Part shown: piece after piece, positions 1 through 64,000 of the stretch
How positions within the stretch are numbered: position 1 is the first letter of the stretch
How the letters are laid out: every line of letters begins with the position of its first letter
DNA from: a bacterium
GTDB lineage: Bacteria; UBA8248
Direction of reading: 5' to 3'
Length of the DNA: 64,000 nt
NCBI GenBank assembly: GCA_022825065.1
Contig: JAJDYR010000022.1
Location: 97,021 to 161,020 of the forward strand
Notes under the pieces: model-generated
What the model was told of the DNA's origin: nothing
Databases searched by the model: none
Seen by the model: the letters and a program-made list of their open reading frames with translations, nothing else
Program-made: the position numbers and the translations under genes

Positions 1-1481
1 CTTTTGAGCAGGGTCAAGCTCGCGCGCAGCGTCAGGACGCGGCCATCAATCATGATCTCCACTTGCTCCGAAGCGCTCTGGTGTTTTCGATCCCTCATTG
101 AACGCATCAGATGACGGACGGGTTCGAGATGCGCGCTTTCGAAAACCTCGCTGAACATTCGACCCACGGCATCTTGAGGCTCAATGCTCAGCAACTCCCC
201 GGCCGCTTTGTTGAGAATGGTAACGCGACCCCGGCGACTGATTGATATCACACCAGCTCCGATATTTTCGAGCATCGCTTCCATATACCTGCGTCTTCTG
301 TCGATTTCCAGGTTGGAACGGCTCAAGATTTCAGAGGATTCTTCGATTTTTTCCTTGTTGGCCAACAACTCTTCCGTCATGCTGTTGAATGCGTTGACCA
401 GAATCCCCACTTCCCCATCTGCCTGCGCATCCACGCGATGTTCGAGGTCGCCATCCGACACCGCCCTTGTGGCTTCCGCCAATTTCTCGATGGGAACCGT
501 AATCCCGCGCGCAAGGTAGAAGCCGAACCATATGGCCGCAAAGAGAATCAGCAAAGTGACCACCAAAAAGGTGATGATGTAGTTTGCCTTGATTGGATCC
601 TTGGACAGTTCCAACTCCTTGTAATTCACGAAGGAGTCCGATATGCCCTTGATCTTCTCTACAAGTCGATCCGGCACATATCTGGATACGACGACAAATC
701 CCACCACTTTTTTTTCTGCCTTCAAAGGCGCCACGCCATAGATGACATCGCCTTTTTCCCAGTTCTCTATACTTGAGCGCGACCCCCCATCAATCACCTG
801 ATCCACGTATCCCACCAGTGGCGAGAATGTTGCGGCCCGTTCCAACCCCGGACGTTTGACCGATACGATCTCTTTTCGGTCTCTATCATAGAGTTGGATG
901 AAGTCCGCCCCTAAGCTCTTTCTCTCGGATTCCAGTTCTTTTCCAATCGCCTCAGGGTTCGCCAATATGTCGGAGTGCGACTTCTCCAACACAAGCGCCA
1001 GTCTGCTCGCGCTGAACAGCGCGTTTCGCTCCACGTCCCGATAATACGTTTGAGCCACCTCGAGCGACCCTTTGAGCGCTCGCTCCACATTCATGCTGAA
1101 CATGGCGTTAAAACTCTGGTTTATCAAGCCGCTGGCCACCACAAAAAGAGCCACTACAGGGATGAGCGTGAATCCCACAAAAGCCAACACAAGCTTTAAT
1201 TGCAAGCGTGAACGGCCGGCGCCCGTTCTCCCCTCATAATAAAGACGCACCAGGTGCTTTGCCACCAAAAGAAGAACCACCATGAGCAGAATGATGCTCA
1301 GGTTCACAAGCGCAAATACAACGACGTTGTTGAGCAGGGGGACTCCCGGTTCAAGCTCCTTGAAGTAAATCCAGGCCGTGAACGAAAGAGTCGCAATGAC
1401 GATCAAGGCGATGAAAGAGCGCAGAAGCGTTCTTCGTCGACGGGAAGAGATTTCCAGGTTTTTCAGTCGCTTTGGATACAA
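1..1481 (-). CDS. Sensor histidine kinase, NtrY-like (N-terminal ~493 aa only; the C-terminal HisKA/ATPase part lies beyond the window start). An uninterrupted minus-strand frame shows 4 N-terminal TM helices, a periplasmic domain, a TM helix, a HAMP domain and a PAS domain. The ORF track missed it because no stop is in view. Putative TTG start at 1479-1481, 3 nt after the DUF4390 stop.
   Basis: HAMP segment '...PIEKLAEATRAVSDGDLEHRVDAQADGEVGILVNAFNSMTEELLANKEKIEE...'. PAS segment '...RRRRYMEAMLENIGAGVISISRRGRVTILNKAAGELLSIEPQDAVGRMFSEVFESAHLEPVRHLMRSM...'. No stop codons from 1481 down to 1. Confidence 0.55.
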   Translation of the reverse strand, partial: MYPKRLKNLEISSRRRRTLLRSFIALIVIATLSFTAWIYFKELEPGVPLLNNVVVFALVNLSIILLMVVLLLVAKHLVRLYYEGRTGAGRSRLQLKLVLAFVGFTLIPVVALFVVASGLINQSFNAMFSMNVERALKGSLEVAQTYYRDVERNALFSASRLALVLEKSHSDILANPEAIGKELESERKSLGADFIQLYDRDRKEIVSVKRPGLERAATFSPLVGYVDQVIDGGSRSSIENWEKGDVIYGVAPLKAEKKVVGFVVVSRYVPDRLVEKIKGISDSFVNYKELELSKDPIKANYIITFLVVTLLILFAAIWFGFYLARGITVPIEKLAEATRAVSDGDLEHRVDAQADGEVGILVNAFNSMTEELLANKEKIEESSEILSRSNLEIDRRRRYMEAMLENIGAGVISISRRGRVTILNKAAGELLSIEPQDAVGRMFSEVFESAHLEPVRHLMRSMRDRKHQSASEQVEIMIDGRVLTLRASLTLLK

Positions 1482-1484
1482 AAT

Positions 1485-2090
1485 TCACATTCCTTTAGAG
1501 CTGAAAGTCCGGGAATAGCTCCAATCAGAATTCTTACCCCAAAAAGCGAGCAAGTAATTAAAGGGAAAAACAAAATCCACCTGATTCAATCGCGCCCTGA
1601 TTTTGACATAATATCGACCATTGAGGGACAGGGCCTCGCCGGAGAGAATGGGTGTACCATTCAACTCACGCATCCAGTCCATCATTTCGCCCTGGCTTTT
1701 CGTCACTTTTCTTTCAATGTCTTTCGCACCTTCTTTGAGATGAAAGGTGTATGTTTTTTTCAAGGCGCTATATTTCACCTGATGATGCAATTGCCGCGCA
1801 GAGACTTCCAGATCATAGATTAGCTTGCGAGAGCGAAGAAGACTTACATCAAAGATAAACTTCGTGGTCACACCGCTATGGATGGCTTCCAGGAGTTTTG
1901 GCGAAAACGCGCCCAAAAGAGAACCAAAAACGAGCAACTCCCCCTTCTTTTCAACAACGACGATATCCCGTATTCGAATTCCGCCCTGGTCATCCGTCGC
2001 GGATAGCGCCGGCCCCGCCAGAAAGAAGAGCACGCAAATGGCTATGCTTAGTTTTCTCAGAACAAATGTTTTCTGGAAGTTAGACAACAT
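1485..2090 (-). CDS. DUF4390-family periplasmic protein with an N-terminal signal peptide. Start chosen at internal ATG 2090, preceded by GGAGAA.
   Basis: Signal peptide 'MLSNFQKTFVLRKLSIAICVLFFLAGPALSA'. This family classically sits upstream of ntrY, and ntrY is immediately downstream here. Confidence 0.5.
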   Translation of the reverse strand: MLSNFQKTFVLRKLSIAICVLFFLAGPALSATDDQGGIRIRDIVVVEKKGELLVFGSLLGAFSPKLLEAIHSGVTTKFIFDVSLLRSRKLIYDLEVSARQLHHQVKYSALKKTYTFHLKEGAKDIERKVTKSQGEMMDWMRELNGTPILSGEALSLNGRYYVKIRARLNQVDFVFPFNYLLAFWGKNSDWSYSRTFSSKGM

Positions 2091-2207
2091 ATGTTCTCCT
2101 TGGCCCTTAAGTTCAATGCTACCGCATACAACAAAAGCTCTCAATCCCTTGTTTGGCCTCTCTGCCCTCAAGGCTTCATAAAACACATCCGGATGGCGCG
2201 CCGTCGT

Positions 2208-4904
2208 CTACGTCCATTTTTTTTCCTGCTCAACGTTTTCCATGCTCTTTCTGAGCTCATACAGGGTTTCGAGAGCCTGACGGGGGGTAATGGAATCCAG
2301 GTCCAGGCCTTTCAACACCTCCTCGACTTGCGATTCCGCACGTGAAAACAACGGCAGTTGCCCGTTTTCCCGGCGATTTTCCAGAAAAGATTCTTGTCCT
2401 CCGGAGCACGACACGGCCTCCGTACTCTCGAACCTGGAGAGCAAAACCTTCGCCCGGTCGATAACCTCTTCCGGAAGTCCCGCCAACCTGCCTACATGAA
2501 TGCCGTAGCTTCTGTCGCAACTGCCATCGGTTACTTTTCGCAAAAAAACGATCTCATCACCCCATTCCCGGACTTCGACCGTCAAGTTTTTCACACAGGC
2601 GAGTTCTTTCGAGAGTTCGGCCAACTCATGATAATGGGTTGCGAACAAGGTCCTCGCCCTGTGGCGGACCTCGTTATGCAGATACTCTACGATTGACCAG
2701 GCGATGCTCACGCCATCGTACGTACTTGTGCCTCGCCCGACTTCGTCCAGCACGATGAAACTCCGCTGCGTCGACTCTCTCAATATGGTGGCCGTCTCCA
2801 CCATCTCGACCATGAAGGTGCTTTGCCCCTCCATCAGTCGATCATGCGCGCCGACGCGAGTGAACACCCTGTCAACCAAACCGATTTCCGCACTCCTGGC
2901 GGGTACGAAGCTGCCGATTTGCGCCATCAGAATGATGAGCGCCGATTGACGCAGATACGTGGATTTCCCGGCCATGTTCGGCCCTGTAACGATAAGTATT
3001 CGGCGGTCATCGCGAATCGATAAATCGTTCGGCACGAAAGAGAGGCCAGGATTCTCCGCCTCCATGACGGGATGCCTGCCCTCGATGATTTCAAGATTCG
3101 TGGAATCCGTAATTCGGGGCCTTACGTATCCATTTTTGCGCGCGACGAGCGCCAGGGACAGAACAGCGTCAAGAATCGCTATCCTCTCCGCGGCGGCGAG
3201 TACGCGCCTGGCCTGTTGAGATATTTGCGTTCGCAAGCGCCCGAAGAGCATGAACTCGAGATGATGGGCTTTCTCCTCGGCTCCAAGGATGTCCTCTTCC
3301 ATCTTCTTTAACTCGGAAGTGATATAGCGCTCTGCAGAAACCAAAGTCTGCTTGCGCGTATATTCTGTCGGCACCTGCTCGCTGAAGCGTTTGGCAATTT
3401 CGAGATAATACCCAAAAACACGATTAAACCCGATTTTCAAAGGCAGGCCCGTTCGCTGCTTTTCCTTGCTTTCATAATTTTTGAGCCAGGTATCGCCCTC
3501 TTGCTGCGCCCTTCTCAATTTCGAGAGTTCCTGATCGTGCGCAGCGCGAAACATTCCTCCTTCGCGAATCGAAACAGGCGGCTCGTCCACAATCGCGTTC
3601 TTCAGTTCCAACGCCACGTCCTCGAGAGAATCCCACCCCGACAAGACGGTACGAAACAACCCGGAATCCGCCTCCTTTATTGCCTCACAAACCTCCGGCA
3701 ACATTCCCAGGGAAGCGCCGAGCCCCGCCAGGTCCCGGGCGTTTGCAGTTTGAGAACCCACGCGACCCAGGAGCCTTTCGATATCCTGAATGGGTTCAAG
3801 GGCATTTTTGAGCATATTCAGGGTTTCGGGCTTATCCACGAGTTCCTGTACCGATTCGGCGCGATAATCGATGGCTTTTTTTTCAATCAAAGGTGAAAGG
3901 ACCCATTTCTTCAGCAGGCGTCCTCCCATGCCTGTCTGCGTCTCATCCAGCAAGCCAAGCAAAGTGCCTTTCTTCCCACGGTCCACAGCCGAGCGAGTGA
4001 GTTCCAGATTTCGTAACGTGGCGGCATCGAGAATCATGGTGTCAGAGAGCCGGGAGAAAAACACGGGTTTGATGTGGGGGAAATCACCAGGCTGGTTTTC
4101 CTTGAGATACGCCAAAACACCTACCGCGGCGTTCACCGCCGCCGGATTCGCCAGAACGTCTGCTTCATCCGGAAAGACGGCGTCCAGGCTTTTGAAATCT
4201 AGCGGCTCATCGAAGGTGGCGGCCGGTCTTTTCTCAACATGAACATTCAGTTCACCGATTTTGCTTTTCAACTCATCAGGCGGAGAAAAACCATCCGGCA
4301 AGATGACTTCACGAGGAGAGAGCCTCTCCAACTGGTTGCAAACAAGCGTCTCGGCGGCATCGCCTTCCACCTGTGTCGCGCAAAACTCACCGGTCGAGCT
4401 ATCGAGCCATGCCATTCCCCAAAGCGTCTTTCCTTCTCCGGCCGACAGGGTGATCCCCGTCAGGTATTGAGATTCCTTGCTGTCCAGTAACTCGAGGTCG
4501 GCAATCGAGGTGCCCGGAGTGAGGACGCGGGTCACTTCGCGCCTCACAACTCCTCTGCTTTCTCCCGCATCTTCCACTTGCTCGCATATGGCGACTTTAT
4601 AACCCGCCTCCAGCAATCGCCCGCAATAGGAGGATGCCGAATGACAAGGCACGCCACACATCGGGATAGGCCCCTTGTCGTCACTCTGGCGCGACGTCAG
4701 CGTGAGTTCCAGCACTTTCGCCCCGAGTTTCGCGTCCTCATAAAACATCTCGAAAAAATCACCCAGCTGAAAAAACAGCATCGCGTCCGGATAGCGTCTT
4801 TTCATTTCCAGGTATTGGCGCATCGCAGGTGATGGACCACGCCCTTTATTGCCCGATGTTTTTTTGGCTTTCCTGGGGTGCAGAGCGCTTTTGGGGGGAG
4901 GCAT
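2208..4904 (-). CDS. mutS: DNA mismatch repair protein MutS
   Basis: N-terminal 'TPAMRQYLEMKRRYPDAMLFFQLGDFFEMFYEDA', Walker A 'GPNMAGKSTYLRQ', 'ATHYHELA'. 898 aa. Confidence 0.9.
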   Translation of the reverse strand: MPPPKSALHPRKAKKTSGNKGRGPSPAMRQYLEMKRRYPDAMLFFQLGDFFEMFYEDAKLGAKVLELTLTSRQSDDKGPIPMCGVPCHSASSYCGRLLEAGYKVAICEQVEDAGESRGVVRREVTRVLTPGTSIADLELLDSKESQYLTGITLSAGEGKTLWGMAWLDSSTGEFCATQVEGDAAETLVCNQLERLSPREVILPDGFSPPDELKSKIGELNVHVEKRPAATFDEPLDFKSLDAVFPDEADVLANPAAVNAAVGVLAYLKENQPGDFPHIKPVFFSRLSDTMILDAATLRNLELTRSAVDRGKKGTLLGLLDETQTGMGGRLLKKWVLSPLIEKKAIDYRAESVQELVDKPETLNMLKNALEPIQDIERLLGRVGSQTANARDLAGLGASLGMLPEVCEAIKEADSGLFRTVLSGWDSLEDVALELKNAIVDEPPVSIREGGMFRAAHDQELSKLRRAQQEGDTWLKNYESKEKQRTGLPLKIGFNRVFGYYLEIAKRFSEQVPTEYTRKQTLVSAERYITSELKKMEEDILGAEEKAHHLEFMLFGRLRTQISQQARRVLAAAERIAILDAVLSLALVARKNGYVRPRITDSTNLEIIEGRHPVMEAENPGLSFVPNDLSIRDDRRILIVTGPNMAGKSTYLRQSALIILMAQIGSFVPARSAEIGLVDRVFTRVGAHDRLMEGQSTFMVEMVETATILRESTQRSFIVLDEVGRGTSTYDGVSIAWSIVEYLHNEVRHRARTLFATHYHELAELSKELACVKNLTVEVREWGDEIVFLRKVTDGSCDRSYGIHVGRLAGLPEEVIDRAKVLLSRFESTEAVSCSGGQESFLENRRENGQLPLFSRAESQVEEVLKGLDLDSITPRQALETLYELRKSMENVEQEKKWT

Positions 4905-4906
4905 AC

Positions 4907-5305
4907 TTACTCTGCCTTCGATTCACGGGGGGACAGGCTCATCCGGGACTTGGGATCGGATTGCGAGGCAAGTTCATTCCGTGCAGTTCTGGATTCTTCG
5001 GTTGCGGGATTTCCCATGGGGAGGAGCTTGCCGCTTTGCTCCCGCGCCTCATCCAGATTACTCTCCAGCGACTTGACTTCCCGCTTCAATTTTCCGATTT
5101 GGGTCCTGAACTTCAACCTGTCGAATGCACCGCCAAGCCATGCCACCATGAACCCGCATGCAAACACGGCCAACAGAACATAAAAAAGAGGCAAGTTGAT
5201 GCTGCCTTGATAATAGGCAACAGTCACCGGCTTCATGTTGATGACACCGAAGCTGACAATCGCCAATGACAGGATCAAACCGATGATGAGTCGAAGGCTG
5301 CCCAT
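4907..5305 (-). CDS. LapA-family inner-membrane protein (DUF1049; LPS assembly protein A-like). Two N-terminal TM helices plus a C-terminal coiled coil.
   Basis: 'MGSLRLIIGLILSLAIVSFGVINMKPVTVAYYQGSINLPLFYVLLAVFACGFMVAWLGG' followed by 'KLKREVKSLESNLDEAREQ'. Confidence 0.5.
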   Translation of the reverse strand: MGSLRLIIGLILSLAIVSFGVINMKPVTVAYYQGSINLPLFYVLLAVFACGFMVAWLGGAFDRLKFRTQIGKLKREVKSLESNLDEAREQSGKLLPMGNPATEESRTARNELASQSDPKSRMSLSPRESKAE

Positions 5306-5498
5306 ATCACCACCAAGTCCAACGGGTTTTAGATTTCAAAATCAGGGCGGAATTGATTATAGGTCGTCTTTAAATCCTCGGGAATCAACCGCATGCCGCC
5401 GGGGACAGGAATCAGACGATGCCCCCTTCCCGATGAGGCACAGTGTGCTTATGAAAAAGGCCGGTTGTTCCTGCGGGCGTCACTCCCGATCTTACCAC

Positions 5499-5978
5499 TC
5501 AAGAATTTCCCGGTGTTTGTCGAGACAGCCACTCCCCCTCAAGCAGACAGGCTATCCTTTTCTCTTCCTGACGCATGCGCGCGGATTCCGATTTCGTGTA
5601 ATGATCATATCCCTTGAGATGTAAAAGGCCATGCACGAGCAGACGATCCGCCAGGACGCCGTAATCAACCGACTCCATTTGCGCCTGGCGAAGCACTTCA
5701 TCCACGCAGATGACCACTTCTCCCAAAAATGTCTCCCTCTCTTTTTGCTCACCCGGCGCCGGAAAGGAATCCGCCGGCGGAAAAGCCAGCACGTCCGTTG
5801 TTTCGTCCTCTCCCCGATACCGGGAATTCAACGCCCGCATCCTCTCGTCTCGAATGAACGCGATGCTGAACTGATCATCTTCGGACCGGAGAACCCTCCG
5901 TATGACCTCCAAGCGTTGCCTCAGCGCCTTGTGATCCAGCGTGAACAGCTTTTGCTCGTTTTTGACGAGGACTTCCAT
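5499..5978 (-). CDS. ybeY: Endoribonuclease YbeY (rRNA maturation factor)
   Basis: Zn-binding motif 'HGLLHLKGYDH', 'TDVLAFP'. 159 aa. Overlaps the upstream 7TM-HD ORF by 104 bp. Confidence 0.85.
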   Translation of the reverse strand: MEVLVKNEQKLFTLDHKALRQRLEVIRRVLRSEDDQFSIAFIRDERMRALNSRYRGEDETTDVLAFPPADSFPAPGEQKERETFLGEVVICVDEVLRQAQMESVDYGVLADRLLVHGLLHLKGYDHYTKSESARMRQEEKRIACLLEGEWLSRQTPGNS

Positions 5979-8361
5979 TCGCAGCCCCTTTCCTGGGAGC
6001 GTCTTCTTGTCCTGGATAGTGAATCCGGTGATGATGAATGCCGACCAGAACGCGCATGAACGCGTCCTGAATGTTGCTCAAATCCCTGAACGTGAGGCTG
6101 CAATTATCCAATTGCCCCTCCATGAATGCACTCTGGACGATTCTGTCCACCAGGGCGCTGAGGCGCCCGAGAGAATGATCCGAAAGCGAATGCGACGATG
6201 CCTCCACCATATCCGCCAACATCAGGATGCCCGCCTCCCTCGTCTGCGGCCTCGGCCCTGGATAGCGGAAAAATTCCTCTGTGACGTCATCTCCATTCAG
6301 CGTCTTCGCTTTTTCGTAAAAAAATCGAATCAAGGATGTACCATGATGTTGCTGGATTAAATCGATGATCTCTTTGGGCAGTTTATGGCTTTTGGCAAGT
6401 TCGACTCCCTCTTTTACATGGCTGATCAGGATGAGCGCGCTCATATTGGGCTTGAGTCTATCGTGGCGGTTTTCCCGCTTCTGGTTTTCAATGAAATATT
6501 CCGGCTTCATCATCTTGCCGATATCGTGAAAATAAGCACCCACGCGCGTGAGAAGCGGATTCGCGCCGATTGCCTCGGACGCCTCCTCCGCCAGGTTGCC
6601 GACGAGAAGACTGTGGTGGTAGGTGCCCGGCGCGCTGACGACCATCTTTCTCAGCAGCGGGTGGTTCTGGTCGGCCAACTCCAAAAGACGCATATCGGTC
6701 GTGAGCTTGAAAACCGACTCGAGCAGGGGCATGGCGCCCGCCACGATGATGACGTTCGAAAGGCCGCCGAGCAGCGCGATGGGAATATCCGTCCACTGCG
6801 TAATCGCGGCGCGGAAACCCTCCTGCACATTGAAGCCCAGAGCGAGCGCGGCGCCCAACAAGCCCAGGATCAGCGCCACGATGAGCACGGAAGTTCTGCG
6901 CCGGTATTCTTTCCAGCGAATGGCCGCCAGCACGCCGCCGCTTAGGGCGACAAGGCTCAAGTTGATGTGATTCGGCAAAATCAGTCCGGTTAAAACAGCG
7001 GAGAAAACCGCCATCAACACCGCGGCTGAGCGTCCCTGCAAAACGGCTGCAAGAAGAGAAGCGGAACAAAATGGAATCACATAGTAAAACGAGTGGAGCG
7101 GGATTCCCCTGAAAGTTTCATGCAACACTTCCGAGAAGAGAATGCCCAGTTTCAGCAATACCGCCTGGCTCAAAAGCAGTATGACGAAAAGCGTCACGTT
7201 TTTTTGCGACGATAAAAAGCTCACGTCGTATTTCTGCACACAAATCCATGCCAGGACGAGCAAAATGAAAATCACCAACCCGGTTCCGGTGAAGTTGCCG
7301 ACCACATGGCTTTGCCGGTAGATTTTCTGCAGACTCTTGAGTTTTACGATTTGTCCTTCACTCAGCCGTTCTCCCTCGCGAACGATCATCTCCCCTTGCT
7401 TGAGAACCTCGGAAACCGGCGGGACGGAGGCTGCGGCCTTTTCTCTGCTCTCGAGCGTCGCCCTGTTGTTGAACGTCAACGTCGGCTGAACCATCTTCAA
7501 GACCTGGGAGACTAGAAGATCGCTAACGCTCCGAGGGATCCTGAGGGACATCTTCTGAATTTCCCGCTTGAGCAATTCATCGACCTGCCTGAGTTCCAGG
7601 GGATTCATCGATGGGCTGACGGAGACCCGATTCCCCGTTCTGATGTCACGCGCCGTAATCCCCTTCGCCGCGTGGGTGGCGTACAATCGCTTATCACTCA
7701 CAATCTGGCGCGAATACGCCACGTTCAAGAGTTTGGCGATATCCTCCCGGATCGGGTTTGCGAATCTCTCCTCTCTCAACCAATTCGACAATTTCTTCGG
7801 GACAGCGCCACCCACCAGCTTGTGAAACGCACTCTCCGCCTTTATGAAGGCAGGCGTAGCGTACAATTCCCGATATGCTTCCGACTCGGATAAAAGTGAC
7901 GGGTTCTTCTGTTTGGCGCGTATGCTCAACTGCTCGGCTTTCACCTTCTCGAGCTCTTTGTCCACCGTCCGTTGAATGGATTCAAAAGCGCCATTCAATT
8001 TGGTATGGACAACTTTTGAAACTTGCGTATCGATATCGTAACGCGGCAAGACTTTTTCTCTGGCCGCCTGGCGCTTCGCATTCGTAGCGATGGGGTCGAC
8101 CACGCGCATATCCTGAGGGGCTTTGATGTCCCTGGGGACGACATCGCCCACTTCAAAAGACACGCGGGGCGCCGAAAGGTCGGTTGTCAGCAGGAACGAG
8201 AGCACAACGGCGAGCGTTCCACCCAGAATCCACGGGTAAGCCCTTGTGTTGGCAAACGCCAAAACATAACCCGCGAACAACCGTCCCAGCGACACAAATA
8301 GTCGCAAAAAGAAGTTTTTGGGTTTCCCGGCAGCTTTTCCGACGCCGGCTCGATGAATCAC
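5875..8361 (-). CDS. 7TM-receptor/HD-hydrolase family membrane protein (PgpH/YqfF-like, possible c-di-AMP phosphodiesterase)
   Basis: Multi-TM central region plus HD domain 'AYFHDIGKMMKPEYFIENQ...LISHVKEGVELAKSHKLPKEIIDLIQQHHGTSLI'. phoH-pgpH-ybeY gene order. Confidence 0.8.
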   Translation of the reverse strand: MIHRAGVGKAAGKPKNFFLRLFVSLGRLFAGYVLAFANTRAYPWILGGTLAVVLSFLLTTDLSAPRVSFEVGDVVPRDIKAPQDMRVVDPIATNAKRQAAREKVLPRYDIDTQVSKVVHTKLNGAFESIQRTVDKELEKVKAEQLSIRAKQKNPSLLSESEAYRELYATPAFIKAESAFHKLVGGAVPKKLSNWLREERFANPIREDIAKLLNVAYSRQIVSDKRLYATHAAKGITARDIRTGNRVSVSPSMNPLELRQVDELLKREIQKMSLRIPRSVSDLLVSQVLKMVQPTLTFNNRATLESREKAAASVPPVSEVLKQGEMIVREGERLSEGQIVKLKSLQKIYRQSHVVGNFTGTGLVIFILLVLAWICVQKYDVSFLSSQKNVTLFVILLLSQAVLLKLGILFSEVLHETFRGIPLHSFYYVIPFCSASLLAAVLQGRSAAVLMAVFSAVLTGLILPNHINLSLVALSGGVLAAIRWKEYRRRTSVLIVALILGLLGAALALGFNVQEGFRAAITQWTDIPIALLGGLSNVIIVAGAMPLLESVFKLTTDMRLLELADQNHPLLRKMVVSAPGTYHHSLLVGNLAEEASEAIGANPLLTRVGAYFHDIGKMMKPEYFIENQKRENRHDRLKPNMSALILISHVKEGVELAKSHKLPKEIIDLIQQHHGTSLIRFFYEKAKTLNGDDVTEEFFRYPGPRPQTREAGILMLADMVEASSHSLSDHSLGRLSALVDRIVQSAFMEGQLDNCSLTFRDLSNIQDAFMRVLVGIHHHRIHYPGQEDAPRKGAANGSPRQKRAKAVHAGSQGAEATLGGHTEGSPVRR

Positions 8362-8458
8362 GCGACCAACCTCCAGAATCCTTCACGATGAAGGGATCGT
8401 GGACGTATCGGCTATATGTGAACGCCCGGGCAATGCGAGTGCTCTCGAGAGAACTCGC

Positions 8459-9415
8459 TTATAAACTGTGGGCCTCGTATGCAGAAACGATTCTTCTCAC
8501 CAATTGCGTGCGAACTACGTCCCGTTCACTGAAATAGACGAAACAGACTTCTTCCAACTTCCCCAAGACGTCTCGAGCGTGAATCAACCCGCACCCGGAA
8601 GTTTCGGGCAAGTCGATCTGCGTAATGTCCCCCGTTACGACCGCCTTGCTCCTGGTGCCAAGGCGGGTGAGGAACATTTTCATCTGTTCAGGCGTCGTGT
8701 TCTGCGCTTCATCCAGAATGATGAAAGAATCATTCAGCGAACGACCCCTCATATATGCGAGCGGCGCTATCTCTATCTCACCTCTTTGTATAAACCGCTC
8801 CACCCGCTCGAATTCCACCATATCGTTCAGAGCGTCAAACAACGGCCTGAGATATGGATTCACCTTCTCCTGCAAATCACCAGGCAAAAATCCGAGCTTC
8901 TCGCCCGCTTCCACAACCGGCCTCGTCAACACGATGCGGGCATACGCCTTCTCCAACAACCCGGAAACCGCCATCGCCATGGCCAGATAGGTTTTCCCCG
9001 TTCCGGCCGGTCCGATTCCGAATGTTACCCCTTTTTCGCGAATCGACCTGATGTAATCGCTCTGGACCGGGCCCTTGGGAACGACGTATCGCTTCTTCGA
9101 TGAAACCGATATCCGATTCGCCACCAGGGAGCGGAGCGTAACGTCCTGTTCCGCCGCCACGGTCTGAGCCAGCGTCTTGACGTTCAGCGGATCGAACCGA
9201 AACCCTTCGTCCACGCACTCCGTCAACTCGTCCAGGAACAGCCGGGCCTTTTCGGCGGCATCGGGCGGGCCTTCAACCACGAACCCCTCGGATACGATTC
9301 TGATTTTTACGTCAAACGCCCTCTCCAATGCCTTGAGAGATTCATCCCGGTTACCAATGATGTGAACCAACCTGTCCGGCCCGGCCAGCGGGCTTGCTGA
9401 CATCCTCGTCGCCAA
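8459..9415 (-). CDS. PhoH-like ATPase (YbeZ family)
   Basis: 'GPAGTGKTYLAMAMAV', 'VVTGDITQIDLP'. 318 aa. Confidence 0.85.
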   Translation of the reverse strand: MATRMSASPLAGPDRLVHIIGNRDESLKALERAFDVKIRIVSEGFVVEGPPDAAEKARLFLDELTECVDEGFRFDPLNVKTLAQTVAAEQDVTLRSLVANRISVSSKKRYVVPKGPVQSDYIRSIREKGVTFGIGPAGTGKTYLAMAMAVSGLLEKAYARIVLTRPVVEAGEKLGFLPGDLQEKVNPYLRPLFDALNDMVEFERVERFIQRGEIEIAPLAYMRGRSLNDSFIILDEAQNTTPEQMKMFLTRLGTRSKAVVTGDITQIDLPETSGCGLIHARDVLGKLEEVCFVYFSERDVVRTQLVRRIVSAYEAHSL

Positions 9416-9543
9416 AAGATCAGGCTCCCCGTATCTGTATGTCTCGGCTGTCTAGAATCGAATTCCCATGCGCCACCGGATCGTATGCTCTATCATTTTG
9501 GGCGTCAACACGATAACGCCATTATCGTTTCGTTTTTTATTCT

Positions 9544-10497
9544 CTACCCCCTCGGGTGGCTCTTGTCCAAAAGCCCCCGCAGTTTTTGCCTGTCCACATG
9601 CGTGTAAACCTCGGTGGTGGATATATCCGAATGCCCGAGCATCGCCTGGACGGCCCGCAGGTCGGCCCCGTGGCTGAGCAGATGAGTCGCAAAGCTGTGC
9701 CGGAATACATGGGGGCTCACGTTCTTGCCCACGCCCGCTTCTTTTGCCCACCTCTTGACCCTCGCCCAGAAAGCCTGGCGGGTCATGGGCCCTCCCCGGC
9801 TCGTGAGAAATACATAGTCCGACCTCCGGGCGCGAAGAAGACTCAGCCGGGCGGTATCCAGATAATCCGCAAGCATTTCTTTCGCCGCATCCCCTATGGG
9901 AACAAGCCGGGATTTATCTCCTTTGCCGTGGACGATGCAAAATCCCGATTCAAGTTCAATCTGGTTAAGCTGGAGCCGAATGATCTCGCTGACGCGCATG
10001 CCGGTGGCGTACAAAAGCTCGAACATGGCCCTGTCCCGAACCGCCTGCGGCGTTTTGTCGTCGGGCGCCAGCAAAATCCTGGACATGTCTTCCTGAGAGA
10101 GCGTCTTGGGTAAACGCTTCCACTTCGAAGGCTGCACGATGTCCGCCGTAAAATCCTCCTTTATCTCTCCGTCGCGGACCAGCAGCCTGGCCAGCGCGCG
10201 AATGGACGCCAGGTGCCGCCGGAGCGTGGTATCTGATTTCCCCTTCTCCCGCATGTCCTTGAGATAATCGATAACGGTGTTTTTCGACCAATTCGCCGGT
10301 GAAACGTCCTCGTTTTCCTGCAGCCAGCAGAAAAACGATTCGATGTCACGCCCATAACTCTCCACGGTATTTATCGCACGGCGACGCTCGATCAGGAGAA
10401 AATCCCTGAAAGTCCTCAAGGTATCGGCCAAGCGGGCATCCAGCGATACGCCATGATTTTTCTCATGATCTTCGGTCGAAACTTTCTCTTTCGTCAT
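9544..10497 (-). CDS. Tyrosine recombinase XerC/XerD family. Start placed at internal Met 'MTKEK'. The ORF as tracked would extend to 10557 and overlap murJ.
   Basis: 'HVFRHSFATHLLSHGADLRAVQAMLGHSDISTTEVYTHV'. Confidence 0.75.
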   Translation of the reverse strand: MTKEKVSTEDHEKNHGVSLDARLADTLRTFRDFLLIERRRAINTVESYGRDIESFFCWLQENEDVSPANWSKNTVIDYLKDMREKGKSDTTLRRHLASIRALARLLVRDGEIKEDFTADIVQPSKWKRLPKTLSQEDMSRILLAPDDKTPQAVRDRAMFELLYATGMRVSEIIRLQLNQIELESGFCIVHGKGDKSRLVPIGDAAKEMLADYLDTARLSLLRARRSDYVFLTSRGGPMTRQAFWARVKRWAKEAGVGKNVSPHVFRHSFATHLLSHGADLRAVQAMLGHSDISTTEVYTHVDRQKLRGLLDKSHPRG

Positions 10498-10514
10498 CGT
10501 CCGAACCTCATTGC

Positions 10515-12194
10515 TCAGGATTTGCTCCATGCGAGGCGGGTGAACCGGCACCAGCAATCATACGAGGAAGAATCTATTTTTTTCGCCGCGAAAATATAGA
10601 AACAGGCGGCCAGTGATACCTCGAGCAGCATCATCACCAGTTTCAGGGCCGACGAGCCCTGCGAATCCCAAAATTGCAGATGAACGAGTTGAAGGTGAAC
10701 GAAATACGCGAGCAACCCCGTCAGGATTCCAAGCCCCAGAAGCCTGCCCAGGGAATGCGCCAACTCCTTTTTCGGGAAATCGCTCCACTCCCGCATGACG
10801 CCTCTCAGCAACAACACCGCGTTCAAAGCGCTCGAGCACGACGTGGCGAGCGCAAGGCCGATAAACCCGAGCGGAAGCATCAGGGCGACGCTGAGCACTA
10901 CGTTCGCGAGCACGGAGATATTGGCGCACTTCACCGGGAAACTCGTGTTCAATCGAGCGTGGAACACCCCGGCCAAAAGCCGCGTGACGCCGAAAAACAT
11001 CAGCCCGACTGCGTAAGCCTGCAAGGCGGCTGCGCTTGCGACGGTATGGGTTTGCGTAAAGGCGCCTCGTTCGAAAATGACCTCCATGATCGGATGAGCC
11101 AGAGCCATCAGGCCGAACGTAGAAGGAATCGTGATGAACAGCGTCAGTCTCCCCGCTTCGAGCATGGTGTTGCGCTCGGAGTCTCCGGATGCGGCATTTT
11201 CCCTGTTTTTCGCCGCATAATCCGACAAGACCGGCAATACGGCGGACACCACCGCGAGACTCAATATGCCGTGAGGAAGCTGGACCAACCGGTTCGCATA
11301 GTAAAGATAGGAAATGGAGCCCTCGGCCAGGAACGAAGCCAGCCAGCGATCAACGAGAACATTGACCTGAAAAATAGCGCCTCCAAGAGCTGCCGGCCCC
11401 ATCAGAGCCAGGCATCTGCCGACGCCCTCCACCCGCCACGGGATGGAGGGAAGCGGCAAAATCCGCAGTTTCCCCATGAAGGGGAGCTGGAAAAAAAACT
11501 GCGCAGCCCCGCCGATGACGACGGCCCAGGCGAGCCACCGAATCGCCTCCGCCCTGGTCACCAAATAACCCGCCAACAAAAGGGCGATGATGATGACCAC
11601 GTTCTGGAGCGCGGGCGCGAAAGCGGGCACGAAGAAGCGGCGCGCCGCGTTCAACATGCCGGCCGCGACCGCCCACAGGCCGATAAAAATAATGAATGGG
11701 AACATGATTCTGGTCAGTTGCGCGGCAAGGCGCAGTTTTTCCGGGTTGCTCGAAAAACCGGGCGCCAGCCCTCTCATCAAAGGTTCTGCGAACCAGATCC
11801 CGACCGCACAGCCCACGCCTCCCGCGAGGATGAGAAACACCAACATGCCGCCGGCGAATTTTTTGGCCTCTCTGGCTCCGGATTGTTCACGCACGTCGGA
11901 GTAGACGGGAAGAAACGAGGAACTCAGCGCGCCTTCCATGAACATGCGCCTGAAGAGGTTGGGAATCGCGAAGGCGACGAAAAAAGCATCGGCCATCATC
12001 GCGGCGCCGAAGAATTTGGCGATCAGCAAATCACGGAAAAAACCCGCAACCCGACTCAGGAGAGTCGCCAGACTGACGGGACCCGCAAACCTGGAAATGC
12101 TCTCCTCCGCAGCGGCATCACCATTTCCTGCCGACGCAGCGGCAGGAACATTTTTTTCCCGTTCCGGATGAGGGGATTCAGGTGGTGTGGTCAC
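10515..12194 (-). CDS. murJ: Lipid II flippase MurJ (MviN)
   Basis: 'SRVAGFFRDLLIAKFFGAAMMADAFFVAFAIPNLFRRMFMEGALSSSFLPVYS'. 559 aa, multi-TM. Confidence 0.85.
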   Translation of the reverse strand: MTTPPESPHPEREKNVPAAASAGNGDAAAEESISRFAGPVSLATLLSRVAGFFRDLLIAKFFGAAMMADAFFVAFAIPNLFRRMFMEGALSSSFLPVYSDVREQSGAREAKKFAGGMLVFLILAGGVGCAVGIWFAEPLMRGLAPGFSSNPEKLRLAAQLTRIMFPFIIFIGLWAVAAGMLNAARRFFVPAFAPALQNVVIIIALLLAGYLVTRAEAIRWLAWAVVIGGAAQFFFQLPFMGKLRILPLPSIPWRVEGVGRCLALMGPAALGGAIFQVNVLVDRWLASFLAEGSISYLYYANRLVQLPHGILSLAVVSAVLPVLSDYAAKNRENAASGDSERNTMLEAGRLTLFITIPSTFGLMALAHPIMEVIFERGAFTQTHTVASAAALQAYAVGLMFFGVTRLLAGVFHARLNTSFPVKCANISVLANVVLSVALMLPLGFIGLALATSCSSALNAVLLLRGVMREWSDFPKKELAHSLGRLLGLGILTGLLAYFVHLQLVHLQFWDSQGSSALKLVMMLLEVSLAACFYIFAAKKIDSSSYDCWCRFTRLAWSKS

Positions 12195-12221
12195 AAAATT
12201 CCTGGCGCCGGGGCGGAGAAC

Positions 12222-12250
12222 TTGACAACCCTTTGTTCCGTGGTATTTTA
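12222..12250 (+). promoter_or_regulatory. Putative sigma70-type promoter for rpsT: TTGACA (12222-12227), about 16-17 bp spacer, TATTTT/ATTTTA (12244-12250)
   Basis: Read directly: 'cTTGACAaccctttgttccgtggTATTTTAcc' in the murJ/rpsT divergent intergenic region. Confidence 0.35.
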
Positions 12251-12312
12251 CCGGGGCTGTGAAACAGCCTCAAGGGAAACATTTCAACTATATTCACGGA
12301 GAATGAAACAAA

Positions 12313-12567
12313 TTGCCACATATTCGTTCGGCCAAAAAGCGCAATCGTCAAAATATCGTTCGCCGCGCCAGAAACCGCGCTATTCGTACGCAGTTTCGCA
12401 ACACCATCAAACAACTCTTGGATAGCGAAGAAAACCCCGAGGAACTGCTGAGACAAGCCCAGTCGCAACTGGACCGCGCAGCCACCAAAGGAATTATCCA
12501 CCAGAAAACAGCGTCGAGACGCGCGGGAAGATTGGCCAGGCGAATTCACGCGGCCTCTGCGAAATAG
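12313..12567 (+). CDS. rpsT: 30S ribosomal protein S20. TTG start, as in E. coli rpsT.
   Basis: '(M)PHIRSAKKRNRQNIVRRARNRAIRTQFRNTIK...'. 84 aa, basic. Confidence 0.8.
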   Translation: MPHIRSAKKRNRQNIVRRARNRAIRTQFRNTIKQLLDSEENPEELLRQAQSQLDRAATKGIIHQKTASRRAGRLARRIHAASAK

Positions 12568-13611
12568 CTAGGCAACCTTGTGCGTTCCGCTTCCGGCGGA
12601 ACGCACGTCCACCAAGAACAACTCGAGCGCCTGCCGAGCCGCCCTCACGTCGCTCGTCCGCTTGAGCTTGCGATCCACCTGAAGCAATTTCCCGTACAAC
12701 TCACGCAAATGGGCCGAACCCAGCCCCCTGACCTGATTCTCAAGCCTTTTCCCCACAAAAGGCGGCAGACCCAGCACCTGAGAAATCCCCTGGGCGCCCC
12801 GGCCGTTTCGAATCAAGGCCTTTGAAATCGTCCAGCGCCTGATCAAATTGCGCAACACACCGACGAAAACAACGGGGTGTTCGGTTTCCATCATCCGGCG
12901 CAAGAGAACCAGGGTTCCACTCAAGCTCCCCTGGCTGAGCGAATCACCCAGCTTGTAGAGCAACTCCTCTCTGGAGTGTCCGATGATTTCACGAATCTCA
13001 TCTTCGCCGGCAAGTGTTCCCGGCATCACGAATGAGGCGATCTTCTCGAGCTCGGTGCTGAGCCTCATCATGGAGGGCTTGACCATTTCGACCAGCAAAC
13101 CGGCGGCTTCCGGACGCAACTCGAATCCCAACTCCACAGCGCGCCCATGAAGCCATTTCTTTAATTCTTCCCCCTCCAAACTATCCACCCGGCAAACCAC
13201 GCTCCCCTTTACCAGGCGCTGGAAGAAAGTGGTTCGCATGTCGATGTTTTCCGCGCAGAAAACAAGAACCGTGGACTCGGACGGGTGCTCGAGATAAGAG
13301 AGAAGGATGGATTCATCCCTCCCGCCCGGCCTGGCGAAATTGAGGACTTCTACGAGGCGTCTCTCCGCGATGAACGGCAGCGTCTGGGCAACGGCGATGA
13401 TTTCGGACGCATCAGCCTCAGTCCAGTCGAAACGGTCATGGTTGAAATCACCCGGCTCATCACCAAAAACCTTATGGCGAACAACGCGCAGGTATTCATC
13501 CCGCAAAAAGGAATCCTCACCCTCCAAAAGGTATACGGGTTGAATCGGCGAGTTTTTCACATCTGAGAGCGCCGCCAGGGAACTCTTCGGCTTTTTGCGG
13601 CTCGGGGACAA
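12568..13611 (-). CDS. holA: DNA polymerase III delta subunit
   Basis: 347 aa. 'VYLLEGEDSFLRDEY...' N-terminal pattern. lptE-holA adjacency. Confidence 0.75.
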   Translation of the reverse strand: MSPSRKKPKSSLAALSDVKNSPIQPVYLLEGEDSFLRDEYLRVVRHKVFGDEPGDFNHDRFDWTEADASEIIAVAQTLPFIAERRLVEVLNFARPGGRDESILLSYLEHPSESTVLVFCAENIDMRTTFFQRLVKGSVVCRVDSLEGEELKKWLHGRAVELGFELRPEAAGLLVEMVKPSMMRLSTELEKIASFVMPGTLAGEDEIREIIGHSREELLYKLGDSLSQGSLSGTLVLLRRMMETEHPVVFVGVLRNLIRRWTISKALIRNGRGAQGISQVLGLPPFVGKRLENQVRGLGSAHLRELYGKLLQVDRKLKRTSDVRAARQALELFLVDVRSAGSGTHKVA

Positions 13612-13612
13612 C

Positions 13613-14149
13613 CTAAAAACCCTCTAACACGAGGCTCACGAGGTCTTCCGACAGTGAGTCGGCTGCTTGTTGATTGGCGTTCGAGCGGTTTGCGTCGCTT
13701 CGCGCGATGGATGAGGAAACCGCGAATTCGGCATAAGACTCCATATCCTGATTGATGAGCAATTTCCCCCGCTCTTTGTCACGCAGCCGTATGCGGGTGC
13801 GCACAACGACACGATACTGCAAAGCCCTGTCAGTCCGGGTGAACCCAATCGGCGAGAGACGATACTCGCGTAAAACGCCTTCGAGAGCGACGTCCGCATC
13901 GGGGGAGCCGGAAACCCGGAGGCGACCGTCCCGCAGGAACCTTCCTCTCACCGCTTTCGTGACGGCGCGCCCCAGGCCCGGCTCGTTCGTCTGGTTCAGG
14001 AATGGTGGTATCGAAATCGTTCGAACGTCTTTCAGGTTCCCGGGGCGAAGCGTTCCCTCAAGATCGTAGCCGCAGCCCGCCGCCAGGAAAACGATTAGCA
14101 GGAGTGAGAAACGGAGCGTGCGAATCATCCTCATAAGCACCCCACTCAA
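13613..14149 (-). CDS. lptE: LPS-assembly lipoprotein LptE (RlpB)
   Basis: Lipobox 'LLLIVFLAAGCGYDL'. Sits immediately upstream of holA. Confidence 0.65.
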   Translation of the reverse strand: MSGVLMRMIRTLRFSLLLIVFLAAGCGYDLEGTLRPGNLKDVRTISIPPFLNQTNEPGLGRAVTKAVRGRFLRDGRLRVSGSPDADVALEGVLREYRLSPIGFTRTDRALQYRVVVRTRIRLRDKERGKLLINQDMESYAEFAVSSSIARSDANRSNANQQAADSLSEDLVSLVLEGF

Positions 14150-14700
14150 ATGAAGACCTCCAGGGAGAGTTCCCGGTTTTTCACGCTGCTGAAAGCAATT
14201 TGCTCGCTCAGCGCGACCAACTCGTCATAATTCTCGTCATCCGGTTCGCAGACGAGAATATCGACATCCCAAGGGTTTCCGATGACGCCCCGTATCGCGC
14301 CGTTCATGATCTCCGTAGCCACAGGGGCGAAGCCGTCGGGGAGTTGCGCAAAGCCTGAAACCTCCAGCGACAAATTCTTCGCCGACGTCTTCATCATTCT
14401 TCCGAAAATCTCCTTCGCGCACCGGTAGAGCTTCGTCAGGGTCAAGTCCTCCAAAGAGCCGACTCCTGCGAACAAAACATATTCGGGCGCGAGTCGCCCT
14501 TTTGAAGCCAGCATGGCCTGGGATTCCCATACACCGCTCAATTTGCCTTGTTGCACCAGGCGGCTCGCCTCGTTCTCCAGCAAGCGATCGATCGCTTCCA
14601 ACCGCCCCTGAAACGGAAAATCTTCCACCGCGAACATGGAAACGGCGGCGAAGCTCTTCACCTCGTGCAATCCCCGAGGAAGCAAGCGAAGGCGAATCAC
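14146..14700 (-). CDS. Hypothetical protein resembling a standalone N-terminal domain of M17 leucyl aminopeptidase (PepA-N-like). No catalytic domain.
   Basis: 'QGKLSGVWESQAMLASKGRLAPEYVLFAGVGSLEDLTLTKLYRCAKEIFGRMMKTSAKNLSLEV' fits the Peptidase_M17_N pattern '...G..GE.L.L......rVLLVGLGk..eLT.e.lRraaa.a.r.l...ak...v.l'. Start overlaps the nusB stop. Confidence 0.4.
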   Translation of the reverse strand: MIRLRLLPRGLHEVKSFAAVSMFAVEDFPFQGRLEAIDRLLENEASRLVQQGKLSGVWESQAMLASKGRLAPEYVLFAGVGSLEDLTLTKLYRCAKEIFGRMMKTSAKNLSLEVSGFAQLPDGFAPVATEIMNGAIRGVIGNPWDVDILVCEPDDENYDELVALSEQIAFSSVKNRELSLEVFI

Positions 14701-14701
14701 C

Positions 14702-15118
14702 CTAGACCGCCATTTTCTCTTGATGGAGACGATCCAGAATGCCGTTCACGAATCCGGGCGCATTCTCTGGTCCATACCGCTTGGCCAGGCGAATGGCTTC
14801 ATCCATCGTAACCGCAGGCGGGATATCCGGCAGGAAATACATTTCGCAAACGCCCAGGCGCAAGATGCTCCTCGATACAGAATCCATGCGTTCGAGCGAC
14901 CAACTCGCGCTCGCTTCGGTGAGTATATCGTTAATCTGCCGGTTTTTCTCCAGCATGATCGCCATCAACCTGTCGGCGAACTTTTTTGAACTCTCGCTCG
15001 CCGGATGCAACCGCCAATAACGCTCGACTTCTTCCGGTGTCAGACTTCCGATGCGATCCGTATGATAGAGGATTTGAAACGCAAGCTCTCGCCCTCCCCT
15101 TCTGTTCTCGACCATCAC
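14702..15118 (-). CDS. nusB: Transcription antitermination factor NusB
   Basis: '[15 protein letters not shown]...', '[38 protein letters not shown]'. 138 aa. Confidence 0.85.
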
Positions 15119-15630
15119 TTCCCCTCTTCGAGAGCGTCGTTTCCATCCCTGTCCATTTTCGAGAATAAATTCGCCATCTCCACGGCCGCCAGGGCGCCTT
15201 CGTATCCCTTGTTTCCCATCTTTGTTCCCGAACGCTCGATGGCCTGTTCAATCGTATCCGTCGTGACAACGCTGAATATGGTCGGCACCCCCGTCCGGGC
15301 GCCCACCTGGGCGATGCCCTTCGTCGCTTCGGCGCACACCAAATCGTAGTGGGAGGTAGCGCCCCGTATCACGCATCCCAGGCAGATGATGGCGTCGTAA
15401 TTTTGTGATTCCGCCATCTTCATCGCAGCCGCCGGAATCTCGAACGAACCCGGCACCTGCACGTGCGCTATGTCGCCCGCGGAAACGCCGCATTGGCGCA
15501 AAGCCGTCTCGGCCCCTCGGACAAGGTGCGTCACTACAAAATCGTTAAACCGCGACGAGACGAGGCCAATCCGCAGGCCCCGCCCGTTGAGATCGCCTTC
15601 CACCGGATTACCCATTGACTCTCCAAGCAC
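15115..15630 (-). CDS. ribH: 6,7-dimethyl-8-ribityllumazine synthase
   Basis: '[31 protein letters not shown]...[40 protein letters not shown]'. Confidence 0.85.
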
Positions 15631-15633
15631 GTT

Positions 15634-16866
15634 TTATGGACGCTGCAAGTAGGATTCCTTGCCGTCCTTCCTCTTCTTTTGCATGGACGGCAAAGGCGGC
15701 TCCATGTCCACCGCCACCCTGTCTTCGAGTTCGAGGCCATAGCCTTCGAGCGCAACAATCCTGCGCTCATCATTCGTCATGATCCGAATCCGGCGCAAGC
15801 CCAGGTCCACGAGGATCTGGGCGCCTATGCCGTAATCGCGCAATCCCTGGAACGGCGCGCTCTTGATCCTGATTTTCTCATCCACCTCACGCGCGCCGGC
15901 GGCCATCTGCTCTTTTCTGGAAAACTCCTCTCCCATCGAATCGGGCTGTAAAAATACCAACACACCCTTGCCCGCTTCCTGAATCTTGGCCAGCGCGCTT
16001 CTGATCCTGTCCGGACAATCGGAGCGTAAAAGCGCCAGCAAATCCCAGATGGCATTCACCGGCTGCACCCGAATGTGGGTGGGCTCGTCCGGGTTCAAGT
16101 CCCCCATCACCAAAGCGGCGTGAATCCTTCCGCTGCTTTGATTGTGGTACGCATACACCTTGAAAGTGCCGAATACCGTCGGCACCTCGGCCTCCTCCAC
16201 ACGCTCCACAAGACGATCGTGACGCATGCGGTAAGCGATGAGATCCTTGATGGTCACAAGGGAGAGATTATTCTTTTCCGCCACCTTTCGCAGGTTGGGC
16301 AGACGCGCCATCGAACCGTCTTCGTTCAATACTTCACAAAGAACACCCGCGGGCTGAAGGCCGGCCAGACGAGCCAAATCCACCGTGCCCTCCGTGTGGC
16401 CTGCTCTCCTGAGCACGCCCCCCGGCTGCGCCCGCAGCGGAAAAATATGGCCCGGCGTCACGAGGTCCGACGGTCTGGCGTCTTCCTGTATGGCGGTTTG
16501 TATGGTATGGGCCCTGTCGAAGGCGCTGATGCCTGTGGTGACGCCCTCGCGCGCTTCTATGGAAACCGTGAAAGCCGTGCCGAAAGCGGAGCCGTTCTCG
16601 CGGCTGGGCACCATCATGGGAAGACCCAGCGATTCCACCTTCTCCGGCGTGAGCGCGAGACAGACGAGGCCACGCGCATGTTTCGTCATGAAGTTGATCG
16701 CCTCGGGCGTCACCCTCTCGGCCGCCAGGATGAAATCGCCTTCGTTCTCGCGGTCCTCATCATCCACCAGGACGACGATGCGGCCCTCGCGGATATCGCC
16801 AATCGCCTCTTCAATCGTGGAGAAAGGACTCGCGCCCAAATCCTTTTCCTCCCTCGGCTCAGGCAT
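15634..16866 (-). CDS. ribBA: Bifunctional 3,4-dihydroxy-2-butanone-4-phosphate synthase / GTP cyclohydrolase II
   Basis: 'IVVLVDDEDRENEGDFILAAERVTPEAINFM' (DHBP synthase) plus a C-terminal GTP cyclohydrolase II region. 410 aa. Confidence 0.9.
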   Translation of the reverse strand: MPEPREEKDLGASPFSTIEEAIGDIREGRIVVLVDDEDRENEGDFILAAERVTPEAINFMTKHARGLVCLALTPEKVESLGLPMMVPSRENGSAFGTAFTVSIEAREGVTTGISAFDRAHTIQTAIQEDARPSDLVTPGHIFPLRAQPGGVLRRAGHTEGTVDLARLAGLQPAGVLCEVLNEDGSMARLPNLRKVAEKNNLSLVTIKDLIAYRMRHDRLVERVEEAEVPTVFGTFKVYAYHNQSSGRIHAALVMGDLNPDEPTHIRVQPVNAIWDLLALLRSDCPDRIRSALAKIQEAGKGVLVFLQPDSMGEEFSRKEQMAAGAREVDEKIRIKSAPFQGLRDYGIGAQILVDLGLRRIRIMTNDERRIVALEGYGLELEDRVAVDMEPPLPSMQKKRKDGKESYLQRP

Positions 16867-17518
16867 AGCCTTGCTCCCTCAGTTTTTCCATCGTGACGCC
16901 ACCATGAGACCTCGATTCCGCGTGGGGGGCGAGCAGTTTTTCCACGTATTTTCCAATCAAATCCGCTTCGAGATTCACCGCGGCGCCGTCTTTCTTCTCC
17001 GTGAGTGTCGTTTGCTCGCTCGTATGCGGGATGATCGACACCGAAAAAGTCTCCCCATCACACGCCGCCACCGTCAGGCTGATTCCATCAACCGCGATAG
17101 ACCCTTTATAAACGACATAGCGCATCACCTCCACCGGGGCCTCGAAAGTGAGCCAAATCGAATCGCCCTCGTTTTTCCTGCTTCTGATCCTGCCCACGCC
17201 GTCGACGTGGCCGCTCACGAGATGCCCGCCCAGGCGTTCTCCCAGCGCCATGGCGCGTTCCAGATTGCACCGGCCGCCGACGTCCAGTTCGCCCAAATTC
17301 GTCCGCCGAAGCGTCTCGATGGACAAATCGGCCTCGAATTTTCTTTCATCAAAATCAACCACCGTGACGCAAACGCCGTTGAGGGCGATGGAATCACCGA
17401 GCCCCACGCCATCCAAAACACCCGGCGCCTCGATGGCAATTCGCGCGCCATCGGCGTCTTTCCTCAATGAGCGAATCGCGCCTACGGCCTCGATAATTCC
17501 GCTAAACACCTTTTCCAC
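16859..17518 (-). CDS. ribE: Riboflavin synthase (alpha chain)
   Basis: 'VFSGIIEAVGAIRS...SIALNGVCVTVV'. Two lumazine-binding repeats. 219 aa. Confidence 0.85.
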   Translation of the reverse strand: MEKVFSGIIEAVGAIRSLRKDADGARIAIEAPGVLDGVGLGDSIALNGVCVTVVDFDERKFEADLSIETLRRTNLGELDVGGRCNLERAMALGERLGGHLVSGHVDGVGRIRSRKNEGDSIWLTFEAPVEVMRYVVYKGSIAVDGISLTVAACDGETFSVSIIPHTSEQTTLTEKKDGAAVNLEADLIGKYVEKLLAPHAESRSHGGVTMEKLREQGYA

Positions 17519-18662
17519 CCTCGAATTCTTTCCAGATCGGTTTTTTGAAATATCCTTGAATCAATAAATCATCTCCAATAACTTCATGTGTTACATTAAA
17601 TAACCCGGGCAGAGATTGCAATTCCTCTTCATCAAGGCCGGAAACCGCGCCGGGGGCCTGCGCATCCCCCACAATCAGGGGCGCCAAAAAATACAAGAGC
17701 CGATCCGCCAGGCCTTCCCGGATGAAAGAACCGTGAACCCGGCCGCCGCCTTCTACCAGAATATGACGAACGCCGCGACTTCCCAATACCTCCAGCACCG
17801 GAGCGAGCGAAACCCGGCCTTGCGGGTCTGCCTGTACGCGAACGACTTCCGCACCCGCTTCGCGCAACGCCGTTTCTCTGGCCAGGGGCGCTGCGTCCGT
17901 AGTCGCAACGATGGTGGAACTCCCCTGCCGGGAGGCCAGTACCCGGGCGTGAGGAGGCGTCCTGAGCCTCGAGTCCAGCACAACCCTCGTCAACGGCCTG
18001 CCCGCAACACCACCTGGCCGCGCAGTAAGCAACGGGTCGTCTTCCAGCACCGTCTCCACGCCCACCAGGATGGCGTCCATTTTGTTTCTGAAATGATGAC
18101 CTGCGTTTCTCGCCGCCTCGCCCGTGATCCATCTGCTCTGCCCGCTCCGGGTGGCGATTTTCCCGTCCAGACTCGCGGCGGCCTTCAGGCTAAGAAAAGG
18201 ACGGCCGCACCGCCACCAATGAAAATATACTTCATTCTGGCGCACCGCCTCCTCGGCCATTACGCCGACTTCCACCTCGACGCCACGTTCGCGCAGGTGC
18301 GAAAACCCTTTGCCTGATACTTGCGGGTTCGGGTCCGCGACAGCGGCGATGACCTGAGAAACGCCTGAATCCACCACGAAGGGCGCGCAGGGGGGCGTTC
18401 TGCCCTGGTGAGAACACGGCTCCAGGGTGAGGATCAAAACGCCGCCTCGCGCCCGCCCGCCCGCTTCCTGCAGAGCCAGAACTTCTGCGTGCGGCTCCCC
18501 CGCCTTTCTGTGCCAGCCTCGCCCCGCTACCTCTCCGTCGGCGTCAAGAACAACGGCCCCGACGAGCGGATTGGGGCTCGTCATCCCCTCCGCGCGCCCC
18601 GCGAGAGCAAGGGCCTCGGCCATCAACTCGTTTTTGCGCTCGGCAGAGAGACGAACCATCAA
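17502..18662 (-). CDS. ribD: Bifunctional diaminohydroxyphosphoribosylaminopyrimidine deaminase / 5-amino-6-(5-phosphoribosylamino)uracil reductase
   Basis: CMP/dCMP deaminase motif 'HAEVLALQEAG...TLEPCSHQGRTPPC'. 386 aa. Confidence 0.9.
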   Translation of the reverse strand: MMVRLSAERKNELMAEALALAGRAEGMTSPNPLVGAVVLDADGEVAGRGWHRKAGEPHAEVLALQEAGGRARGGVLILTLEPCSHQGRTPPCAPFVVDSGVSQVIAAVADPNPQVSGKGFSHLRERGVEVEVGVMAEEAVRQNEVYFHWWRCGRPFLSLKAAASLDGKIATRSGQSRWITGEAARNAGHHFRNKMDAILVGVETVLEDDPLLTARPGGVAGRPLTRVVLDSRLRTPPHARVLASRQGSSTIVATTDAAPLARETALREAGAEVVRVQADPQGRVSLAPVLEVLGSRGVRHILVEGGGRVHGSFIREGLADRLLYFLAPLIVGDAQAPGAVSGLDEEELQSLPGLFNVTHEVIGDDLLIQGYFKKPIWKEFEGGKGV

Positions 18663-18675
18663 AGTGAAATCCCGC

Positions 18676-21324
18676 TCAATGGATTTCGACCGTCTGGTAT
18701 GAGCCGTGCGTTACCGTCGCCTGTGCAGCCGCGAGCCTCGCAATCGGCGCACGATAAGGCGCGCAGGAGACATAATCCATTTTCACCATATGGCAAAATT
18801 CAACCGACGTGGGTTCGCCGCCATGTTCCCCGCAAATGCCCACTTCGAGATTCTCCCGTCTCGCACGGCCGCGCTCGATGCCGATCTTCACCATCTCCCC
18901 CACTCCGTCACGGTCAACGGCGACGAAGGGATCTCTGGGGATCAGATCCTTCTCGATGTATTTGGGCAGGAACCAGCCGGCATCGTCCCGGCTCAGGCCA
19001 TAGACGAGTTGCGTCAGATCGTTCGTGCCGAAACTGAAGAATTCCGCGCTGTCGGCGATCTCTCCCGCCCGGAGGCAAGCCCTGGGGATTTCGATCATCG
19101 TGCCCGTGAGATACCGCGGCGTGACGCCTTTTTCCTCGATCACCTTCTGTGCGATGTCGTGCACGATGTCGCGATTGAACGCCCATTCCCTGACGCCCGA
19201 GGTGAGAGGAATCATGATTTCAGGAAGCACGTCCACGCCACGCGATTTCATCTCACAGGCCGCCTCGATGATGGCCCGCACCTGCATTTCGGCGATTTCA
19301 GGATAGGTGACCACCAGGCGACAACCGCGGTGGCCCAGCATGGGGTTTTGCTCTTCGGTCGCTTCCGTGGCGTGGCGCACGGTTTCGAGGCCTACGCCCA
19401 GCAGCCTGGCCACATGCGCCATGTCTTCTTCCGTCTTGGGCAGAAACTCATGAAGCGGCGGATCCAGCAGCCTGATCGTTACGGGCCTCTCTTGCATCAC
19501 CTCGAAGATGCCGATGAAATCCTTGCGCTGCATGGGCAGGAGGTGATCAAGCGCGTCCCGCCTGCCTTCCTCCGTAGACGCCAGAATCATCGCGCGCACG
19601 TAGTCGATGCGCTCTCCCTCGAAAAACATATGCTCCGTGCGGCAAAGGCCTATCCCCTCGCAGCCGAATTTGATGGCCGTCTCGCTATCCGTGACCGTGT
19701 CGGCGTTCGCGCGAACGCCCAGGGTCCTGATCTCGTCCGCCCATTCCATCAAGGTGGCGAAATCCCCCGAAAGCTCGGGCTGCTTGAGTTTCGCCTCGCC
19801 CAGGATCACCTCACCGGTCGTACCATTCAGGGAAATGAAATCACCCTCCAATACCGTCGCGCCGTTCACGCGCATCACCTTCTCATCCGCCTTCACGTTC
19901 AAGGCGCTGCAGCCGGTGACGCAACATTTCCCCATCTGTCTCGCAACGACGGCCGCATGCGAAGTGAGTCCGCCGCGCGCCGTGAGGATGCCCTGGGAAA
20001 CGTTCATCCCGTTAATGTCCTCCGGACTCGTCTCCTGGCGCACCAGGACAACGGGATCCCCCGCTTCGGCCCGCTCCACCGCATCCGCCGCGGTGAAAAC
20101 CACCCGGCCCACGGCGGCGCCCGGCGATGCGGCCAGACCCGTGGCCACCACCTTCAATTCCTCCTCGGCGTCGATCGTGGGATGCAGCAACTGATCCAGG
20201 CTGTCGGGGTCCACCATCTTCAGGGCGGTTCGCCTGTCTATCACGCCTTCCCTCACCAACTGAATGGCGATTCGCACGGCCGCCGCCGCCGTTCGCTTGC
20301 CGTTTCTCGTCTGGAGCATGAACAGGCGTCCGTTCTGAATGGTGAACTCCATGTCCTGCATGTCTTTGTAATGGGCTTCGAGTTTTTCGGTAATGCTTTC
20401 AAACTCGGCGAAGCAATCGGGCATTTTCTCCTTGAGGCTTTCGATGGGCTCAGGCGTCCTGATTCCCGCCACCACGTCTTCGCCCTGAGCGTTAAAGAGT
20501 ATCTCGCCATAAAGCGCGTGCTCGCCCGTCGCGGGATTTCGCGAGAAAGCAACCCCGGTGCCGCAATCCTCCCCCATGTTGCCGTACACCATGCACTGCA
20601 CGTTCACGGCGGTGCCCCAGTCATGGGGAATGTGATACAGCCTGCGGTAGGTGAAGGCGCGATCGTTGTTCCAGGAGTTGAACACCGCCTCTATGGCGAG
20701 CCGGAGTTGCTCGTAAGGGTCCTGGGGGAAACTCGAACCCGTCTTCTCTTTGACGAGGGCGGCGTATTCGTCCACCAGTTCGGCCAGGTCGTCCGCCGTC
20801 AGATCCAAATCGGACTCGGCCCCCTTGCGCTGCTTCATGGCCTCGATCTTCGATTCGAAATCGTGGTGCTCCATCTCGAGAACCACGTTGCCGAACATGT
20901 TGATGAACCTGCGGTAGCTGTCGTACGCGAAGCGGCGGCTCCCCGATTTCTTCTCGAGAGCGGCGACCGTCTTGTCGTTCATCCCCAGATTCAGGACGGT
21001 ATCCATCATGCCCGGCATCGAGTCGCGCGCACCGGAGCGCACACTCACCAGAAGCGGGTTTTCGTCGCCGCCGAATTGCGCCCCCATCGCATCTTCGAGC
21101 CACGCCATCTGTTCCTTCACGCCCTCCCAGAGCCCCTCGGGAAAATCGTTTTGTTTCAGATAATCGACGCAAACCTGCGTGGTGATCGTGAAGCCCGGCG
21201 GCACCGGAATGTCCAGGCTCGCCATTTCCGCCAGGTTCGCGCCCTTGCCACCCAGCAGATTGCGCATATCGGCGCTTCCGTCGGTCTGCCCGGCGCCAAA
21301 GGAATAAATCATCTTCTCCGTCAT
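18676..21324 (-). CDS. ppdK: Pyruvate, phosphate dikinase. Start likely the ATG at 21324 or GTG at 21327, after 'GGGAGG'. The tracked ORF begins at 21333.
   Basis: 'MRNLLGGKGANLAEM', 'GGLTSHAAVVARQMGK', C-terminal PEP-utilising domain. About 880 aa. Confidence 0.9.
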   Translation of the reverse strand: MTEKMIYSFGAGQTDGSADMRNLLGGKGANLAEMASLDIPVPPGFTITTQVCVDYLKQNDFPEGLWEGVKEQMAWLEDAMGAQFGGDENPLLVSVRSGARDSMPGMMDTVLNLGMNDKTVAALEKKSGSRRFAYDSYRRFINMFGNVVLEMEHHDFESKIEAMKQRKGAESDLDLTADDLAELVDEYAALVKEKTGSSFPQDPYEQLRLAIEAVFNSWNNDRAFTYRRLYHIPHDWGTAVNVQCMVYGNMGEDCGTGVAFSRNPATGEHALYGEILFNAQGEDVVAGIRTPEPIESLKEKMPDCFAEFESITEKLEAHYKDMQDMEFTIQNGRLFMLQTRNGKRTAAAAVRIAIQLVREGVIDRRTALKMVDPDSLDQLLHPTIDAEEELKVVATGLAASPGAAVGRVVFTAADAVERAEAGDPVVLVRQETSPEDINGMNVSQGILTARGGLTSHAAVVARQMGKCCVTGCSALNVKADEKVMRVNGATVLEGDFISLNGTTGEVILGEAKLKQPELSGDFATLMEWADEIRTLGVRANADTVTDSETAIKFGCEGIGLCRTEHMFFEGERIDYVRAMILASTEEGRRDALDHLLPMQRKDFIGIFEVMQERPVTIRLLDPPLHEFLPKTEEDMAHVARLLGVGLETVRHATEATEEQNPMLGHRGCRLVVTYPEIAEMQVRAIIEAACEMKSRGVDVLPEIMIPLTSGVREWAFNRDIVHDIAQKVIEEKGVTPRYLTGTMIEIPRACLRAGEIADSAEFFSFGTNDLTQLVYGLSRDDAGWFLPKYIEKDLIPRDPFVAVDRDGVGEMVKIGIERGRARRENLEVGICGEHGGEPTSVEFCHMVKMDYVSCAPYRAPIARLAAAQATVTHGSYQTVEIH

Positions 21325-21392
21325 CACCTGCATCCTCCCGCGCCTCTCGCGCGTCTGAGTAAGAGTTATGGATGGCCGAAAACCTGCTCCGG

Positions 21393-23591
21393 TTATTTCG
21401 TCGCCCTTAACTGAATTTTCGTGAAATCCGCGTTGGCCGAAAACAGCGCGCCCACGCCGGCCATCAGCGCAAGACGGTTTTTCCGCAAGGCGGCGTCCTC
21501 GTCCATCACCATCACCTCATCGAAAAAACCATCCACCACGGGCCGGATTTCCGCGATGGCGGCGTTCACGGAAACATAGGCCTCCTCCAGGGAGGCGGCG
21601 TCCTCCGCCCGGACGTTCGCCAACGCTTCTTCCACCGATTTTGAAACAGCGCCCAGGGATGCGTTCAGCTTTTTCTCGGCGTCATCTACGAGAAGCGCCT
21701 CATCCAGGCTGTCCGCCGCATCACGTTCACCGCCCTGATTCGCCTGGCGGATAATGTTGCTCACCCGCTTGAAGGTCGTCGTGAGGGGCTCGAAGGTTTC
21801 TTCGCTGGACGCCAACCGCTCCAGTGCGCGGAGCCGCGCCCGCGCGTCTATCACATCGCGCCAGCCCGAGTCGTCTCCTGCCGCCAGCACCGCTTCCACC
21901 AGGTCGCCTCGCGCCCCGCCGCGAGAGAGGTGGGCGGACACCCGGTTGCGGATAAAAACCAGAATCCTCTCAACCACCTCGTCGGCATCACCTTTGAACT
22001 TGCCCTGCAAAGGTTCGCTCGCGGCCTCCACCCATTCGGATAACGAGATCCTGAAACCCTTATCCTCCAGGATGAGCAAAATCGCGTTGGCCGCGCGCCT
22101 GAGTGCGTAAGGGTCCTCCGAACCACTGGGCAGATAGCCCAGGCCCACCATGCCGACGATGGTGTCCATGCGGTCGGCAAGCCCCACGATGGCGCCTGCA
22201 CGGCCTCCCGGCAGGTCGTCCCCCTCTCCCCTGGGGAGATAATGCTCATATACGGCGCGGGACACCGCTTCGTCCCTGCCCTCGAGCTCGGCATAGCGCC
22301 GGCCCATGACGCCCTGAAGTTCGGGGAACTCATAGACCATGCCGCTGGTCAAATCCGCCTTGCACAGAGACGCCGCCTCGTCCACGGTTTTCGCCAGCGC
22401 GGCGTCGCCCGGCGCGAGTCTTTCGCACAACCATGCGCCCAGGCGCCTGAAGCGCTCGACCTTGTCCCAACTCGTGCCCAGCTTCGGGTGATAGACCACG
22501 CCCTTCAACCCCTCCGCCATGTCGACGAGGGGCGTTTCGAGGTCCTGTCGCCAATAAAAATCCGCGTCCTCCAACCTCGCGCGCACGACGCGCTCATAGC
22601 CCTTCCGCACCACGCTCATATCGTTCGCCCGCGTGTTGCTCACTCCGATGAAGCAGGGAATGAGCCGCTCTCCACCCTTTTCCCTGAGCGCAAAACACCT
22701 TTGGTGCACCTCCAGGGTGGAGATGATGACCTCATCGGGCAGGTCCAGAAATTTATCGTCAAACCCGCACGCCACCGGAAACGGCCACTCCACCAGATGC
22801 GCCACCTTCTCCACCAGGCGCTCCACGGCCTCCGCGTCCGCCGCGGGTACACCTCCCTGGGACCCGGCCGCCTCCAGGACGGACGCACGCACCATGGGGA
22901 TGCGTCCGCCACCCTTTCCGTCATCGACAAAAGGCTCTACATTATTCTCATGCAACACTTGAATATAATCCTGAAAACTACTGATATTTAATTTATTATT
23001 TCCGTGAAACCTATGTCCGAATGTGACTGAACCGAAAGGCGGGAGCGATGCGCCCCCATCCGATGCGGGGCCATCGACGCTCTCTTCACCATAGACTGCC
23101 AGAACCCATTGCACGGGCCGGACAAATGAAAACCTGCCGGCTCCCCAGCGCATGGATTTAGGGGACGGCAAATCCTGGATGAGTTTCGTCAGCAAGGGCC
23201 CCAGAACGGTTTTGGCCTCATTCCCCAAGTCTTCTCTGAAATACATCAGGCGCGCCCCCTTGGGCGTGTCCACCTGCTTGAGCTCGGACACCTCCGCCCC
23301 GTTCGTCCGGGCGAAACCGAGGGCCGCTTTCGTCGGGTTCCCGTCCTCATCGAATGCGTTTCTAACGGGGGGACCCAGGATTTCCTCCTGGAGCGGCTTC
23401 TGTCGCTCCGCCAGATCGGCCACATGCAGGACGAGCCGTCTCGGTGTCCCGAACGTTTCCAAACCCTCGAAAGCGAGACGCGCTTCGTTAAAGGCCGCTT
23501 CCGATCGCGCCTTCAGTGCGGCGAGCATCCCCGGCATATAGGTGGAGGGGATCTCCTCGGTCCCGATTTCAAAAAGCAGTTCTTTGCCCAA
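21393..23591 (-). CDS. glyS: Glycine--tRNA ligase beta subunit
   Basis: 'MGKELLFEIGTEEIPSTYMPGMLAAL'. 732 aa. Directly downstream of glyQ. Confidence 0.9.
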   Translation of the reverse strand: MGKELLFEIGTEEIPSTYMPGMLAALKARSEAAFNEARLAFEGLETFGTPRRLVLHVADLAERQKPLQEEILGPPVRNAFDEDGNPTKAALGFARTNGAEVSELKQVDTPKGARLMYFREDLGNEAKTVLGPLLTKLIQDLPSPKSMRWGAGRFSFVRPVQWVLAVYGEESVDGPASDGGASLPPFGSVTFGHRFHGNNKLNISSFQDYIQVLHENNVEPFVDDGKGGGRIPMVRASVLEAAGSQGGVPAADAEAVERLVEKVAHLVEWPFPVACGFDDKFLDLPDEVIISTLEVHQRCFALREKGGERLIPCFIGVSNTRANDMSVVRKGYERVVRARLEDADFYWRQDLETPLVDMAEGLKGVVYHPKLGTSWDKVERFRRLGAWLCERLAPGDAALAKTVDEAASLCKADLTSGMVYEFPELQGVMGRRYAELEGRDEAVSRAVYEHYLPRGEGDDLPGGRAGAIVGLADRMDTIVGMVGLGYLPSGSEDPYALRRAANAILLILEDKGFRISLSEWVEAASEPLQGKFKGDADEVVERILVFIRNRVSAHLSRGGARGDLVEAVLAAGDDSGWRDVIDARARLRALERLASSEETFEPLTTTFKRVSNIIRQANQGGERDAADSLDEALLVDDAEKKLNASLGAVSKSVEEALANVRAEDAASLEEAYVSVNAAIAEIRPVVDGFFDEVMVMDEDAALRKNRLALMAGVGALFSANADFTKIQLRATK

Positions 23592-23601
23592 ACTGAAACC
23601 T

Positions 23602-24579
23602 CTATTCTTCGCCCACGTTCGACTTCACTTTTTCCGCATCGTATTGCGCGGCGTAGAGGGCGAGATGGTCCTTTCGCTGCGCCTCTTCCCTGATGAGAGG
23701 GAAACCCGCCTCGTAGCGGGATTTCAGATAACTCTCCGCGCATGCGCGCGCCATTTTTCTGATTCTCCCGATGTAGCGCGCCCGCTCACTTACGCTGATC
23801 GCGCCCCGCGCATCCAGAAGGTTGAAGGTGTGCGAACACTTGAGCGCGTGATCGTAGGCGGGAAACGTGAGGCCCTTCTCCACGAGGCGCAACCCCTCGG
23901 CCTCGTATTTATCAAAGATATCGAAATGGATTTTTACGTCCGCCTCCTCGAAATTGTAGTGGCTGAACTCCACTTCCGTCTGGTGGTGCACGTCGGCGTA
24001 CCGGACGACTCCGCCATCGGTATCCCGCGCCCAGACGAGATCGTACACGCTTTCCACCCCTTGCAGGTACATGGCGATGCGCTCGAGCCCGTAGGTCAAT
24101 TCCGCGGAAACCATCTCCAGGTCCAGCCCGCCCGCCTGCTGAAAATACGTGAACTGCGTGACCTCCATGCCGTCGAGCCAAACCTCCCAGCCCAGACCCC
24201 ATGCGCCCAGATTCGGGGATTCCCAATCGTCCTCGACGAAGCGGATGTCGTGATCGAGCGGGTTGATTCCCAAACTCTTCAGGCTTTCGAGGTACTGCTC
24301 CTGCACGTCGATGGGCGAGGGCTTCAAAATCACCTGGTATTGATAATAATGCTGGAGCCTGTTCGGGTTCTCTCCGTAGCGGCCGTCCGTGGGCCTTCTG
24401 CTGGGCTCGACGTAGGCCACCTTCCAGGGTTCGGGGCCGAGGGCGCGCAAAAAAGTGGCCGGGTTCATGGTGCCCGCGCCCACCTCGATGTCGTATGGCT
24501 GCTGGATGACGCATCCCTTTTGCGACCAGAACTTCTCCAGCCCCATGATCACTTCCTGGAACGTCAAGGCGTCGCTCAA
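23602..24579 (-). CDS. glyQ: Glycine--tRNA ligase alpha subunit
   Basis: '[83 protein letters not shown]'. Confidence 0.9.
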
Positions 24580-25784
24580 CCGATAAACTCCTTGTGCAGG
24601 ACGCGCACCGCATTCTCGGAATCCGCCTGGCGAACCACAACGGATATGGAAATCTCGGAAGTCGAAATCATCATGATGTTGATGCGGCTTCTCGCCAAAG
24701 CGGAGAAAACGCGCGCCGCCACGCCGGCCTGGCTTTTCATGCCCACGCCCACGACGGAGACTTTCGCGATGTCGTCATCGCGGGAGATGGTGGCTCCGCC
24801 GAAGGATTCATTCGATTCCACCATAATCTGTTCCGCCTGCTGCGCCATGTCGCTGTTCACCGTGATGGAGATGTCGGTCAGGCTGTTTTCGCTCACGTTC
24901 TGGACGATCATGTCCACCATGATGGATTTCTCGGCCAACTGGCCGAAAAGAGCGGCGGCGATTCCGGGCCTGTCGGGCACGGCGCTTATCGTGAGTTTCG
25001 ATTGTTTCGAATCGCAACTCACGCCGCGAACGGCGGGTGCCTCGATTCCCGTCGACTCTGGAATGATCAACGTTCCCTCTCCTTCATCAAACGCGGAGCG
25101 GACGACGAGTGGGAGGTCATACTTCGCCGCCAGATCCACAGAGCGCGCCTGCAGCACTTTCGCGCCCAGGGACGCGAGTTCCATCATCTCCTGGAACGAT
25201 ATCTGCTCCATGCGCTTCGCGTCGGGCACAAGGCGCGGGTCGGCCGTGTATACCCCGTCCACATCGGTATAAATCTCGCAGCGGTCCGCTTCAAGCGCCG
25301 CGGCCAACGCCACGGCGGTGAGGTCGGAGCCCCCGCGCCCCAGCGTCGTCTCCTCGTCGAACTCATCGACTCCCTGAAATCCCGCGGCGACGACCACCTT
25401 TCCCCCGTTGAGTTCCTTGAGAATCCTCGCGGGGCGGATGGAGCGAACGCGGGCGCGGGTATGGGCGCCCTCCGTCAGAATGCCCGCCTGCCCGCCCGTC
25501 AAGGATATCGCCGGGATTCCGGCCGCATCGAGAGCGATGGCCAGAAGCGAACTCGCAATGCGTTCGCCCGAGGTGAGCAGCAAATCCATCTCCCGCCCCA
25601 CGGGCTGAGGCGAAAGCGCATGCGCGAGGCGAATCAGCTTATCGGTCTCTCCCGCCATCGCGCTCACCACGACGATGATCCGCTCCCAGGAACCCTTCGC
25701 CGCCGACACCCGCTTCACCACGCCGCGAATCTTCTCCAGGTTCGCGACCGAGGTGCCGCCGAATTTTTTTACGACCAGACTCAT
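24576..25784 (-). CDS. lysC: Aspartate kinase (monofunctional, with C-terminal ACT domains)
   Basis: '[19 protein letters not shown]...[13 protein letters not shown]'. 402 aa. 4-bp ATGA overlap with glyQ. Confidence 0.85.
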
Positions 25785-25793
25785 CTTATCCCA

Positions 25794-27044
25794 TCATCCA
25801 CTGAACAATCGTTTCTTCACCGCGTCGAGTGAATGGACGCGCCCCGCTCGAGCCAGTTCTTCGGAAAAACCGACCGCCGGTTTTCTCCGCCCCCCCTCGC
25901 CGCCGCGAACCATTTCCCAGAGGGCGGCCAACCCGCCCGGCCGTTTCGGCGGCGTCAGATTCTCTCCGTCGAAATCCGCCATGGCGAACGGAACGGCATC
26001 GGCGATCCATTCCTGGGATTCCACGCTGAACCCATGATCCACCATCACGAGGATGCGGCAAGGCTGGTCCAGTTTTTCCAGCAACGACGACATCAGCGCG
26101 GCATCGAATCTCTCGATGGCCCCGATTTTCTCCTCGGGTTCGCGCCACGGGGATATGCTGTCCACATCCTCGAGCAGGAAGACGAAATCATGGCTCGAAA
26201 GCGCCTCGCTCACCCTGGCGGACACCTCCTCCCCCGGCTCATATACATCCGCGCCCCCCAGTTTGGCAAAGCCCTTTGCGAGTTGCGAGTCGGTTATCAG
26301 CGCCGAATCCCTGCCCCCCGTCTTTTCGGACATTCTCCCCACCTCCTCGTGGAGGCCGCCGCCCCAAAGCCACACGGAGTTCGCAGCGAACATACGGGTT
26401 TGCGCCTTTTCCCTCAAACCCGCATGCGTGGAAAGCACCATCTGGGAATCGTTGACGAAATGCACGAAGCGCCGCGCCGCCTCCGCCACCGGCATGTGCT
26501 CCCCGATGGGCATTCCGGTAATCGCATGCGGGGGCGAGAAGCCACGAAAGGATTCCGGTGAAAGCGGCGCGCCCGCACGCCGATAATAGAGAAGCGCCTC
26601 GCAGCCGCCCAGGGGTTCGAAACGGAAAGATTCGCCCTCATCGGGCGGCATGTGGCGCTCCAGATAAGCTATGAGTTCGCGGTTCTCCTCATCCGTGACG
26701 CCGAAGCCCGTCGGGTCCAGCATGACGACGCTCGTCGCGCCGGGCTTCAAGCACACGAAGTTGAGCCGGAAGACCGCTTCACCGGCTTCGGGGAGAACGT
26801 CCGCTGCGGCAGCCAGCATCAGGCCGGAGGAGAGTGCGCCCGAGGAGCCGAAAAAATGATTCAGAAACCCGTCCAGCGAGGGATACGCATCATCGGCTGC
26901 GGGAGACCACGCGCCGGAAAAGCCCGAACCCGCCACCCGATCCAGCACCGGCGTCCGCGCTCTTTGCAGGGGTGTTTCGCCCCCAAAATCCGCCACCGGC
27001 CTGTCGGCGAAACCGCGCGCGAGAACCACAAGGATTTTTCGCAT
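25794..27044 (-). CDS. Cofactor-independent phosphoglycerate-mutase-like metalloenzyme (archaeal-type ApgM family). Candidate non-orthologous homoserine kinase.
   Basis: 'MRKILVVLARGFADRPVADFGGETPLQRARTPVLDRVA' aligns to the ApgM N-terminus 'LILVGDGMADRP..LGGKTPLQ.AKTPNMD'. Sandwiched between lysC and hom. Confidence 0.65.
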   Translation of the reverse strand: MRKILVVLARGFADRPVADFGGETPLQRARTPVLDRVAGSGFSGAWSPAADDAYPSLDGFLNHFFGSSGALSSGLMLAAAADVLPEAGEAVFRLNFVCLKPGATSVVMLDPTGFGVTDEENRELIAYLERHMPPDEGESFRFEPLGGCEALLYYRRAGAPLSPESFRGFSPPHAITGMPIGEHMPVAEAARRFVHFVNDSQMVLSTHAGLREKAQTRMFAANSVWLWGGGLHEEVGRMSEKTGGRDSALITDSQLAKGFAKLGGADVYEPGEEVSARVSEALSSHDFVFLLEDVDSISPWREPEEKIGAIERFDAALMSSLLEKLDQPCRILVMVDHGFSVESQEWIADAVPFAMADFDGENLTPPKRPGGLAALWEMVRGGEGGRRKPAVGFSEELARAGRVHSLDAVKKRLFSG

Positions 27045-27068
27045 CAGGAAGAGCTCTCGTCTGCTCGA

Positions 27069-28397
27069 TCACATGAAAGCCATGCCGTCCGATTCCACGC
27101 GAACGAGCGCGTAAGTGGGCTGCACCACGTCGAGGCGGGAGATCTCCTCGAGCGCGTTTTGCATGTTCTCCTCCGTCGCCTTGTGGGTGAGCAGCACCAG
27201 ACGGGCATAGCCGTCCTCGTCGGCGCGGCCCTTCTGGACGACGGTTTCGAGGCTGATGTCGTGTTCGCCGAAAACACCGGAGATGCGGCTCAATACGCCA
27301 GGCTTGTCCAACGCCGCGAAGCGAACGTAGAAGCGCGTCGAAATTTCCCGCGGGGGGAGGATGTCGAGGCGCGCGCGCTGGTCCGGCAAAAAAGCGGCGG
27401 CGGGGATCCGCGAGTCGCCCCCGTTTTTCAGCCACCTCGCCACCTCGATGATGTCGCCCACCACGGCGGAGGCCGTAGCTTCGGAACCCGCGCCCTTGCC
27501 GATGAACACCTGCGGCCCGGCATTCACGCCCGAGACGGCCACCGCATTGTAGACCCCTCCCACCTGCGAGAGAGGATGACTTTCGGGAAGCATTGTCGGG
27601 TGAACGCGGATATCGAGTTTCCCCTCCCTCTCCTGCGCCATGGCGATGAGCTTGATCCGGTAGCCGAGTTCCTTGGCGATATCGATGTCGACGGACGTGA
27701 TGTTGCGGATCCCTTCGGTGTGGTAATCCTCGAGATCCACGGGCGTTCCATAGGCCAGGTTCGCCAGAATCGCTATCTTGTGCGACGCATCTACGCCGTC
27801 GATATCGAAAGCGGGGTCGGCCTCCGCGTAGCCGAGTTCCTGCGCGCGCTCCAGCGTTTCGCCGAAATCCGCACCCATCTCCGTCATGCAGCTCAGAATG
27901 TAGTTGCACGTGCCGTTCAAGATACCGGCGAGCCTCTCGATTTTGTCTGCGGCGAACGCCTCGCGCAGGTTTCTGACTATCGGAATGCCGCCCGCGACGG
28001 ACGCCTCGAAACCCAGCGGGCAACCCGCCTTCTCCGCAGCGGCGAATATCTCCTCCCCGTGAACGGCAAGCACCGCCTTGTTCGCGGTCACGACCGGCTT
28101 GTTCTTCTCGATCGCCCGCAGGATGTGGCGCCTGGCGTCATCCGTCCCGCCGATAAGTTCCGCGACCACGTGCACCTCGGGCGCGTCGATGACGGCCTCG
28201 AAATCCGTGCCCATATTCTCGGGCGCCACCCCGCGCGCCGTCTTTTTCTTCGTGAAAACGCTGCGGTCCGCAATTCTGGAGACGCACACCTCTACGCCGA
28301 GGCGTCTCTTGATCAACTCCCGCTGCTCGTCGAGCAGATTCACGACCCCGCTCCCGACGGTGCCCAAGCCCAATATGCCGACGCAAATTTTCTTCAT
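27069..28397 (-). CDS. hom: Homoserine dehydrogenase (with C-terminal ACT domain)
   Basis: 'MKKICVGILGLGTVGSGVVNLL...VTANKAVLAVHGEEIFAAAEKAGCPLGFEASVAGGIPI'. 442 aa. Confidence 0.85.
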   Translation of the reverse strand: MKKICVGILGLGTVGSGVVNLLDEQRELIKRRLGVEVCVSRIADRSVFTKKKTARGVAPENMGTDFEAVIDAPEVHVVAELIGGTDDARRHILRAIEKNKPVVTANKAVLAVHGEEIFAAAEKAGCPLGFEASVAGGIPIVRNLREAFAADKIERLAGILNGTCNYILSCMTEMGADFGETLERAQELGYAEADPAFDIDGVDASHKIAILANLAYGTPVDLEDYHTEGIRNITSVDIDIAKELGYRIKLIAMAQEREGKLDIRVHPTMLPESHPLSQVGGVYNAVAVSGVNAGPQVFIGKGAGSEATASAVVGDIIEVARWLKNGGDSRIPAAAFLPDQRARLDILPPREISTRFYVRFAALDKPGVLSRISGVFGEHDISLETVVQKGRADEDGYARLVLLTHKATEENMQNALEEISRLDVVQPTYALVRVESDGMAFM

Positions 28398-28423
28398 ATC
28401 CCTTTGACCCGAAAAGCCGCGAA

Positions 28424-29626
28424 CTAGCTCGCCGCCTGCTCGGGCGCTCTCTCCTGAAACAGGGGACGCAAGTTTCTGAGCGCCTGCCGCGTGCGGTGCT
28501 CATTCTCCACGAGCGCGAAGCGCACGTGCCCATCGCCCAACTCGCCGAAACCGACGCCGGGCGAGACGGCCACCTCGGCTTTCTTCAACAAGTATTTGGA
28601 AAACTCCAGAGAACCCATCTCCCGGAAGGCTTGTGGAATCTCCGCCCAAACGAACATCGTGCCCCTGGGCTTTTGAACGGGCCAGCCGATTCTCTCCAGC
28701 CCGTTGCACAGCGCGTCGCGGCGATTCTGGTAAATCTGCCGAATCTCCTCGACGCACTCCTGAGAGCCGTTGAGCGCGATGATCGAAGCGATCTGGATGG
28801 GCTGGAACGCGCCGTAATCGAGATAACTCTTGATGCGCCTGAGCGCGCCGACAATCTCGCGGTTCCCAACGGCGAAGCCCATCCGCCACCCCGGCATGGA
28901 GTAGCTCTTGGAGAGCGAGAAAAATTCCACACTCACATCCTTCGCGCCCTTCACCTGCAGAATGCTGGGCGGCTCATAGCCGTCGAAGCCTAAGTCGGCA
29001 TAGGCGAAATCATGAACCACGATGAGGTTGTATTCTTTTGCGAAGGCGACGACTTTCTCGAAAAAATCCAGGTCCACGCAAACCGTGGTGGGGTTGTGCG
29101 GGAAACTCAAGACGAGGATTTTCGGCCGCGGCCAAATCGGGCGGATGATGTCGGTCATGTTTTCGAAGAAATCATCCCCCTGAGACAGCGGCACGTGAAC
29201 CACGTTGCCGTTCGCCAGGACCATGGCGTACGTGTGGATGGGGTATGTGGGGCTCGGCACCATGACCAGATCGCCCGGGTTCGTGATGGCCAACGCCAGA
29301 TGGGAGAGCCCCTCCTTCACCCCGATGGTGACGATAGCCTCCTCTTCGGGGTCGATATTCACGTCATAGCGGCGGCCGTACCAGCCCGCGATGGCCGCCC
29401 TCAGCCGGGTGATGCCGCGCGAAGCGCTGTAGCGATGATTCCTGGGGTTCGTCGCCGCCTCCACCAGTTTTTCCACGATGTGCGGCGGGGTGGCGAGATC
29501 GGGGTTCCCCATACCGAAGTCGATGATGTCGTCACCCCGGCGGCGGGCCTCGATCTTCAACTCGTCTACGCTCGCAAAAACATAGGGCGGCAGGCGGGTA
29601 ATGCGTTGAAACTCATACATGTTCAA
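28424..29626 (-). CDS. PLP-dependent class I aminotransferase (AlaC/YfdZ-like alanine/aspartate transaminase family)
   Basis: '[44 protein letters not shown]...[20 protein letters not shown]'. 400 aa. Confidence 0.75.
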
Positions 29627-29632
29627 AAATCC

Positions 29633-30616
29633 TCAACTGACCGGCAAGGATACCAGGCGACGAGAGGGAGCCGGAACGTTCCGGCCCGAGCCATCGGCCG
29701 TCATAAACGCGCGACCCTCGGGATCCCCTTTTGAGTTTTCCTCCCCCAACCCCCGGGAGGCGTGCAGGGCTTCCTCCGCGTTGTAGGAGCTTCTCACGAA
29801 AGGACCCGCGAACACGTGCGCGAAACCCCTCGCCGCGCCCGCCATGCGGTAGCGCGCATAGACATCGGGGTGAACGTATTCGCGAACGGGAATCGCCTTT
29901 TTCTTCGGTGAGAGATACTGGCCAATCGTCATGATCTGGCAATCGACTTTTTCATCTCTCAAATCATCCATCAAGGAGAGCACGTCCTCTTCGGTTTCGC
30001 CCATGCCGACCATGACGCCGCTTTTCGTCACCATATCCGGGTCAATCTCCCGCGCCATGCCGATGACGCGCAGCGAGCGTTCGTAATCGCCGTTCGGCCG
30101 CGTGCTCCTGAACAGCCTCTTCACCGTTTCGATGTTATGGTTGAAAACGTCGGGCGCCGCGCGGACCACCCGCTCGACCGCGTCGAAATCGCCCATGAAA
30201 TCACTCACCAAAACTTCCACCGTTGCCCCGGGCAGCAATTCGCGAATCGCCTCAATCGTCGCAACCACGTGGGAGGCCGCGCCATCGGGCAAATCATCGC
30301 GATTCACCATCGTGACGACCACGTGCTTGAGCCCCAACTGTTTCGCGGCCTCAGCCACATGCCGCGGTTCGTCCGCGTCCAGAGGCTCCGGCGCCCCCTT
30401 TGTGACGGCGCAATAGCCGCAAGTTCTCGTACAGACGTCCCCGCCAATCATGAAGGTGGCCGTGCTGCGGGAAAAACACTCGAACAGGTTCGGGCACCGG
30501 GCTTCCTCGCACACGGTGTGCAGATGCTTGTTGCGCATCAGCGCCTTGACTTCATGCGATCGGCTCGGACTCGGCAGCCGCTTTACGAGCCATGGCGGAA
30601 AGCGTCGAGAAGCCAT
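29633..30616 (-). CDS. lipA: Lipoyl synthase
   Basis: Radical-SAM motifs 'CEEARCPNLFEC' and 'CTRTCGYCAV'. 327 aa. Confidence 0.9.
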   Translation of the reverse strand: MASRRFPPWLVKRLPSPSRSHEVKALMRNKHLHTVCEEARCPNLFECFSRSTATFMIGGDVCTRTCGYCAVTKGAPEPLDADEPRHVAEAAKQLGLKHVVVTMVNRDDLPDGAASHVVATIEAIRELLPGATVEVLVSDFMGDFDAVERVVRAAPDVFNHNIETVKRLFRSTRPNGDYERSLRVIGMAREIDPDMVTKSGVMVGMGETEEDVLSLMDDLRDEKVDCQIMTIGQYLSPKKKAIPVREYVHPDVYARYRMAGAARGFAHVFAGPFVRSSYNAEEALHASRGLGEENSKGDPEGRAFMTADGSGRNVPAPSRRLVSLPVS

Positions 30617-30733
30617 CGAATTGCCTCCAGTCCCGGGAATCGGGAGGCTGCATCTTAGGAATGCAAAGCGCGGGTGTCAAGCTTAAAGTCGTTTGTAGCA
30701 AACAAAGCACAAAACATTGTATTCAAAGATGCT

Positions 30734-31543
30734 TTACATTGCAATAATTATGGCCCGTCGGAGCCTGATCCTCGTCCGCATCCCGGAGAGCGCTTTTTGG
30801 GCCTCGGCCTTGTCCGGATAGTGCCCGACCCGGACGCGGTACCACCTGCCCCTGGTACCGAGATCCGCATTCTTGATGAAGGGCTTGAACCCTGCCTCCC
30901 TCAGCTTTCGGACGACTCGAAGCGCCTCATCGAATTTTTGGACCGAAACAACCTGTATGGTATAGCCGCTCGCCTTCGCCCAGGGTTTCGATGAGCGGGT
31001 ATCCGCCTCAGCCCGCATTCGGGTATCTTCGCCGGCCCCATTCGTCTTTTCTTTCTTCTCGGCATTATTCTCGCCGGCTGGCTCGTCGAGAGGCTTTTCC
31101 TGATCAGCGGGACTCTCGACCACCTCAGCCGAAGGGGGCGCTGGTTTCGACGGTATTTTTTTCCTCACCACCGGCAGCTTGATGAGCTCGATGGGCTGTT
31201 CGCCCTCCTGGTTCTCCCTGACAAGGTCCTGATAAAATTTCGGCTTGATGACATCTGCGGGCTTCTTCGCCGTCTCTGTCTGCGCTTCGCGCTCGTGCTT
31301 TTTTATCAGCGCGGCGACCGTCTCGCGTTCTGCCGTTTTTCTCTCTCCTTTTTTCCCGGCCCCCGGTTCAGGTTTGACCTCAGTCATAACCTTTTTGCCC
31401 GACGCGCCGCCAGTACCCCAGAGGTAGCCGAAGCCGAAGGACGCGCCCATTCCCGCGAGGAGAGCGAGCGCAAAAGCGCCCGCCTGCGCTTTGCCGAAAA
31501 CAATCCTGTATGGTTTCGCAGATGCCCTCTGCCGGGACTTCAT
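30734..31543 (-). CDS. SPOR-domain protein (TM anchor, Lys/Glu-rich low-complexity linker, C-terminal SPOR peptidoglycan-binding domain). Start at internal 'MKSRQRA'. The tracked ORF runs to 31651 and would overlap argS.
   Basis: C-terminal 'GYTIQVVSVQKFDEALRVVRKLREAGFKPFIKNADLGTRGRWYRVRVGHYPDKAEAQKAL'. Confidence 0.55.
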   Translation of the reverse strand: MKSRQRASAKPYRIVFGKAQAGAFALALLAGMGASFGFGYLWGTGGASGKKVMTEVKPEPGAGKKGERKTAERETVAALIKKHEREAQTETAKKPADVIKPKFYQDLVRENQEGEQPIELIKLPVVRKKIPSKPAPPSAEVVESPADQEKPLDEPAGENNAEKKEKTNGAGEDTRMRAEADTRSSKPWAKASGYTIQVVSVQKFDEALRVVRKLREAGFKPFIKNADLGTRGRWYRVRVGHYPDKAEAQKALSGMRTRIRLRRAIIIAM

Positions 31544-31572
31544 GGACTTCTCGTTTCGTGGGCGGATGCTGA

Positions 31573-33246
31573 CTACATCTTCTCGGGAGCGGAGACTCCC
31601 AGCAAATTCAAGCCGTTCCTCAAGACGACTTGCACGCACTTCGCGAGACACAGGCGGGCGCGGGTGAGTCCATCGCCCTGGCCCAGTATGCGGTTGCGAT
31701 TATAATAGGCATGGAATTGTTTGGCGAGAGCGATGAGGCCGAATGTAACGTGGTGGGGCTCGAGCCTCTCCGCCGCGGTGCGCACCACGTCGGGCCATTC
31801 GAGGAGATTCTTCATGAGCCGGCGCTCCTCGGCCAGCACGAGCACGCCGGGCGGCGGCTCATCGAGACCGTCGAGCGACTCGCCTTCTTCCGCCGCCTGC
31901 CTGAAAAGACTGCAGGCGCGCGCGTGCGCGTACTGCACGTAATAGACCGGATTCTCGCTGCTTTGCTCTTTCGCCAAATCGAGATCGAACTCCAGCGCCG
32001 TGTCCGCGCTCCTCATCAGGAAGAAGAAGCGGGCCGCGTCCACGCCCACCTCATCCACCACCGTGGACAACTCCTCGAACTCGCCCGCGCGCGTGCTCAT
32101 CTGCACCGCCTCTCCCCCGCGGCGCAGGCTCACGAACTGAACGAAGAGGACGTCGAGCTTTCCGGGGTCATGGCCGAGCATCTCCATCGACGCGCGCACC
32201 CGGGGCAAATACCCGTGATGATCCGCCCCCCAGACGTTGATGTACCGCTCGAAGCCGCGCTCATACTTCAGGTGGTGATAAGCGATGTCCGACGCCAGAT
32301 AGGTCGGGCGGCCGTCGTCCCGCACGACGACGCGGTCCTTTTCATCGCCGTATGCGCTCGACGCGAGCCACCTGGCCCCGTCTTTCTCATAGAGTTTCCC
32401 GTTCGCTTCCAGCGCGGCGACCGCCTCTTCCACCTTGTTGCCGTTTCCGGTGAACAAAGACGACTCGCTGAACCATTCATCGAAGCGAACCCGGAACCCG
32501 GCGAGGGAATTTTCGATGTCCTCCAGGATCAGATCCTTGGCGATGACGCCCGCCCGAGAGAGAAGTGCTCCCTCCTCCTCCAGCGTCCCGACGCCCTCGA
32601 GGAACCTCGCGGATTTCACGATCTCGCGAATGTATTCTCCCTGGTAGGCGTCTTCGGGAAAGGGGACCGCCTCCCCTTTCACGTCCTGCAAGTAACGCGC
32701 GCAGGCCGATTTCGCCAGCGTCTCTATCTGGTTGCCCGCGTCGTTGATGTAATACTCCCGGTGCACGCGAAAACCCGAAGCCTCCAGCACGCGCCCCAGA
32801 ACGTCGCCCAGCGCGGCGCCCCGGCCGTGGCCGACGTGCAGCGGCCCCGTGGGGTTCGCGCTCACGAACTCCAGGTGAACGGACTTCCCCGCGCCCGTTT
32901 CGTTTTTTCCAAAATCATCCGGTGCGGACAGTATCTCCCCGAGCTTCGCGCACAGGTAATCGCCATCGAGATACAGGTTGATGAAGCCCGGCTTTTCGAC
33001 CCGGACGTCAGTGAAAAACCCCTCGGGCGCCTCGAAGTGTTTTACGATCTGCTCCGCAATCACCATGGGCGCCTTGCGCTCGGCTTTCGCCAGCGTCATC
33101 GCGATGTTGCAGGAGAAATCGCCGAACGCCTCGTTCGGCGGCGTCTCGATGACGACGGCCGGCTTCCCCTCCGAAGTCAGGTCGCCCGCCGCGCGCGCGC
33201 TTTCGAATGCGTTCTCGAATATGGGGACCATCAGTTCTTTCAGCAC
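31573..33246 (-). CDS. argS: Arginine--tRNA ligase
   Basis: 'HVGHGRGAALGDVLGRVLEASGFRVHREYYINDAGNQIE'. 557 aa. Confidence 0.9.
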   Translation of the reverse strand: MLKELMVPIFENAFESARAAGDLTSEGKPAVVIETPPNEAFGDFSCNIAMTLAKAERKAPMVIAEQIVKHFEAPEGFFTDVRVEKPGFINLYLDGDYLCAKLGEILSAPDDFGKNETGAGKSVHLEFVSANPTGPLHVGHGRGAALGDVLGRVLEASGFRVHREYYINDAGNQIETLAKSACARYLQDVKGEAVPFPEDAYQGEYIREIVKSARFLEGVGTLEEEGALLSRAGVIAKDLILEDIENSLAGFRVRFDEWFSESSLFTGNGNKVEEAVAALEANGKLYEKDGARWLASSAYGDEKDRVVVRDDGRPTYLASDIAYHHLKYERGFERYINVWGADHHGYLPRVRASMEMLGHDPGKLDVLFVQFVSLRRGGEAVQMSTRAGEFEELSTVVDEVGVDAARFFFLMRSADTALEFDLDLAKEQSSENPVYYVQYAHARACSLFRQAAEEGESLDGLDEPPPGVLVLAEERRLMKNLLEWPDVVRTAAERLEPHHVTFGLIALAKQFHAYYNRNRILGQGDGLTRARLCLAKCVQVVLRNGLNLLGVSAPEKM

Positions 33247-33309
33247 ATCAACCTCATCAGGAAATCACCCCCGAAACGAGGGAACAAATACTCCTCCGGC
33301 GGGATTCCG

Positions 33310-34062
33310 TCAACGCGTAACGGAGGAATGGCCGGAGCGTCTCGGCAGGCTCTTCCCGCCGTGGTATTGCAGAAACGCCTCCGCGCACCCGATGATCTCG
33401 GGCCCCAGGGAAGCGGCGAATCGAATGGAAAAACACTTCTCGGGCGACAGGCGAAGAATCTCCCTCATCGCGGCGACGGCGCCGGCGCGCAGGCGCATCT
33501 CCCGCGCCGCCGGCTCAGGGCACCTCGCGCAGCGAAGCTCACCCGTGGCGATATCGAAACGCGCCGTCTCGCTGCCCGGTTTTATCTCGCACGCCGCGCA
33601 ATAGTCGAGGCCCGGTTCGAGACCCATCGTCTTGAGCAGCATGAGCAGGAAGACCCCCTCCATGCCCGCCGTTCCCGCGCCCGCCTCCAGCGCCTCGAGC
33701 GAGGAGCGGAGCAACCAGAAGTGCGCGCTCTCGCCCTCATCCACGTTCAACACCACATCGAGTATCTTCAAGAGGCGCGACGCCACCCGCATGGCCTCAT
33801 AGTCCTTCCAGAGCCTTTGATAGACCCGGGTCGTCTCGCATTTTCGCATCGTCCCCAAACCGGAACCCGTGCGCCGGCTCCACTCGATATGGTTCTCGCT
33901 CGCCGGTTCGAGCCCCACGCCCACCCTCGACTTCGCCGAGCGCACGCCCTTCGCCACCAGGCGCACTTTCCCCTGGCCTTTGCTCAGAAACGTCACGATC
34001 AGGCTCGTATTCGAGAACGGGCGCGCGCCCAGGACAATGGCTTCGTCGCTCAGAATGGCCAA
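33310..34062 (-). CDS. recO: DNA repair protein RecO
   Basis: '[42 protein letters not shown]' plus the Zn-finger '[27 protein letters not shown]'. Confidence 0.8.
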
Positions 34063-34190
34063 GAAAACGCCTCCCGACAGGTCTTCTTTTTTGGGGTCTT
34101 GACGAAACCGGGCGGATGAGAGATAGTTTGCGACCGGAAAGATTCTATTTTCTAACGCAAGTTACCGCAAACAGGAGGAACGAAACCAAT

Positions 34191-34379
34191 ATGCCAGGAG
34201 TAAAAGTACACGAGGGTGAATCGATCGACAAGGCTTTGAAGCAATTCAAGAAACAATGCGAAAAATCAGGCATTCTCACCGAAATCAAAAAGCGCGAGTA
34301 CTATGAGAAGCCCAGCGTAAAGCGCAAGAGGAAGATACTCGCCGCGCACAAAAAGCGCATGCGCGCCCAGAACCGCTAA
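34191..34379 (+). CDS. rpsU: 30S ribosomal protein S21. Start at internal ATG 34191, preceded by AGGAGG. The tracked ORF starts at 34116.
   Basis: '[48 protein letters not shown]'. Confidence 0.85.
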
Positions 34380-34381
34380 GC

Positions 34382-35371
34382 CTAGATATTCTCATACCCG
34401 AGTTCGGAAAGCGCGGCGTCCTTTTGCCGCCAGTTCGGCTTGATGCCTACTTTGAGCCCGAGATATATCTGCTCGCCCAGGCGCCGTTCGATCTCCGTTC
34501 TCGATAATTCCCCGATCTTCTTGATCCGGTTACCCCCCTTGCCCACCAGAATGCCCCGCTGGCTCTTCCGCTCCACGTAGATTTCCGCCTCGACGTGCAA
34601 CAGGCCGGAACGCCCGGCGCGCTCCATCTCGCGCACCTTCACCGCCACGGCGTAGGGGATCTCCTTGTGCAGCAGGCGGTACACCTGCTCGCGAACGAAC
34701 TCCTCTATCAGGAGCGCTTCGCTCACGTCCGTCGTCATATCGGGCGAAAAGTATCTGGGGCCTTCCGGAAGCGCCTGGATGATGTCTTCCACCAGCGGCT
34801 CCACGTTGTCTCCCTTGAGCGCCGAGACGGGATAGACGCTCCTGAACCCGTCGTCTTCGGCGTATTTCGCCAGAACGGGCAACAGTATCGCCTTGTCCTT
34901 CAAGCGGTCCACCTTGTTGATGACGAGAAACGCGGGCACGCCCGCATCCTCGATCAACGCGAGCGCGTTTTCGTCCACCTCCCCCTCTGCGTCGTCCGTC
35001 AGGAACAGGGCGAGGTCCGCTCCCGCGCAGGCGGCCTTCACCTCTTCGAGCAGAAAACGCCCGAGTTTCGAGGCGGGACGCTCGAGGCCGGGCGTATCGA
35101 AAAAAGCCGCCTGCGCGTTATCGGTGTTCAACACGCCGAGAAGCCTGCGCCTCGTGGTTCCGGGCTTGCGGGTGACGATGGCGAGCTTTTCGCCGAGGAT
35201 GCGGTTGAGGAGGGTGGATTTGCCCACGTTCGGGCGGCCGATGATAGCGATGAAGCCCGAGCGGAATCCTTCGGGCGTCTCGTCGCGAACCTCGCCGCTT
35301 CTCAGGATTTTATCGAGGTCGAGCGTGCGCGCGTCGCCCCGGGTGCGAGTTTTCTTTTTCCTCGTGGACAC
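34382..35371 (-). CDS. era: GTPase Era (with a basic N-terminal extension of about 35 aa)
   Basis: 'GFIAIIGRPNVGKSTLLNRILG', 'DTPGLE', C-terminal KH domain. 329 aa. Confidence 0.85.
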   Translation of the reverse strand: MSTRKKKTRTRGDARTLDLDKILRSGEVRDETPEGFRSGFIAIIGRPNVGKSTLLNRILGEKLAIVTRKPGTTRRRLLGVLNTDNAQAAFFDTPGLERPASKLGRFLLEEVKAACAGADLALFLTDDAEGEVDENALALIEDAGVPAFLVINKVDRLKDKAILLPVLAKYAEDDGFRSVYPVSALKGDNVEPLVEDIIQALPEGPRYFSPDMTTDVSEALLIEEFVREQVYRLLHKEIPYAVAVKVREMERAGRSGLLHVEAEIYVERKSQRGILVGKGGNRIKKIGELSRTEIERRLGEQIYLGLKVGIKPNWRQKDAALSELGYENI

Positions 35372-35380
35372 CCGCGCGCC

Positions 35381-37165
35381 CTACCGGAAGGCCCCGTCGA
35401 TGCCCAGCTCGCGGAGCTGGAGACGCTCGACCGAAGCCGGCGCGCCGGTCATCAGGCAGGTGGCTTTCTGGGTCTTGGGAAACGCGATGACGTCGCGGAT
35501 GGATGGCGCGCCCGTCAGCAGCATCATGATGCGGTCCAGGCCGAAGGCGATTCCCCCGTGGGGCGGCGTGCCGAACTCGAGCGCCTCCATGAAGAAGCCG
35601 AAACGCCGCTGCGCCTCTTCTTCGCCCATGTCCAGGGCGGCGAACATCTTCTGCTGCACGTCTCGCTGGTGGATACGCTGGCTGCCGCCGCCGATCTCAC
35701 TTCCGTTCACGACCATGTCGTAGGCCTGGGAGCGGATGGCGCCGGGGTCGGAATCGAACAGCGCTACGTCCTCGGGCACGGGCGCCGTGAAGGGGTGGTG
35801 GAGCGCATGGAACCGCTTCTCCGCCTCGTCGTATTCGAGAAGCGGGAAATCCACGACCCAGCAGAAATCGAATTCCCCATCGTCCCGGGAGGCGAGGCCG
35901 AGGCGCGCGCCGATTTCATCGCGCAGATGACCCAGTACAGACGCGCTCACGGCAGGGGCGTCGGCCACCATCATCAACAGATCCCCGATTTCCACGCCCG
36001 CTCTCGCGCCTATCTCCTCCAACTGTCCGTCCAGGAAGAACTTGGTGATGTTCGACTCATACCCGTTTTCCGTCCGCTTCGCCCAGGCAAGACCGCCCGC
36101 ACCCAACTCCTGCGCGCGCGCGATGATGTCGTCTATCTCTTTTCGCGAGGCCGAAGCCATGCCCGGCCCCGCCATGGCGCGCGCCACGCCGCCTTTTTCC
36201 ACCGCGCCCTTGAACACCTTGAACTCGCTCGCCCGCGCCACGTCGGTGAACGTGGCCAGCTTCATGCCGAAGCGCCTGTCCGGCCTGTCGGTCCCGTACT
36301 GCGCTATCGCCTCCGCGTAGGGGACCCGCTCGAAGGGCGTCTCGATCTCGACCCCGCCCACCTCTTTCCATATCCGGGCCACCAGACCTTCCATGAGGCC
36401 GAAGAAGGTATCGCGGTTCAGGAAGGAGCATTCGACGTCGATCTGCGTGAACTCGGGCTGCCTGTCGGCGCGCAGGTCCTCGTCCCGGAAGCATTTGACG
36501 ATCTGGTAGTAGCGATCGAAGCCCGCGACCATGAGGATCTGCTTGAACATCTGCGGGCTCTGGGGGAGTGCAAAGAAACTCCCGCGCGCGAGGCGGCTCG
36601 GCACCAGATAATCCCTCGCCCCCTCGGGGGTGCTTCGGGTGAGCACCGGGGTCTCCACGTCGACGAAGTGGTTTTCCGTCAGGAAATTGCGGATCACCTG
36701 GGTCGCCTGATGACGTTTGATGAAGTTCTCCCGCAACGCGGAGCGCCTGAGATCCAGGTAGCGGTACTGGAGGCGCAGCGCTTCGCCGGCGTCGGAATCG
36801 TCCTCTATCTCGAAGGGCGGCGTTTTCGCCTCGCTCAGGACTTCGAGCTTCGTTATCCGGACCTCGATTTCGCCGGTGTCGAGATTCGGGTTCGCCATCC
36901 CCTCGGGGCGTTCGATGACCACCCCCTGGACGGCGAGCACCCATTCGCCGCGCACCCGCTCGGCGAGGGCGTGGGACGCCTCGTCATAAGAGGGGTCGGC
37001 CACCACCTGGGTGACGCCGTAGCGGTCACGCAGGTCGATGAAAATCAACCCGCCGTGGTCGCGGTTCGACCCCGCCCAGCCCATCAGGACGACCTCGCTG
37101 CCTACGTCTGTGGCGCGAAGCGCTCCGCAGTCGTGGGTTCTTCCTTTTTCCACAAGTTCGCTCAA
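35381..37165 (-). CDS. aspS: Aspartate--tRNA ligase
   Basis: 'RTHDCGALRATDVGSEVVLMGWAGSNRDHGGLIFIDLRDRYG', class II motifs 'FRDEDLRADRQPEFTQID' and 'GGIAFGLDR'. 594 aa. Confidence 0.9.
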   Translation of the reverse strand: MSELVEKGRTHDCGALRATDVGSEVVLMGWAGSNRDHGGLIFIDLRDRYGVTQVVADPSYDEASHALAERVRGEWVLAVQGVVIERPEGMANPNLDTGEIEVRITKLEVLSEAKTPPFEIEDDSDAGEALRLQYRYLDLRRSALRENFIKRHQATQVIRNFLTENHFVDVETPVLTRSTPEGARDYLVPSRLARGSFFALPQSPQMFKQILMVAGFDRYYQIVKCFRDEDLRADRQPEFTQIDVECSFLNRDTFFGLMEGLVARIWKEVGGVEIETPFERVPYAEAIAQYGTDRPDRRFGMKLATFTDVARASEFKVFKGAVEKGGVARAMAGPGMASASRKEIDDIIARAQELGAGGLAWAKRTENGYESNITKFFLDGQLEEIGARAGVEIGDLLMMVADAPAVSASVLGHLRDEIGARLGLASRDDGEFDFCWVVDFPLLEYDEAEKRFHALHHPFTAPVPEDVALFDSDPGAIRSQAYDMVVNGSEIGGGSQRIHQRDVQQKMFAALDMGEEEAQRRFGFFMEALEFGTPPHGGIAFGLDRIMMLLTGAPSIRDVIAFPKTQKATCLMTGAPASVERLQLRELGIDGAFR

Positions 37166-37250
37166 GATTTCTTATCCTTCATTCATGTCCGCGCCTGAAT
37201 TCACGAATCTCATCACTGGCGCGGGAGCGTATAAGCTTCGCAACCGGAAT

Positions 37251-38498
37251 TCAAGCATCCTGCGCCCGCCTCTTCATTATACGGGAAAGCCAGACGATTC
37301 CGCCCAGGCCGATCCAGACGGCCACGCCCACCGAAGCCCAGGCCGCCGTCCACTCTCTGGGCAGGACCTCGCCCCGGGAGCCGGGGTTCGTGACGTCCAG
37401 AATGTAGCCCACTTCGATGGAGGAGAGCGCGCCGAAGAGAAAACCAAACCCGGCGAGGCAGCCCAGCGCCGTGCCCAGATGGCGCTTGGGCGCGATTTCG
37501 CTCATCACGACGAGGAAAACGGACGCATCCGCAGCCATCGTCACCGCCCAGACCAGCAACACGATCAGCAGAAGCGGAATCGGCGCGTGGAACAAGGCGC
37601 CGATACCGAAGGTCATCGCGCCGCTTAAGAGCAGACTCCACCCGATGCTCGGAAGCCGCCCGAACCTGTCCGCCGACCAGGCGCCGATGAAATTCGAAAA
37701 AGCCGAAATCGCGATCATGAACGCCAGGGCCGTCGCGGCGTTGTCCACGGCGTCACCTCTCGGAAGGCCGTGCGCGACGAACGCCGCTGCCAGGAACGTG
37801 ACGCCCCAGCCCCTGAAGGCGAACATCTCCCAGCGGTGCATGACGTAGGAGCCGATGAGCACCCAGCATCTGAGCGGCAGGCGGGGGAAGGCGAATTTCT
37901 CCCCGCTTCCCGATTCCTCCCTTCCGGGGTCGGGCACCCGGAGCAGCACCATGAAGATGCCCACAACGGGGCCGAGCGAACCCGCGGCGAAGGTGAAGCG
38001 CCAGCCGAAATCGGGGAGCAGATAACCCGTCAGGAACATCGAGACCGACACACTGAAGGTGAAGAAAAAGGCGTAGCCCGAGACCATCTTCGCCCGCATA
38101 CCGGACGAGGCATGCTCGGCCACGATGCGCAGGCCCGGCCCGAACACGCCCGCAAGCCCCACCCCGCACGCGCAACGCAGCAGGGCGGCCGTCCACAGGC
38201 CCTCGGCGAAGAAGGGGAACATGAGGTTCGTGAGGCCGAGCCAGGCGGCCGAGAAGAGATAGATCGTTCTTGCGCTGAAATAATCCGTGGCCCCGGTGAG
38301 CACGGCGGAGGCGACGACGTAGCCCACGTAAAACATGAAATAGATGAATCCGGCATCGGCATTGGTGAGGGACCATTCCGCCTTCAGGATCGGGATGGCG
38401 GTCGGGTAGTTGGCGTAGACGAACATGATAGGCAGTTGGGAGAAGCTCAGCACCCACAGGGATGCCTGGCTCATGCGCGCTTTCGGGGGAGTATCCAT
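37251..38498 (-). CDS. MFS transporter
   Basis: 12-TM-type hydrophobic profile. 415 aa. Confidence 0.65.
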   Translation of the reverse strand: MDTPPKARMSQASLWVLSFSQLPIMFVYANYPTAIPILKAEWSLTNADAGFIYFMFYVGYVVASAVLTGATDYFSARTIYLFSAAWLGLTNLMFPFFAEGLWTAALLRCACGVGLAGVFGPGLRIVAEHASSGMRAKMVSGYAFFFTFSVSVSMFLTGYLLPDFGWRFTFAAGSLGPVVGIFMVLLRVPDPGREESGSGEKFAFPRLPLRCWVLIGSYVMHRWEMFAFRGWGVTFLAAAFVAHGLPRGDAVDNAATALAFMIAISAFSNFIGAWSADRFGRLPSIGWSLLLSGAMTFGIGALFHAPIPLLLIVLLVWAVTMAADASVFLVVMSEIAPKRHLGTALGCLAGFGFLFGALSSIEVGYILDVTNPGSRGEVLPREWTAAWASVGVAVWIGLGGIVWLSRIMKRRAQDA

Positions 38499-38525
38499 GA
38501 ATTCAGCGATCGGTTCGTTCTCTGG

Positions 38526-39524
38526 CTAGGCGAAGTCGTTTGCCCAAATCTTCTTGAGCTCCTGCATTTCATCTCCCGTCAGCGGATCGGCGTCCGCACC
38601 GGTGAGGGCTTCTGCGAGTTGCTCCTCGCCCGAGAAACCCACCAGTGCGCAGGAGACCTCATCGCGCATCAGGACGAATCGAAGCGCGGCCTGCGCCAGC
38701 GTGCATCCCTCGCGGACGAGGAACGCGAGCTTCTCCGCGCGGGCCACGTCTTTATCGTATTCCGAACCGAGCGAGAGAACCGGCGGGCGCTCGTCCAGAA
38801 AACCCAGCAGGTTCGGCTCCGCCGTCAGCGCGCCGAGCGCCAGGGCGCGAATCGCCAGCACCCCCATCCCCATCTTTGCTGCGCGCTCGATGAGCAGGCC
38901 GTAATCCACCGCGCTGAAACCCTCGGGCACGGTATAGGCTGCGCTCGGGTTGAGCAGGTTGAAATACGCCTGCACCGTATGGAACTCGCCGCTGTCGATC
39001 ATCTCGGCCAGCGAGGCGGGATGCCCGATGCCGGTGAACCCGAAAAAGCGCACGAGCCCGCGGTCGCGCAGTTTCTTGAAACCATCAAGCACGCCACCCG
39101 TGCGAAAAATATCGGAGAGATCGAAGGCTACCTCCCCCACCGGCCAGTTCCGCTCGGGGGCCACGTAGTTGTGGATCTGGATCAGGTCGACCCGGGGCCG
39201 GCCCAGCCGCTCGAGACTCTTCTCCACCGAGGCGACAACCGCCGCTTCGGGCGCTTCACGCTCCCCGGCGCTCAAGCGGATCTTCGTCGTGAGGACGACT
39301 TCCGCCCCCAGGCGATTTAACGCGGCGCCCAGGTTGGCTTCGGACTTTCCGCTCCCGTAGCCCATCGCCGTATCGAAGAAGTTCACGCCCCCGTCCAGCG
39401 CGCCGCGAACCGCGCGAAGCTGCGCCTCATGGTCGTCCCCCACCATCAGGCGGCTGATGCCGCCCGTGCCGAAACCTATCCCGGACACCGAGATACCCGT
39501 ATTCCCCAGGGTGCGCCTGCGCAT
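38526..39524 (-). CDS. Aldo/keto reductase. Start at 'M(T)MRRRTLGNTG' after GAGAGG. The tracked ORF extends to 39791, into repeat DNA.
   Basis: 'LGNTGISVSGIGFGTGGI...GVNFFDTAMGYGSGKSEANLGAAL'. Confidence 0.75.
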   Translation of the reverse strand: MRRRTLGNTGISVSGIGFGTGGISRLMVGDDHEAQLRAVRGALDGGVNFFDTAMGYGSGKSEANLGAALNRLGAEVVLTTKIRLSAGEREAPEAAVVASVEKSLERLGRPRVDLIQIHNYVAPERNWPVGEVAFDLSDIFRTGGVLDGFKKLRDRGLVRFFGFTGIGHPASLAEMIDSGEFHTVQAYFNLLNPSAAYTVPEGFSAVDYGLLIERAAKMGMGVLAIRALALGALTAEPNLLGFLDERPPVLSLGSEYDKDVARAEKLAFLVREGCTLAQAALRFVLMRDEVSCALVGFSGEEQLAEALTGADADPLTGDEMQELKKIWANDFA

Positions 39525-39693
39525 CGTCATCCTCTCACAAGAACCCTTCCATTCGTCCGGGCGAAGCCTATCACGAGCGGGCGAGAAGGCGAAGGAGAAC
39601 GGGGTTCTCGAATAAGTCATGATTTCGTGATTCGGTGAATGAAACTGACTAAGGAGGCTGTTGAACAAGCCCCTGAAAGGGAAACCCCATAAA

Positions 39694-39812
39694 GGCAACC
39701 CCCCCCTACCCCCCCTTGTCAGGGGGGTATAAAAAGGCGATGCGTCCTCGCCGGGCTGAGGGGGCTTTGCTTTTTCTTGCCCCCCTGACAAGGGGGGGTA
39801 GGGGGGGTTGCC
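39694..39812. repeat. Family-A MITE-like element, copy A1. The 33-bp terminal inverted repeats are GGCAACCCCCCCTACCCCCCCTTGTCAGGGGGG ... CCCCCCTGACAAGGGGGGGTAGGGGGGGTTGCC. The internal segment is inverted relative to copies A3-A5.
   Basis: Read directly. The internal segment 'tataaaaaggcgatgcgtcctcgccgggctgagggggctttgctttttcttg' is the reverse complement of the A4 internal segment. Confidence 0.8.
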
Positions 39813-39958
39813 TTTCGACCAGGGAGATCGGGGGTTTGCGCGATAGCGGTCTTCCCGCTAAAGGCAATATCTCCCGACGAGGACTTTTTCACCAACCCCG
39901 GAATGCGCGCGCGGCGCATTTTGATGTAGGATAGGCGTATTCCTTACATGGAGAGAAC

Positions 39959-42478
39959 GTGCACCCCCTGCATCTGCTGGCGATTGGGTACATAGCGGGT
40001 TTGCTGACGGGCGGGCTTTCCTTGGACTTCGAGCGGGGAGACGCCGCCTCCACCTTGACCGCCGCGCTCGTTCTCGCCTTCTCGATCCTGCTCGCCTTGA
40101 GCCGCCGCATCCGGGGGAAGAGGCGGCGCGTCCTTGCGGCGCTCCTCCTGTTCCTGGGATTCGCCGCCTCTATCGCCGCCCCCGCGCTCCATCGCGGCGC
40201 CACGCCCGCGCATCACCTGCTGCGGCACATCCCCTACGAGCGCATGAACGTCACGGGCCATCTATCACGCCCCGTGGAGCGAAACGACGGCGAGACGCCC
40301 AGACCGCGCATCTACATCGACGCCGAGCGCGCCCTCATCCGGGGCGTCGAGGTTTCCATGACCGGCGTCGCGCGGATCACGCTGGCCTCGCGCCTCGAAA
40401 AGGTTCCAGAAGTCGGCGACAGGCTGCTCATCCGGCGCGTGCGTCTCGCCCCTCCCGAGCGCTTCAAGAACCCCGGCGCGTTCGACTACCGCGAATTCCT
40501 GCGCCTCCGGGGCGTCCATGCCGTCGGCTACAGTTCCGTGCGCAACCTCCACGTTTTAGAGCCGAGGGAGAAATGGGGCTGGCGGCGGCTTTTGTTTCAG
40601 TTCCGCGAGCGCATGAGCGCCCACATGAACGCCGTCTACCCCGAGCGCGCCGCCGGTCTCATCGAAGCGATGACCATCGGATTGCGAGATGGCATCGGCA
40701 CCGAACTCAAGGACGCCTTCAGGAGGTCGGGCGCGGCGCACCTGCTCGCCATCAGCGGTTTGCACGTGGGTTTCATCGCCGCTTTTTTCTTCTTCGCCCT
40801 GCTAGGCGTTCTGCGCAGACTCCCGCCCCGGGTTTTTCCCCTGCGCCCGTTCGTGCTCACGCCGTCCAAACTCGCATCGCTCGGCGTCATCCCCCTCGTG
40901 ATCCTCTTCGCGCTTTTGAGCGGCGCCCGGATATCCACCGTGCGCGCCACGATCATGATCGTCGCCTACCTCCTCACCCGGCTCCTGGAACGGCCGGGAA
41001 GCGCGATCCATTCCGTCCTGCTCGCCGCCCTGCTCATCCTGCTGGTCGAGCCCGGCTTCATCTGGGACGTGGGCTTCCAGCTCTCCTTCGTGGCGGTGAG
41101 CGCCATCATCCTGGCGGCGGACAGGCTCCCGCGGCCCGAGGCGCGCCTGAGGATATGGGAGAAAGCGTGGTGGCTGGCGCGGGCGCATCAACTCGCCATC
41201 ATCCAGTTGGTCGTCACCGCCGCGGTCACGCCGCTCACGGCGCTCCATTTCCATCAGGCGCATCCCATCGGCCTGATCGTGAACTTCCTGCTCATCCCCG
41301 TCGCATCGCTGCTCGTGCCTCTCTCCTTCGTGGCGAGCGCCCTCGCTGCGGTCCTGCCGGCGGGCGCGTCCGCTCTCCTGCTCCCCGCCACTTGGCTCAC
41401 CGGCGCCCTCGCTGGGTTCATGATCTCCGTTTCGACTTATTCCGCAGAAATCCCCTGGGCCAGCATCGTCGCGCCGAGCCCTCAGGTCTGGCTCATCGCC
41501 TCGATCTACGCCCTCATGGCTTTCGCCCTGCGCTCAAGGCGCGCGCGGAGGCGGCGGATCGCCTGGGCGGGCGTGTGCGGCCTGACGGTCTTCCTGCTCC
41601 TCCCCGACGCCGGCGCGCGGCCCGTGACGCCAAAGCGCACCACCCTGCTCCTGCCCGACGCCGGGAACGTGGACGCCTTTTTCCTGCGCCTGCCGGACGG
41701 AAAGGGCCTGGCGGTCGACGCCTCCGGCAAACGGACGGGCGGCTTCAACGCCTGGGGCAACGTGCTCGCTCCCCTGATGCGCCGGGAGAATGAAAGAGCC
41801 TGGCAAACCATGCTCAGCCTCTCCAGATATCCCAAAGAGCGACTCGCCGCGAACGCGTTCGCCTCGGGAATACGCGTCGAAAACTTGCTTCGCATCAGCG
41901 ACCTCGGCGCTTCGGCGCCTTATCGTTCCCGCTTCAGAAAGCGGCGCCATTCTCCCCGCACCATCTGGCGGATGAGCGGAGGCGGGGCGCGGGTTTCCCT
42001 GCGTTCCTGGGGAAGAGGCGCGACGGGCTTCGAGGTCGAAAACCCCCGCTCACGCTGGCTGCTCATGCTGCCCTCGAAATTCCCGGCTTTCGACGCCAGG
42101 TGGTTCCGGGGGAAGAGATACGACCTCGTGCGCCTGCCGGAGAACCTGCTCAGAAAACGGGAAGTGCTCGACTGGCTCGAAGCGCGTCCGCCCCGCGCCG
42201 TCGTGGCCGCTCCCCAAAGGGTGAAATGGATGCGGGCCGACCTGTGGCGGGAAACGAGGAGACGGCAGAGAAGACTGGGAGTCTATCGCCCCTGGCGCGG
42301 CGGGATGCTCCGCGTCCGGTCGGGCGGCGAAGGTGATACGGCGCGCATTTCCGTGGAGCGATACCGCGCCGCCGAAGCCTGGCCGGGCAGCGAGGCGGCC
42401 GGGTGGCGCGCGTTCCGCAGAAGCTTCGCCCCTGAATTTTCAAGCCGCGAAAAATGGAAACGACGCGCCGCCCGCTAG
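39959..42478 (+). CDS. comEC: DNA internalisation-related competence protein ComEC/Rec2. GTG start. The C-terminal metallo-beta-lactamase-like domain appears degenerate.
   Basis: N-terminal TM/DUF4131-like region. Competence domain 'AAHLLAISGLHVGFIAAFFFFALL...RISTVRATIMIVAYLL'. C-terminal 'LLPDAGNVDAFFLRLPDGKGLAVDASG...EVLDWLEARPP...LGVYRPWRGGMLRVRSGG' matches the ComEC MBL-domain framework, but no HxHxDH / HHGS His motifs are recognisable. Confidence 0.7.
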   Translation: MHPLHLLAIGYIAGLLTGGLSLDFERGDAASTLTAALVLAFSILLALSRRIRGKRRRVLAALLLFLGFAASIAAPALHRGATPAHHLLRHIPYERMNVTGHLSRPVERNDGETPRPRIYIDAERALIRGVEVSMTGVARITLASRLEKVPEVGDRLLIRRVRLAPPERFKNPGAFDYREFLRLRGVHAVGYSSVRNLHVLEPREKWGWRRLLFQFRERMSAHMNAVYPERAAGLIEAMTIGLRDGIGTELKDAFRRSGAAHLLAISGLHVGFIAAFFFFALLGVLRRLPPRVFPLRPFVLTPSKLASLGVIPLVILFALLSGARISTVRATIMIVAYLLTRLLERPGSAIHSVLLAALLILLVEPGFIWDVGFQLSFVAVSAIILAADRLPRPEARLRIWEKAWWLARAHQLAIIQLVVTAAVTPLTALHFHQAHPIGLIVNFLLIPVASLLVPLSFVASALAAVLPAGASALLLPATWLTGALAGFMISVSTYSAEIPWASIVAPSPQVWLIASIYALMAFALRSRRARRRRIAWAGVCGLTVFLLLPDAGARPVTPKRTTLLLPDAGNVDAFFLRLPDGKGLAVDASGKRTGGFNAWGNVLAPLMRRENERAWQTMLSLSRYPKERLAANAFASGIRVENLLRISDLGASAPYRSRFRKRRHSPRTIWRMSGGGARVSLRSWGRGATGFEVENPRSRWLLMLPSKFPAFDARWFRGKRYDLVRLPENLLRKREVLDWLEARPPRAVVAAPQRVKWMRADLWRETRRRQRRLGVYRPWRGGMLRVRSGGEGDTARISVERYRAAEAWPGSEAAGWRAFRRSFAPEFSSREKWKRRAAR

Positions 42479-42537
42479 CGGTGAGACCAACCCGCGCGTT
42501 TAGGGGCTGCTGACAGGTCCCTTTTTCGGGGGATAAA

Positions 42538-42640
42538 GGCACCCCCCCTACCCCCCCTTGTCAGGGGGGCAAGAAAAAACAAAACCCCTCAGCCCGGCGG
42601 TGGGCGTTGCCTTTTTATACCCCCGGACAAGGGGTTGTCG
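42538..42640. repeat. Family-A MITE-like element, copy A2 (right TIR degenerate/truncated)
   Basis: 'GGCACCCCCCCTACCCCCCCTTGTCAGGGGGGcaagaaaaaacaaaacccctcagcccggcgg...cctttttataCCCCCGGACAAGGGGTTG'. Confidence 0.7.
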
Positions 42641-42674
42641 AAAAAATCATCCTCGGTCGGAAATGACCACTGCC

Positions 42675-42812
42675 GTCATTCCGGCGAAAGCCGGAATCCA
42701 TTTTATCGCAGAATGACAATACCCTGGCTTTTCATTTCTCTGTCATTGGCGAGAATCAATCAGGAAATAAAAACAAAGGCAAAAAATGGATTCCGGCTTT
42801 CGCCGGAATGAC
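42675..42812. repeat. Family-B TIR element, copy B1. TIRs are GTCATTCCGGCGAAAGCCGGAATCCATT ... AATGGATTCCGGCTTTCGCCGGAATGAC. It translates as 'VIPAKAGIH' in spurious ORFs.
   Basis: Read directly. The internal AT-rich segment is the reverse complement of the B3 internal segment. Confidence 0.8.
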
Positions 42813-42899
42813 GAACAAAACCGCCCTGTCTCGTCGGGGCAGGCGGTATTGGGGGTTACGCGGCAGTCCCTCTTCCTACCCGCACGGATGGCCATAAAA

Positions 42900-43005
42900 C
42901 CTCATCCTGAGTAGGCGCGTAAGCGCCGTATCGAAGGATGGGGGCGTCTCCCGACGCACGAGAGGGCATCCTTCGATACGCGGCTCCGCCGCTACTCAGG
43001 ATGAG
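42900..43005. repeat. Long imperfect hairpin (about 106 nt) downstream of the TPP-enzyme gene. Arms are CCTCATCCTGAGTAG...GCGCCGTATCGAAGGATG and CATCCTTCGATACGCGGC...CTACTCAGGATGAG.
   Basis: Inverted-repeat arms read directly. Single copy in the window. Confidence 0.55.
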
Positions 43006-43049
43006 AGAGATGTGAAGACTTTTTCAACAGCCCCGTTTAAGGCGCAGGC

Positions 43050-44795
43050 TCAAGATTCCGCGTCGGGCGGCGGAGCCGTGGCGGCCCCGCCCCGGAAGGA
43101 TTTCACCGTCCGCGTCCACCGGGAGGAAAGCACGTCCCGGTCAATGGGACAGTCGATGACGTGAACGCCACCCCCCGACTGCGCATCGCGGATGGCGCTC
43201 CCCAACCCCTCCGCCGATTCCACCCGATGGCCATGCGCGCCGAAAGCGCGAGCGAGACTCGGGAAATCGGGGTTGTTGAGCGAGGTGGCGATGTAGCGCT
43301 CATTGAACACGTGCTTTTGCGAGTGCCTGAGCGCGTTGTATTCCCCGTCGTTGAAAATAAGATAGGTGACGGACAAACCGAGCGCCGTCGCCGTGGCGAG
43401 CTCACCGCAGGTCATGGTGAAGCTCCCGTCTCCCACGATCGCGCACACCGGCCGCTCGGGCGCGCCGAGCTTCGCCCCGATAGCCGCGCCTATGGCGTAG
43501 CCCATCGACTGGTAGGCTTCCGAGAGCAGGATGCTCCGGGGGCGGTGAATCGTAAACGCCTGCTCCATGAGCCAGCTCTGGGTGGCGGAGGAATCGGAGA
43601 TGAAAATCGTATCGGGCGAGGTGTTCTCGCGCAGCGTCTTCATCACGAAAAGACCGTGGAAGGGCGGCTCGGCCGGTTGCGCCAAAAACGAGCGCAGCCT
43701 CTCCTCATAGCGCCTTTTCCCCTCGCGCACGCGGACGTGACCTTCGGTAAGCGCAGTATCTTCTGCGTCCGAGATTCTCCTGAGCAGGCCATCGAGCGCG
43801 GGCTTGAGATCACTCACCAAGCCCACCGATGCCGGGTAATTGCGCCCGACCCGCTCGGGGTCGATGTCGATCTGAACGAGATTCTTCGGCATCGGCGCCT
43901 TGAAGTAAAAGGTGGCGAACTGCCCGAAGCCCGTGCCTAAGGCCAGACACGAATCCGCCTCTTCGAGCATCTCCTCACAGCCCAGGAAATGCACGAGGCC
44001 GAAGGAGAGCGGGTCGGCTTCGGAGAGAATCCCCCTCCCCTTCACGGAGGTGACGACGGGCGCGCCGAGCTTCGAAGCCAGAAGCTGCACTTCTCTTTCG
44101 CAGCGGGCGGTCACCACGCCGTTTCCCGCATAGATCACCGGACGTCTGGCCGCCAGGAGCGATTCTGCGATCTCATCGAGCGCGCGCTCATCGACGGGCG
44201 GCGGGGACGGCGGCCCTTCGAATTCGGGCCCTACGATCACCCGCTCCTCTTCGGCTTGGAACAGGTCCGCCTTCATCACCACCTGCACGGGCCCCGGCCT
44301 TCCCGCCTCCGCCCAGCGGAACGCGGCCTCAATAGCGGGCGCGATGCCTGCGACAGAATCGGGCGTGAACGATTTCTTGACGCAGCCGGCGAGCGCCTTT
44401 TCCATATCCACGTCGTGGATGGCGCTCCTGTTCCGCATGTTGTCGGCGAGGGTGGCCGTCACCGCGACGACGGGAACGGCATCCTCATAAGCGGAGCGAA
44501 GCGCGGTGGCGAGGTTCGTGCCGCCCGGCCCCGGCACGGTGAAGACCACGCCCGTCTTCCCGGACACCTTGGCGTAGCCGTCCGCCGCGAAGCCCGCCCC
44601 CTGTTCGTGGCGCGTGACGACCGGCACAGCGCCCGCCCCGTCGATCATCGCGTCGTAGACCGGCAGCGTGAGCGTGCCCGGAATACCAAAGATGTATTCC
44701 ACGCCCCTCGCATGAAGCGCATCGAGCAGGACCTGCGATCCGTTTCGCGCCACCTGAGACTCCTCCGGTTTCCTCATAGAAACAAAGCCCGCCAA
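43050..44795 (-). CDS. Thiamine-pyrophosphate-dependent enzyme (acetolactate-synthase large-subunit-like). Solitary: no ilvN/ilvH small subunit adjacent.
   Basis: 'VLLDALHARGVEYIFGIPGTLTLPVYDAM...', TPP-binding region 'GDGSFTMTCGELATA'. 581 aa. Confidence 0.75.
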   Translation of the reverse strand: MAGFVSMRKPEESQVARNGSQVLLDALHARGVEYIFGIPGTLTLPVYDAMIDGAGAVPVVTRHEQGAGFAADGYAKVSGKTGVVFTVPGPGGTNLATALRSAYEDAVPVVAVTATLADNMRNRSAIHDVDMEKALAGCVKKSFTPDSVAGIAPAIEAAFRWAEAGRPGPVQVVMKADLFQAEEERVIVGPEFEGPPSPPPVDERALDEIAESLLAARRPVIYAGNGVVTARCEREVQLLASKLGAPVVTSVKGRGILSEADPLSFGLVHFLGCEEMLEEADSCLALGTGFGQFATFYFKAPMPKNLVQIDIDPERVGRNYPASVGLVSDLKPALDGLLRRISDAEDTALTEGHVRVREGKRRYEERLRSFLAQPAEPPFHGLFVMKTLRENTSPDTIFISDSSATQSWLMEQAFTIHRPRSILLSEAYQSMGYAIGAAIGAKLGAPERPVCAIVGDGSFTMTCGELATATALGLSVTYLIFNDGEYNALRHSQKHVFNERYIATSLNNPDFPSLARAFGAHGHRVESAEGLGSAIRDAQSGGGVHVIDCPIDRDVLSSRWTRTVKSFRGGAATAPPPDAES

Positions 44796-45124
44796 AGCTA
44801 GGCGGCATCCGCGCGCGTGTCAACTTCCATACCCGTTTGCGCGCGCGGGGCCGATGGACTACCTTCTCGACTGATTCATTCGGGCGCACATGACGGGAGG
44901 CGGCGGTAGAGATTGTCGGGGTTCACAGCGAACAAGCCCGGCAGCGCGGGGTTGTTGAAAAGCCCTCTTGAGGAGGTCGAGTTTCTCCGCCTCGGAAAAC
45001 CCGGCGGCAAAACGAGCAAAAGCGGGATTCACTCCCTCATTGAGGGAGCTGTTGAAAAAGCCCTGACTTCGTGATTCGGCGTATGAAACCGGCCGGGGAG
45101 GGAGGGTTTGACACGATGGAATTG

Positions 45125-45152
45125 TAGGGGCGGTTTGCGAACCGCCCCTACG
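45125..45152. repeat. Family-C REP-like palindrome GTAGGGGCGGTTTGCGAACCGCCCCTAC (copy C1). It abuts the left end of B2.
   Basis: Perfect 28-bp palindrome read directly. Related copies at 54489..54516 and 50769..50792. Confidence 0.75.
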
Positions 45153-45172
45153 GGCGGATGCGGTTTTGATCG

Positions 45173-45307
45173 TCATTCCGGCGAAAGCCGGAATCCATTT
45201 GCGGATGCGGGTGAATGAACGGCGGCGTTTCATTCCCCGCCGATGCGCAAGAACCCTGACGAAAGGCAAAAAGCATAAAATGGATTCCGGCTTTCGCCGG
45301 AATGACG
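45173..45307. repeat. Family-B TIR element, copy B2
   Basis: Same 28-bp TIRs as B1 and B3, with a different internal segment. Confidence 0.8.
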
Positions 45308-45396
45308 GGGTGGCCAATTCCGAGCGAGGAGGGGTTTTTCAACAACCCTCTCAAGGGGGGAGTGATGCCGACTCTCAGCCGGGCGGCGGGCGCAGA

Positions 45397-46158
45397 ATGG
45401 AGAAAGCGATGTTCAGCCAACAGGCGATAGACGCTCTCAAAGACGCGGAATCGGTGGTCGTCCTCACCGGGGCGGGCGTGAGTGCGGAGAGCGGCGTGCC
45501 CACCTTCCGGGGAGCGGGCGGCCTGTGGCGCGAGTACAGCGCCACCTCGCTGGCGACGCCCGAGGCCTTTCGCGCCGACCCGAAGCTCGTCTGGGAGTTT
45601 TACAACTACCGCCGCGAGGTGCTGGAACCCCTGGCGCCCAACCCGGGACACTACGCCATCGCCTCGCTGGAGGAGCGCTTCGAGCGCTTCACCCTCATCA
45701 CGCAGAACATCGACAACTTGCACCGCGTCGCCGGGACGAGGGAGATCGTGGAGCTGCACGGCAACATCTGGCGCGTTCGCTGCACGAACCTGGGCTGTGA
45801 GCGCTACACGCTCGCGTGGGAGAACCGCGACGTGCCGATCGACCCCCTGCCGCCAAAGTGCGAGGCGTGCGAGAGCCTCCTGCGCCCCCACGTGGTGTGG
45901 TTCGGCGAGATGCTCGACCCCGAGCAGTTGCGCCGGGCGCTCGTTGCGGTGGATGATTGCGATTACCTGATCGTGGCGGGCACGTCCGCCGCGGTGCAGC
46001 CGGCCGCCTCCATGCCCATGACGGCCTCGCGGGGCGGCGCGTTCGTGCTCGAGGTGAACCCCGAGCCGACGGACATCAGCCCGTACATGAGCGAGGCGGT
46101 GCAGGAGCCCTCGGGCGTCGCCCTGCCCCGCCTGCTCGAAGCGGCTCTTGGAGGATAG
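45397..46158 (+). CDS. NAD-dependent protein deacylase, Sir2 family (CobB-like). Start at internal ATG 45397. The tracked ORF begins at 45166, inside repeat B2.
   Basis: 'VVVLTGAGVSAESGVPTFRG', 'QNIDNLHRVAG', Zn ribbon 'CTNLGCERY...CEAC'. Confidence 0.8.
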   Translation: MEKAMFSQQAIDALKDAESVVVLTGAGVSAESGVPTFRGAGGLWREYSATSLATPEAFRADPKLVWEFYNYRREVLEPLAPNPGHYAIASLEERFERFTLITQNIDNLHRVAGTREIVELHGNIWRVRCTNLGCERYTLAWENRDVPIDPLPPKCEACESLLRPHVVWFGEMLDPEQLRRALVAVDDCDYLIVAGTSAAVQPAASMPMTASRGGAFVLEVNPEPTDISPYMSEAVQEPSGVALPRLLEAALGG

Positions 46159-46160
46159 TG

Positions 46161-47423
46161 ATGGCGCGGCCCAGACTGACGGCGGTGCGCGGCGTGAAAG
46201 ACGTCCTGCCCGAAGAATCTTCGAGGTGGCAGGGAGCCGAACGACTGGCGCGGGAGATTTTCGCGCGCTACGGCTACGGGGAGATAAGAGTGCCCGTGTT
46301 CGAGCGCACGGAGCTCTTCGCGCGCGGCATCGGCGAGGAGACCGACATCGTCTCCAAGGAGATGTATACCTTCGAAGACAAGGGGGGCGACTCCATCACG
46401 CTGCGCCCCGAGGCGACCGCCTCGATCTGCCGCGCCTACGCCCAACACGGCCTCCACAACCGAGCGAGCGTCTCGAAGCTCTTCTGCATCGGCCCCATGT
46501 TCCGCTACGAGCGCCCCCAGGCGGGCCGCCTGCGGCAGTTCCACCAGATAGACGCGGAAGTGTTCGGAACGGTGGACCCGGCGGTCGACGCCGAACTCAT
46601 CGTGATGCTCATGGAATTTCTCGATAAAATGGGCGTCGAGGGTCTGGCGCTCCAGATCAACAACCTGGGCGATGCGGAATGCCGCCCGGCCTACGCCGCC
46701 GCCCTTCAGGAATATCTCAGAGCAGAAACGAAGCACCTGGGCGCCGAAATCGCCGAACGGGTCGAACGCAACCCGCTTCGCTTTCTGGACAGCAAGAACC
46801 CGGACCACCAGGAGATCATCGCGCGCGCGCCGAGGATAGACGCGTTCTGGAACGAAACGTGCCGGGCGCATCTGGAGAGCGTATGCCGGCTCATCGAGAG
46901 CGCGGGCGTCGCGTATGAGATCAACCCGAGGCTCGTCCGCGGCCTCGACTACTACTGCCTCACCGTCTTCGAGGTGACGAGCGAGAGCCTGGGGGCGCAG
47001 AACGCGGTGTGCGGCGGAGGGCGCTACGACGGCCTCATGGAAGAGCTGGGCGGCCCGCCCACGCCGGGTATCGGCTTCGCGGTCGGCGTGGAGCGTCTCC
47101 TGCAACTGGCGGGAGAAAAGGCCCCGGCCCAGAATGAGGATATCCAAGCCTACATCGTCGCACTCGGCGACGCCGCGCAAGCCCAAGTATTCGAACTCGC
47201 TGCCGAACTGCGCGCAGGGGGGATTCGCACCGAACGCTCCTTCGGCGGAGGCAGCATGAAAAGCCAGATGAAGCGCGCCGACCGCTCGGGTGCGGCGTTC
47301 GTGCTCCTGCTGGGCGACGACGAGGCCGCCAAGGGGGTGGTGAGCGTCCGCCACATGAAAGAGAGTCGACAGACGGAAGTGAAGCGAGAGGAAGCGTTAG
47401 ATTACATAAAAGGCAATTTATGA
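46161..47423 (+). CDS. hisS: Histidine--tRNA ligase. Start at ATG 46161, 2 nt after the Sir2 stop.
   Basis: 'MARPRLTAVRGVKDVLPEES...', 'MFRYERPQAGRLRQFHQIDAEVFG', 'GGGRYDGL'. Confidence 0.9.
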   Translation: MARPRLTAVRGVKDVLPEESSRWQGAERLAREIFARYGYGEIRVPVFERTELFARGIGEETDIVSKEMYTFEDKGGDSITLRPEATASICRAYAQHGLHNRASVSKLFCIGPMFRYERPQAGRLRQFHQIDAEVFGTVDPAVDAELIVMLMEFLDKMGVEGLALQINNLGDAECRPAYAAALQEYLRAETKHLGAEIAERVERNPLRFLDSKNPDHQEIIARAPRIDAFWNETCRAHLESVCRLIESAGVAYEINPRLVRGLDYYCLTVFEVTSESLGAQNAVCGGGRYDGLMEELGGPPTPGIGFAVGVERLLQLAGEKAPAQNEDIQAYIVALGDAAQAQVFELAAELRAGGIRTERSFGGGSMKSQMKRADRSGAAFVLLLGDDEAAKGVVSVRHMKESRQTEVKREEALDYIKGNL

Positions 47424-47464
47424 TTTAACAACAAATATTTGCAAGTTATTATTAAAGTCGATTC

Positions 47465-48397
47465 TTAATTGTTGCAGAGCCATTCATACACGCTGATGAC
47501 CCCCACCTCGCTGAACCCCAGCTCCTGATAGAACGCGCGCACGTCCTGATCTTCGGCGGAGACGATGAGTTCGAGCGCCTCCGCGCCGCACGCCAGCGCC
47601 CTCCGGGCGGACGCCTGAATCAGCAGGCGGCCAAGGCCGCGTCTGCGGTGAGCGGGCATGACGCCGATGTCGGGGATGTAGACGGCTTTATCGCCCGCAG
47701 CCAAACGGCTCGGGTCGACGGCCAGTATCGCCATCCCCGCCCCCTCGGGGCCTCCCGGCTCGCCACCCAGGTATTCGAAGATGAACGAATTTTCCGGGCG
47801 CGTGTCCGGCGCGTCGTACCAGGCGGTGATCGTCTCGGCGGTGTGCGGCGTGAAGTTCCACATGTCCGGGAAAATCCCGTTGAAAAGATCGGCGAGGTAT
47901 CGCGCATCGCCGGGCAGGGCCGCCGCGCGAAGCCGGTAGCCCGCCGGCAGGCGTGGTTCTCCCAACTCCGTGAGCGCGTCATGCTTCAGGAAGCGGAGGT
48001 CGCGCACTTTCCGCCCGCCGCTCAGGTATATGAAACGCCCCGGCAGCGAGACGGGCAGATACGCCCAGATGCCGCCCAGGCCGTTTTCGCGCGCTTCGGC
48101 GAGGGCCGCCTCCAGCAGATGCCGGGCGTAGCCCGCCTTTCTGGCCTCGGGCCGAACGAAAAGGGCGTCGATGCAGGCCCTGTTCCTCGCCCTCGCCTCC
48201 CGGTTCACCACCATGCGGCAATAGCCGGCCGGGGTCTCGCCGCCCTCTCCCGGCCAGGCGAGCCAGACCTTCGTGCCCGGCGCGCCGAAACCGGCATCCA
48301 CCTCCTCGGGCGAAAGCCCGAAAGCCTCCGCCGCCAGGGCGGTCAGCGCATGGTGGTGCTCCGGCCCGATGCGCTCCACCCTAGCCCCGGTGGACAT
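47465..48397 (-). CDS. GNAT-family N-acetyltransferase with two tandem GNAT domains
   Basis: Two acetyl-CoA-binding-like segments: 'VRPEARKAGYARHLLEAALAEARENG' and 'VMPAHRRRGLGRLLIQASARRALACGAEAL'. Confidence 0.6.
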   Translation of the reverse strand: MSTGARVERIGPEHHHALTALAAEAFGLSPEEVDAGFGAPGTKVWLAWPGEGGETPAGYCRMVVNREARARNRACIDALFVRPEARKAGYARHLLEAALAEARENGLGGIWAYLPVSLPGRFIYLSGGRKVRDLRFLKHDALTELGEPRLPAGYRLRAAALPGDARYLADLFNGIFPDMWNFTPHTAETITAWYDAPDTRPENSFIFEYLGGEPGGPEGAGMAILAVDPSRLAAGDKAVYIPDIGVMPAHRRRGLGRLLIQASARRALACGAEALELIVSAEDQDVRAFYQELGFSEVGVISVYEWLCNN

Positions 48398-48773
48398 GGA
48401 TCTTTCCCTCTTCGATCATCTTTTCGAACTTCCGCATCAGCCAGCCCCGCACCACGGCCCGCACGGCGGGGACCATGAGGGCGAAACCGGCGGCGTCCGT
48501 CAGGAGGCCGGGCGTCAGGAGCAGCACGCCGCCCACGAGCACCATCGCGCCCTCGACCATCTCGGCCCCGGGAAGCCTCCCCTCCGCCATTTCCGCCTGG
48601 ATGCGCGATACCACGTAAAACCCCTGGGTTCTCGCCGCCCACGCGCCGAGCGCGCCGGTGAGGATGACGACCCCCAGCGTCGGGGCCAGACCGATGGAGG
48701 TTCCCAGATCGATGAGAATCATCAGTTCGATGATGGGGATGAGCGTGAAGAGCAGGAACAGTTTGAAGATCAA
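48381..48773 (-). CDS. fxsA: FxsA family membrane protein
   Basis: 'MIFKLFLLFTLIPIIELMILIDLGTSIG...GGVLLLTPGLLTDAAGFALMVPAVR'. Confidence 0.7.
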   Translation of the reverse strand: MIFKLFLLFTLIPIIELMILIDLGTSIGLAPTLGVVILTGALGAWAARTQGFYVVSRIQAEMAEGRLPGAEMVEGAMVLVGGVLLLTPGLLTDAAGFALMVPAVRAVVRGWLMRKFEKMIEEGKIHVHRG

Positions 48774-49009
48774 GAGGCCTCTCCTTCGCGGCGCATTTCG
48801 CGGATTTTAGCATGAGTGCAGGCGAGATGGGTATATGGGATTCTCGTGGAGAGTGAGGAGAATAAACCGGACTGGCGTGAGAAATCCCGGCGCGCGAAAC
48901 GCGGGCGGCCTCTTTTCAGGGCGGATGAAAAGCCTTACAGTCCTATGGCGCATTTCATACATCCACTCGATGCGGCCATCGCACCGATGAGACGGAAGGA
49001 GGCTCAGAC

Positions 49010-50071
49010 ATGGCATCCACGATGAAAGCAATGCGGCTTCATGAGTTGGGCGGATCGTTTCAACTCGAAGAAGTTCCGGTGCCCCAGCCGGGTCCGAACG
49101 ACGCGCTGGTGCGGTTAAAGGCCACGGGCGTGGGCCTCACGCTGGTCATCATGCGCAACACGCCCGGCCTGGTGGATGAGTACCCCCGAATCCTGGGGCA
49201 CGAGATCGCGGGCGAGGTCGTCGAAACAGGCTCTCACGTCACGAACGTGGGCGTGGGCGATCACGTGACGTGCCACTTCTACCTCACCTGCCACAACTGC
49301 CGGTACTGCCGCAGCGGGCGCGAGACGCTTTGCGAGAATTTCCGGGGCTACGTCGGCCTCGTCATGGACGGGGGCTACGCCGAATACACGTCCGTCCCCG
49401 CCGTGAACCTGTGCAAGATCCCGGACGGCGTGAGTTCGCTCGACGCCTGCGTGGCGGCGGACGCCATCTGCACGCCCTACCACAACTGCGTTGCCGAGGC
49501 GCAGATAAAGCCCGGCGACGTGGTGGCTATCGTGGGCGCGGGCGGCGGCGTGGCGATTCACGCGGTGCAGATGGCCCAGGTGTGCGGCGGCCACGTGATC
49601 GGAATCGACGTGTCCGAGAAAAAACTCGATATGGTATCCCAGCTCGGGGCCTTCGCCACCCTGAACCCCGCGCAGACCGACACCGTGGAGGAAATCCTCT
49701 CCCTCACCGACGGACGCGGGGTGGACGCCTACATCGACTACGTGGCCTCGCGCGAGACGCTCGAAGCCGGCGTGGCCAGCATCGGGCGCGGGGGCAAGCT
49801 GGTGATCGTGGGCTACCGACCGGCGGCGGCATACAACAACGTATCGCCCAACTTCACCGTCGACCCGCTCCAGCTGCTCACCTACGCGCAGGAGATCCAC
49901 GGCTCGCGCTATTGCTCTATGGAGGAGCTCAAGCAATCGCTTGAACTGATACGGCAGGGGAAGATCAAACCCGTCGTCACCGAGACTTATCCACTCGAGG
50001 AGACCGAAACCGCCTTCCAGGCGCTCTTGGAAAACCGCGTCACCGGACGCGCGGCGGTGGTGTTCGACTAG
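49010..50071 (+). CDS. Zinc-dependent alcohol dehydrogenase (MDR superfamily)
   Basis: 'GHEIAGEVVETGSHV', structural Zn 'CHNCRYCRSGRETLC', Rossmann 'VAIVGAGGGVAIHAVQMAQ'. Confidence 0.8.
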   Translation: MASTMKAMRLHELGGSFQLEEVPVPQPGPNDALVRLKATGVGLTLVIMRNTPGLVDEYPRILGHEIAGEVVETGSHVTNVGVGDHVTCHFYLTCHNCRYCRSGRETLCENFRGYVGLVMDGGYAEYTSVPAVNLCKIPDGVSSLDACVAADAICTPYHNCVAEAQIKPGDVVAIVGAGGGVAIHAVQMAQVCGGHVIGIDVSEKKLDMVSQLGAFATLNPAQTDTVEEILSLTDGRGVDAYIDYVASRETLEAGVASIGRGGKLVIVGYRPAAAYNNVSPNFTVDPLQLLTYAQEIHGSRYCSMEELKQSLELIRQGKIKPVVTETYPLEETETAFQALLENRVTGRAAVVFD

Positions 50072-50122
50072 CTCTCATACGCGGAGACGCATTCGTTTTC
50101 ATATTCCCAAGGAGAAATACCG

Positions 50123-50599
50123 ATGGTGGAATCCGTAGACAAGGAAGTGATGGCCAAACAGGAGCGCCGGGTGCGGGCGACGCGCGCGGAGGGCTGCCGG
50201 GTGGAGCTGAAAGCGCGCAAGCACGCCTTCGTCGCCGATGAACCGGCGCAGGGCGGCGGGACCGACACGGGCCCCACGCCGCGCGAACTGGCGCTCGGCG
50301 CGCTTTCCGCCTGCATCACGGTCATCACGAACAAGGTGGCCGAGGGGCTCGACTTCAACGTCATCGCCCAGGAGGTGGAGGTGCGCGGCACGGCCGACCC
50401 CCGGGGCGCCAAGGACCCGGACAACGGCATCAGCCCGAACTTCGATTACGTGGAGGCGAAAATCCACCTGACCACGGACGAGCCCGAGGAGCGGGTGGCC
50501 GAACTCAAGCGCCAGCACCACGGGCGCTGCCCCATCTCCGCGCTCTACCGCGAGAGCGGCTGCGAACTCGTGGAGGAGTGGATCGTCAAGCGGCCGTGA
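50123..50599 (+). CDS. OsmC/Ohr-family peroxiredoxin-like protein
   Basis: 'GGGTDTGPTPRELALGALSACITV...HGRCPISALY' (the two conserved Cys). Confidence 0.75.
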   Translation: MVESVDKEVMAKQERRVRATRAEGCRVELKARKHAFVADEPAQGGGTDTGPTPRELALGALSACITVITNKVAEGLDFNVIAQEVEVRGTADPRGAKDPDNGISPNFDYVEAKIHLTTDEPEERVAELKRQHHGRCPISALYRESGCELVEEWIVKRP

Positions 50600-50616
50600 G
50601 GGGGGAAGTCCGCGCC

Positions 50617-50666
50617 GAAGGCGTCACCTTTACCCCCCTGACAAGGGGGGGGCCAGGGGGGTTGCC
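50617..50666. repeat. Family-A solo right half (right TIR plus the adjacent internal segment)
   Basis: 'gcgtcacctttACCCCCCTGACAAGGGGGGGGCCAGGGGGGTTGCC'. Confidence 0.6.
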
Positions 50667-50836
50667 TTTCAAGGGCGATGGTTTTCCGTGTACCCGCCCC
50701 TGCGGGTTCGTTTTAATTTGCGTGGTTTTTGTAGAAGCCGTTCGTGAACGGCCCTCCCCAGAAAAAGCGGGCGGTTCTCGAACCGCCCCTACGAAACCCG
50801 CAAACCCTGCCGGTTGCCGATACGCGCGCGGCGTAA

Positions 50837-50902
50837 GGACAACCCCTCGTGGTTGTCCCTTGCAGAAGGGGTCTTCGGACAGGCACGGTGGTCTGTCCCT
50901 AC
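50837..50902. repeat. Paired REP-like palindromes: family E1 (GGACAACCCCTCGTGGTTGTCC, 50837-50858) followed by family D1 (GGACAGGCACGGTGGTCTGTCCCTAC, 50877-50902)
   Basis: Read directly. The same E-then-D order recurs at 56943-57018. Confidence 0.7.
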
Positions 50903-50980
50903 AAACGAGAAAAGTTTTCGTTCGTCATTCCGGCGTCGGAGCCAACCAGTGCGGGGTTGTTGAAAAAGCCTTTACCAAAG

Positions 50981-51098
50981 GAGCACCCCCCCCTACCCCC
51001 CTTGTCAGGGGAGTAAGAAAGAGCAAACCCTCCACCACAGCGGCGAGGGGCGATGCCTTTTTTTACCCCCCTGACAAGGGGGGGTAGGGGGGGTTGCC
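50981..51098. repeat. Family-A MITE-like element, copy A3
   Basis: 'GAGCACCCCCCCCTACCCCCCTTGTCAGGGGAGtaagaaagagcaaaccctcc...gatgcctttttttACCCCCCTGACAAGGGGGGGTAGGGGGGGTTGCC'. Confidence 0.8.
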
Positions 51099-51377
51099 TT
51101 TCCATCCGAAAGGGGCTTCTCCTCTACCCTTGGCAAGGGGTCTTTTTAACAGCCCCGACGAGGGACGTCGCAGATAGAGCCGAAGGTTCGCCACCGACAT
51201 TGTAGGGGCCGCATACATGCGGCCCGGCCTTTCGCCGACAAAACACGGGTCGCATATATGTGTGGGGCGGCCCCGATGAGGGGCCGCCACCTACAGACCA
51301 CTACGAAGGTCGGTGGCCAGAATGGCGGGGCACGGCGAGCCTGGAGGCGGAGCGGGGCGCGAGAGAAACCTACGAGT

Positions 51378-51821
51378 CTACTCCACCTTCGCCTTCACGT
51401 TCTTTGCGAACTCGGAGAATATCTTGTTCGCCTGGTTCTTGATGACGGTGAAGCCCAGCGAGCCGAGCTTCCCGAACACGTCGACGCTCGAGTCGATGCG
51501 CACCTTCGTCTCGTTCTCCGAGACGGCCTCGAGCGTCACCTCGTTCTTCTGCTTGAGGCTCGCCGCGATTTTCGAGTCCTTCCCCTCGCCCACCGTGCGG
51601 ATGTACTCGGGCGCGCGGACTTCCTCGATGTTGATCTGAAGCTGAAAGCTCGCCTTGAGGAAACTGACCTTCTGCTCGACCCGCACGCCGTAGGTCGCGT
51701 CGTCTATTTTCTCCACGTCCTTCACGCCGGGCACGCAGGCGGCGAACTCCTCGACCTGCCAGATGAAGTCCCACACCTTCTCCCGGGGGGCGGCGACGGT
51801 AATCTCCTGGTTGAATTCCAT
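51378..51821 (-). CDS. SRPBCC-fold protein, CoxG family (carbon monoxide dehydrogenase subunit G-like)
   Basis: 'MEFNQEITVAAPREKVWDFIWQVEEFAACVPGVKDVEKIDDATYGVRVEQKVSFLKASFQLQ'. 147 aa. Confidence 0.6.
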   Translation of the reverse strand: MEFNQEITVAAPREKVWDFIWQVEEFAACVPGVKDVEKIDDATYGVRVEQKVSFLKASFQLQINIEEVRAPEYIRTVGEGKDSKIAASLKQKNEVTLEAVSENETKVRIDSSVDVFGKLGSLGFTVIKNQANKIFSEFAKNVKAKVE

Positions 51822-51931
51822 GTTGGGTGTCCTTTTTGCTCGGTGTGACGCGAAATGATAATCAAACGAGGGTATGATTCTAACAAGACGCGGCGTTTTA
51901 CTCCACAGACTCTCATCTTTCAGGAACGCAG

Positions 51932-52612
51932 ATGCCGGCCGAATCCCTCATCCTCTTCGCCAAACCGCCCCTCGCAGGCCGGGTGAAGACGCGCCTCGCC
52001 CAAAGCCTCGGGCGCGAGGGGGCCGCGCGTCTTTACGCGTGTTTCCTGAAAGACGCAGCCGAGACGGCGCGCTCGCTCAGCGATGCGAGGCCAAGCGCCG
52101 GCCTCGTCTGCGAGTGGACGCTGGAGCAAGGCGAATCGCCCGATGAGTTTCCGCTCACCGACTGGCTGCCCGGCGCCTTTCTCCACCGAATGCAGACGGG
52201 CGCCGACCTGGGGATGCGCATGGCGGCGGCCCTGGGCCGATGCCTGGCTTTCGGGAGACGGGCTGTGCTCATCGGCACGGATTTCCCGGATCTGCCGCAC
52301 GAGGTTCTGATAGACGCGTTCGAGAAGCTGGATTGCGGGGATGAGCCTACCGTCGCGCTCGGGCCCGCTGCGGACGGGGGTTACTACCTGATCGGGATGA
52401 ACCGGTTCGTCCCGGAAATTTTCACCGGCATCCCCTGGAGCACGGGCGAGGTGTTCCCGCGCACGATGGAGAAAGCCGCCGCACTCGGCGTCGGGACTGC
52501 CCTCCTTCCCGAGTGGCGCGACGTGGACGAGGCGGATGATCTGGAGGCGCTCAAGGGCCGCCTCTCGCAGGACGCCTCACGCGCCCGGCACACGCGGGAC
52601 TTTCTTGGCTGA
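51932..52612 (+). CDS. DUF2064 / TIGR04282-family protein (predicted glycosyltransferase-like)
   Basis: 'LILFAKPPLAGRVKTRLAQSLG...AVLIGTDFPDLP...GPAADGGYYLIGM'. Confidence 0.6.
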   Translation: MPAESLILFAKPPLAGRVKTRLAQSLGREGAARLYACFLKDAAETARSLSDARPSAGLVCEWTLEQGESPDEFPLTDWLPGAFLHRMQTGADLGMRMAAALGRCLAFGRRAVLIGTDFPDLPHEVLIDAFEKLDCGDEPTVALGPAADGGYYLIGMNRFVPEIFTGIPWSTGEVFPRTMEKAAALGVGTALLPEWRDVDEADDLEALKGRLSQDASRARHTRDFLG

Positions 52613-52691
52613 GCTACATTCTGTATTGCGCTGAATCCTTGGAGGTGAAAGGATTGCACGTCTAAGTCCGCCGAAAGATGAGGAGCACGCA

Positions 52692-53321
52692 TTGCCGAAC
52701 GAAACCGTCGTAGAAGCCACCTATACCTATTGCGTCCACTGAGCCTGGTGTCTCATCGCGACCGGGCGGTTGCGAACACTGAGCGAGCAGGCGGGCGGGC
52801 GCCTCGCCATCCGCTACCGCGCCTTTCTGCTCTCGCCCGAGCCGGACCACCGTCCGGCCCGCAAGGAGGCCATCATGGGCCACTGGGCGATGGCGAAAAG
52901 CCACCCCGGCGGCGAGGCGATCAACCCCGAACTCATGGCGCGCCGCGAATTTCCTTATCCTCATTCCACGCCGGGCGCGGTCGCCATCAAGGCATTCGCC
53001 GCCCAGCTCCCCGAGTGCGAGGGCGAGTATCTCGAAGCCGTGGAGCGAACGCATCTGGTCGAGTGCCTGAGCATCGACGACGCCGGCGTGCTCGTGGCCG
53101 CCGCCGAGCGGCTGGGGGCGGAGCCCGCGATGATGCGCGAGGTCATGGCCGACCCGGATATGGAAAAGCGCGTGTGGGCGGATCACGTCGAGGCCGTGAA
53201 CGCAGGCATCCAGTCCACGCCCACGGTCGATTTTGCCGGCAAATACAGGATCACAGGCGCGCAGCCCATGGCCATATTCGAGCAAACTTATGAGCGCGCC
53301 CTGGCCGATCAGGACACCTAA
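52692..53321 (+). CDS. DsbA/FrnE-like thiol-disulfide oxidoreductase, predicted selenoprotein. In-frame TGA (Sec) at 52740-52742 in a U-A-W-C redox motif. TTG start after GAGGAG. 209 aa including Sec.
   Basis: The frame is open from 52635 through the TGA into the tracked ORF 52770..53321. 'ETVVEATYTYCVH[U]AWCLIATGRLRTLSEQAGGRLAIRYRAFLLSP' aligns to the FrnE 'SDVVCPWCYIGKRRLE...VEVRWRPFELNP', with TGA at the first Cys. The C-terminal 'GIQSTPTVDFAGKYRITGAQPMAIFEQ' matches the DsbA-family 'GVxGVPTFVIxGKYxISGAQP'. Confidence 0.6.
52752..52783 (+). promoter_or_regulatory. Candidate bacterial SECIS stem-loop beginning 10 nt after the in-frame UGA. It has a 4-bp lower stem (CUCA/UGAG), a 7-bp upper stem (CGCGACC/GGUUGCG, including one G-U pair) and a GGGC apical loop about 22-25 nt past the UGA.
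   Basis: Base-pairing worked out by hand from 'ctcatCGCGACCgggcGGTTGCGaacactgag'. Confidence 0.4.
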
Positions 53322-53328
53322 ACCCACT

Positions 53329-54225
53329 ATGCGAGAAGGCGGCCGGGCTGCAAGAATAGTCGCCGCTCTGGCGGCCCTCCTGGTGCTTGCGGGCTGCGCG
53401 AACATCCGCGCCCTCTTCCTGCCCAAAGAAGAGAAGAAACCGGCGCTCGAAACAAAACGGCCACGGATGAAAAAACCCGAAGAGCCGCATTTTTTCCGCG
53501 TCCTGACGCTTCCCACTTACGACATGGCGAAAGAAGCGTATGACAAGACGGCCATCCTCGGGATCCCCTTCCGCAAGGTGGCCCTCGAGTTCAGGGATAA
53601 AGCGACGTCCATCCGCAAGGCCGAGCCCTCGGAGTTCAGCGTCGGCGTCCGGGCCGAGGTGCAGGATTTGAAACTCGGGGGGACGTCGAGAATCATCGAG
53701 TCGGACGAGGGGTTTTCCATCCTCCAGAAAACGACGAGCGCGCATTACGAACGCGCCCTCAAGCTCATGGAGAAGAAAAAAGACGAGGCCGCCCTCGAAC
53801 TCATCCGCCGCGACCTCGAGATCAACCCCGGAAATGTGGACGCCTGGCTCGCCCTGGCGAAGATGATGGACGAGGCGGGTGATCTGGAGGAGACGCTCGC
53901 CGCGTACGGGAAGGCCCGCGAACTCGACCCCGAGAACCCGGTCGTCTCCAACAGGTACGCCAGATACCTGGTCTCCCAGTACCGCTACGAAGAGGCGGAG
54001 AAGGTGCTCAAGGCGGCGGAGGAATTATCACCCGAAGACACGGGCGTGCTCCTGAACCTCGCCTCCCTGCTCGTCTACCTGAACAAGGAGCCGGACTTCG
54101 CCTCGCGCCTCATCGAGCGCGGCTCCAGAATCGACCCCGGCCGCCCGGAATGGTACCGCCTCTCGGGCGTGATTCAGAAACGAAGGGAACTCGGCATCGC
54201 GCCGAAAGCGAAGGGGGTGAATTAG
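53329..54225 (+). CDS. TPR-repeat lipoprotein. Lipobox 'LLVLAGC'. Start at internal ATG 53329, 7 nt after the DsbA-like stop.
   Basis: 'MREGGRAARIVAALAALLVLAGCANI', TPR-like 'NVDAWLALAKMMDEAGDLEETLAAYGKARELDPENPVV'. Confidence 0.5.
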   Translation: MREGGRAARIVAALAALLVLAGCANIRALFLPKEEKKPALETKRPRMKKPEEPHFFRVLTLPTYDMAKEAYDKTAILGIPFRKVALEFRDKATSIRKAEPSEFSVGVRAEVQDLKLGGTSRIIESDEGFSILQKTTSAHYERALKLMEKKKDEAALELIRRDLEINPGNVDAWLALAKMMDEAGDLEETLAAYGKARELDPENPVVSNRYARYLVSQYRYEEAEKVLKAAEELSPEDTGVLLNLASLLVYLNKEPDFASRLIERGSRIDPGRPEWYRLSGVIQKRRELGIAPKAKGVN

Positions 54226-54230
54226 AAACC

Positions 54231-54258
54231 GTAGGGACAGGTCGCGACCTGTCCCTAC
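54231..54258. repeat. Family-D REP-like palindrome GTAGGGACAGGTCGCGACCTGTCCCTAC (copy D2)
   Basis: Perfect palindrome read directly, 6 nt after the lipoprotein stop. Confidence 0.7.
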
Positions 54259-54343
54259 CACTCCTTTGTCTCTTTTTCCTATATTCCTGAAACCCTGCCT
54301 TTCGGCCGCTCTCCCCTTACTGGCCGGGGTTAATAGAATGGTC

Positions 54344-54484
54344 GTCATTCCGGCGAAAGCCGGAATCCATTTGTTTTGCCTTTGTTTTTTATTTCCTGAT
54401 TTCTTCCCGCCAATGACGAGGAAATGAAAAGCCGGCGTATTGTCATTCTGCTTTAGAATGGATTCCGGCTTTCGCCGGAATGAC
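54344..54484. repeat. Family-B TIR element, copy B3 (inverse orientation relative to B1). Immediately followed by the family-C palindrome C2 (54489-54516).
   Basis: TIRs identical to B1. The internal segment is the reverse complement of the B1 internal segment. Confidence 0.8.
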
Positions 54485-54602
54485 GGCTGTAGGGGCGGAT
54501 CGCGAACCGCTCCTACGGGTCGAACCCGACCGGAGAAGAGCCGCCCCAAAAACCCTCCTGGCAGAAGGGGTAAAAACCGCGGCGCGGCCTCTCGCCTGGA
54601 AA

Positions 54603-54719
54603 AGCAACCCCCCCTACCCCCCCTTGACAGGGGGGCAAGAAAGAGCAAAACCCCCTCGGCCCGGCAGGGCGCATCGCCTTTTTTTACCCCCCTGACAAGG
54701 GGGGGTAGGGGGGGTTGCT
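54603..54719. repeat. Family-A MITE-like element, copy A4
   Basis: 'AGCAACCCCCCCTACCCCCCCTTGACAGGGGGGcaagaaagagcaaaaccccctcggcccggcagggcgcatcgcctttttttACCCCCCTGACAAGGGGGGGTAGGGGGGGTTGCT'. Confidence 0.8.
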
Positions 54720-54918
54720 TTTACCTCCTGATGAAAAGGGGGCTTTTTCAAAGGCCCTTCTTCAGCCAGCCGACCCCTCCTTCCTCGTTCGCGTCAAACC
54801 CTCCTTCCACACTCGCGTTCGACCCCTTGGCTCCCCGCGCATGAATGCGTCATAATGCCGCCGTTCTTAAACCGCGCGAACTTACACAGAAGAACACCAA
54901 ATCATAGAGGGTATACGC

Positions 54919-56271
54919 ATGAGCGCCGAGCTTTTGATCAAGAACGCGAAAATCGTGACGCCGACCGACACCTACGAGGGCTGCGTCTATGTGGATGAGG
55001 GGCGGATCGCCGCCATCACGCACAAGGCCGAGGCGAATGCCGCGCGCGAAATCGACGCCGCGGGCCGGTACCTCCTGCCGGGCATGGTGGATGAGCACGT
55101 CCACATGATGGACCCGGGCTTCACCGACCGGGAGGACTGGACGACGGGCACCGAGGCGGCGGCACGGGGCGGCATCACCACCGTGATCGACCATCACCGG
55201 AGCGACCCGCTCGTCTACACGCGGGAGATTCTCGAAGACAAGACGGCCTACGTCGACTCGCGCTCGGTGGTGGATTTCGGGCAGTTGGGGGGTCTCGACG
55301 TCGACAACCTCGAACACCTGCGCCCCATGTGGGAGGGCGGCGCGCTGGGCTTCAAGGGCTTCATGTGCGATCTGCACGGCGTGCCCGACCTCTCAGAAGG
55401 CGTATTGTTGAACATCATGCGCGAGGTCAATTCTTTCGGCGGCACGGTGATGCTGCACTGCGAGAGCGATTCGATTCTCCGCAAATCGAAAGAAAAAATA
55501 GACGCCGATAACCGGACGGACTACATGTGCATCAGCGACTGGCGAAACCCCGAGAGCGAGTACGTGGCGACGCTGGACGCCGTGGCGCTCGCCGAACTCA
55601 CGGGCTGCAAGGTGCTGGTGGCGCACGTGAGCCAGCCCGTCCTGCTCGAAGCCATCCAGGCGGCGCGCGGGCGCGGCGCGAGAATTTTCGCGGAAAGCTG
55701 CCCCCAGTATTTCTATCTCGACCATTCGCATCTCGAAGAACTGGGGCCGTTCGTGAAATTCACGCCGGTCATCCGCTCGGCGGAGACGCGCGACGGCATG
55801 CGCGTGGCGCTCGGACGCGACATGGTGGACACCATCGGCACCGACCACTGCCCCTTCCCCCGCCAGCGGAAGGTGGACGGCCTCGAGAACATCCACGACG
55901 CGCCCTTCGGGATACCGGGCGTGGAGACGACGGTACGCCTGATGCTGAACGCCGTGAGCGAGGGCGTCCTGACGCTGAACCAGATGGTGCGGGTCTGCTG
56001 CGATCAGCCCGCGCGCGTCTTCAACATCCACCCCCGCAAGGGGTGCATCCAGGTGGGCGCGGACGCGGACTTCATCGTCGTGGACATGGACTTGGAGGAG
56101 ACGCTGCGCGATGAGGATATCGTCTCCAAGTGCAAGTGGACGCCGTTCAACGGCTGGACGATGAAGGGCGCGCCCGTGATGACGCTCGTGCGCGGCGAGG
56201 TCGTGATGGAAGACGGCGAGGTGACCGGACGCGCGGGGTACGGCGAGACCGTCGAGCGTCCGGGGGGTTGA
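54919..56271 (+). CDS. Cyclic amidohydrolase of the dihydroorotase/allantoinase/dihydropyrimidinase family
   Basis: 'LLPGMVDEHVHMMDPGFTDREDWTTGTEAAARGGITTVIDH' (HxH metal motif), 'TDHCPFP'. 450 aa. Confidence 0.75.
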   Translation: MSAELLIKNAKIVTPTDTYEGCVYVDEGRIAAITHKAEANAAREIDAAGRYLLPGMVDEHVHMMDPGFTDREDWTTGTEAAARGGITTVIDHHRSDPLVYTREILEDKTAYVDSRSVVDFGQLGGLDVDNLEHLRPMWEGGALGFKGFMCDLHGVPDLSEGVLLNIMREVNSFGGTVMLHCESDSILRKSKEKIDADNRTDYMCISDWRNPESEYVATLDAVALAELTGCKVLVAHVSQPVLLEAIQAARGRGARIFAESCPQYFYLDHSHLEELGPFVKFTPVIRSAETRDGMRVALGRDMVDTIGTDHCPFPRQRKVDGLENIHDAPFGIPGVETTVRLMLNAVSEGVLTLNQMVRVCCDQPARVFNIHPRKGCIQVGADADFIVVDMDLEETLRDEDIVSKCKWTPFNGWTMKGAPVMTLVRGEVVMEDGEVTGRAGYGETVERPGG

Positions 56272-56296
56272 GGGGACGCCCCCCTCGGCTTGAAAA

Positions 56297-56478
56297 CCAA
56301 CCCCCCCTACCCCCCCTTAACAGGGGGGCAAAAAAGACCGACTCCCCGGCAAGTGGGGGATATGAAAAAGACGACGCCCGCCGCCGGGCGGAGAGGCTTT
56401 GCTTTTTTCTGCCCGCCGCCGGGCTAGGGGGTTTGCTTTTTCTTGCCCCCCTGACAAGGGGGGGTAGGGGGGGTTGCC
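56297..56478. repeat. Family-A MITE-like element, copy A5 (about 180 bp; internal insertion)
   Basis: Both 33-bp TIRs intact. The internal segment is about 60 bp longer than in A3 and A4. Confidence 0.8.
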
Positions 56479-56942
56479 TTTGTCCCCTCACAAGGATGAC
56501 TTTCTCAACAGCCCCGCATGTATGCCCGACCCCGCAAAAACCGTTCTCTCGTTCCACTCATATGCAAACCGACTCCTGCTTCCTTCGTAATCGACTCCGC
56601 AATTGCCCGCATTTGCGCTTGCCGGAAGCCGGTCGCGACCGGCCTGGCAGCGGCATTCTCCTCTTGTTGGCGTTCCAGCCCCCGATATCCACTCGATATG
56701 CGAACTTCGCGTTTGGGGCGGACACACAGGTCCGCCCCTACAAAAGCGCAAACCCTCATTCATCAGCACTTTATCAACAGCCCCTCAAGGAGGGAGTTGA
56801 CTTCAAAAACGTGCGCTCCACCAAAATCGCTCCACGAGACTTGTTCAACACCCCCGAGGAGGGAATGTTCGCCGGAATGACGAACAAAACCGCACCGCCT
56901 CGCAAGGGGCTGTTGAAAAACCTTCGTGATGGTTTTGCAGCA

Positions 56943-57018
56943 GGACAACCCCTCTCCGGGGTTGTCCCGCCCTCCGTGGTTGTCCTTCGTCAGGACAGGC
57001 ACGGAGGCCTGTCCCTAC
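56943..57018. repeat. Paired REP-like palindromes: E2 (GGACAACCCCTCTCCGGGGTTGTCC with an extra GGTTGTCC) followed by D3 (GGACAGGCACGGAGGCCTGTCCCTAC)
   Basis: Read directly. Same E-then-D arrangement as at 50837-50902. Confidence 0.7.
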
Positions 57019-57212
57019 GGTGAACAATTCGATGATCGGGGTTCCCTCCTCAGGGAAACTCTTTCAACAAGCCCATCCGAGGGCGACTCATCGGGGCGCC
57101 CCCCCAACGGAACGTGTCGTAAAGTGCTTTTTGTGTTGTTATGCTATAAAGAATTCGAAGAGCAATGCCCGTAGCCGGTTCATTATATGATCGCCGGATT
57201 TGAGGAACAGCA

Positions 57213-58028
57213 ATGAGTTTTCCGAGTTGGAAGAGCACGCTGGAGCGGATGGCGGAGCATCTCACCGCCCTGCTCCCCGGCGCCGTGGCTGCTGTCGGAC
57301 TGCTGCTCGTAGGCTGGCTCATGGCGAGCCTGCTGCGCATGCTGACCAGAAAGCTGGTCGTCGCGGTCATCGCGCGTATCAACACGCACTTTCGACACAC
57401 CGAGGGCCTGCTTGGAACACGCATGACCGAAGATGCCCCACGAGTCGTGGGAGCATTCGTGTATTGGGTTGTCCTTCTGTTTTTCCTGGCGGCGGCGATA
57501 GAAAAGCTGCCCCTGCCGATCGTGACCAGCGCGCTGCAAAGTATCGCCTACTACGTGCCGAAAATCCTCCTGGCGGTCGTGATTGTCTTCATCGGACTTG
57601 GCGCGGGCACCGTGGCCAACCGATGGACGGCGCGGGTCGCTGCGGCGGCAGGCGTGGAGTTCGCTCCGGCGCTCGGTCGGATCGCCCAGGTCGCTATTCT
57701 CATTGTGGCGCTGAGCGTCGGCTCGCAGGAGATCGGCCTGGAAAGCGAATTTTTCACCGCCACGATTCTCATTGTGCTGGCCACTATCCTGGGAGGGCTT
57801 GCGCTGGCCTTCGGGCTGGGTTCCAGCCCGGTCGTGACGAATATCATGGCCTCCTACTACGCAGCTCAGGTCTATCGCGTAGGCGACGTCGTACGCGTAG
57901 GAGACATCGAGGGCACCGTACGGGAGATCAGGACGGTGTGCATCGTGCTCGACACTGCCGACGGTCAAGTCCACCTGCCGGCCAGGAAGTATTGCGATGA
58001 TATTTCGATCGTGTCGAGGAAAGAGTAA
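57213..58028 (+). CDS. Small membrane protein related to MscS mechanosensitive channels. Has conserved-TM-helix repeats and a short MscS beta-domain-like segment, and is much shorter than canonical MscS.
   Basis: Several TM helices, then 'QVYRVGDVVRVGDIEGTVREIRTVCIVLDTADGQVHLP', which resembles the start of the MscS beta domain. 271 aa. The stop overlaps the next start (TAATG). Confidence 0.45.
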   Translation: MSFPSWKSTLERMAEHLTALLPGAVAAVGLLLVGWLMASLLRMLTRKLVVAVIARINTHFRHTEGLLGTRMTEDAPRVVGAFVYWVVLLFFLAAAIEKLPLPIVTSALQSIAYYVPKILLAVVIVFIGLGAGTVANRWTARVAAAAGVEFAPALGRIAQVAILIVALSVGSQEIGLESEFFTATILIVLATILGGLALAFGLGSSPVVTNIMASYYAAQVYRVGDVVRVGDIEGTVREIRTVCIVLDTADGQVHLPARKYCDDISIVSRKE

Positions 58029-58864
58029 TGCAGACCCCGCTCCGGGCCATGGCCCAACTCCACGTGGACCGCCACCCCGAGGAAGCCGCGCGAGTATTGG
58101 AAAACCTCCCTCCAGGCGAAATCGCAGCCGTCCTGCAGAAAGCGTCGGCCAATGGCGCCGCAGGCGTCCTGGCCTGCCTCGCCCCTGGCCTGGCGAGCAT
58201 GTGCCTGGCCCACTGCCCTGAAAGAGAGCGCTCAGCGGTCGTAGGTTTACTCCCGACACGCACTGCCGCTGCGCTGCTGCGCCAACTGGAACCGGGCGTC
58301 CGGGACGAAACGCTCCGCGCTCTTCCGGAGTCCGACCGGGCGCGGCTCAGCCGGGTCCTGAGTTATCCGGCTCAGTCAGCCGGAGCATTCGCGGACCCCT
58401 CCGTCCTCACCCTCCACGCCGATCTGACGGTAGAAGAGGCCCTGAGCCGCCTCAGCCAAAGTCAGGGTCCGGTCGCCGGCCGCATCTTCGTCCTCGATCG
58501 CTCCCAGCGCCTTGTCGGCGCCGTGACGCCGGGTCAGTTGCTCACGAGCCGTCGCGGCGCGCCCCTCGCATCTCTGGACCTGGGCCCGGCCCATGCGGTC
58601 GTGGACCGCGCCAGCGCTGCGGCGCTGCGGGCCACATCTGCAGAACCGCTTGCCGTGGTGGACCCGCAGGGCGTATTCGTGGGCGCCATCGGCGACGACG
58701 TCCTGCCCCGCCTCGAGCCGCAGCGGCAACGCCCGACAGTCGCTCACTTCGTCGCCGCGGCAGGCGAAATGTACTGGCTCGGATTTCGGGAGATACTGAT
58801 CGGCTTGTGTTCCGGTTCCCGTTCAGCCGAGCCGCCAGGAGAAATGCCCCGTGCCGACTCCTGA
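58028..58864 (+). CDS. Soluble MgtE-N-domain / CBS-pair protein (the MgtE cytoplasmic regulatory module without a membrane domain)
   Basis: 'HPEEAARVLENLPPGEIAAVLQKAS...' MgtE_N-like, then 'LTVEEALSRLS...RIFVLDRSQRLVGAVTPGQLL' CBS-like. No TM segments. 278 aa. Overlaps mgtE by 14 bp. Confidence 0.55.
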   Translation: MQTPLRAMAQLHVDRHPEEAARVLENLPPGEIAAVLQKASANGAAGVLACLAPGLASMCLAHCPERERSAVVGLLPTRTAAALLRQLEPGVRDETLRALPESDRARLSRVLSYPAQSAGAFADPSVLTLHADLTVEEALSRLSQSQGPVAGRIFVLDRSQRLVGAVTPGQLLTSRRGAPLASLDLGPAHAVVDRASAAALRATSAEPLAVVDPQGVFVGAIGDDVLPRLEPQRQRPTVAHFVAAAGEMYWLGFREILIGLCSGSRSAEPPGEMPRADS

Positions 58865-60161
58865 CCTCAGTACGGAACGCCTGCTGACCGAGAATTTTTT
58901 TACCCGCCATCCCGAACAGGCTGCGGATCAACTCGAAATGGCGACATCTTCCGAGGCAGCCGGGATTCTCGCTCAGCTCACCCCGAGGATCGCGAGCGTC
59001 GCCTTTCGCCGTGTGGCGCCAGCCAAGGCTCTGGACATTCTGCTCGAGATTGACCGCGAACATGCCAGACAACTCCTCCGTGATCTCGACCCGCCCCAAG
59101 CCGGCGCCCTGCTCAGCGGCCTGAGCGAAGAGGAGCGCCGGGAGCTGCTGGCCGGTCTGGCGCCGTCCGAGTCCAGAGTGCTGCAATCCCTCATGCAGTA
59201 TCCCGAAGACAGCGCCGGGCGGCTGATGGACCCCCGAATCGCCATCTTCCGGCCCGGCATCACGGCCGGGGAGGCGTTGGAGCGGTTGCGCTCGATGAAG
59301 CCGGGGAGGCGTTTCTTTGACCTGCTGCTCGTTGACGAGACAGGGCGTCTGTCCGGAAGCGTTCCGTTGCACCAGGCCGTGCTGGCCGAACCGGACACCA
59401 TGCTGACCGAATTGATAGCAGGTCCGCCACTTGCCGTGTCGGCTTTCGCCACGCGGGAAGAGGTCGTCGCCACCCTGGAGCTTCAACGGCTGGCCAACAT
59501 CCCCGTGATCGACTACAACGACAAGCCGATCGGGAGTATTCGGCTCGCCGAGCTGGTGTCTGCGGTTGAAACCGAAATCAGCGCCAATCTGGTCAGCGTC
59601 ACCGGCGCCAGCAAGGAAGAGCGCGCCCTGTCGACCGTCGGCTTTGCGGTGCGCAAGCGCCTGCCGTGGCTGCAGCTGAATCTGCTCACCGCCTTTTTGG
59701 CCGCATCGGTGGTCGGCCTTTTCGAAGACACCATTGCCCGGTTCACCGCCCTGGCCGTTTTGTTGCCTGTAGTGGCCGGGCAGTCGGGCAACACCGGTGC
59801 GCAAGCGCTGGCCGTTGTACTGCGCGGGCTGACCCTTCGTGAAATCACGCTTCGGCACTGGGCGCGGGTCGTGTTCAAGGAGTTCTCGACGGGACTGATA
59901 AACGGCCTGGGAGTCGCATTGGTCACCTGTGCGGGGGTGTACGTGTGGAGCGGCTCGACCGGAATTGTGCTCGTCATCGGCGTCGCCATGGTGTTATCGA
60001 TGGCGATAGCCGGCGTGGCCGGCGCCCTGATCCCGATATTGCTGTCGATGCTGGGCCAGGATCCGGCCCAGTCCTCCTCCATCGTCCTGACCACCGTTAC
60101 CGACGTTTTCGGTTTCTTCAGCTTTCTTGGCCTGGCGGTTGTGTTTTCTTCTTACCTATGA
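58851..60161 (+). CDS. mgtE: Magnesium transporter MgtE (N domain + CBS pair + 5-TM channel domain)
   Basis: 'HPEQAADQLEMATSSEAAGILAQL', CBS region, C-terminal TM domain 'LAVLLPVVAGQSGNTGAQALAVVLRGL...DVFGFFSFLGLA'. 436 aa. Confidence 0.85.
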   Translation: MPTPDLSTERLLTENFFTRHPEQAADQLEMATSSEAAGILAQLTPRIASVAFRRVAPAKALDILLEIDREHARQLLRDLDPPQAGALLSGLSEEERRELLAGLAPSESRVLQSLMQYPEDSAGRLMDPRIAIFRPGITAGEALERLRSMKPGRRFFDLLLVDETGRLSGSVPLHQAVLAEPDTMLTELIAGPPLAVSAFATREEVVATLELQRLANIPVIDYNDKPIGSIRLAELVSAVETEISANLVSVTGASKEERALSTVGFAVRKRLPWLQLNLLTAFLAASVVGLFEDTIARFTALAVLLPVVAGQSGNTGAQALAVVLRGLTLREITLRHWARVVFKEFSTGLINGLGVALVTCAGVYVWSGSTGIVLVIGVAMVLSMAIAGVAGALIPILLSMLGQDPAQSSSIVLTTVTDVFGFFSFLGLAVVFSSYL

Positions 60162-60189
60162 ATCGGTCGCGTGGAACGGAGGTAAAACG

Positions 60190-61443
60190 ATGACGGTGCT
60201 TTTGATTGTGGCGGGACTCACGGTTCTGCTTTCGAGTATGTGTTCGCTCTTCGAGGCCACGCTTTACTCCACCCGCCTCGGGACGCTCGAGGCCGAGAAG
60301 GCCACGGGCAAGTACGCGCGCCGCGCCGATAGGCTCATCGCCATGAAGACGAACATCGTCCGGCCGACCTCCGCGATCCTCGTGCTCAATACCTTCGCGA
60401 ACACGGCCGGCGCCACGATCTGCGGGATGTACGCCGTCCAGTTGATGGGCGCAGGCTGGGTGCCGGTGTTTTCCGTCGGCCTGACCCTCGCCATCCTCTT
60501 CGTGGGGGAGATTCTGCCCAAGACGTACGGGGCCACCCACTGGCGCGCGACATGGCCGTTGATCGTCTGGCCGCTCGCGCTGATGCAGACCGTTCTTTCG
60601 CCGTTCATCCGGATCACCCAGGCGTTCGCGCGCTGCTTCACCGGCGACCCGAACGTAGCGCCGGTCACCGAGGACGAGATTCAGGCCGACATGCGGTTGG
60701 GGAAGGAGGCCGGCGAACTCACCACCTCGGAACTCCAGCTTCTCAACGCGGTGTTCCATTTCGACGATATGCTGACGCGCCAGGTGATGGTCCCGCGCCG
60801 GGACGTCGCGTTCCTGGATTCGCGGTGGCCGATCGAGAAATGCCTGGCCGTCATCCATGAAACGCGCCACACGCGGTTTCCGTTGTGCGCGGGCTCGCTG
60901 GACGAGGCGGTCGGGCTGATCCACGTCAAGGACCTGCTGGGCATCGTCGACGGCACGGCGGACACGCTCCAATCCCTGGCGCGGCCTCTTCGCCACGTTC
61001 CCGAAACCCTGCCCCTCAACCGCCTGCTGCGGGAGATGCAGCACACCCGGCAGCACATGGCGCTGGTCGACGACGAGTTCGGGACCGTCGTCGGCGTCAT
61101 CACCCTGGAGAACATCATCGAGCAGATCGTCGGCGCCGTGCAGGACGAGTTCGACAGCGAGACGCCGGATATCGCGCCGGAAGGAGCCAACGTATTCATC
61201 GTGCGCGGCCTGTTGCCGATCGACAGGGTGAACCGGGAGCTGGGTCTCGACTTGTATGCGCCCGACGTGGATACGCTGTCGGGTCTGCTGGTCAGCCGCA
61301 TGAACCGGCTGCTCAAGGCCGGCGACCGGATCCGGCTTCGGGGCGCTATCGCCGAGGTCGTCGAGGAGGAAGACGGACGGGCGACCAAAGTTCGCATCCG
61401 TATTTCCGACGGCGAAGAAGACGAGGAGACGGCGCCGGAGTAG
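60190..61443 (+). CDS. CNNM/CorC-HlyC-family Mg2+/Co2+ transport protein (DUF21 TM domain + CBS pair + CorC_HlyC transporter-associated domain). Start at ATG 60190 after GGAGG.
   Basis: 'MTVLLIVAGLTVLLSSMCSLFEATLYS' (DUF21), 'AVFHFDDMLTRQVMVPRRDVAFLD' (CBS), C-terminal 'FIVRGLLPIDRVNRELGLDL...LSGLLVSRMNRLLKAGDRIRL'. Confidence 0.8.
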   Translation: MTVLLIVAGLTVLLSSMCSLFEATLYSTRLGTLEAEKATGKYARRADRLIAMKTNIVRPTSAILVLNTFANTAGATICGMYAVQLMGAGWVPVFSVGLTLAILFVGEILPKTYGATHWRATWPLIVWPLALMQTVLSPFIRITQAFARCFTGDPNVAPVTEDEIQADMRLGKEAGELTTSELQLLNAVFHFDDMLTRQVMVPRRDVAFLDSRWPIEKCLAVIHETRHTRFPLCAGSLDEAVGLIHVKDLLGIVDGTADTLQSLARPLRHVPETLPLNRLLREMQHTRQHMALVDDEFGTVVGVITLENIIEQIVGAVQDEFDSETPDIAPEGANVFIVRGLLPIDRVNRELGLDLYAPDVDTLSGLLVSRMNRLLKAGDRIRLRGAIAEVVEEEDGRATKVRIRISDGEEDEETAPE

Positions 61444-61701
61444 AGCGAACCCCCGCCATGTCCGTTAAAGGGCGCCATGGAGCAAGAGACTGCATGGCAG
61501 GTCGTTCGACTGCGAAAGCCTCCCTTCGCGGACGGCGCTCCCCTCCTGGCCCTTCAGGCATGACTCCATTCAGAGCAGGCTCTATGTGTGGATTTCGCAA
61601 GAAAGAAGTGCGCAATTTCCCGCATTTTCGGCGAGTGGATGCCGAGGCAATCGGGTATCCCGACGGGTTGATTCAAAACCTGAAAGGCTTCTGGAATTTC
61701 C

Positions 61702-61765
61702 GTAAATTTAGATAAAATTAGATAAATTCACGGGGTTTTTCGATAAATTGCTGAAAATTTTCGAG
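61702..61765. repeat. AT-rich tract with three 'YAGATAAAWT'-like direct repeats in a GC-rich convergent intergenic region
   Basis: 'taaattTAGATAAAATTAGATAAATTcacggggtttttCGATAAATTgctgaaaattttcgagg'. Confidence 0.5.
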
Positions 61766-61916
61766 GGGAAATACGGGATTTTGCGGGGAAATGCGGGGCC
61801 TGAACGTGCGCAAATGCGGGGAATCGCGCGGGTGAAAATCGCCCTCCCCCAGAACACCGTGAGGATACCACGGCCAGGAAGGCGTGCGCTCGGCGGCAAA
61901 TGCGGGGAATTGCGCG
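61766..61916. repeat. Cluster of five '(A/T)AAT(A/G)CGGGG' motifs. Includes two 21-bp direct repeats GCAAATGCGGGGAAT(C/T)GCGCG at 61810-61830 and 61896-61916, 86 bp apart.
   Basis: Read directly: 'GGGGAAATACGGGATTTTGCGGGGAAATGCGGGG...GCGCAAATGCGGGGAATCGCGCGGG...GGCAAATGCGGGGAATTGCGCGC'. Confidence 0.55.
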
Positions 61917-61991
61917 CTTGCTCGGGGCGGCGCCCGACACGCCGGAGTCCGCTCATGCGCCCGATTCGTTTTACCCGGTAACCCGTTGATA

Positions 61992-63035
61992 TTACTTGCG
62001 TTTTTTCTCCATATCCAGGAGTTTTCTCTTGCGCTCCACGCCCCAGCGATAGCCCGCCAGGGAGCCGTCGGCCCGGACCGCCCTGTGGCAAGGCACCAGC
62101 AGCGCCACTGGATTCTTTGCGCATGCGCTTCCCACCGCTCGCGCGCCCTTCGGCAAGCCTAAGTCTTCGGCAATATCTTTATAAGTCATTGTTTTTCCGT
62201 GAGGAATCTCTTTAAGCCGCTCCCAGACGCGGCACTGGAAAGCGCTGGCGCGCACGTCGAGCGGCAAGGATTCAGACGGTGTTTCACCCTCGGCGAGACG
62301 CGCGACGATACTCAAGTATTCCTTTAACTGATCATCATTTCGGCTCAGATTTGAGTAGGGATATTCATTTTTCAGATCGGTGATGAGTTCGCCGACAGTA
62401 TCGGCAATGCTCACGCGGCACACGCCCTTCTCCGTAGCCGCCACCAGCAACCTACCCAACGCGCATTTGGCGATTCCGTAGCGTATCGAAACACCCGCCC
62501 CGCCCTTCTTGTACGCCCCCGGCGTCATGCCCAGATAGCGCGACGCGCCCTCGTACACCCCCCTGCTGGAGCCGTACCCGGCCTCGTAGCCGGCGCCCGC
62601 CAGGTCGCGCCCGTTTTTGAGTAGATCCTTGTATTTCTGGGCCTTAAGGGATTCGAGATACTGGCGGGGACTCACGCCCAAAGCCCTCTTGAAGCTTCGC
62701 TGCAGGTGGTGGGGGCTTACCCCTGCGCACCGCCCCAACTCGGCGAGCGTGGGGCTTTCATCGGCGTGTTCCTCGATGTAGCGAACGGCTTTTCTCACCT
62801 TATCGAGACGGGGATCGTAGCCCGCATCCTGCGGAGCGCACCGCAGGCAGGGCCTGAAACCGCGCGCTTCGGCCATTTCCGGGAATTTGAATATCAACAC
62901 GTTGTTTTTCCTGGGCTTACGGCTCGCGCACGAAGGGCGGCAGTAGATTCCGGTGGAGCGAACGGCGTATACGAAATGTCCATCCGCCCCGGCGTCGCGC
63001 TTGAGAACCGCTTCCCATTGAGCGTTCATGTTCAC
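61992..63035 (-). CDS. ada: Bifunctional Ada: methylphosphotriester-DNA methyltransferase / AraC-type transcriptional regulator (N-terminal) plus O6-methylguanine-DNA methyltransferase (C-terminal). GTG start after GAGGAGG.
   Basis: N-terminal Cys4 'FVYAVRSTGIYCRPSCASRKPRKNNVLIFKFPEMAEARGFRPCLRCAP', AraC HTH, C-terminal active site 'VPCHRAVRADGSLAGYRWG'. 347 aa. Confidence 0.85.
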   Translation of the reverse strand: MNMNAQWEAVLKRDAGADGHFVYAVRSTGIYCRPSCASRKPRKNNVLIFKFPEMAEARGFRPCLRCAPQDAGYDPRLDKVRKAVRYIEEHADESPTLAELGRCAGVSPHHLQRSFKRALGVSPRQYLESLKAQKYKDLLKNGRDLAGAGYEAGYGSSRGVYEGASRYLGMTPGAYKKGGAGVSIRYGIAKCALGRLLVAATEKGVCRVSIADTVGELITDLKNEYPYSNLSRNDDQLKEYLSIVARLAEGETPSESLPLDVRASAFQCRVWERLKEIPHGKTMTYKDIAEDLGLPKGARAVGSACAKNPVALLVPCHRAVRADGSLAGYRWGVERKRKLLDMEKKRK

Positions 63036-63064
63036 TTTCCAACCTCCTCAAAAGACGTGAGCGA

Positions 63065-63077
63065 TTGCATATTCATT
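63065..63077 (-). promoter_or_regulatory. Putative Ada box (AAT-N6-GCAA: AATGAATATGCAA on the ada strand), about 30 bp upstream of the ada start
   Basis: Plus strand 'TTGCATATTCATT' at 63065-63077. The E. coli Ada-regulated promoters carry AAT(N6)GCAA. Confidence 0.3.
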
Positions 63078-63201
63078 CATAATGTAACCGCAACGCCGGG
63101 AGCCTTCTATCCGATTCTTGCTGTCAAATCAGATTTCCGGTTTCCGAGGGGTGAAATTTTAACTACATAAAATTCAAATGGATACAAGGAGGATCTTAAT
63201 C

Positions 63202-64000
63202 TCATATACCCGCCCGGAAAACGATTTTCCCTCCGACCATCGTGAGCAAGGGCTTGATGTCCCTGATTTGATCTTCGGGAATCGTCATGTAATCGCGGTC
63301 GAGCACGACGAGGTCCGCCAGTTTGCCCTTTTCGATGGAGCCCAGTTCCTTCTCCTTGAAAAACAGGTATGCGTTCGAGCGCGTATGAGCGATGAGCGCT
63401 TGTTTTCTCGAAACGGTCTCGGCCTGCGAAAGCGCCCTCTCCCCGCCCAAATCCATGCCCGTCACGGCCCACCAAAGCGATAGCATGGGCGGATATGGGG
63501 CTACGACGCCGGCGTCCGTACCAAGCCCCCAGATAACCCCGCTGTTTTGAACCGTCCTGAGCGGCGGGAGCGAGAGAGCGCGCTCGCCCAATCTGCGTCT
63601 CAGCGCGGAGCCCAGAATCGTCATCTTGCTGTGCAGGGCCAGAGTCATCCCGAGCGCCCTGACGCGCTCGATATTTCTCCGTGAAATGAAATCGGCGTGA
63701 TGAATCGACCAGCGAAGTTTCGTGATGTCTTTTCTCTGATTTATCTTCTCGAAAATATCCAGGTACCGCGTGATGGTCGTATCGCGAAAAGCGTGTTCGT
63801 GAATCGTCCATCCCCCGTCCGCCGCCGCCTCGGAAACCTTTGCGAATTCAGCATAAGCCTCATCCGGGAACCTCGAGGGCCTGAACGCCGAATCGTGGAG
63901 AGGCGCATACATATGCTCCCCGAGCGCGATATTCCCCATCATGCTGGCGGATTTATCAGGGCGGGAATTTCGAATGCGCTCAATCACTCTCTTGTTTCTC
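63202..64000 (-). CDS. Amidohydrolase-family protein, C-terminal part (the 5' end of the gene lies beyond the window end)
   Basis: '...GLGTDAGVVAPYPPMLSLWWAVTG...KGKLADLVVLDRDYMTIPEDQIRDIKPLLTMVGGKIVF' is a typical amidohydrolase C-terminus. The ORF is open to the window edge. Confidence 0.5.
   Translation of the reverse strand, partial: RNKRVIERIRNSRPDKSASMMGNIALGEHMYAPLHDSAFRPSRFPDEAYAEFAKVSEAAADGGWTIHEHAFRDTTITRYLDIFEKINQRKDITKLRWSIHHADFISRRNIERVRALGMTLALHSKMTILGSALRRRLGERALSLPPLRTVQNSGVIWGLGTDAGVVAPYPPMLSLWWAVTGMDLGGERALSQAETVSRKQALIAHTRSNAYLFFKEKELGSIEKGKLADLVVLDRDYMTIPEDQIRDIKPLLTMVGGKIVFRAGI

What the first reader, a model, noticed from the sequence alone, without database searches (positions are those of the whole stretch)
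42675..54484. Family B: roughly 138-bp TIR element (GTCATTCCGGCGAAAGCCGGAATCCATT) in three full copies with two alternative internal segments, plus TIR fragments
B1 (42675-42812) and B3 (54344-54484) carry the same AT-rich internal segment in opposite orientation. B2 (45173-45307) has the same TIRs but a different GC-richer core. This indicates modular exchange of cores between conserved ends. TIR fragments remain at about 50918-50935 and 56868-56889; the latter keeps the B1 right-flank 'GAACAAAACCGC'. The TIR itself is a small hairpin (ATTCCGG-N6-CCGGAAT), recalling the Neisseria dRS3/Correia logic. B2 supplies the false N-terminal extension 'MIVIPAKAGIHL' of the tracked Sir2 ORF (45166).
Basis: seen in the sequence. 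Interest (0 to 1): 0.55.

Follow-up and report, generated by a model that had tools for sequence, protein, structure and literature searches.

The report
Ssn-nuclease hairpin repeat pairs (NTS/SRM)
The three ~140-bp "TIR elements" are real. Their ends are the hairpin motif (NTS/SRM, an extended Neisseria dRS3) that the Ssn family of single-stranded-DNA nucleases recognises, so this is a new lineage for a repeat system described in 2025, not a new kind of element.

Summary
The 28-mer occurs six times without a mismatch, as three facing inverted pairs: 42674-42813, 45171-45307 and 54343-54485. Two half-arm remnants also exist.

The arms are not ordinary transposon TIRs. CGTCATTCCGGCGAAAGCCGGAATCCAT matches the published Ssn-related motif (SRM) exactly. 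It differs from the Neisseria NTS/dRS3 sequence by a compensatory G:C-to-C:G swap in the stem and one 3' base.

I found independently that small GIY-YIG genes sit between facing copies of this hairpin: 51 of 80 metagenome loci had it on both sides. I then found this published by Chenal et al. 2025 (SsnA, a site-specific ssDNA nuclease).

The window elements are the same ends around non-coding cores, the layout of Neisseria intergenic mosaic element (NIME) units.

- **Turnover:** close relatives (sponge-associated Nitrospinota) carry different cores at the orthologous spacer, and more distant relatives carry none.
- **Constraint:** arms stay identical while cores diverge 13-24%.
- **Gaps:** there is no target-site duplication, and no ssn gene in the sequence available.

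Verdict: new member of a known kind, of moderate interest.

The parts
42674..42813 (.). B1: facing SRM doublet (arms 42674-42701 on + and 42786-42813 on -) around an 84-nt AT-rich core (GC 0.36). It lies between the convergent ComEC and TPP-enzyme genes.
   Evidence: (SRM regex); gene context
45171..45307 (.). B2: facing SRM doublet (arms 45171-45198 on + and 45280-45307 on -) around an 81-nt core of a second type (GC 0.54). It lies between the divergent TPP-enzyme and Sir2 genes.
54343..54485 (.). B3: facing SRM doublet (arms 54343-54370 on + and 54458-54485 on -) around an 87-nt B1-type core in the opposite orientation. It lies between the TPR gene and the amidohydrolase/dihydroorotase-like gene.
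50923..50935 (+). Half-arm remnant CGTCATTCCGGCG, broken in the hairpin loop. It is preceded by a GTTTTCGTT flank (X-type). An orthologous copy is present in relative L321 at 6546-6557.
   Evidence: (family D13)
56868..56893 (-). Half-arm remnant TTCGCCGGAATGACG (56868-56882), also broken in the loop, followed by the flank AACAAAACCGC shared with B1.
   Evidence: (family D7)
42648..42670 (+). Y-type flank next to B1 (CATCCTCGGTCGGAAATGACCAC). A flank of the same type adjoins doublets in L003, L084 and L098.
42813..42824 (+). X-type flank GAACAAAACCGC next to B1. It recurs next to B2 (45160-45171, - strand), at the 56868 remnant, and next to doublets in L003, L040 and L098.
45045..45352 (.). 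Larger composite that contains B2. In order: outer inverted repeat GCTGTTGAAAAAGCCC, a GTAG-type hairpin (45125-45156), the X flank, B2, the Y flank, then GGGGTTTTTCAACAACCC. It is 81% identical over 320 bp to a non-syntenic copy in a Nitrospinota MAG (L084).
   Evidence: (D9, D10, D14)
45409..46158 (+). Sir2/CobB-like gene with its probable true start (MFSQQ, 249 aa). The stretch 45166-45408 of the long ORF is a read-through of B2 and its flank.

Best explanation
B1, B2 and B3 are facing doublets of an Ssn-related motif (SRM). This is the directional 28-nt hairpin sequence called NTS in Neisseria, where it contains dRS3. Here the doublets enclose non-coding cores, which is the layout of a Neisseria intergenic mosaic element (NIME) unit.

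**What is established for the family (PMC11893778, experiments on Neisseria and Wolbachia proteins)**
- A 94-aa GIY-YIG protein, Ssn, binds the hairpin only in single-stranded DNA and only on the forward strand.
- It cuts a few nucleotides upstream of the motif.
- It thereby lowers integration of incoming transforming DNA that carries the motif.
- The ssn gene itself typically lies between two facing copies of the motif.

**What is shown here**
- The window arms fit the SRM pattern exactly.
- They have the same inward-facing polarity as the arms that bracket ssn genes.
- They are kept identical while the cores diverge.
- Doublets appear, disappear and change core at orthologous sites among close relatives.

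**What is inferred**
- A cognate ssn gene lies elsewhere in this genome, which appears to be a sponge-associated Nitrospinota bacterium, and acts on these hairpins whenever the DNA is single-stranded.
- The doublets are non-autonomous relatives of SRM-ssn-SRM units.
- They spread or are swapped by recombination at the identical arms, not by cut-and-paste transposition.
- Some arms followed by a T-run (B1 both arms, B3 left arm) may also act as transcription terminators. That would be a by-product.
For: **Sequence identity with the known motif**
- All six arms match the published SRM pattern HGTCWYN(0-2)YYVSBRHN(0-5)WNVSBRGN(0-2)RNCYNB. Simulated sequence gives 0.47 matches per window.
- The arms are 3 mismatches from the NTS consensus, and two of these are a compensatory pair.
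- A printed N. gonorrhoeae unit has the same layout.

**Stem covariation**
- In 147 viral-contig matches to GTCATTCCNGCGAAAGCNGGAATC, the two free positions are Watson-Crick partners in 143.

**Link to the nuclease, found independently and then confirmed in the literature**
- GIY-YIG genes (PF01541) lie exactly between facing hairpins in L100, L153, L127 and L048.
- Of 80 metagenome loci encoding relatives, 51 have hairpins within 150 nt on both sides, 20 on one side and 9 on neither.
- The paper reports the same association and the biochemistry.

**Polarity**
- 52 of 117 hairpins in many phyla have an inward-facing partner within 220 nt. Only 5 have an outward-facing one.

**Constraint on the arms**
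- Arms show 0 differences in 112 positions and cores about 24 in 170 (approximate counts derived from the identities); Fisher p = 3e-6.

**Turnover**
- At the same spacer the window, L321, L326, L327 and L325 carry doublets with different cores, and L324 carries none.
- L322 and L323 have no SRM in 21 kb.
- The ComEC/TPP spacer is 13 nt in L322 and 572 nt in the window.

**Wider pattern**
- This fits the paper's note that SRM-rich genomes are enriched in symbionts.
Against: - No ssn homolog is present in the window or in about 95 kb of related loci, even at hmmsearch E <= 10. A profile search could not place one in this lineage. The cognate nuclease is therefore assumed.
- The arms fail the strict NTS criterion (at most 1 mismatch) and the literal dRS3 pattern ATTCCCN8GGGAAT.
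- In Neisseria, changing the palindrome while keeping the hairpin abolished SsnA activity. A lineage-specific enzyme is therefore needed.
- Ssn is only known to cut. No transposition or copying activity has been shown. In a facing doublet each strand carries only one cleavable arm, so a simple excision model does not follow.
- B1 and B2 sit in fixed flanks, so the repeated unit may be larger than the doublet.
- Natural competence of this organism is unknown. Only a ComEC gene is seen.
Confidence: 0.75

Rival explanations
1. A classical MITE: a deletion derivative of a DDE-type insertion sequence, moved in trans by that transposase through its terminal inverted repeats.
For: The elements are small, have perfect 29-31-bp inverted ends, and are multicopy and intergenic. 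They sit at different loci in close relatives.
Against: - 128 doublets show no target-site duplication above the shuffled control.
- No protein family recurs within 2.5 kb of the hairpin in 119 loci.
- The ends are themselves hairpins that match the SRM.
- Across phyla the partner arm often carries a covarying stem variant, which suggests selection on hairpin structure, not on a fixed terminal sequence.
- The only gene found repeatedly between such ends is the GIY-YIG nuclease.
Confidence: 0.04
2. REP/REPIN-type elements: hairpin doublets copied as a unit by a RAYT (an IS200/IS605-like Y1 transposase).
For: The layout is a hairpin doublet with no target duplication and an intergenic, mosaic-like setting. 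GTAG-type hairpins that look like true REPs sit next to B2 and B3.
Against: - The arms begin CGTCA, not the GTAG-type head.
- They match the SRM exactly.
- No Y1 transposase recurs near them.
- The protein experimentally tied to this motif is Ssn.
- The paper itself treats RAYT/REP as an analogy only.
Confidence: 0.04
3. The elements act mainly at the RNA level, as a small RNA gene or as transcription terminators or stabilisers, and the repeats are kept for that function.
For: - B3 gives a sub-threshold match to Rfam WsnRNA46: 38.7 bits, E 5e-5 for the 17.7-kb scan, against a gathering score of 65.3.
- Arms followed by a T-run are flagged as terminator-like. B1's two arms face the 3' ends of two convergent genes, and B3's left arm follows the TPR gene.
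- The arm forms a stable stem with a GNRA-type loop.
Against: - The Rfam match rests on the arms only and is below threshold.
- Cores are not conserved and are swapped between close relatives.
- B2 lies between divergent genes, where a terminator has no role.
- More distant syntenic relatives lack the elements.
- SsnA does not bind the RNA form.
Confidence: 0.08
4. The hairpins serve mainly as attachment sites for an IS110-like or phage recombinase, as dRS3 does for Neisseria filamentous prophages.
For: dRS3 is a documented integration target of Nf phages. The motif is common in IMG/VR contigs.
Against: - No recombinase or prophage genes recur next to the hairpins.
- BLAST of B1 against phage and plasmid collections found nothing.
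- Nothing is inserted in any of the six window arms.
- This use would be secondary to the Ssn link and is compatible with it.
Confidence: 0.05

Closest known systems
NTS/SRM hairpin repeats of the Ssn GIY-YIG ssDNA nucleases (Chenal et al., Nat Commun 2025, PMC11893778)
   Same: - The arm matches the SRM search pattern exactly and shares CGTCATTCC...GGAATC with the NTS.
- It is a directional hairpin with the conserved upstream CGTCA and the C after the palindrome.
- It is intergenic, multicopy, and arranged as facing pairs like those around ssn genes.
- The host appears to be a symbiont.
   Different: - The stem carries a G:C in place of the C:G of Neisseria, and the 3' end reads CCAT, not CYRG.
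- No ssn gene was seen in the available sequence.
- The host lineage is Nitrospinota-like.
- The doublets enclose non-coding cores of about 80-90 nt and sit in fixed flanks.
Neisseria intergenic mosaic elements (NIME: dRS3 - RS - dRS3; Parkhill 2000, Bentley 2007, PMC1797815)
   Same: - Inverted hairpin repeats flank many alternative core families of 50-150 bp.
- The GC-rich arms of B1 and B3 flank AT-rich cores; the B2 core (GC 0.54) is about as GC-rich as the arms.
- The elements lie among other repeat families.
- Syntenic sites differ between strains.
   Different: - The literal dRS3 pattern ATTCCCN8GGGAAT is not met (ATTCCGN8CGGAAT).
- The window has single units, not long arrays.
- The host is not Neisseria. 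Bentley et al. stated that NIME arrays had not been seen outside the genus.
REP / REPIN / BIME with RAYT transposases
   Same: Hairpin doublets, no target duplication, a mosaic with other repeats, and a presumed domesticated single-copy enzyme acting on single-stranded hairpins.
   Different: The motif head, the enzyme family (Y1 HUH against GIY-YIG) and the sequences all differ.
Correia elements and other MITEs
   Same: Size, inverted ends, intergenic location, and possible effects on transcription.
   Different: No TA or other target duplication, no related DDE transposase, and each end is an independent hairpin.
Rfam RF02625 WsnRNA46 (Wolbachia sRNA 46)
   Same: Its consensus ends read GUCAUCC-hairpin-GGGAUCCAG ... 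CUGGAUUCC-hairpin-GGAUGAC, the same frame as an SRM doublet. Wolbachia SRMs are documented.
   Different: The match reaches only 38.7 bits against a gathering score of 65.3. The loop and core sequences are unrelated.

Membership tests
SRM (Ssn-related motif) repeats | Match to the published degenerate pattern HGTCWYN(0-2)YYVSBRHN(0-5)WNVSBRGN(0-2)RNCYNB | tested here: met
   All six arms match. One further hit at 13358 is probably chance, since 0.47 are expected per simulated window (pattern).
SRM (Ssn-related motif) repeats | Hairpin-forming palindrome with conserved, oriented, non-palindromic flanks (upstream CGTCA, C after the stem) | tested here: met
   The DNA fold is an 8-bp stem with a GAAA loop, -9 kcal/mol, z -4.7. 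Stem covariation holds in 143 of 147 matches. Across 128 doublets, C at -1 is 82% and Y at -2 is 90%.
SRM (Ssn-related motif) repeats | A cognate ssn (cd10448 GIY-YIG, about 94 aa) in the same genome, typically flanked by the motif | not testable with these tools
   There is no homolog in the window or in related loci. The whole genome could not be scanned, and the profile search was uninformative. The association itself was reproduced in other taxa.
SRM (Ssn-related motif) repeats | Strand-specific binding and cleavage by Ssn on single-stranded DNA | not testable with these tools
   This is biochemical and is shown only for Neisseria and Wolbachia proteins.
NTS (Neisseria Transformation Sequence) | CGTCATTCCCGCGMAVGCGGGAATCYRG with at most one mismatch | tested here: not met
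   There are 0 hits at <=1 mismatch. All six arms match at 3 mismatches, two of which are compensatory.
NIME (dRS3-RS-dRS3) | 20-bp inverted repeat ATTCCCN8GGGAAT | tested here: not met
   The arms read ATTCCGGCGAAAGCCGGAAT, with one base changed in each half, and the changes are complementary.
NIME (dRS3-RS-dRS3) | Inverted hairpin repeats flanking alternative 50-150-bp cores of many families, variable at syntenic sites | tested here: met
   Three core types share identical arms. Different cores occupy the orthologous spacer in relatives.
MITE (DDE-transposon derivative) | Target-site duplication flanking the inverted ends | tested here: not met
   The distribution over 128 doublets equals the shuffled control. 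None is visible at B1-B3.
MITE (DDE-transposon derivative) | An autonomous partner encoding a transposase with the same ends | tested here: not met
   No family recurs near 119 loci. The only gene repeatedly found between such ends is a GIY-YIG nuclease.
REP/REPIN | GTAG-type head followed by an imperfect palindrome; associated RAYT | tested here: not met
   The arms start CGTCA and no Y1 transposase was found. True GTAG-type hairpins are a separate family in the window (D10).
Rfam RF02625 WsnRNA46 | Score at or above the gathering threshold (65.3 bits) | tested here: not met
   38.7 bits for B3. B1 and B2 were not reported for this family.
Integron attC / cassette array | IntI integrase and cassettes bounded by attC with R''/R' core sites | tested here: not met
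   No integron integrase appeared among the 20 ORFs scanned between about 35.4 and 60.2 kb; the rest of the window was not scanned. The neighbouring genes are syntenic housekeeping genes.

The most novel reading that the evidence does not exclude
SRM doublets may be the non-autonomous form of a GIY-YIG-driven mobile or exchange system. In this reading, identical hairpin arms act as recombination points where cores, and whole flanked segments, are swapped in from incoming single-stranded DNA after Ssn cutting. That would explain why the same spacer holds different cores in close relatives, and why the exact 25-mer is shared by symbionts of many phyla. It would be a cassette-exchange mechanism without an integrase or a transposase.
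Probability: 0.2. Interest if true: 0.7.

Novelty: new member of a known kind. Interest (0 to 1): 0.35.

Why it matters
The Ssn/NTS system was described only in 2025. Its role outside Neisseria is open, and the origin and spread of the repeats are unexplained.

This window adds three things:
- It extends the system to a sponge-associated Nitrospinota lineage.
- It shows NIME-style units (identical arms, interchangeable cores) outside Neisseria.
- Through syntenic relatives, it gives natural examples of gain, loss and core replacement at one site. That is the kind of material needed to work out how these repeats move.

Practically, it flags spurious ORF extensions in such genomes, such as VIPAKAGI and DSGFRRND peptides. 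It also suggests that the Rfam family WsnRNA46 is modelled on an SRM doublet.

Tried and rejected
- **Integron cassette array.** The dense repeats between 39.6 and 57 kb suggested one. I rejected it because the genes are syntenic housekeeping genes and no integrase appeared among the ORFs scanned.
- **Transposase or recombinase linked to the hairpin.** Clustering ORFs within 2.5 kb of the hairpin in 119 loci gave no recurrent family.
- **Phage or plasmid origin.** Sensitive blastn (the 'distant' mode) of B1 against the phage and plasmid collections found nothing.
- **Known RNA family.** There were no Rfam hits at gathering thresholds. The only sub-threshold hit of note was WsnRNA46, which matches through the arms.
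- **CRISPR repeat.** Considered from the 28-nt hairpin layout and rejected because the copies are inverted pairs, not direct arrays.
- **Target-site duplication.** Absent.
- **'Empty' composite.** I looked for the X and Y flanks joined without a doublet. None occurs in the window or in L003, L040, L084 or L098.
- **Locating an ssn gene in this lineage.** hmmsearch of the window and relatives found none. A profile search of 5.8 billion proteins saturated: 7989 of the 8000 scored candidates passed, and the top 120, where a source names them, are deltaproteobacterial orders (Syntrophales, Desulfobacteraceae, Syntrophobacterales). It was uninformative.
- **Exact-protein look-up of the window amidohydrolase.** It returned only a 1.6-kb Logan contig.
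- **Priority.** My own finding that GIY-YIG genes sit between the hairpins turned out to be already published (onward).

Full report
**1. The observation**

The 28-mer GTCATTCCGGCGAAAGCCGGAATCCATT occurs six times in the window. Every copy is exact, no further copy appears at up to three mismatches, and none is expected by chance. The copies form three facing inverted pairs. With the extra conserved C/G on each side these span 42674-42813 (B1), 45171-45307 (B2) and 54343-54485 (B3).

B1 and the reverse complement of B3 share an AT-rich core at 85% identity. The B2 core is unrelated and GC-richer.

Two truncated arms exist, at 50923-50935 and 56868-56882. Both are broken in the hairpin loop, and the second keeps the B1 flank AACAAAACCGC.

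The arm folds as single-stranded DNA into an 8-bp stem with a GAAA loop (-9 kcal/mol, z -4.7). The long ORF from 45166 does start by reading through the B2 arm as LIVIPAKAGIHL.

**2. Setting**

The genes around the elements are ordinary chromosomal genes: ComEC, a TPP enzyme, Sir2, HisRS, GNAT, ADH, OsmC, DUF2064, a TPR protein, a dihydroorotase-like amidohydrolase and MgtE. The same gene order is kept in relatives. This is therefore not an integron or an island.

The spacers between 39.6 and 57 kb are packed with several other repeat families. All three elements are intergenic:
- B1 lies between convergent genes.
- B2 lies between divergent genes.
- B3 lies between tandem genes.

The amidohydrolase clusters at 90% identity or more with proteins that sources name Nitrospinae or Nitrospinota MAGs, and with one from a Geodia barretti sponge assembly. 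I infer that the host is a sponge-associated Nitrospinota-like bacterium.

**3. What the arms are**

They come from very different phyla, including Chloroflexota, Desulfobacterota, Alpha-, Beta- and Gammaproteobacteria, Binatia and Bacteroidota.

The same architecture recurs everywhere: GTCAYYCC-stem-loop-GGRRTCCAG, a variable core, then the inverted partner. The partner often carries a covarying stem variant. In 147 viral-contig matches to a pattern with one free base pair, the two free bases were Watson-Crick partners 143 times.

Many of those contigs are Neisseria repeat arrays. A N. gonorrhoeae sequence printed in PMC7593972 shows the same unit: CGTCATTCCCGCGAAAGCGGGAATCTAG, a core, then CTGGATTCCCACTTTCGTGGGAATGACG. 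The window arm differs from it by a compensatory G:C to C:G swap.

**4. The protein link**

Clustering all ORFs near the hairpins found no recurrent transposase. A small GIY-YIG gene, however, lay exactly between facing hairpins in four loci from different taxa.

I then ran the reverse test. Of 80 metagenome loci encoding relatives of that protein:
- 51 had such hairpins within 150 nt on both sides.
- 20 had them on one side.
- 9 had none.

Typically the forward copy lies 13-46 nt before the start codon and the reverse copy 9-30 nt after the stop.

A literature search then showed this is published: Chenal et al. 2025 (PMC11893778). They define three things:
- The 28-nt NTS (CGTCATTCCCGCGMAVGCGGGAATCYRG), which contains dRS3.
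- A degenerate Ssn-related motif (SRM).
- The Ssn family of GIY-YIG proteins (cd10448).

SsnA binds the hairpin only as single-stranded DNA and only on the forward strand. It cuts a few nucleotides upstream and reduces transformation by NTS-bearing DNA. The authors note that the NTS-ssnA-NTS layout looks like an insertion sequence and compare it with RAYT/REP.

All six window arms match the SRM pattern exactly. They fail the strict NTS and dRS3 patterns.

**5. What the doublets do in this lineage**

*Polarity.* Across phyla the facing orientation dominates: 52 of 117 hairpins have an inward partner and 5 have an outward one. This is the same polarity as around ssn genes.

*No target duplication.* In 128 doublets there is no target-site duplication. 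Only YC before GTCA is conserved outside the arm.

*Arm constraint.* Nine complete doublets from eight loci of this lineage, including the window, have identical 28-nt arms. I collected only doublets with both arms exact, so this set is ascertained on arm identity. They fall into three core types that are 76-87% identical within a type. In comparisons that did not require exact arms (B1 against B3; B2 against the L321 copy), arms show 0 differences in 112 positions and cores about 24 in 170, counts I derived from the identities (p = 3e-6). The arms are therefore constrained or homogenised.

*Turnover at one site.* The TPR/amidohydrolase spacer differs among relatives:

| Locus | Content of the spacer |
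|---|---|
| window | B1-type core (B3) |
| L321 | B2-type composite, 92% identical to B2 |
| L326 | a third core |
| L327, L325 | short-core doublets with a truncated (L327) or variant-stem (L325) left arm |
| L324 | no SRM doublet |

L321 is 95% identical to the window in the amidohydrolase protein. L324 to L327 belong to the same 90% identity cluster.

*Other sites.* L321 has a 61-nt tandem repeat where the window has B2. The more distant syntenic relatives L322 and L323 have no SRM in 21 kb, and the ComEC/TPP spacer is 13 nt in L322 against 572 nt in the window.

The elements are thus recent, dynamic additions, and cores really are exchanged between conserved ends.

**6. Qualifications**

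- B1 and B2 sit in fixed flanks: GAACAAAACCGC on one side and GGCNGTGGCCAATTCCGAGCGAGG on the other. These flanks recur with both core types in other genomes and never occur without a doublet in the sequence I hold.
- B2 is nested in a composite of about 310 bp with its own outer inverted repeat. The composite is 81% identical to a non-syntenic copy in a Nitrospinota MAG. B3 lacks these flanks, which shows that the doublet is the minimal unit.
- The B1-type core contains what look like decayed arms (CAGAATGAC and CGTCATTGGCG-GAATCAAT). This is seen in the sequence and was not tested.
- No ssn gene is present in the window or in about 95 kb of related loci. I could not scan the whole genome, and a profile search saturated.
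- Arm-plus-T-run sites are terminator-like at B1 (both directions), at B2 (minus-strand arm) and at B3 (left arm). Those of B1 and B3 face the 3' ends of genes. This is a plausible side effect but not a general explanation.
- The conserved promoter-like site of the amidohydrolase lies outside B3.

**7. Verdict**

The finding is real and is correctly described as inverted-repeat modules with exchangeable cores. The classical MITE/Correia reading is not supported.

The elements are SRM (NTS-like) hairpin doublets of the recently described Ssn system, arranged like NIME units, in a lineage where they had not been noted. They are a new member of a known kind.

Two points remain open and of some interest: how such doublets spread, and why cores change at a fixed site.

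Noticed in passing
window 39680-39822, 42522-42603, 50629-50671, 50966-51108, 54588-54729, 56281-56488: A second abundant repeat family, ACCCCCCCTACCCCCCCTTGWCAGGGGGG, usually occurs as facing inverted pairs 8-80 nt apart and forms long hairpins. It is also present in related genomes (L098 6447-6535).
   Followed up: partly
window 45125-45156, 50766-50797, 54488-54520; variant at 54231-54258, 50877-50902, 56993-57018: GTAG-headed palindromes such as TGTAGGGGCGGTTTGCGAACCGCCCCTACGGG, and a covarying variant GTAGGGACAGGTCGCGACCTGTCCCTAC. They look like true REP sequences and often sit directly beside the SRM doublets.
   Followed up: partly
window 43014-43035, 44950-44966, 45050-45066, 45335-45352, 50955-50971, 56495-56516, 56764-56785, 56835-56856, 56905-56920: The motif GGGGYTGTTGAAAAAGCC and its complement recur as outer inverted repeats around composite repeat blocks, including the block that holds B2.
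   Followed up: partly
window 56276-61694: A segment of about 5.4 kb (MscS-like, MgtE-domain and MgtE genes) is absent at this position in the syntenic relatives L321, L322 and L323. It is bounded by repeat blocks, and the right boundary (61694-61749) matches repeats in L040 and L098.
   Followed up: no
window 54331-54499 (- strand): B3 gives a sub-threshold match (38.7 bits) to Rfam RF02625 WsnRNA46. That model's consensus has the GTCAYCC-hairpin-GGRATCCAG frame at both ends, so the Wolbachia 'sRNA 46' family appears to be modelled on an SRM doublet.
   Followed up: partly
L321 60-350: A close relative has about five tandem copies of a 61-nt unit directly upstream of Sir2, where the window has the B2 composite.
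   Followed up: no
L324 7808-9672; L325 8315-9241; L327 6890-8743; L326 1183-2975: The spacer upstream of the amidohydrolase is a hotspot for variable genes in close relatives: an HTH/Peptidase_M78 pair in L324, M48 peptidase fragments in L325, and unknown ORFs in L327. L326 also carries an IS1595-type transposase elsewhere in the syntenic block.
   Followed up: no
L007, L011, L019, L023, L080, L101, L110 (Deltaproteobacteria loci): In deltaproteobacterial genomes the SRM doublet is itself nested in another inverted repeat, CTCGTAAAAAGTCG ... CGACTTTTTACGAG, followed by CATCA. This parallels the nesting of B2 in the GTTGAAAAAG repeat.
   Followed up: no
window 13358-13387: One extra match to the degenerate SRM pattern (CGTCTCTCCGCGATGAACGGCAGCGTCTGG) in a gene-dense region. 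It is probably chance, since 0.47 are expected per window.
   Followed up: no
window 42702-42785 and homologous cores in L003, L040, L098: The B1-type core contains CAGAATGAC and, 24 nt later, CGTCATTG-N5-GAATCAAT. These look like decayed back-to-back SRM arms, suggesting the core arose from two adjacent doublets.
   Followed up: partly

What the first reader, a model, noticed from the sequence alone, without database searches (positions are those of the whole stretch)
52635..53321. DsbA/FrnE-like oxidoreductase with an in-frame UGA at the first Cys of CPWC: candidate selenoprotein, mis-called as a truncated TTG-start ORF
The +frame carrying the tracked ORF 52770..53321 (a clear DsbA-family C-terminus, 'GIQSTPTVDFAGKYRITGAQP') is open for a further 135 nt upstream, across a single TGA at 52740-52742. 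Translating through that TGA gives 'TYTYCVH-U-AWCLIATGRLRTL...LAIRYRAFLLSP'. This aligns residue-for-residue with the FrnE/DsbA N-terminus '...CPWCYIGKRRLE...VEVRWRPFELNP', and the TGA sits exactly where the nucleophilic Cys of CPWC belongs, giving a U-x-x-C motif. Selenocysteine replacing the N-terminal Cys of a thioredoxin-fold CxxC is the classic selenoprotein signature. A GAGGAG + 6 nt + TTG start (52692) is present. A hand-folded hairpin starts 10 nt after the UGA (52752-52783; 7-bp upper stem including one G-U pair, GGGC loop about 24 nt past the UGA, GGUUGC in the 3' arm), at the distance expected for a bacterial SECIS. Without Sec read-through the CxxC motif would be missing entirely, which argues against a simple pseudogene.
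Basis: partly seen in the sequence, partly recalled or inferred. Interest (0 to 1): 0.8.

Follow-up and report, generated by a model that had tools for sequence, protein, structure and literature searches.

The report
Mis-annotated DsbA-like selenoprotein gene
This is a real gene for a cytoplasmic DsbA/FrnE-type redox enzyme whose active-site cysteine is replaced by selenocysteine encoded by an in-frame UGA; it belongs to a selenoprotein family known since 2005, so its main value is to correct an annotation error found in all public copies.

Summary
The + frame is open from TTG 52692 to TAA 53319-53321, apart from one TGA at 52740-52742. The TTG follows GAGGAG with a 6-nt spacer. The 209-aa read-through product is a full-length DSBA-domain protein.

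- **Conservation:** the TGA and its flanks (YTYCVH-U-AWC) are kept in all 22 related GTDB species representatives found (49-95% aa identity) and in 7 further assemblies. Selection is purifying on both sides of the TGA.
- **Position:** in Cys homologues the first Cys of CxxC sits exactly at this codon. In a wider metagenome sample the same codon is TGA in 31 loci and TGT/TGC in 46.
- **SECIS:** an 8-bp hairpin with a GGGC loop (52756-52775, -12.6 kcal/mol) starts its loop 21 nt after the UGA. It meets every published bacterial SECIS rule. It has the lowest synonymous variation in the gene and shows compensatory pairs. Equivalent hairpins occur in Sec forms and mostly not in Cys forms.

"DsbA-like, UxxC" is already a catalogued selenoprotein family, so this is a new member of a known kind. 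One small twist is that this clade has Cys and His at -3 and -1 (C-x-H-U-x-x-C), where relatives have Asp and Leu. The Sec machinery could not be checked, because the window holds none and the rest of the genome was out of reach.

The parts
52680..52685 (+). Shine-Dalgarno-like GAGGAG, 6 nt before the start codon
   Evidence: Read directly. A purine-rich GA(T)GAGGA block is kept in orthologues.
52692..52694 (+). TTG start codon of the full-length gene
   Evidence: It is the only canonical start in frame between stop 52632-52634 and the TGA. TTG is present at the aligned start position in 20 of 23 orthologues, and those 20 show no synonymous variation even though Leu has 6 codons.
52692..53321 (+). 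Full coding sequence of the DsbA/FrnE-like selenoprotein (209 aa plus stop, Sec at residue 17)
   Evidence: Pfam DSBA PF01323 scores 45.1 bits (cut-off 25.6) over residues 15-200 of the read-through product. All 23 orthologous read-through ORFs are intact, with a single internal TGA.
52731..52739 (+). Codons Cys14-Val15-His16. The clade-specific Cys at -3 and His at -1 replace the family's Asp and Leu.
   Evidence: Cys14 and His16 are invariant in 23/23 orthologues. Cys homologues have (S/H)-D-x-x-C.
52740..52742 (+). In-frame UGA, read as selenocysteine (U17). This is the nucleophilic position of the UxxC motif.
   Evidence: TGA in 23/23 orthologues. It aligns with the first Cys of CxxC in Cys homologues. 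The same codon is TGA in 31 and TGT/TGC in 46 wider-family loci.
52749..52751 (+). Cys20 codon (TGT), the resolving Cys of U-A-W-C
   Evidence: Invariant column C20 in alignment A6. It is Cys in 22 of 23 orthologues; L023 has Arg.
52756..52775 (+). SECIS core hairpin UCGCGACC-GGGC-GGUUGCGA. The loop is at 52764-52767 and starts 21 nt after the UGA.
   Evidence: -12.6 kcal/mol, z = -3.4. It meets the bSECIS rules. It has the lowest synonymous codon diversity of any 7-codon window in the gene (0.10 against 0.30, p = 0.005). Pairs 22:31 and 23:30 change on both sides, and the covariation score exceeds 500/500 shuffles and all slid controls.
52743..52792 (+). Possible extended lower stem of the SECIS in this sequence (GCCUG/CAGGC and CUCA/UGAG). 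It is not conserved.
   Evidence: MFE fold of 52740-52800 is -27.6 kcal/mol, but z is only -1.5. The lower pairs are not kept in orthologues.
53220..53222 (+). Codon of Pro177 (S-T-P-T-V), the presumed cis-proline loop of the thioredoxin fold that faces the active site
   Evidence: Invariant column in A3 (P160 of the truncated numbering) and nearly invariant in A6. The role is assigned from general knowledge of thioredoxin-fold proteins.
52770..53321 (+). The mis-called truncated ORF (183 aa, TTG start inside the 3' arm of the hairpin)
   Evidence: Public gene calls for orthologues start at different places and give 148, 149, 177, 180, 183-186, 188 and 189 aa. The NCBI calls begin 'MATGRL', which implies an ATC start.
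51932..52612 (+). Upstream gene, probably co-transcribed: a TIGR04282/DUF2064 glycosyltransferase-like protein that ends in a normal TGA stop
   Evidence: NCBIfam TIGR04282 scores 177 bits (cut-off 134). Synteny is kept in all loci. No terminator-like site lies between the genes on the + strand.
53329..54225 (+). Downstream gene, 7 nt after the stop: a TPR-repeat lipoprotein (signal peptide ending in the lipobox LAGC)
   Evidence: Pfam TPR families. The N-terminus MREGGRAARIVAALAALLVLAGC was read. Synteny is kept.

Best explanation
Window 52692-53321 (+) encodes a 209-residue cytoplasmic thiol/selenol-disulfide oxidoreductase of the FrnE-like branch of the DsbA family (PF01323, COG2761). The N-terminal, nucleophilic Cys of the CxxC active site is selenocysteine.

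Translation starts at TTG 52692. When the ribosome reaches UGA 52740, the hairpin 52756-52775 in the mRNA acts as a bacterial SECIS. It has an 8-bp stem and a GGGC loop 21 nt downstream, and it recruits SelB-GTP-Sec-tRNA(Sec). Sec17 is inserted instead of terminating. The enzyme then presumably cycles between a selenol/thiol state and a Sec17-Cys20 selenenylsulfide to reduce or isomerise disulfides in substrates. Pro177 is presumed to be the cis-Pro loop completing the active site.

**Shown here:**
- the in-frame UGA and its conservation;
- its equivalence to the active-site Cys;
- purifying selection on both sides of the UGA;
- a constrained hairpin that meets the SECIS rules.

**Inferred:**
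- actual Sec insertion;
- the catalytic cycle;
- cytoplasmic location (no signal peptide; beta-strand 1 starts at about residue 5);
- co-transcription with the TIGR04282-like gene upstream and the TPR lipoprotein gene downstream.
For: - **Sequence and frame:**
- **Domain:** DSBA domain over residues 15-200 of the read-through product. A profile of the family matches the FrnE structures 5CNW/5CP1 at E = 1.2e-28 over nearly the full length.
- **Conservation of the UGA:** the TGA and its flanks are kept in L001-L007 (L008 has AWR for AWC) and in 22/22 GTDB species representatives down to 49% identity. Every read-through ORF is otherwise intact.
- **Selection:** synonymous changes occur upstream of the UGA (CAC/CAT, TAT/TAC, ACC/ACG/ACT/ACA). 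dN/dS is 0.24 upstream and 0.16 downstream.
- **Cys/Sec equivalence:** Cys homologues place Cys at the UGA column. In the wider family the codon is TGA in 31 loci and TGT/TGC in 46, sometimes between near-identical sequences.
- **Hairpin:** it meets all four published bSECIS constraints. Synonymous sites are most constrained there and compensatory pairs are present.
- **Hairpin tracks Sec:** rule-satisfying hairpins occur in 21/31 Sec forms against 8/46 Cys forms. The other 10 Sec loci collapse to 5 distinct sequences, and 4 of those fold into a similar hairpin with a slightly weaker stem or a bulge. Median local MFE is -10.2 against -5.3 kcal/mol, p = 8e-6.
- **Standard code:** TGA is an ordinary stop for neighbouring Pfam-verified genes, so the genetic code is standard.
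- **Lineage:** orthologues are labelled Nitrospinota/Nitrospinae MAGs. BSepDB lists MAGs with such names, placed in GTDB phylum UBA8248, with 48-54 selenoprotein genes each (PMC13326102). SelA and SelB are common in sponge-symbiont bins (PMC5649159).
Against: - No selA, selB, selD or tRNA-Sec lies in the 64-kb window, and the rest of the genome could not be searched. The Sec machinery in this organism rests on literature about similarly named MAGs. The link between this window and GTDB phylum UBA8248 was not tested.
- No Rfam family matches, although Rfam has no general bacterial SECIS model for such hairpins.
- Within the close clade the hairpin hardly varies, so covariation comes from only a few sequences of a sister subfamily. 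The Sec-versus-Cys statistics are not corrected for phylogeny.
- Part of the nucleotide conservation also reflects the conserved peptide IATGRLR.
- There is no experimental evidence of Se incorporation.
- Two lineages (L008, L023) have Arg in place of the resolving Cys.
Confidence: 0.9

Rival explanations
1. Pseudogene: a nonsense mutation hit the active-site Cys codon (TGC/TGT to TGA is one step), and the rest is decaying or is only called as an ORF by chance.
For: TGC/TGT to TGA needs a single substitution. Gene callers treat the locus as truncated. One assembly (L008) has a C-terminal frameshift and an AWR motif.
Against: The same TGA is present in 23/23 species-level orthologues, which differ by up to about 50% in protein sequence, with no second stop or frameshift. 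dN/dS is well below 1 on both sides of the TGA. A constrained hairpin sits at the SECIS distance. The Sec/Cys alternation with hairpin gain and loss in the wider family is the usual selenoprotein pattern.
Confidence: 0.03
2. A shorter functional protein starts downstream of the TGA, as annotated (TTG 52770 or a nearby codon). It would be a DsbA-fold protein without a CxxC motif, and the upstream stretch would be untranslated leader.
For: This is what all public annotations assume. Some family members have lost an active-site Cys; for example, P0049 has S at the first position.
Against: The 16 codons between TTG 52692 and the TGA evolve as coding sequence in the same frame. They encode beta-strand 1 and the active-site turn, which the Pfam model and the FrnE profile both cover. 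The annotated starts are inconsistent among orthologues (implied ATC, TTG, or ATG 35 codons further on) and have no conserved SD. TTG 52770 lies in the 3' arm of the hairpin. A product lacking strand 1 and the helix-1 N-terminus would probably not fold as a thioredoxin domain (general knowledge).
Confidence: 0.04
3. The UGA is decoded, but not as Sec. It could be stop-codon read-through by a near-cognate tRNA (Trp or Cys) or a lineage-wide reassignment of UGA.
For: The conservation data show only that translation continues through the UGA. They do not show which residue is inserted.
Against: UGA ends many verified genes in the window, including the gene immediately upstream, so there is no reassignment. 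The codon alternates specifically with Cys codons at a redox-active position and is followed by a rule-conforming SECIS hairpin that is lost in Cys forms. That pattern is specific to Sec. The family is already catalogued as a selenoprotein family.
Confidence: 0.03

Closest known systems
DsbA-like selenoprotein, form 1 (UxxC; PF01323 / COG2761). First reported from the Sargasso Sea metagenome (Zhang, Fomenko & Gladyshev 2005, PMC1088965) and listed in the 2026 review PMC13188914.
   Same: - Same Pfam domain.
- Same UxxC motif, with Sec at the N-terminal Cys position.
- A bacterial SECIS hairpin immediately downstream.
- Widespread Cys homologues.
   Different: This clade reads C-V-H-U-A-W-C, whereas the relatives sampled here read (F/Y/W)-(H/S)-D-x-x-[C/U]-x-W-C. 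The family's conserved Asp at -3 is Cys and the residue at -1 is His. All 24 members of this clade that I saw are Sec forms, and no Cys-form counterpart with C-x-H-C appears among the fetched proteins, which include the top 150 representatives. I could not compare directly with the published representative (NIP15863.1), so I do not know whether it is of this subtype.
FrnE of Deinococcus radiodurans (PDB 5CNW, 5CP1), a cytoplasmic DsbA-family disulfide isomerase/reductase
   Same: - It is the best solved relative by family profile (E = 1.2e-28, chain residues 11-223).
- It has no signal peptide.
- It has a CPWC-type motif at the same position.
- It has a helical insertion domain and the V/T-P cis-Pro loop.
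   Different: - Sequence identity is low: the single-sequence search gives only E = 0.003.
- FrnE has Cys, not Sec.
- FrnE is 260 aa and has a C-terminal tail beyond residue 223 that has no counterpart here. From my own knowledge, that tail carries a second CxxxxC redox motif.
- The window protein is therefore FrnE-like in fold but is not an orthologue.
Classical periplasmic DsbA (E. coli DsbA, CPHC)
   Same: Thioredoxin fold with an inserted helical domain, and the Pfam DSBA family.
   Different: - The window protein has no signal peptide; strand 1 starts about 5 residues from the N-terminus.
- The dipeptide is A-W, not P-H.
- Only the C-terminal part matches solved DsbAs, and weakly (E about 1e-6).
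- It is probably a cytoplasmic reductase or isomerase rather than a periplasmic oxidase (inference).
E. coli fdhF-type bacterial SECIS
   Same: A hairpin directly downstream of the UGA within the coding sequence. It has a small apical loop starting with GG/GU at about 20 nt from the UGA (rule set; hairpin).
   Different: The sequence is unrelated. No conserved bulged U is evident in the window's hairpin, although L010 may have one. SelB binding was not tested.

Membership tests
Bacterial selenoprotein gene (Sec-UGA with SECIS) | In-frame UGA at a position occupied by Cys in homologues | tested here: met
   Alignments A3 and A6 place the first Cys of CxxC at the UGA column. The same codon is TGA in 31 and TGT/TGC in 46 metagenome loci.
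Bacterial selenoprotein gene (Sec-UGA with SECIS) | UGA and both flanks conserved as coding sequence in orthologues | tested here: met
   TGA in 23/23 orthologues and intact ORFs. dN/dS is 0.24 upstream and 0.16 downstream.
Bacterial selenoprotein gene (Sec-UGA with SECIS) | bSECIS rule set: apical loop of 3-9 nt, upper stem of 4-16 bp, G in the first two loop positions, 16-37 nt between the UGA and the loop, MFE at most -7.5 kcal/mol (PMC13188914) | tested here: met
   Loop GGGC (4 nt), 8-bp stem, 21-nt spacing, -11.8 to -12.6 kcal/mol. bSECISearch itself was not available; I implemented the rules in a script.
Bacterial selenoprotein gene (Sec-UGA with SECIS) | RNA-level constraint or covariation on the hairpin | tested here: met
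   The hairpin has the lowest synonymous diversity in the gene (p = 0.005). Two pairs show compensatory changes, and the covariation score exceeds 500/500 shuffles and all slid registers. The hairpin decays in Cys forms. The evidence is modest in amount, because few independent changes are available.
Bacterial selenoprotein gene (Sec-UGA with SECIS) | selA, selB, selD and tRNA-Sec (selC) in the same genome | not testable with these tools
   None lies in the 64-kb window: there are 0 tRNAs and the Pfam scan of 41 ORFs found no Sel proteins. Literature only: MAGs labelled Nitrospinae/Nitrospinota and placed in UBA8248 have 48-54 selenoprotein genes, and SelA/SelB are common in sponge-symbiont bins.
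Bacterial selenoprotein gene (Sec-UGA with SECIS) | Selenium actually incorporated (75Se labelling or mass spectrometry) | not testable with these tools
   This needs an experiment.
DsbA family, FrnE-like branch (PF01323 / COG2761) | DSBA domain above Pfam's gathering score, covering the active site | tested here: met
   45.1 bits against 25.6, residues 15-200 against profile positions 8-190 of 191.
DsbA family, FrnE-like branch (PF01323 / COG2761) | C/U-x-x-C at the start of helix 1 and a conserved Pro loop | tested here: met
   U17-A-W-C20; Pro177 is an invariant or nearly invariant column.
DsbA family, FrnE-like branch (PF01323 / COG2761) | Conserved (S/H)-D at -4/-3 before the first Cys | tested here: not met
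   The window clade has Y-C at -4/-3 and H at -1. Nearly all of the Cys homologues recovered with a C-x-[WFY]-C motif have Asp at -3.
FrnE orthologue (D. radiodurans type) | C-terminal tail with a second redox motif | tested here: not met
   The profile alignment ends at residue 223 of the 260-aa chain. The window protein ends ...ERALADQDT, with no Cys in its last 100 or so residues. The nature of the FrnE tail is from my own knowledge.
Periplasmic DsbA oxidase | N-terminal signal peptide and a CPHC-type motif | tested here: not met
   The N-terminus MPNETVVEATYTY has no hydrophobic signal sequence, and the motif is U-A-W-C.

The most novel reading that the evidence does not exclude
The clade containing this gene is found only as Sec forms, in sponge-associated 'Nitrospinota'-labelled MAGs and a few relatives. 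It may be a functionally distinct subtype of DsbA-like selenoprotein with a three-residue C14-x-H16-U17-x-x-C20 centre. The extra Cys replaces the family's conserved Asp, and together with the His it could serve as an alternative resolving residue or as a ligand for a metal or metalloid. Three things hint at this. Two lineages keep an intact gene with Arg in place of Cys20. The gene is always next to a TIGR04282-type ('arsenosugar biosynthesis') glycosyltransferase-like gene. No Cys-only counterpart of the motif was found.
Probability: 0.15. Interest if true: 0.45.

Novelty: new member of a known kind. Interest (0 to 1): 0.27.

Why it matters
**Annotation.** Every public gene call I saw for this gene and its orthologues is truncated (148-189 aa, with arbitrary starts that include an implied ATC) and lacks the catalytic site. 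No NCBIfam model covers the family, so automatic pipelines will keep mis-calling it. Correcting the call restores a redox enzyme to the proteome of a sponge-associated lineage that is reported to be very rich in selenoproteins.

**Biology.** The gene adds one more well-supported Sec/Cys pair. The SECIS hairpin appears with Sec and decays in Cys forms, which is useful for training selenoprotein predictors. It does not change how Sec decoding or DsbA-family chemistry is understood.

Tried and rejected
- **Rfam:** the whole window at gathering threshold gave nothing. The region 52680-52860 at E up to 10 gave only a chance Acido-1 hit (13 bits against a gathering score of 50). This says little, because Rfam has no model for this kind of SECIS.
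- I therefore searched with the post-UGA part only, and no 3D model of the C-x-H-U-x-x-C centre was made. align_proteins refuses a translation that contains a stop.
- **Over-diverse query:** The search for related loci with the 16-sequence alignment failed because it had no conserved stretch. I repeated it with closer sets.
- **Crude scan for other selenoprotein genes:** a first scan for in-frame TGAs with redox-like motifs was useless in this GC-rich DNA, giving 216 hits. A stricter scan found no second candidate.
- **In-frame ORF pairs:** apparent pairs separated by TGA at 25794, 27069 and 29633 on the minus strand are simply adjacent housekeeping genes.
- **Covariance model:** I considered building one from the sister subfamily's hairpins and dropped the idea. 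Those hairpins encode a similar peptide, so a hit would not be independent of protein homology, and the other subfamily's hairpin is in a different register.
- **Sec machinery by protein search:** I considered looking for SelA/B/D through the search for homologous proteins and matching contig lengths. I judged it unlikely to surface this lineage among thousands of closer hits, so I did not spend the search.
- **L009:** the small DSBA ORF upstream in L009 is a truncated Cys-form paralogue and is not relevant.
Full report
**Observation**

The stretch 52400-53500 was read and translated. The frame that carries the mechanically called ORF 52770..53321 is open back to the stop at 52632-52634. Its only interruption is TGA 52740-52742. 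The translation reads ...DEEHA-L-PNETVVEATYTYCVH-*-AWCLIATGRLRTLSEQAGGRLAIRYRAFLLSP... and runs on to TAA 53319-53321.

GAGGAG lies at 52680-52685. Six bases later comes TTG 52692, which is the only ATG/GTG/TTG in frame between the upstream stop and the TGA. With Cys written at the TGA, the 209-aa product matches Pfam DSBA (PF01323) at 45.1 bits against a cut-off of 25.6. The match covers residues 15-200 and profile positions 8-190 of 191, so it spans the stop codon.

**Is it more than chance?**

I scanned both strands of the whole window for a particular combination. It required an in-frame TGA preceded by a start codon, a Cys/Ser/Thr redox-type spacing around the TGA, coding-like GC3 on both sides, and a downstream hairpin that obeys the published bacterial SECIS rules. 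Only this site and two sites antisense to Pfam-verified genes were returned.

**Conservation of the UGA**

A word-indexed search of 5.8 billion proteins found only truncated calls of 118-199 aa, all starting downstream of the TGA. I fetched the DNA for eight of these loci (L001-L008). All are syntenic, with the gene order COXG-like (minus strand), DUF2064, this gene, TPR lipoprotein, amidohydrolase. All eight carry the TGA; seven read ...YTYCVH-TGA-AWC and L008 reads AWR.

A scan of one genome per GTDB species found 22 loci with 49-95% protein identity. All 22 have TGA at that codon. The flanks are (Y/I/F)-x-C-V-H before it and (A/S)-W-C after it, except that L023 has AWR. All 23 read-through ORFs, the window included, are otherwise intact at 206-227 aa.

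Upstream of the TGA there are synonymous changes: His CAC/CAT, Tyr TAT/TAC and Thr ACC/ACG/ACT/ACA. Pairwise Nei-Gojobori dN/dS among the 19 close orthologues is 0.24 for the 15 codons upstream and 0.16 for the body of the gene. The upstream segment is therefore translated in the same frame as the rest, which excludes both a pseudogene and a downstream start. TTG at 52692 is present at the aligned start position in 20 of 23 orthologues, and those 20 show no synonymous variation, as expected of a start codon.

**Equivalence to the active-site Cys**

An exhaustive HMMER search of 1.84 billion representatives, using the post-UGA part of the protein as query, gave 294 hits. Full-length hits read, for example, RITFFHDVL-C-AWC-YALSPRLRTLKEEF (P0028). 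In the alignments the first Cys of their CxxC falls exactly on the TGA column.

Two more distant truncated hits were traced to their DNA, and both have an in-frame TGA at that codon. L009 (38% identity) reads MSELRLDFYHDVL-TGA-VWC. L010 (47%) reads LTYFQCVH-TGA-AWC.

A metagenome scan with a sister-subfamily alignment returned 80 loci. Of the 78 that covered the site, the codon is TGA in 31, TGT/TGC in 46 and misaligned in 1. Sec and Cys forms sometimes differ by little else, for example L035 against L039, or L084/L099 against L090/L105. This Sec/Cys alternation is the hallmark of a selenoprotein family.

**The hairpin**

The core is UCGCGACC-GGGC-GGUUGCGA at 52756-52775. On its own it folds at -12.6 kcal/mol, with z = -3.4 and 1 of 200 shuffles as stable. 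The review PMC13188914 quotes four consensus rules, and all are met:

| Rule | Requirement | This hairpin |
|---|---|---|
| Apical loop | 3-9 nt | 4 nt |
| Upper stem | 4-16 bp | 8 bp |
| Loop start | G within the first two positions | GG |
| UGA-to-loop spacing | 16-37 nt | 21 nt |
| MFE | at most -7.5 kcal/mol | -11.8 to -12.6 kcal/mol |

A longer fold that starts right after the UGA exists in the window sequence, but it is not conserved.

Across the 23 orthologues, the seven codons that form the hairpin have the lowest synonymous codon diversity of any seven-codon window in the gene. The value is 0.10 against a gene mean of 0.30, with permutation p = 0.005. Thr ACC, Arg CGG and Leu UUG are each invariant in 23 of 23. 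The one frequent change, GCG to GCA, converts a G-U pair into an A-U pair.

I then aligned the window clade without gaps against a sister subfamily whose hairpin is in the same register. The six-pair core is standard-paired in 94 of 96 cells. Pair 22:31 switches A-U to G-C in three sequences, and pair 23:30 switches C-G to G-C in two. The covariation score exceeds all 500 shuffles and every slid register.

A third subfamily has a hairpin of unrelated sequence, UAGCCUC-GGC-GAGGCUA, at the same distance of 20 nt.

Hairpins with a perfect stem that meet the rules occur in 21 of 31 Sec loci and 8 of 46 Cys loci. Three of those eight Cys loci are identical to Sec sisters. The other ten Sec loci collapse to 5 distinct sequences, and 4 of those fold into a similar hairpin with a weaker stem or a bulge. 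Over distinct sequences the local MFE has a median of -10.2 kcal/mol for Sec against -5.3 for Cys, with Mann-Whitney p = 8e-6, not corrected for phylogeny. Close Cys relatives of the GGC-loop type show a decayed stem (L049-L054).

**What the protein is**

A profile of the family matches the solved FrnE structures of Deinococcus radiodurans (5CNW, 5CP1) at E = 1.2e-28 over chain residues 11-223. The next matches are SCO1869 (3GL5) and GK0824 (6GHB). Classical periplasmic DsbAs match only weakly and only in part.

The protein has no signal peptide, and the first beta-strand begins about five residues from the start. It lacks any counterpart of FrnE's C-terminal tail beyond residue 223. It is therefore a cytoplasmic, FrnE-like member of COG2761/PF01323, but not an FrnE orthologue. 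The invariant Pro177 in S-T-P-T-V fits the cis-Pro loop of the thioredoxin fold (the role is assigned from general knowledge).

**Context**

The window is a chromosomal housekeeping region. It carries MutS, MurJ, riboflavin biosynthesis genes, PPDK, several aminoacyl-tRNA synthetases, RecO, Era and ComEC. GC content is 60%.

The upstream gene is a TIGR04282-family glycosyltransferase-like protein (177 bits against a cut-off of 134). It ends in an ordinary TGA 80 nt before the TTG start. A TPR lipoprotein gene starts 7 nt after the stop. No terminator-like site separates the three genes on the + strand, so they probably form an operon (inference). TGA terminates many verified genes in the window, so the genetic code is standard.

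**Sec machinery**

The window contains no tRNA and no SelA, SelB or SelD among the 41 ORFs scanned. The rest of the genome could not be reached with the tools available.

The indirect evidence is as follows. NCBI labels the orthologous MAGs Nitrospinota or Nitrospinae bacterium, and several isolate names have the form typical of host-associated metagenome bins. BSepDB lists three MAGs with such names, placed in GTDB phylum UBA8248, among the ten most selenoprotein-rich bacteria, with 48-54 genes each (PMC13326102). One of them is bin107, from the sponge Aplysina aerophoba. Slaby et al. report SelA and SelB in most sponge-symbiont bins (PMC5649159). I did not verify that this window belongs to UBA8248.

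**Comparison with what is known**

'DsbA-like protein, UxxC, COG2761' was reported as a selenoprotein family from the Sargasso Sea in 2005, with nine sequences and widespread Cys homologues (PMC1088965). The 2026 review lists it as 'DsbA-like protein form 1, PF01323, UxxC'. The finding is therefore a new, mis-annotated member of a known family.

NCBIfam has no model for this family. The best hit is a different thioredoxin-like (seleno)lipoprotein family, at 23.6 bits against a cut-off of 190. That may be why NCBI names orthologues 'DsbA family protein' and gives them the N-terminus MATGRL, which implies an ATC start.

**A clade-specific feature**

Where relatives have (S/H)-D-x-(L/A)-C, this clade has Y-C-V-H-U. 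The near-invariant Asp at -3 is Cys, and the residue at -1 is His. Both are invariant in 23 of 23 orthologues and in L010. No Cys-only version (C-x-H-C-x-x-C) was found among the fetched proteins, which include the top 150 representatives. Two lineages (L008, L023) have Arg in place of Cys20; in L023 the gene is otherwise intact. Whether Cys14 and His16 take part in catalysis or in ligand binding is open.

**Verdict**

In novelty it is a new member of a known kind, and its interest is modest at 0.27. Its value lies mainly in correcting the annotation and in providing a clean example of a SECIS hairpin that comes and goes with Sec/Cys switching.

Noticed in passing
window 39680-39822, 42522-42603, 50629-50671, 50966-51113, 54588-54729, 56281-56347, 56412-56495: An intergenic palindromic repeat family with core AACCCCCCCTACCCCCCCTTGTCAGGGGGGCAAGAAA. 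Copies often occur as inverted pairs 8-80 nt apart, which looks REP- or MITE-like. They fill the gaps that flank the COXG/DUF2064/DsbA-like/TPR block. They also produce the many spurious 'PPLTRGGRGGC' ORFs and the terminator-like hits.
   Followed up: partly
window 42669-42840, 45144-45200, 54374-54490, 56868-56908: A second dispersed repeat, with core AAATGGATTCCGGCTTTCGCCGGAATGACGAAC, present in both orientations in the same intergenic gaps.
   Followed up: no
L008:5866-5880 and L023:4998-5012: Two orthologues read U-A-W-R instead of U-A-W-C (TGC to CGC), so the resolving Cys is lost. L023 is otherwise intact, while L008 also has a C-terminal frameshift. Their close relative L022 keeps Cys. 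This could be early decay, or it could mean that Cys14 substitutes as the partner of Sec.
   Followed up: partly
L035 vs L039; L084/L099 vs L090/L105; L045-L048 vs L049-L054: There are recent Sec/Cys switches within near-identical metagenome homologues. The youngest Cys forms still carry the intact SECIS hairpin, whereas slightly more distant Cys forms show a decayed stem. This gives a small natural series for how a SECIS decays once it is no longer needed.
   Followed up: partly
L002:4055-4342, L003:4015-4302, L004:4025-4312 (equivalent to window gap 50600-51377): Three orthologous loci carry a 95-aa GIY-YIG ORF between the OsmC and COXG genes. The window has only repeat elements at that position.
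   Followed up: no
window 14146-14745 (-) and gap 13612-14145: This ORF matches only the N-terminal domain of M17 leucyl aminopeptidase. There is no room for the catalytic domain before the next gene, which encodes the DNA polymerase III delta subunit. It may be a truncated or degraded gene.
   Followed up: no
window 50123-50599 (+): The OsmC-family neighbour gives a sub-threshold hit to NCBIfam 'OsmC-related (seleno)protein' (57.5 bits against a cut-off of 95). It is a complete Cys-containing ORF with no in-frame TGA, so it is not a second selenoprotein gene.
   Followed up: yes
L009:2052-2889: Next to the Sec-form gene in L009 lies an 82-aa N-terminal fragment of a Cys-form FrnE-like paralogue (…YSDYVCPWCYVG…). 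It is followed by an unrelated 199-aa ORF with no Pfam match.
   Followed up: partly
window 58028-58864 and 58851-60161 (+): Two consecutive ORFs both carry MgtE_N and CBS domains, but only the second has the MgtE transporter domain. This may be a partial duplication or a regulatory paralogue.
   Followed up: no
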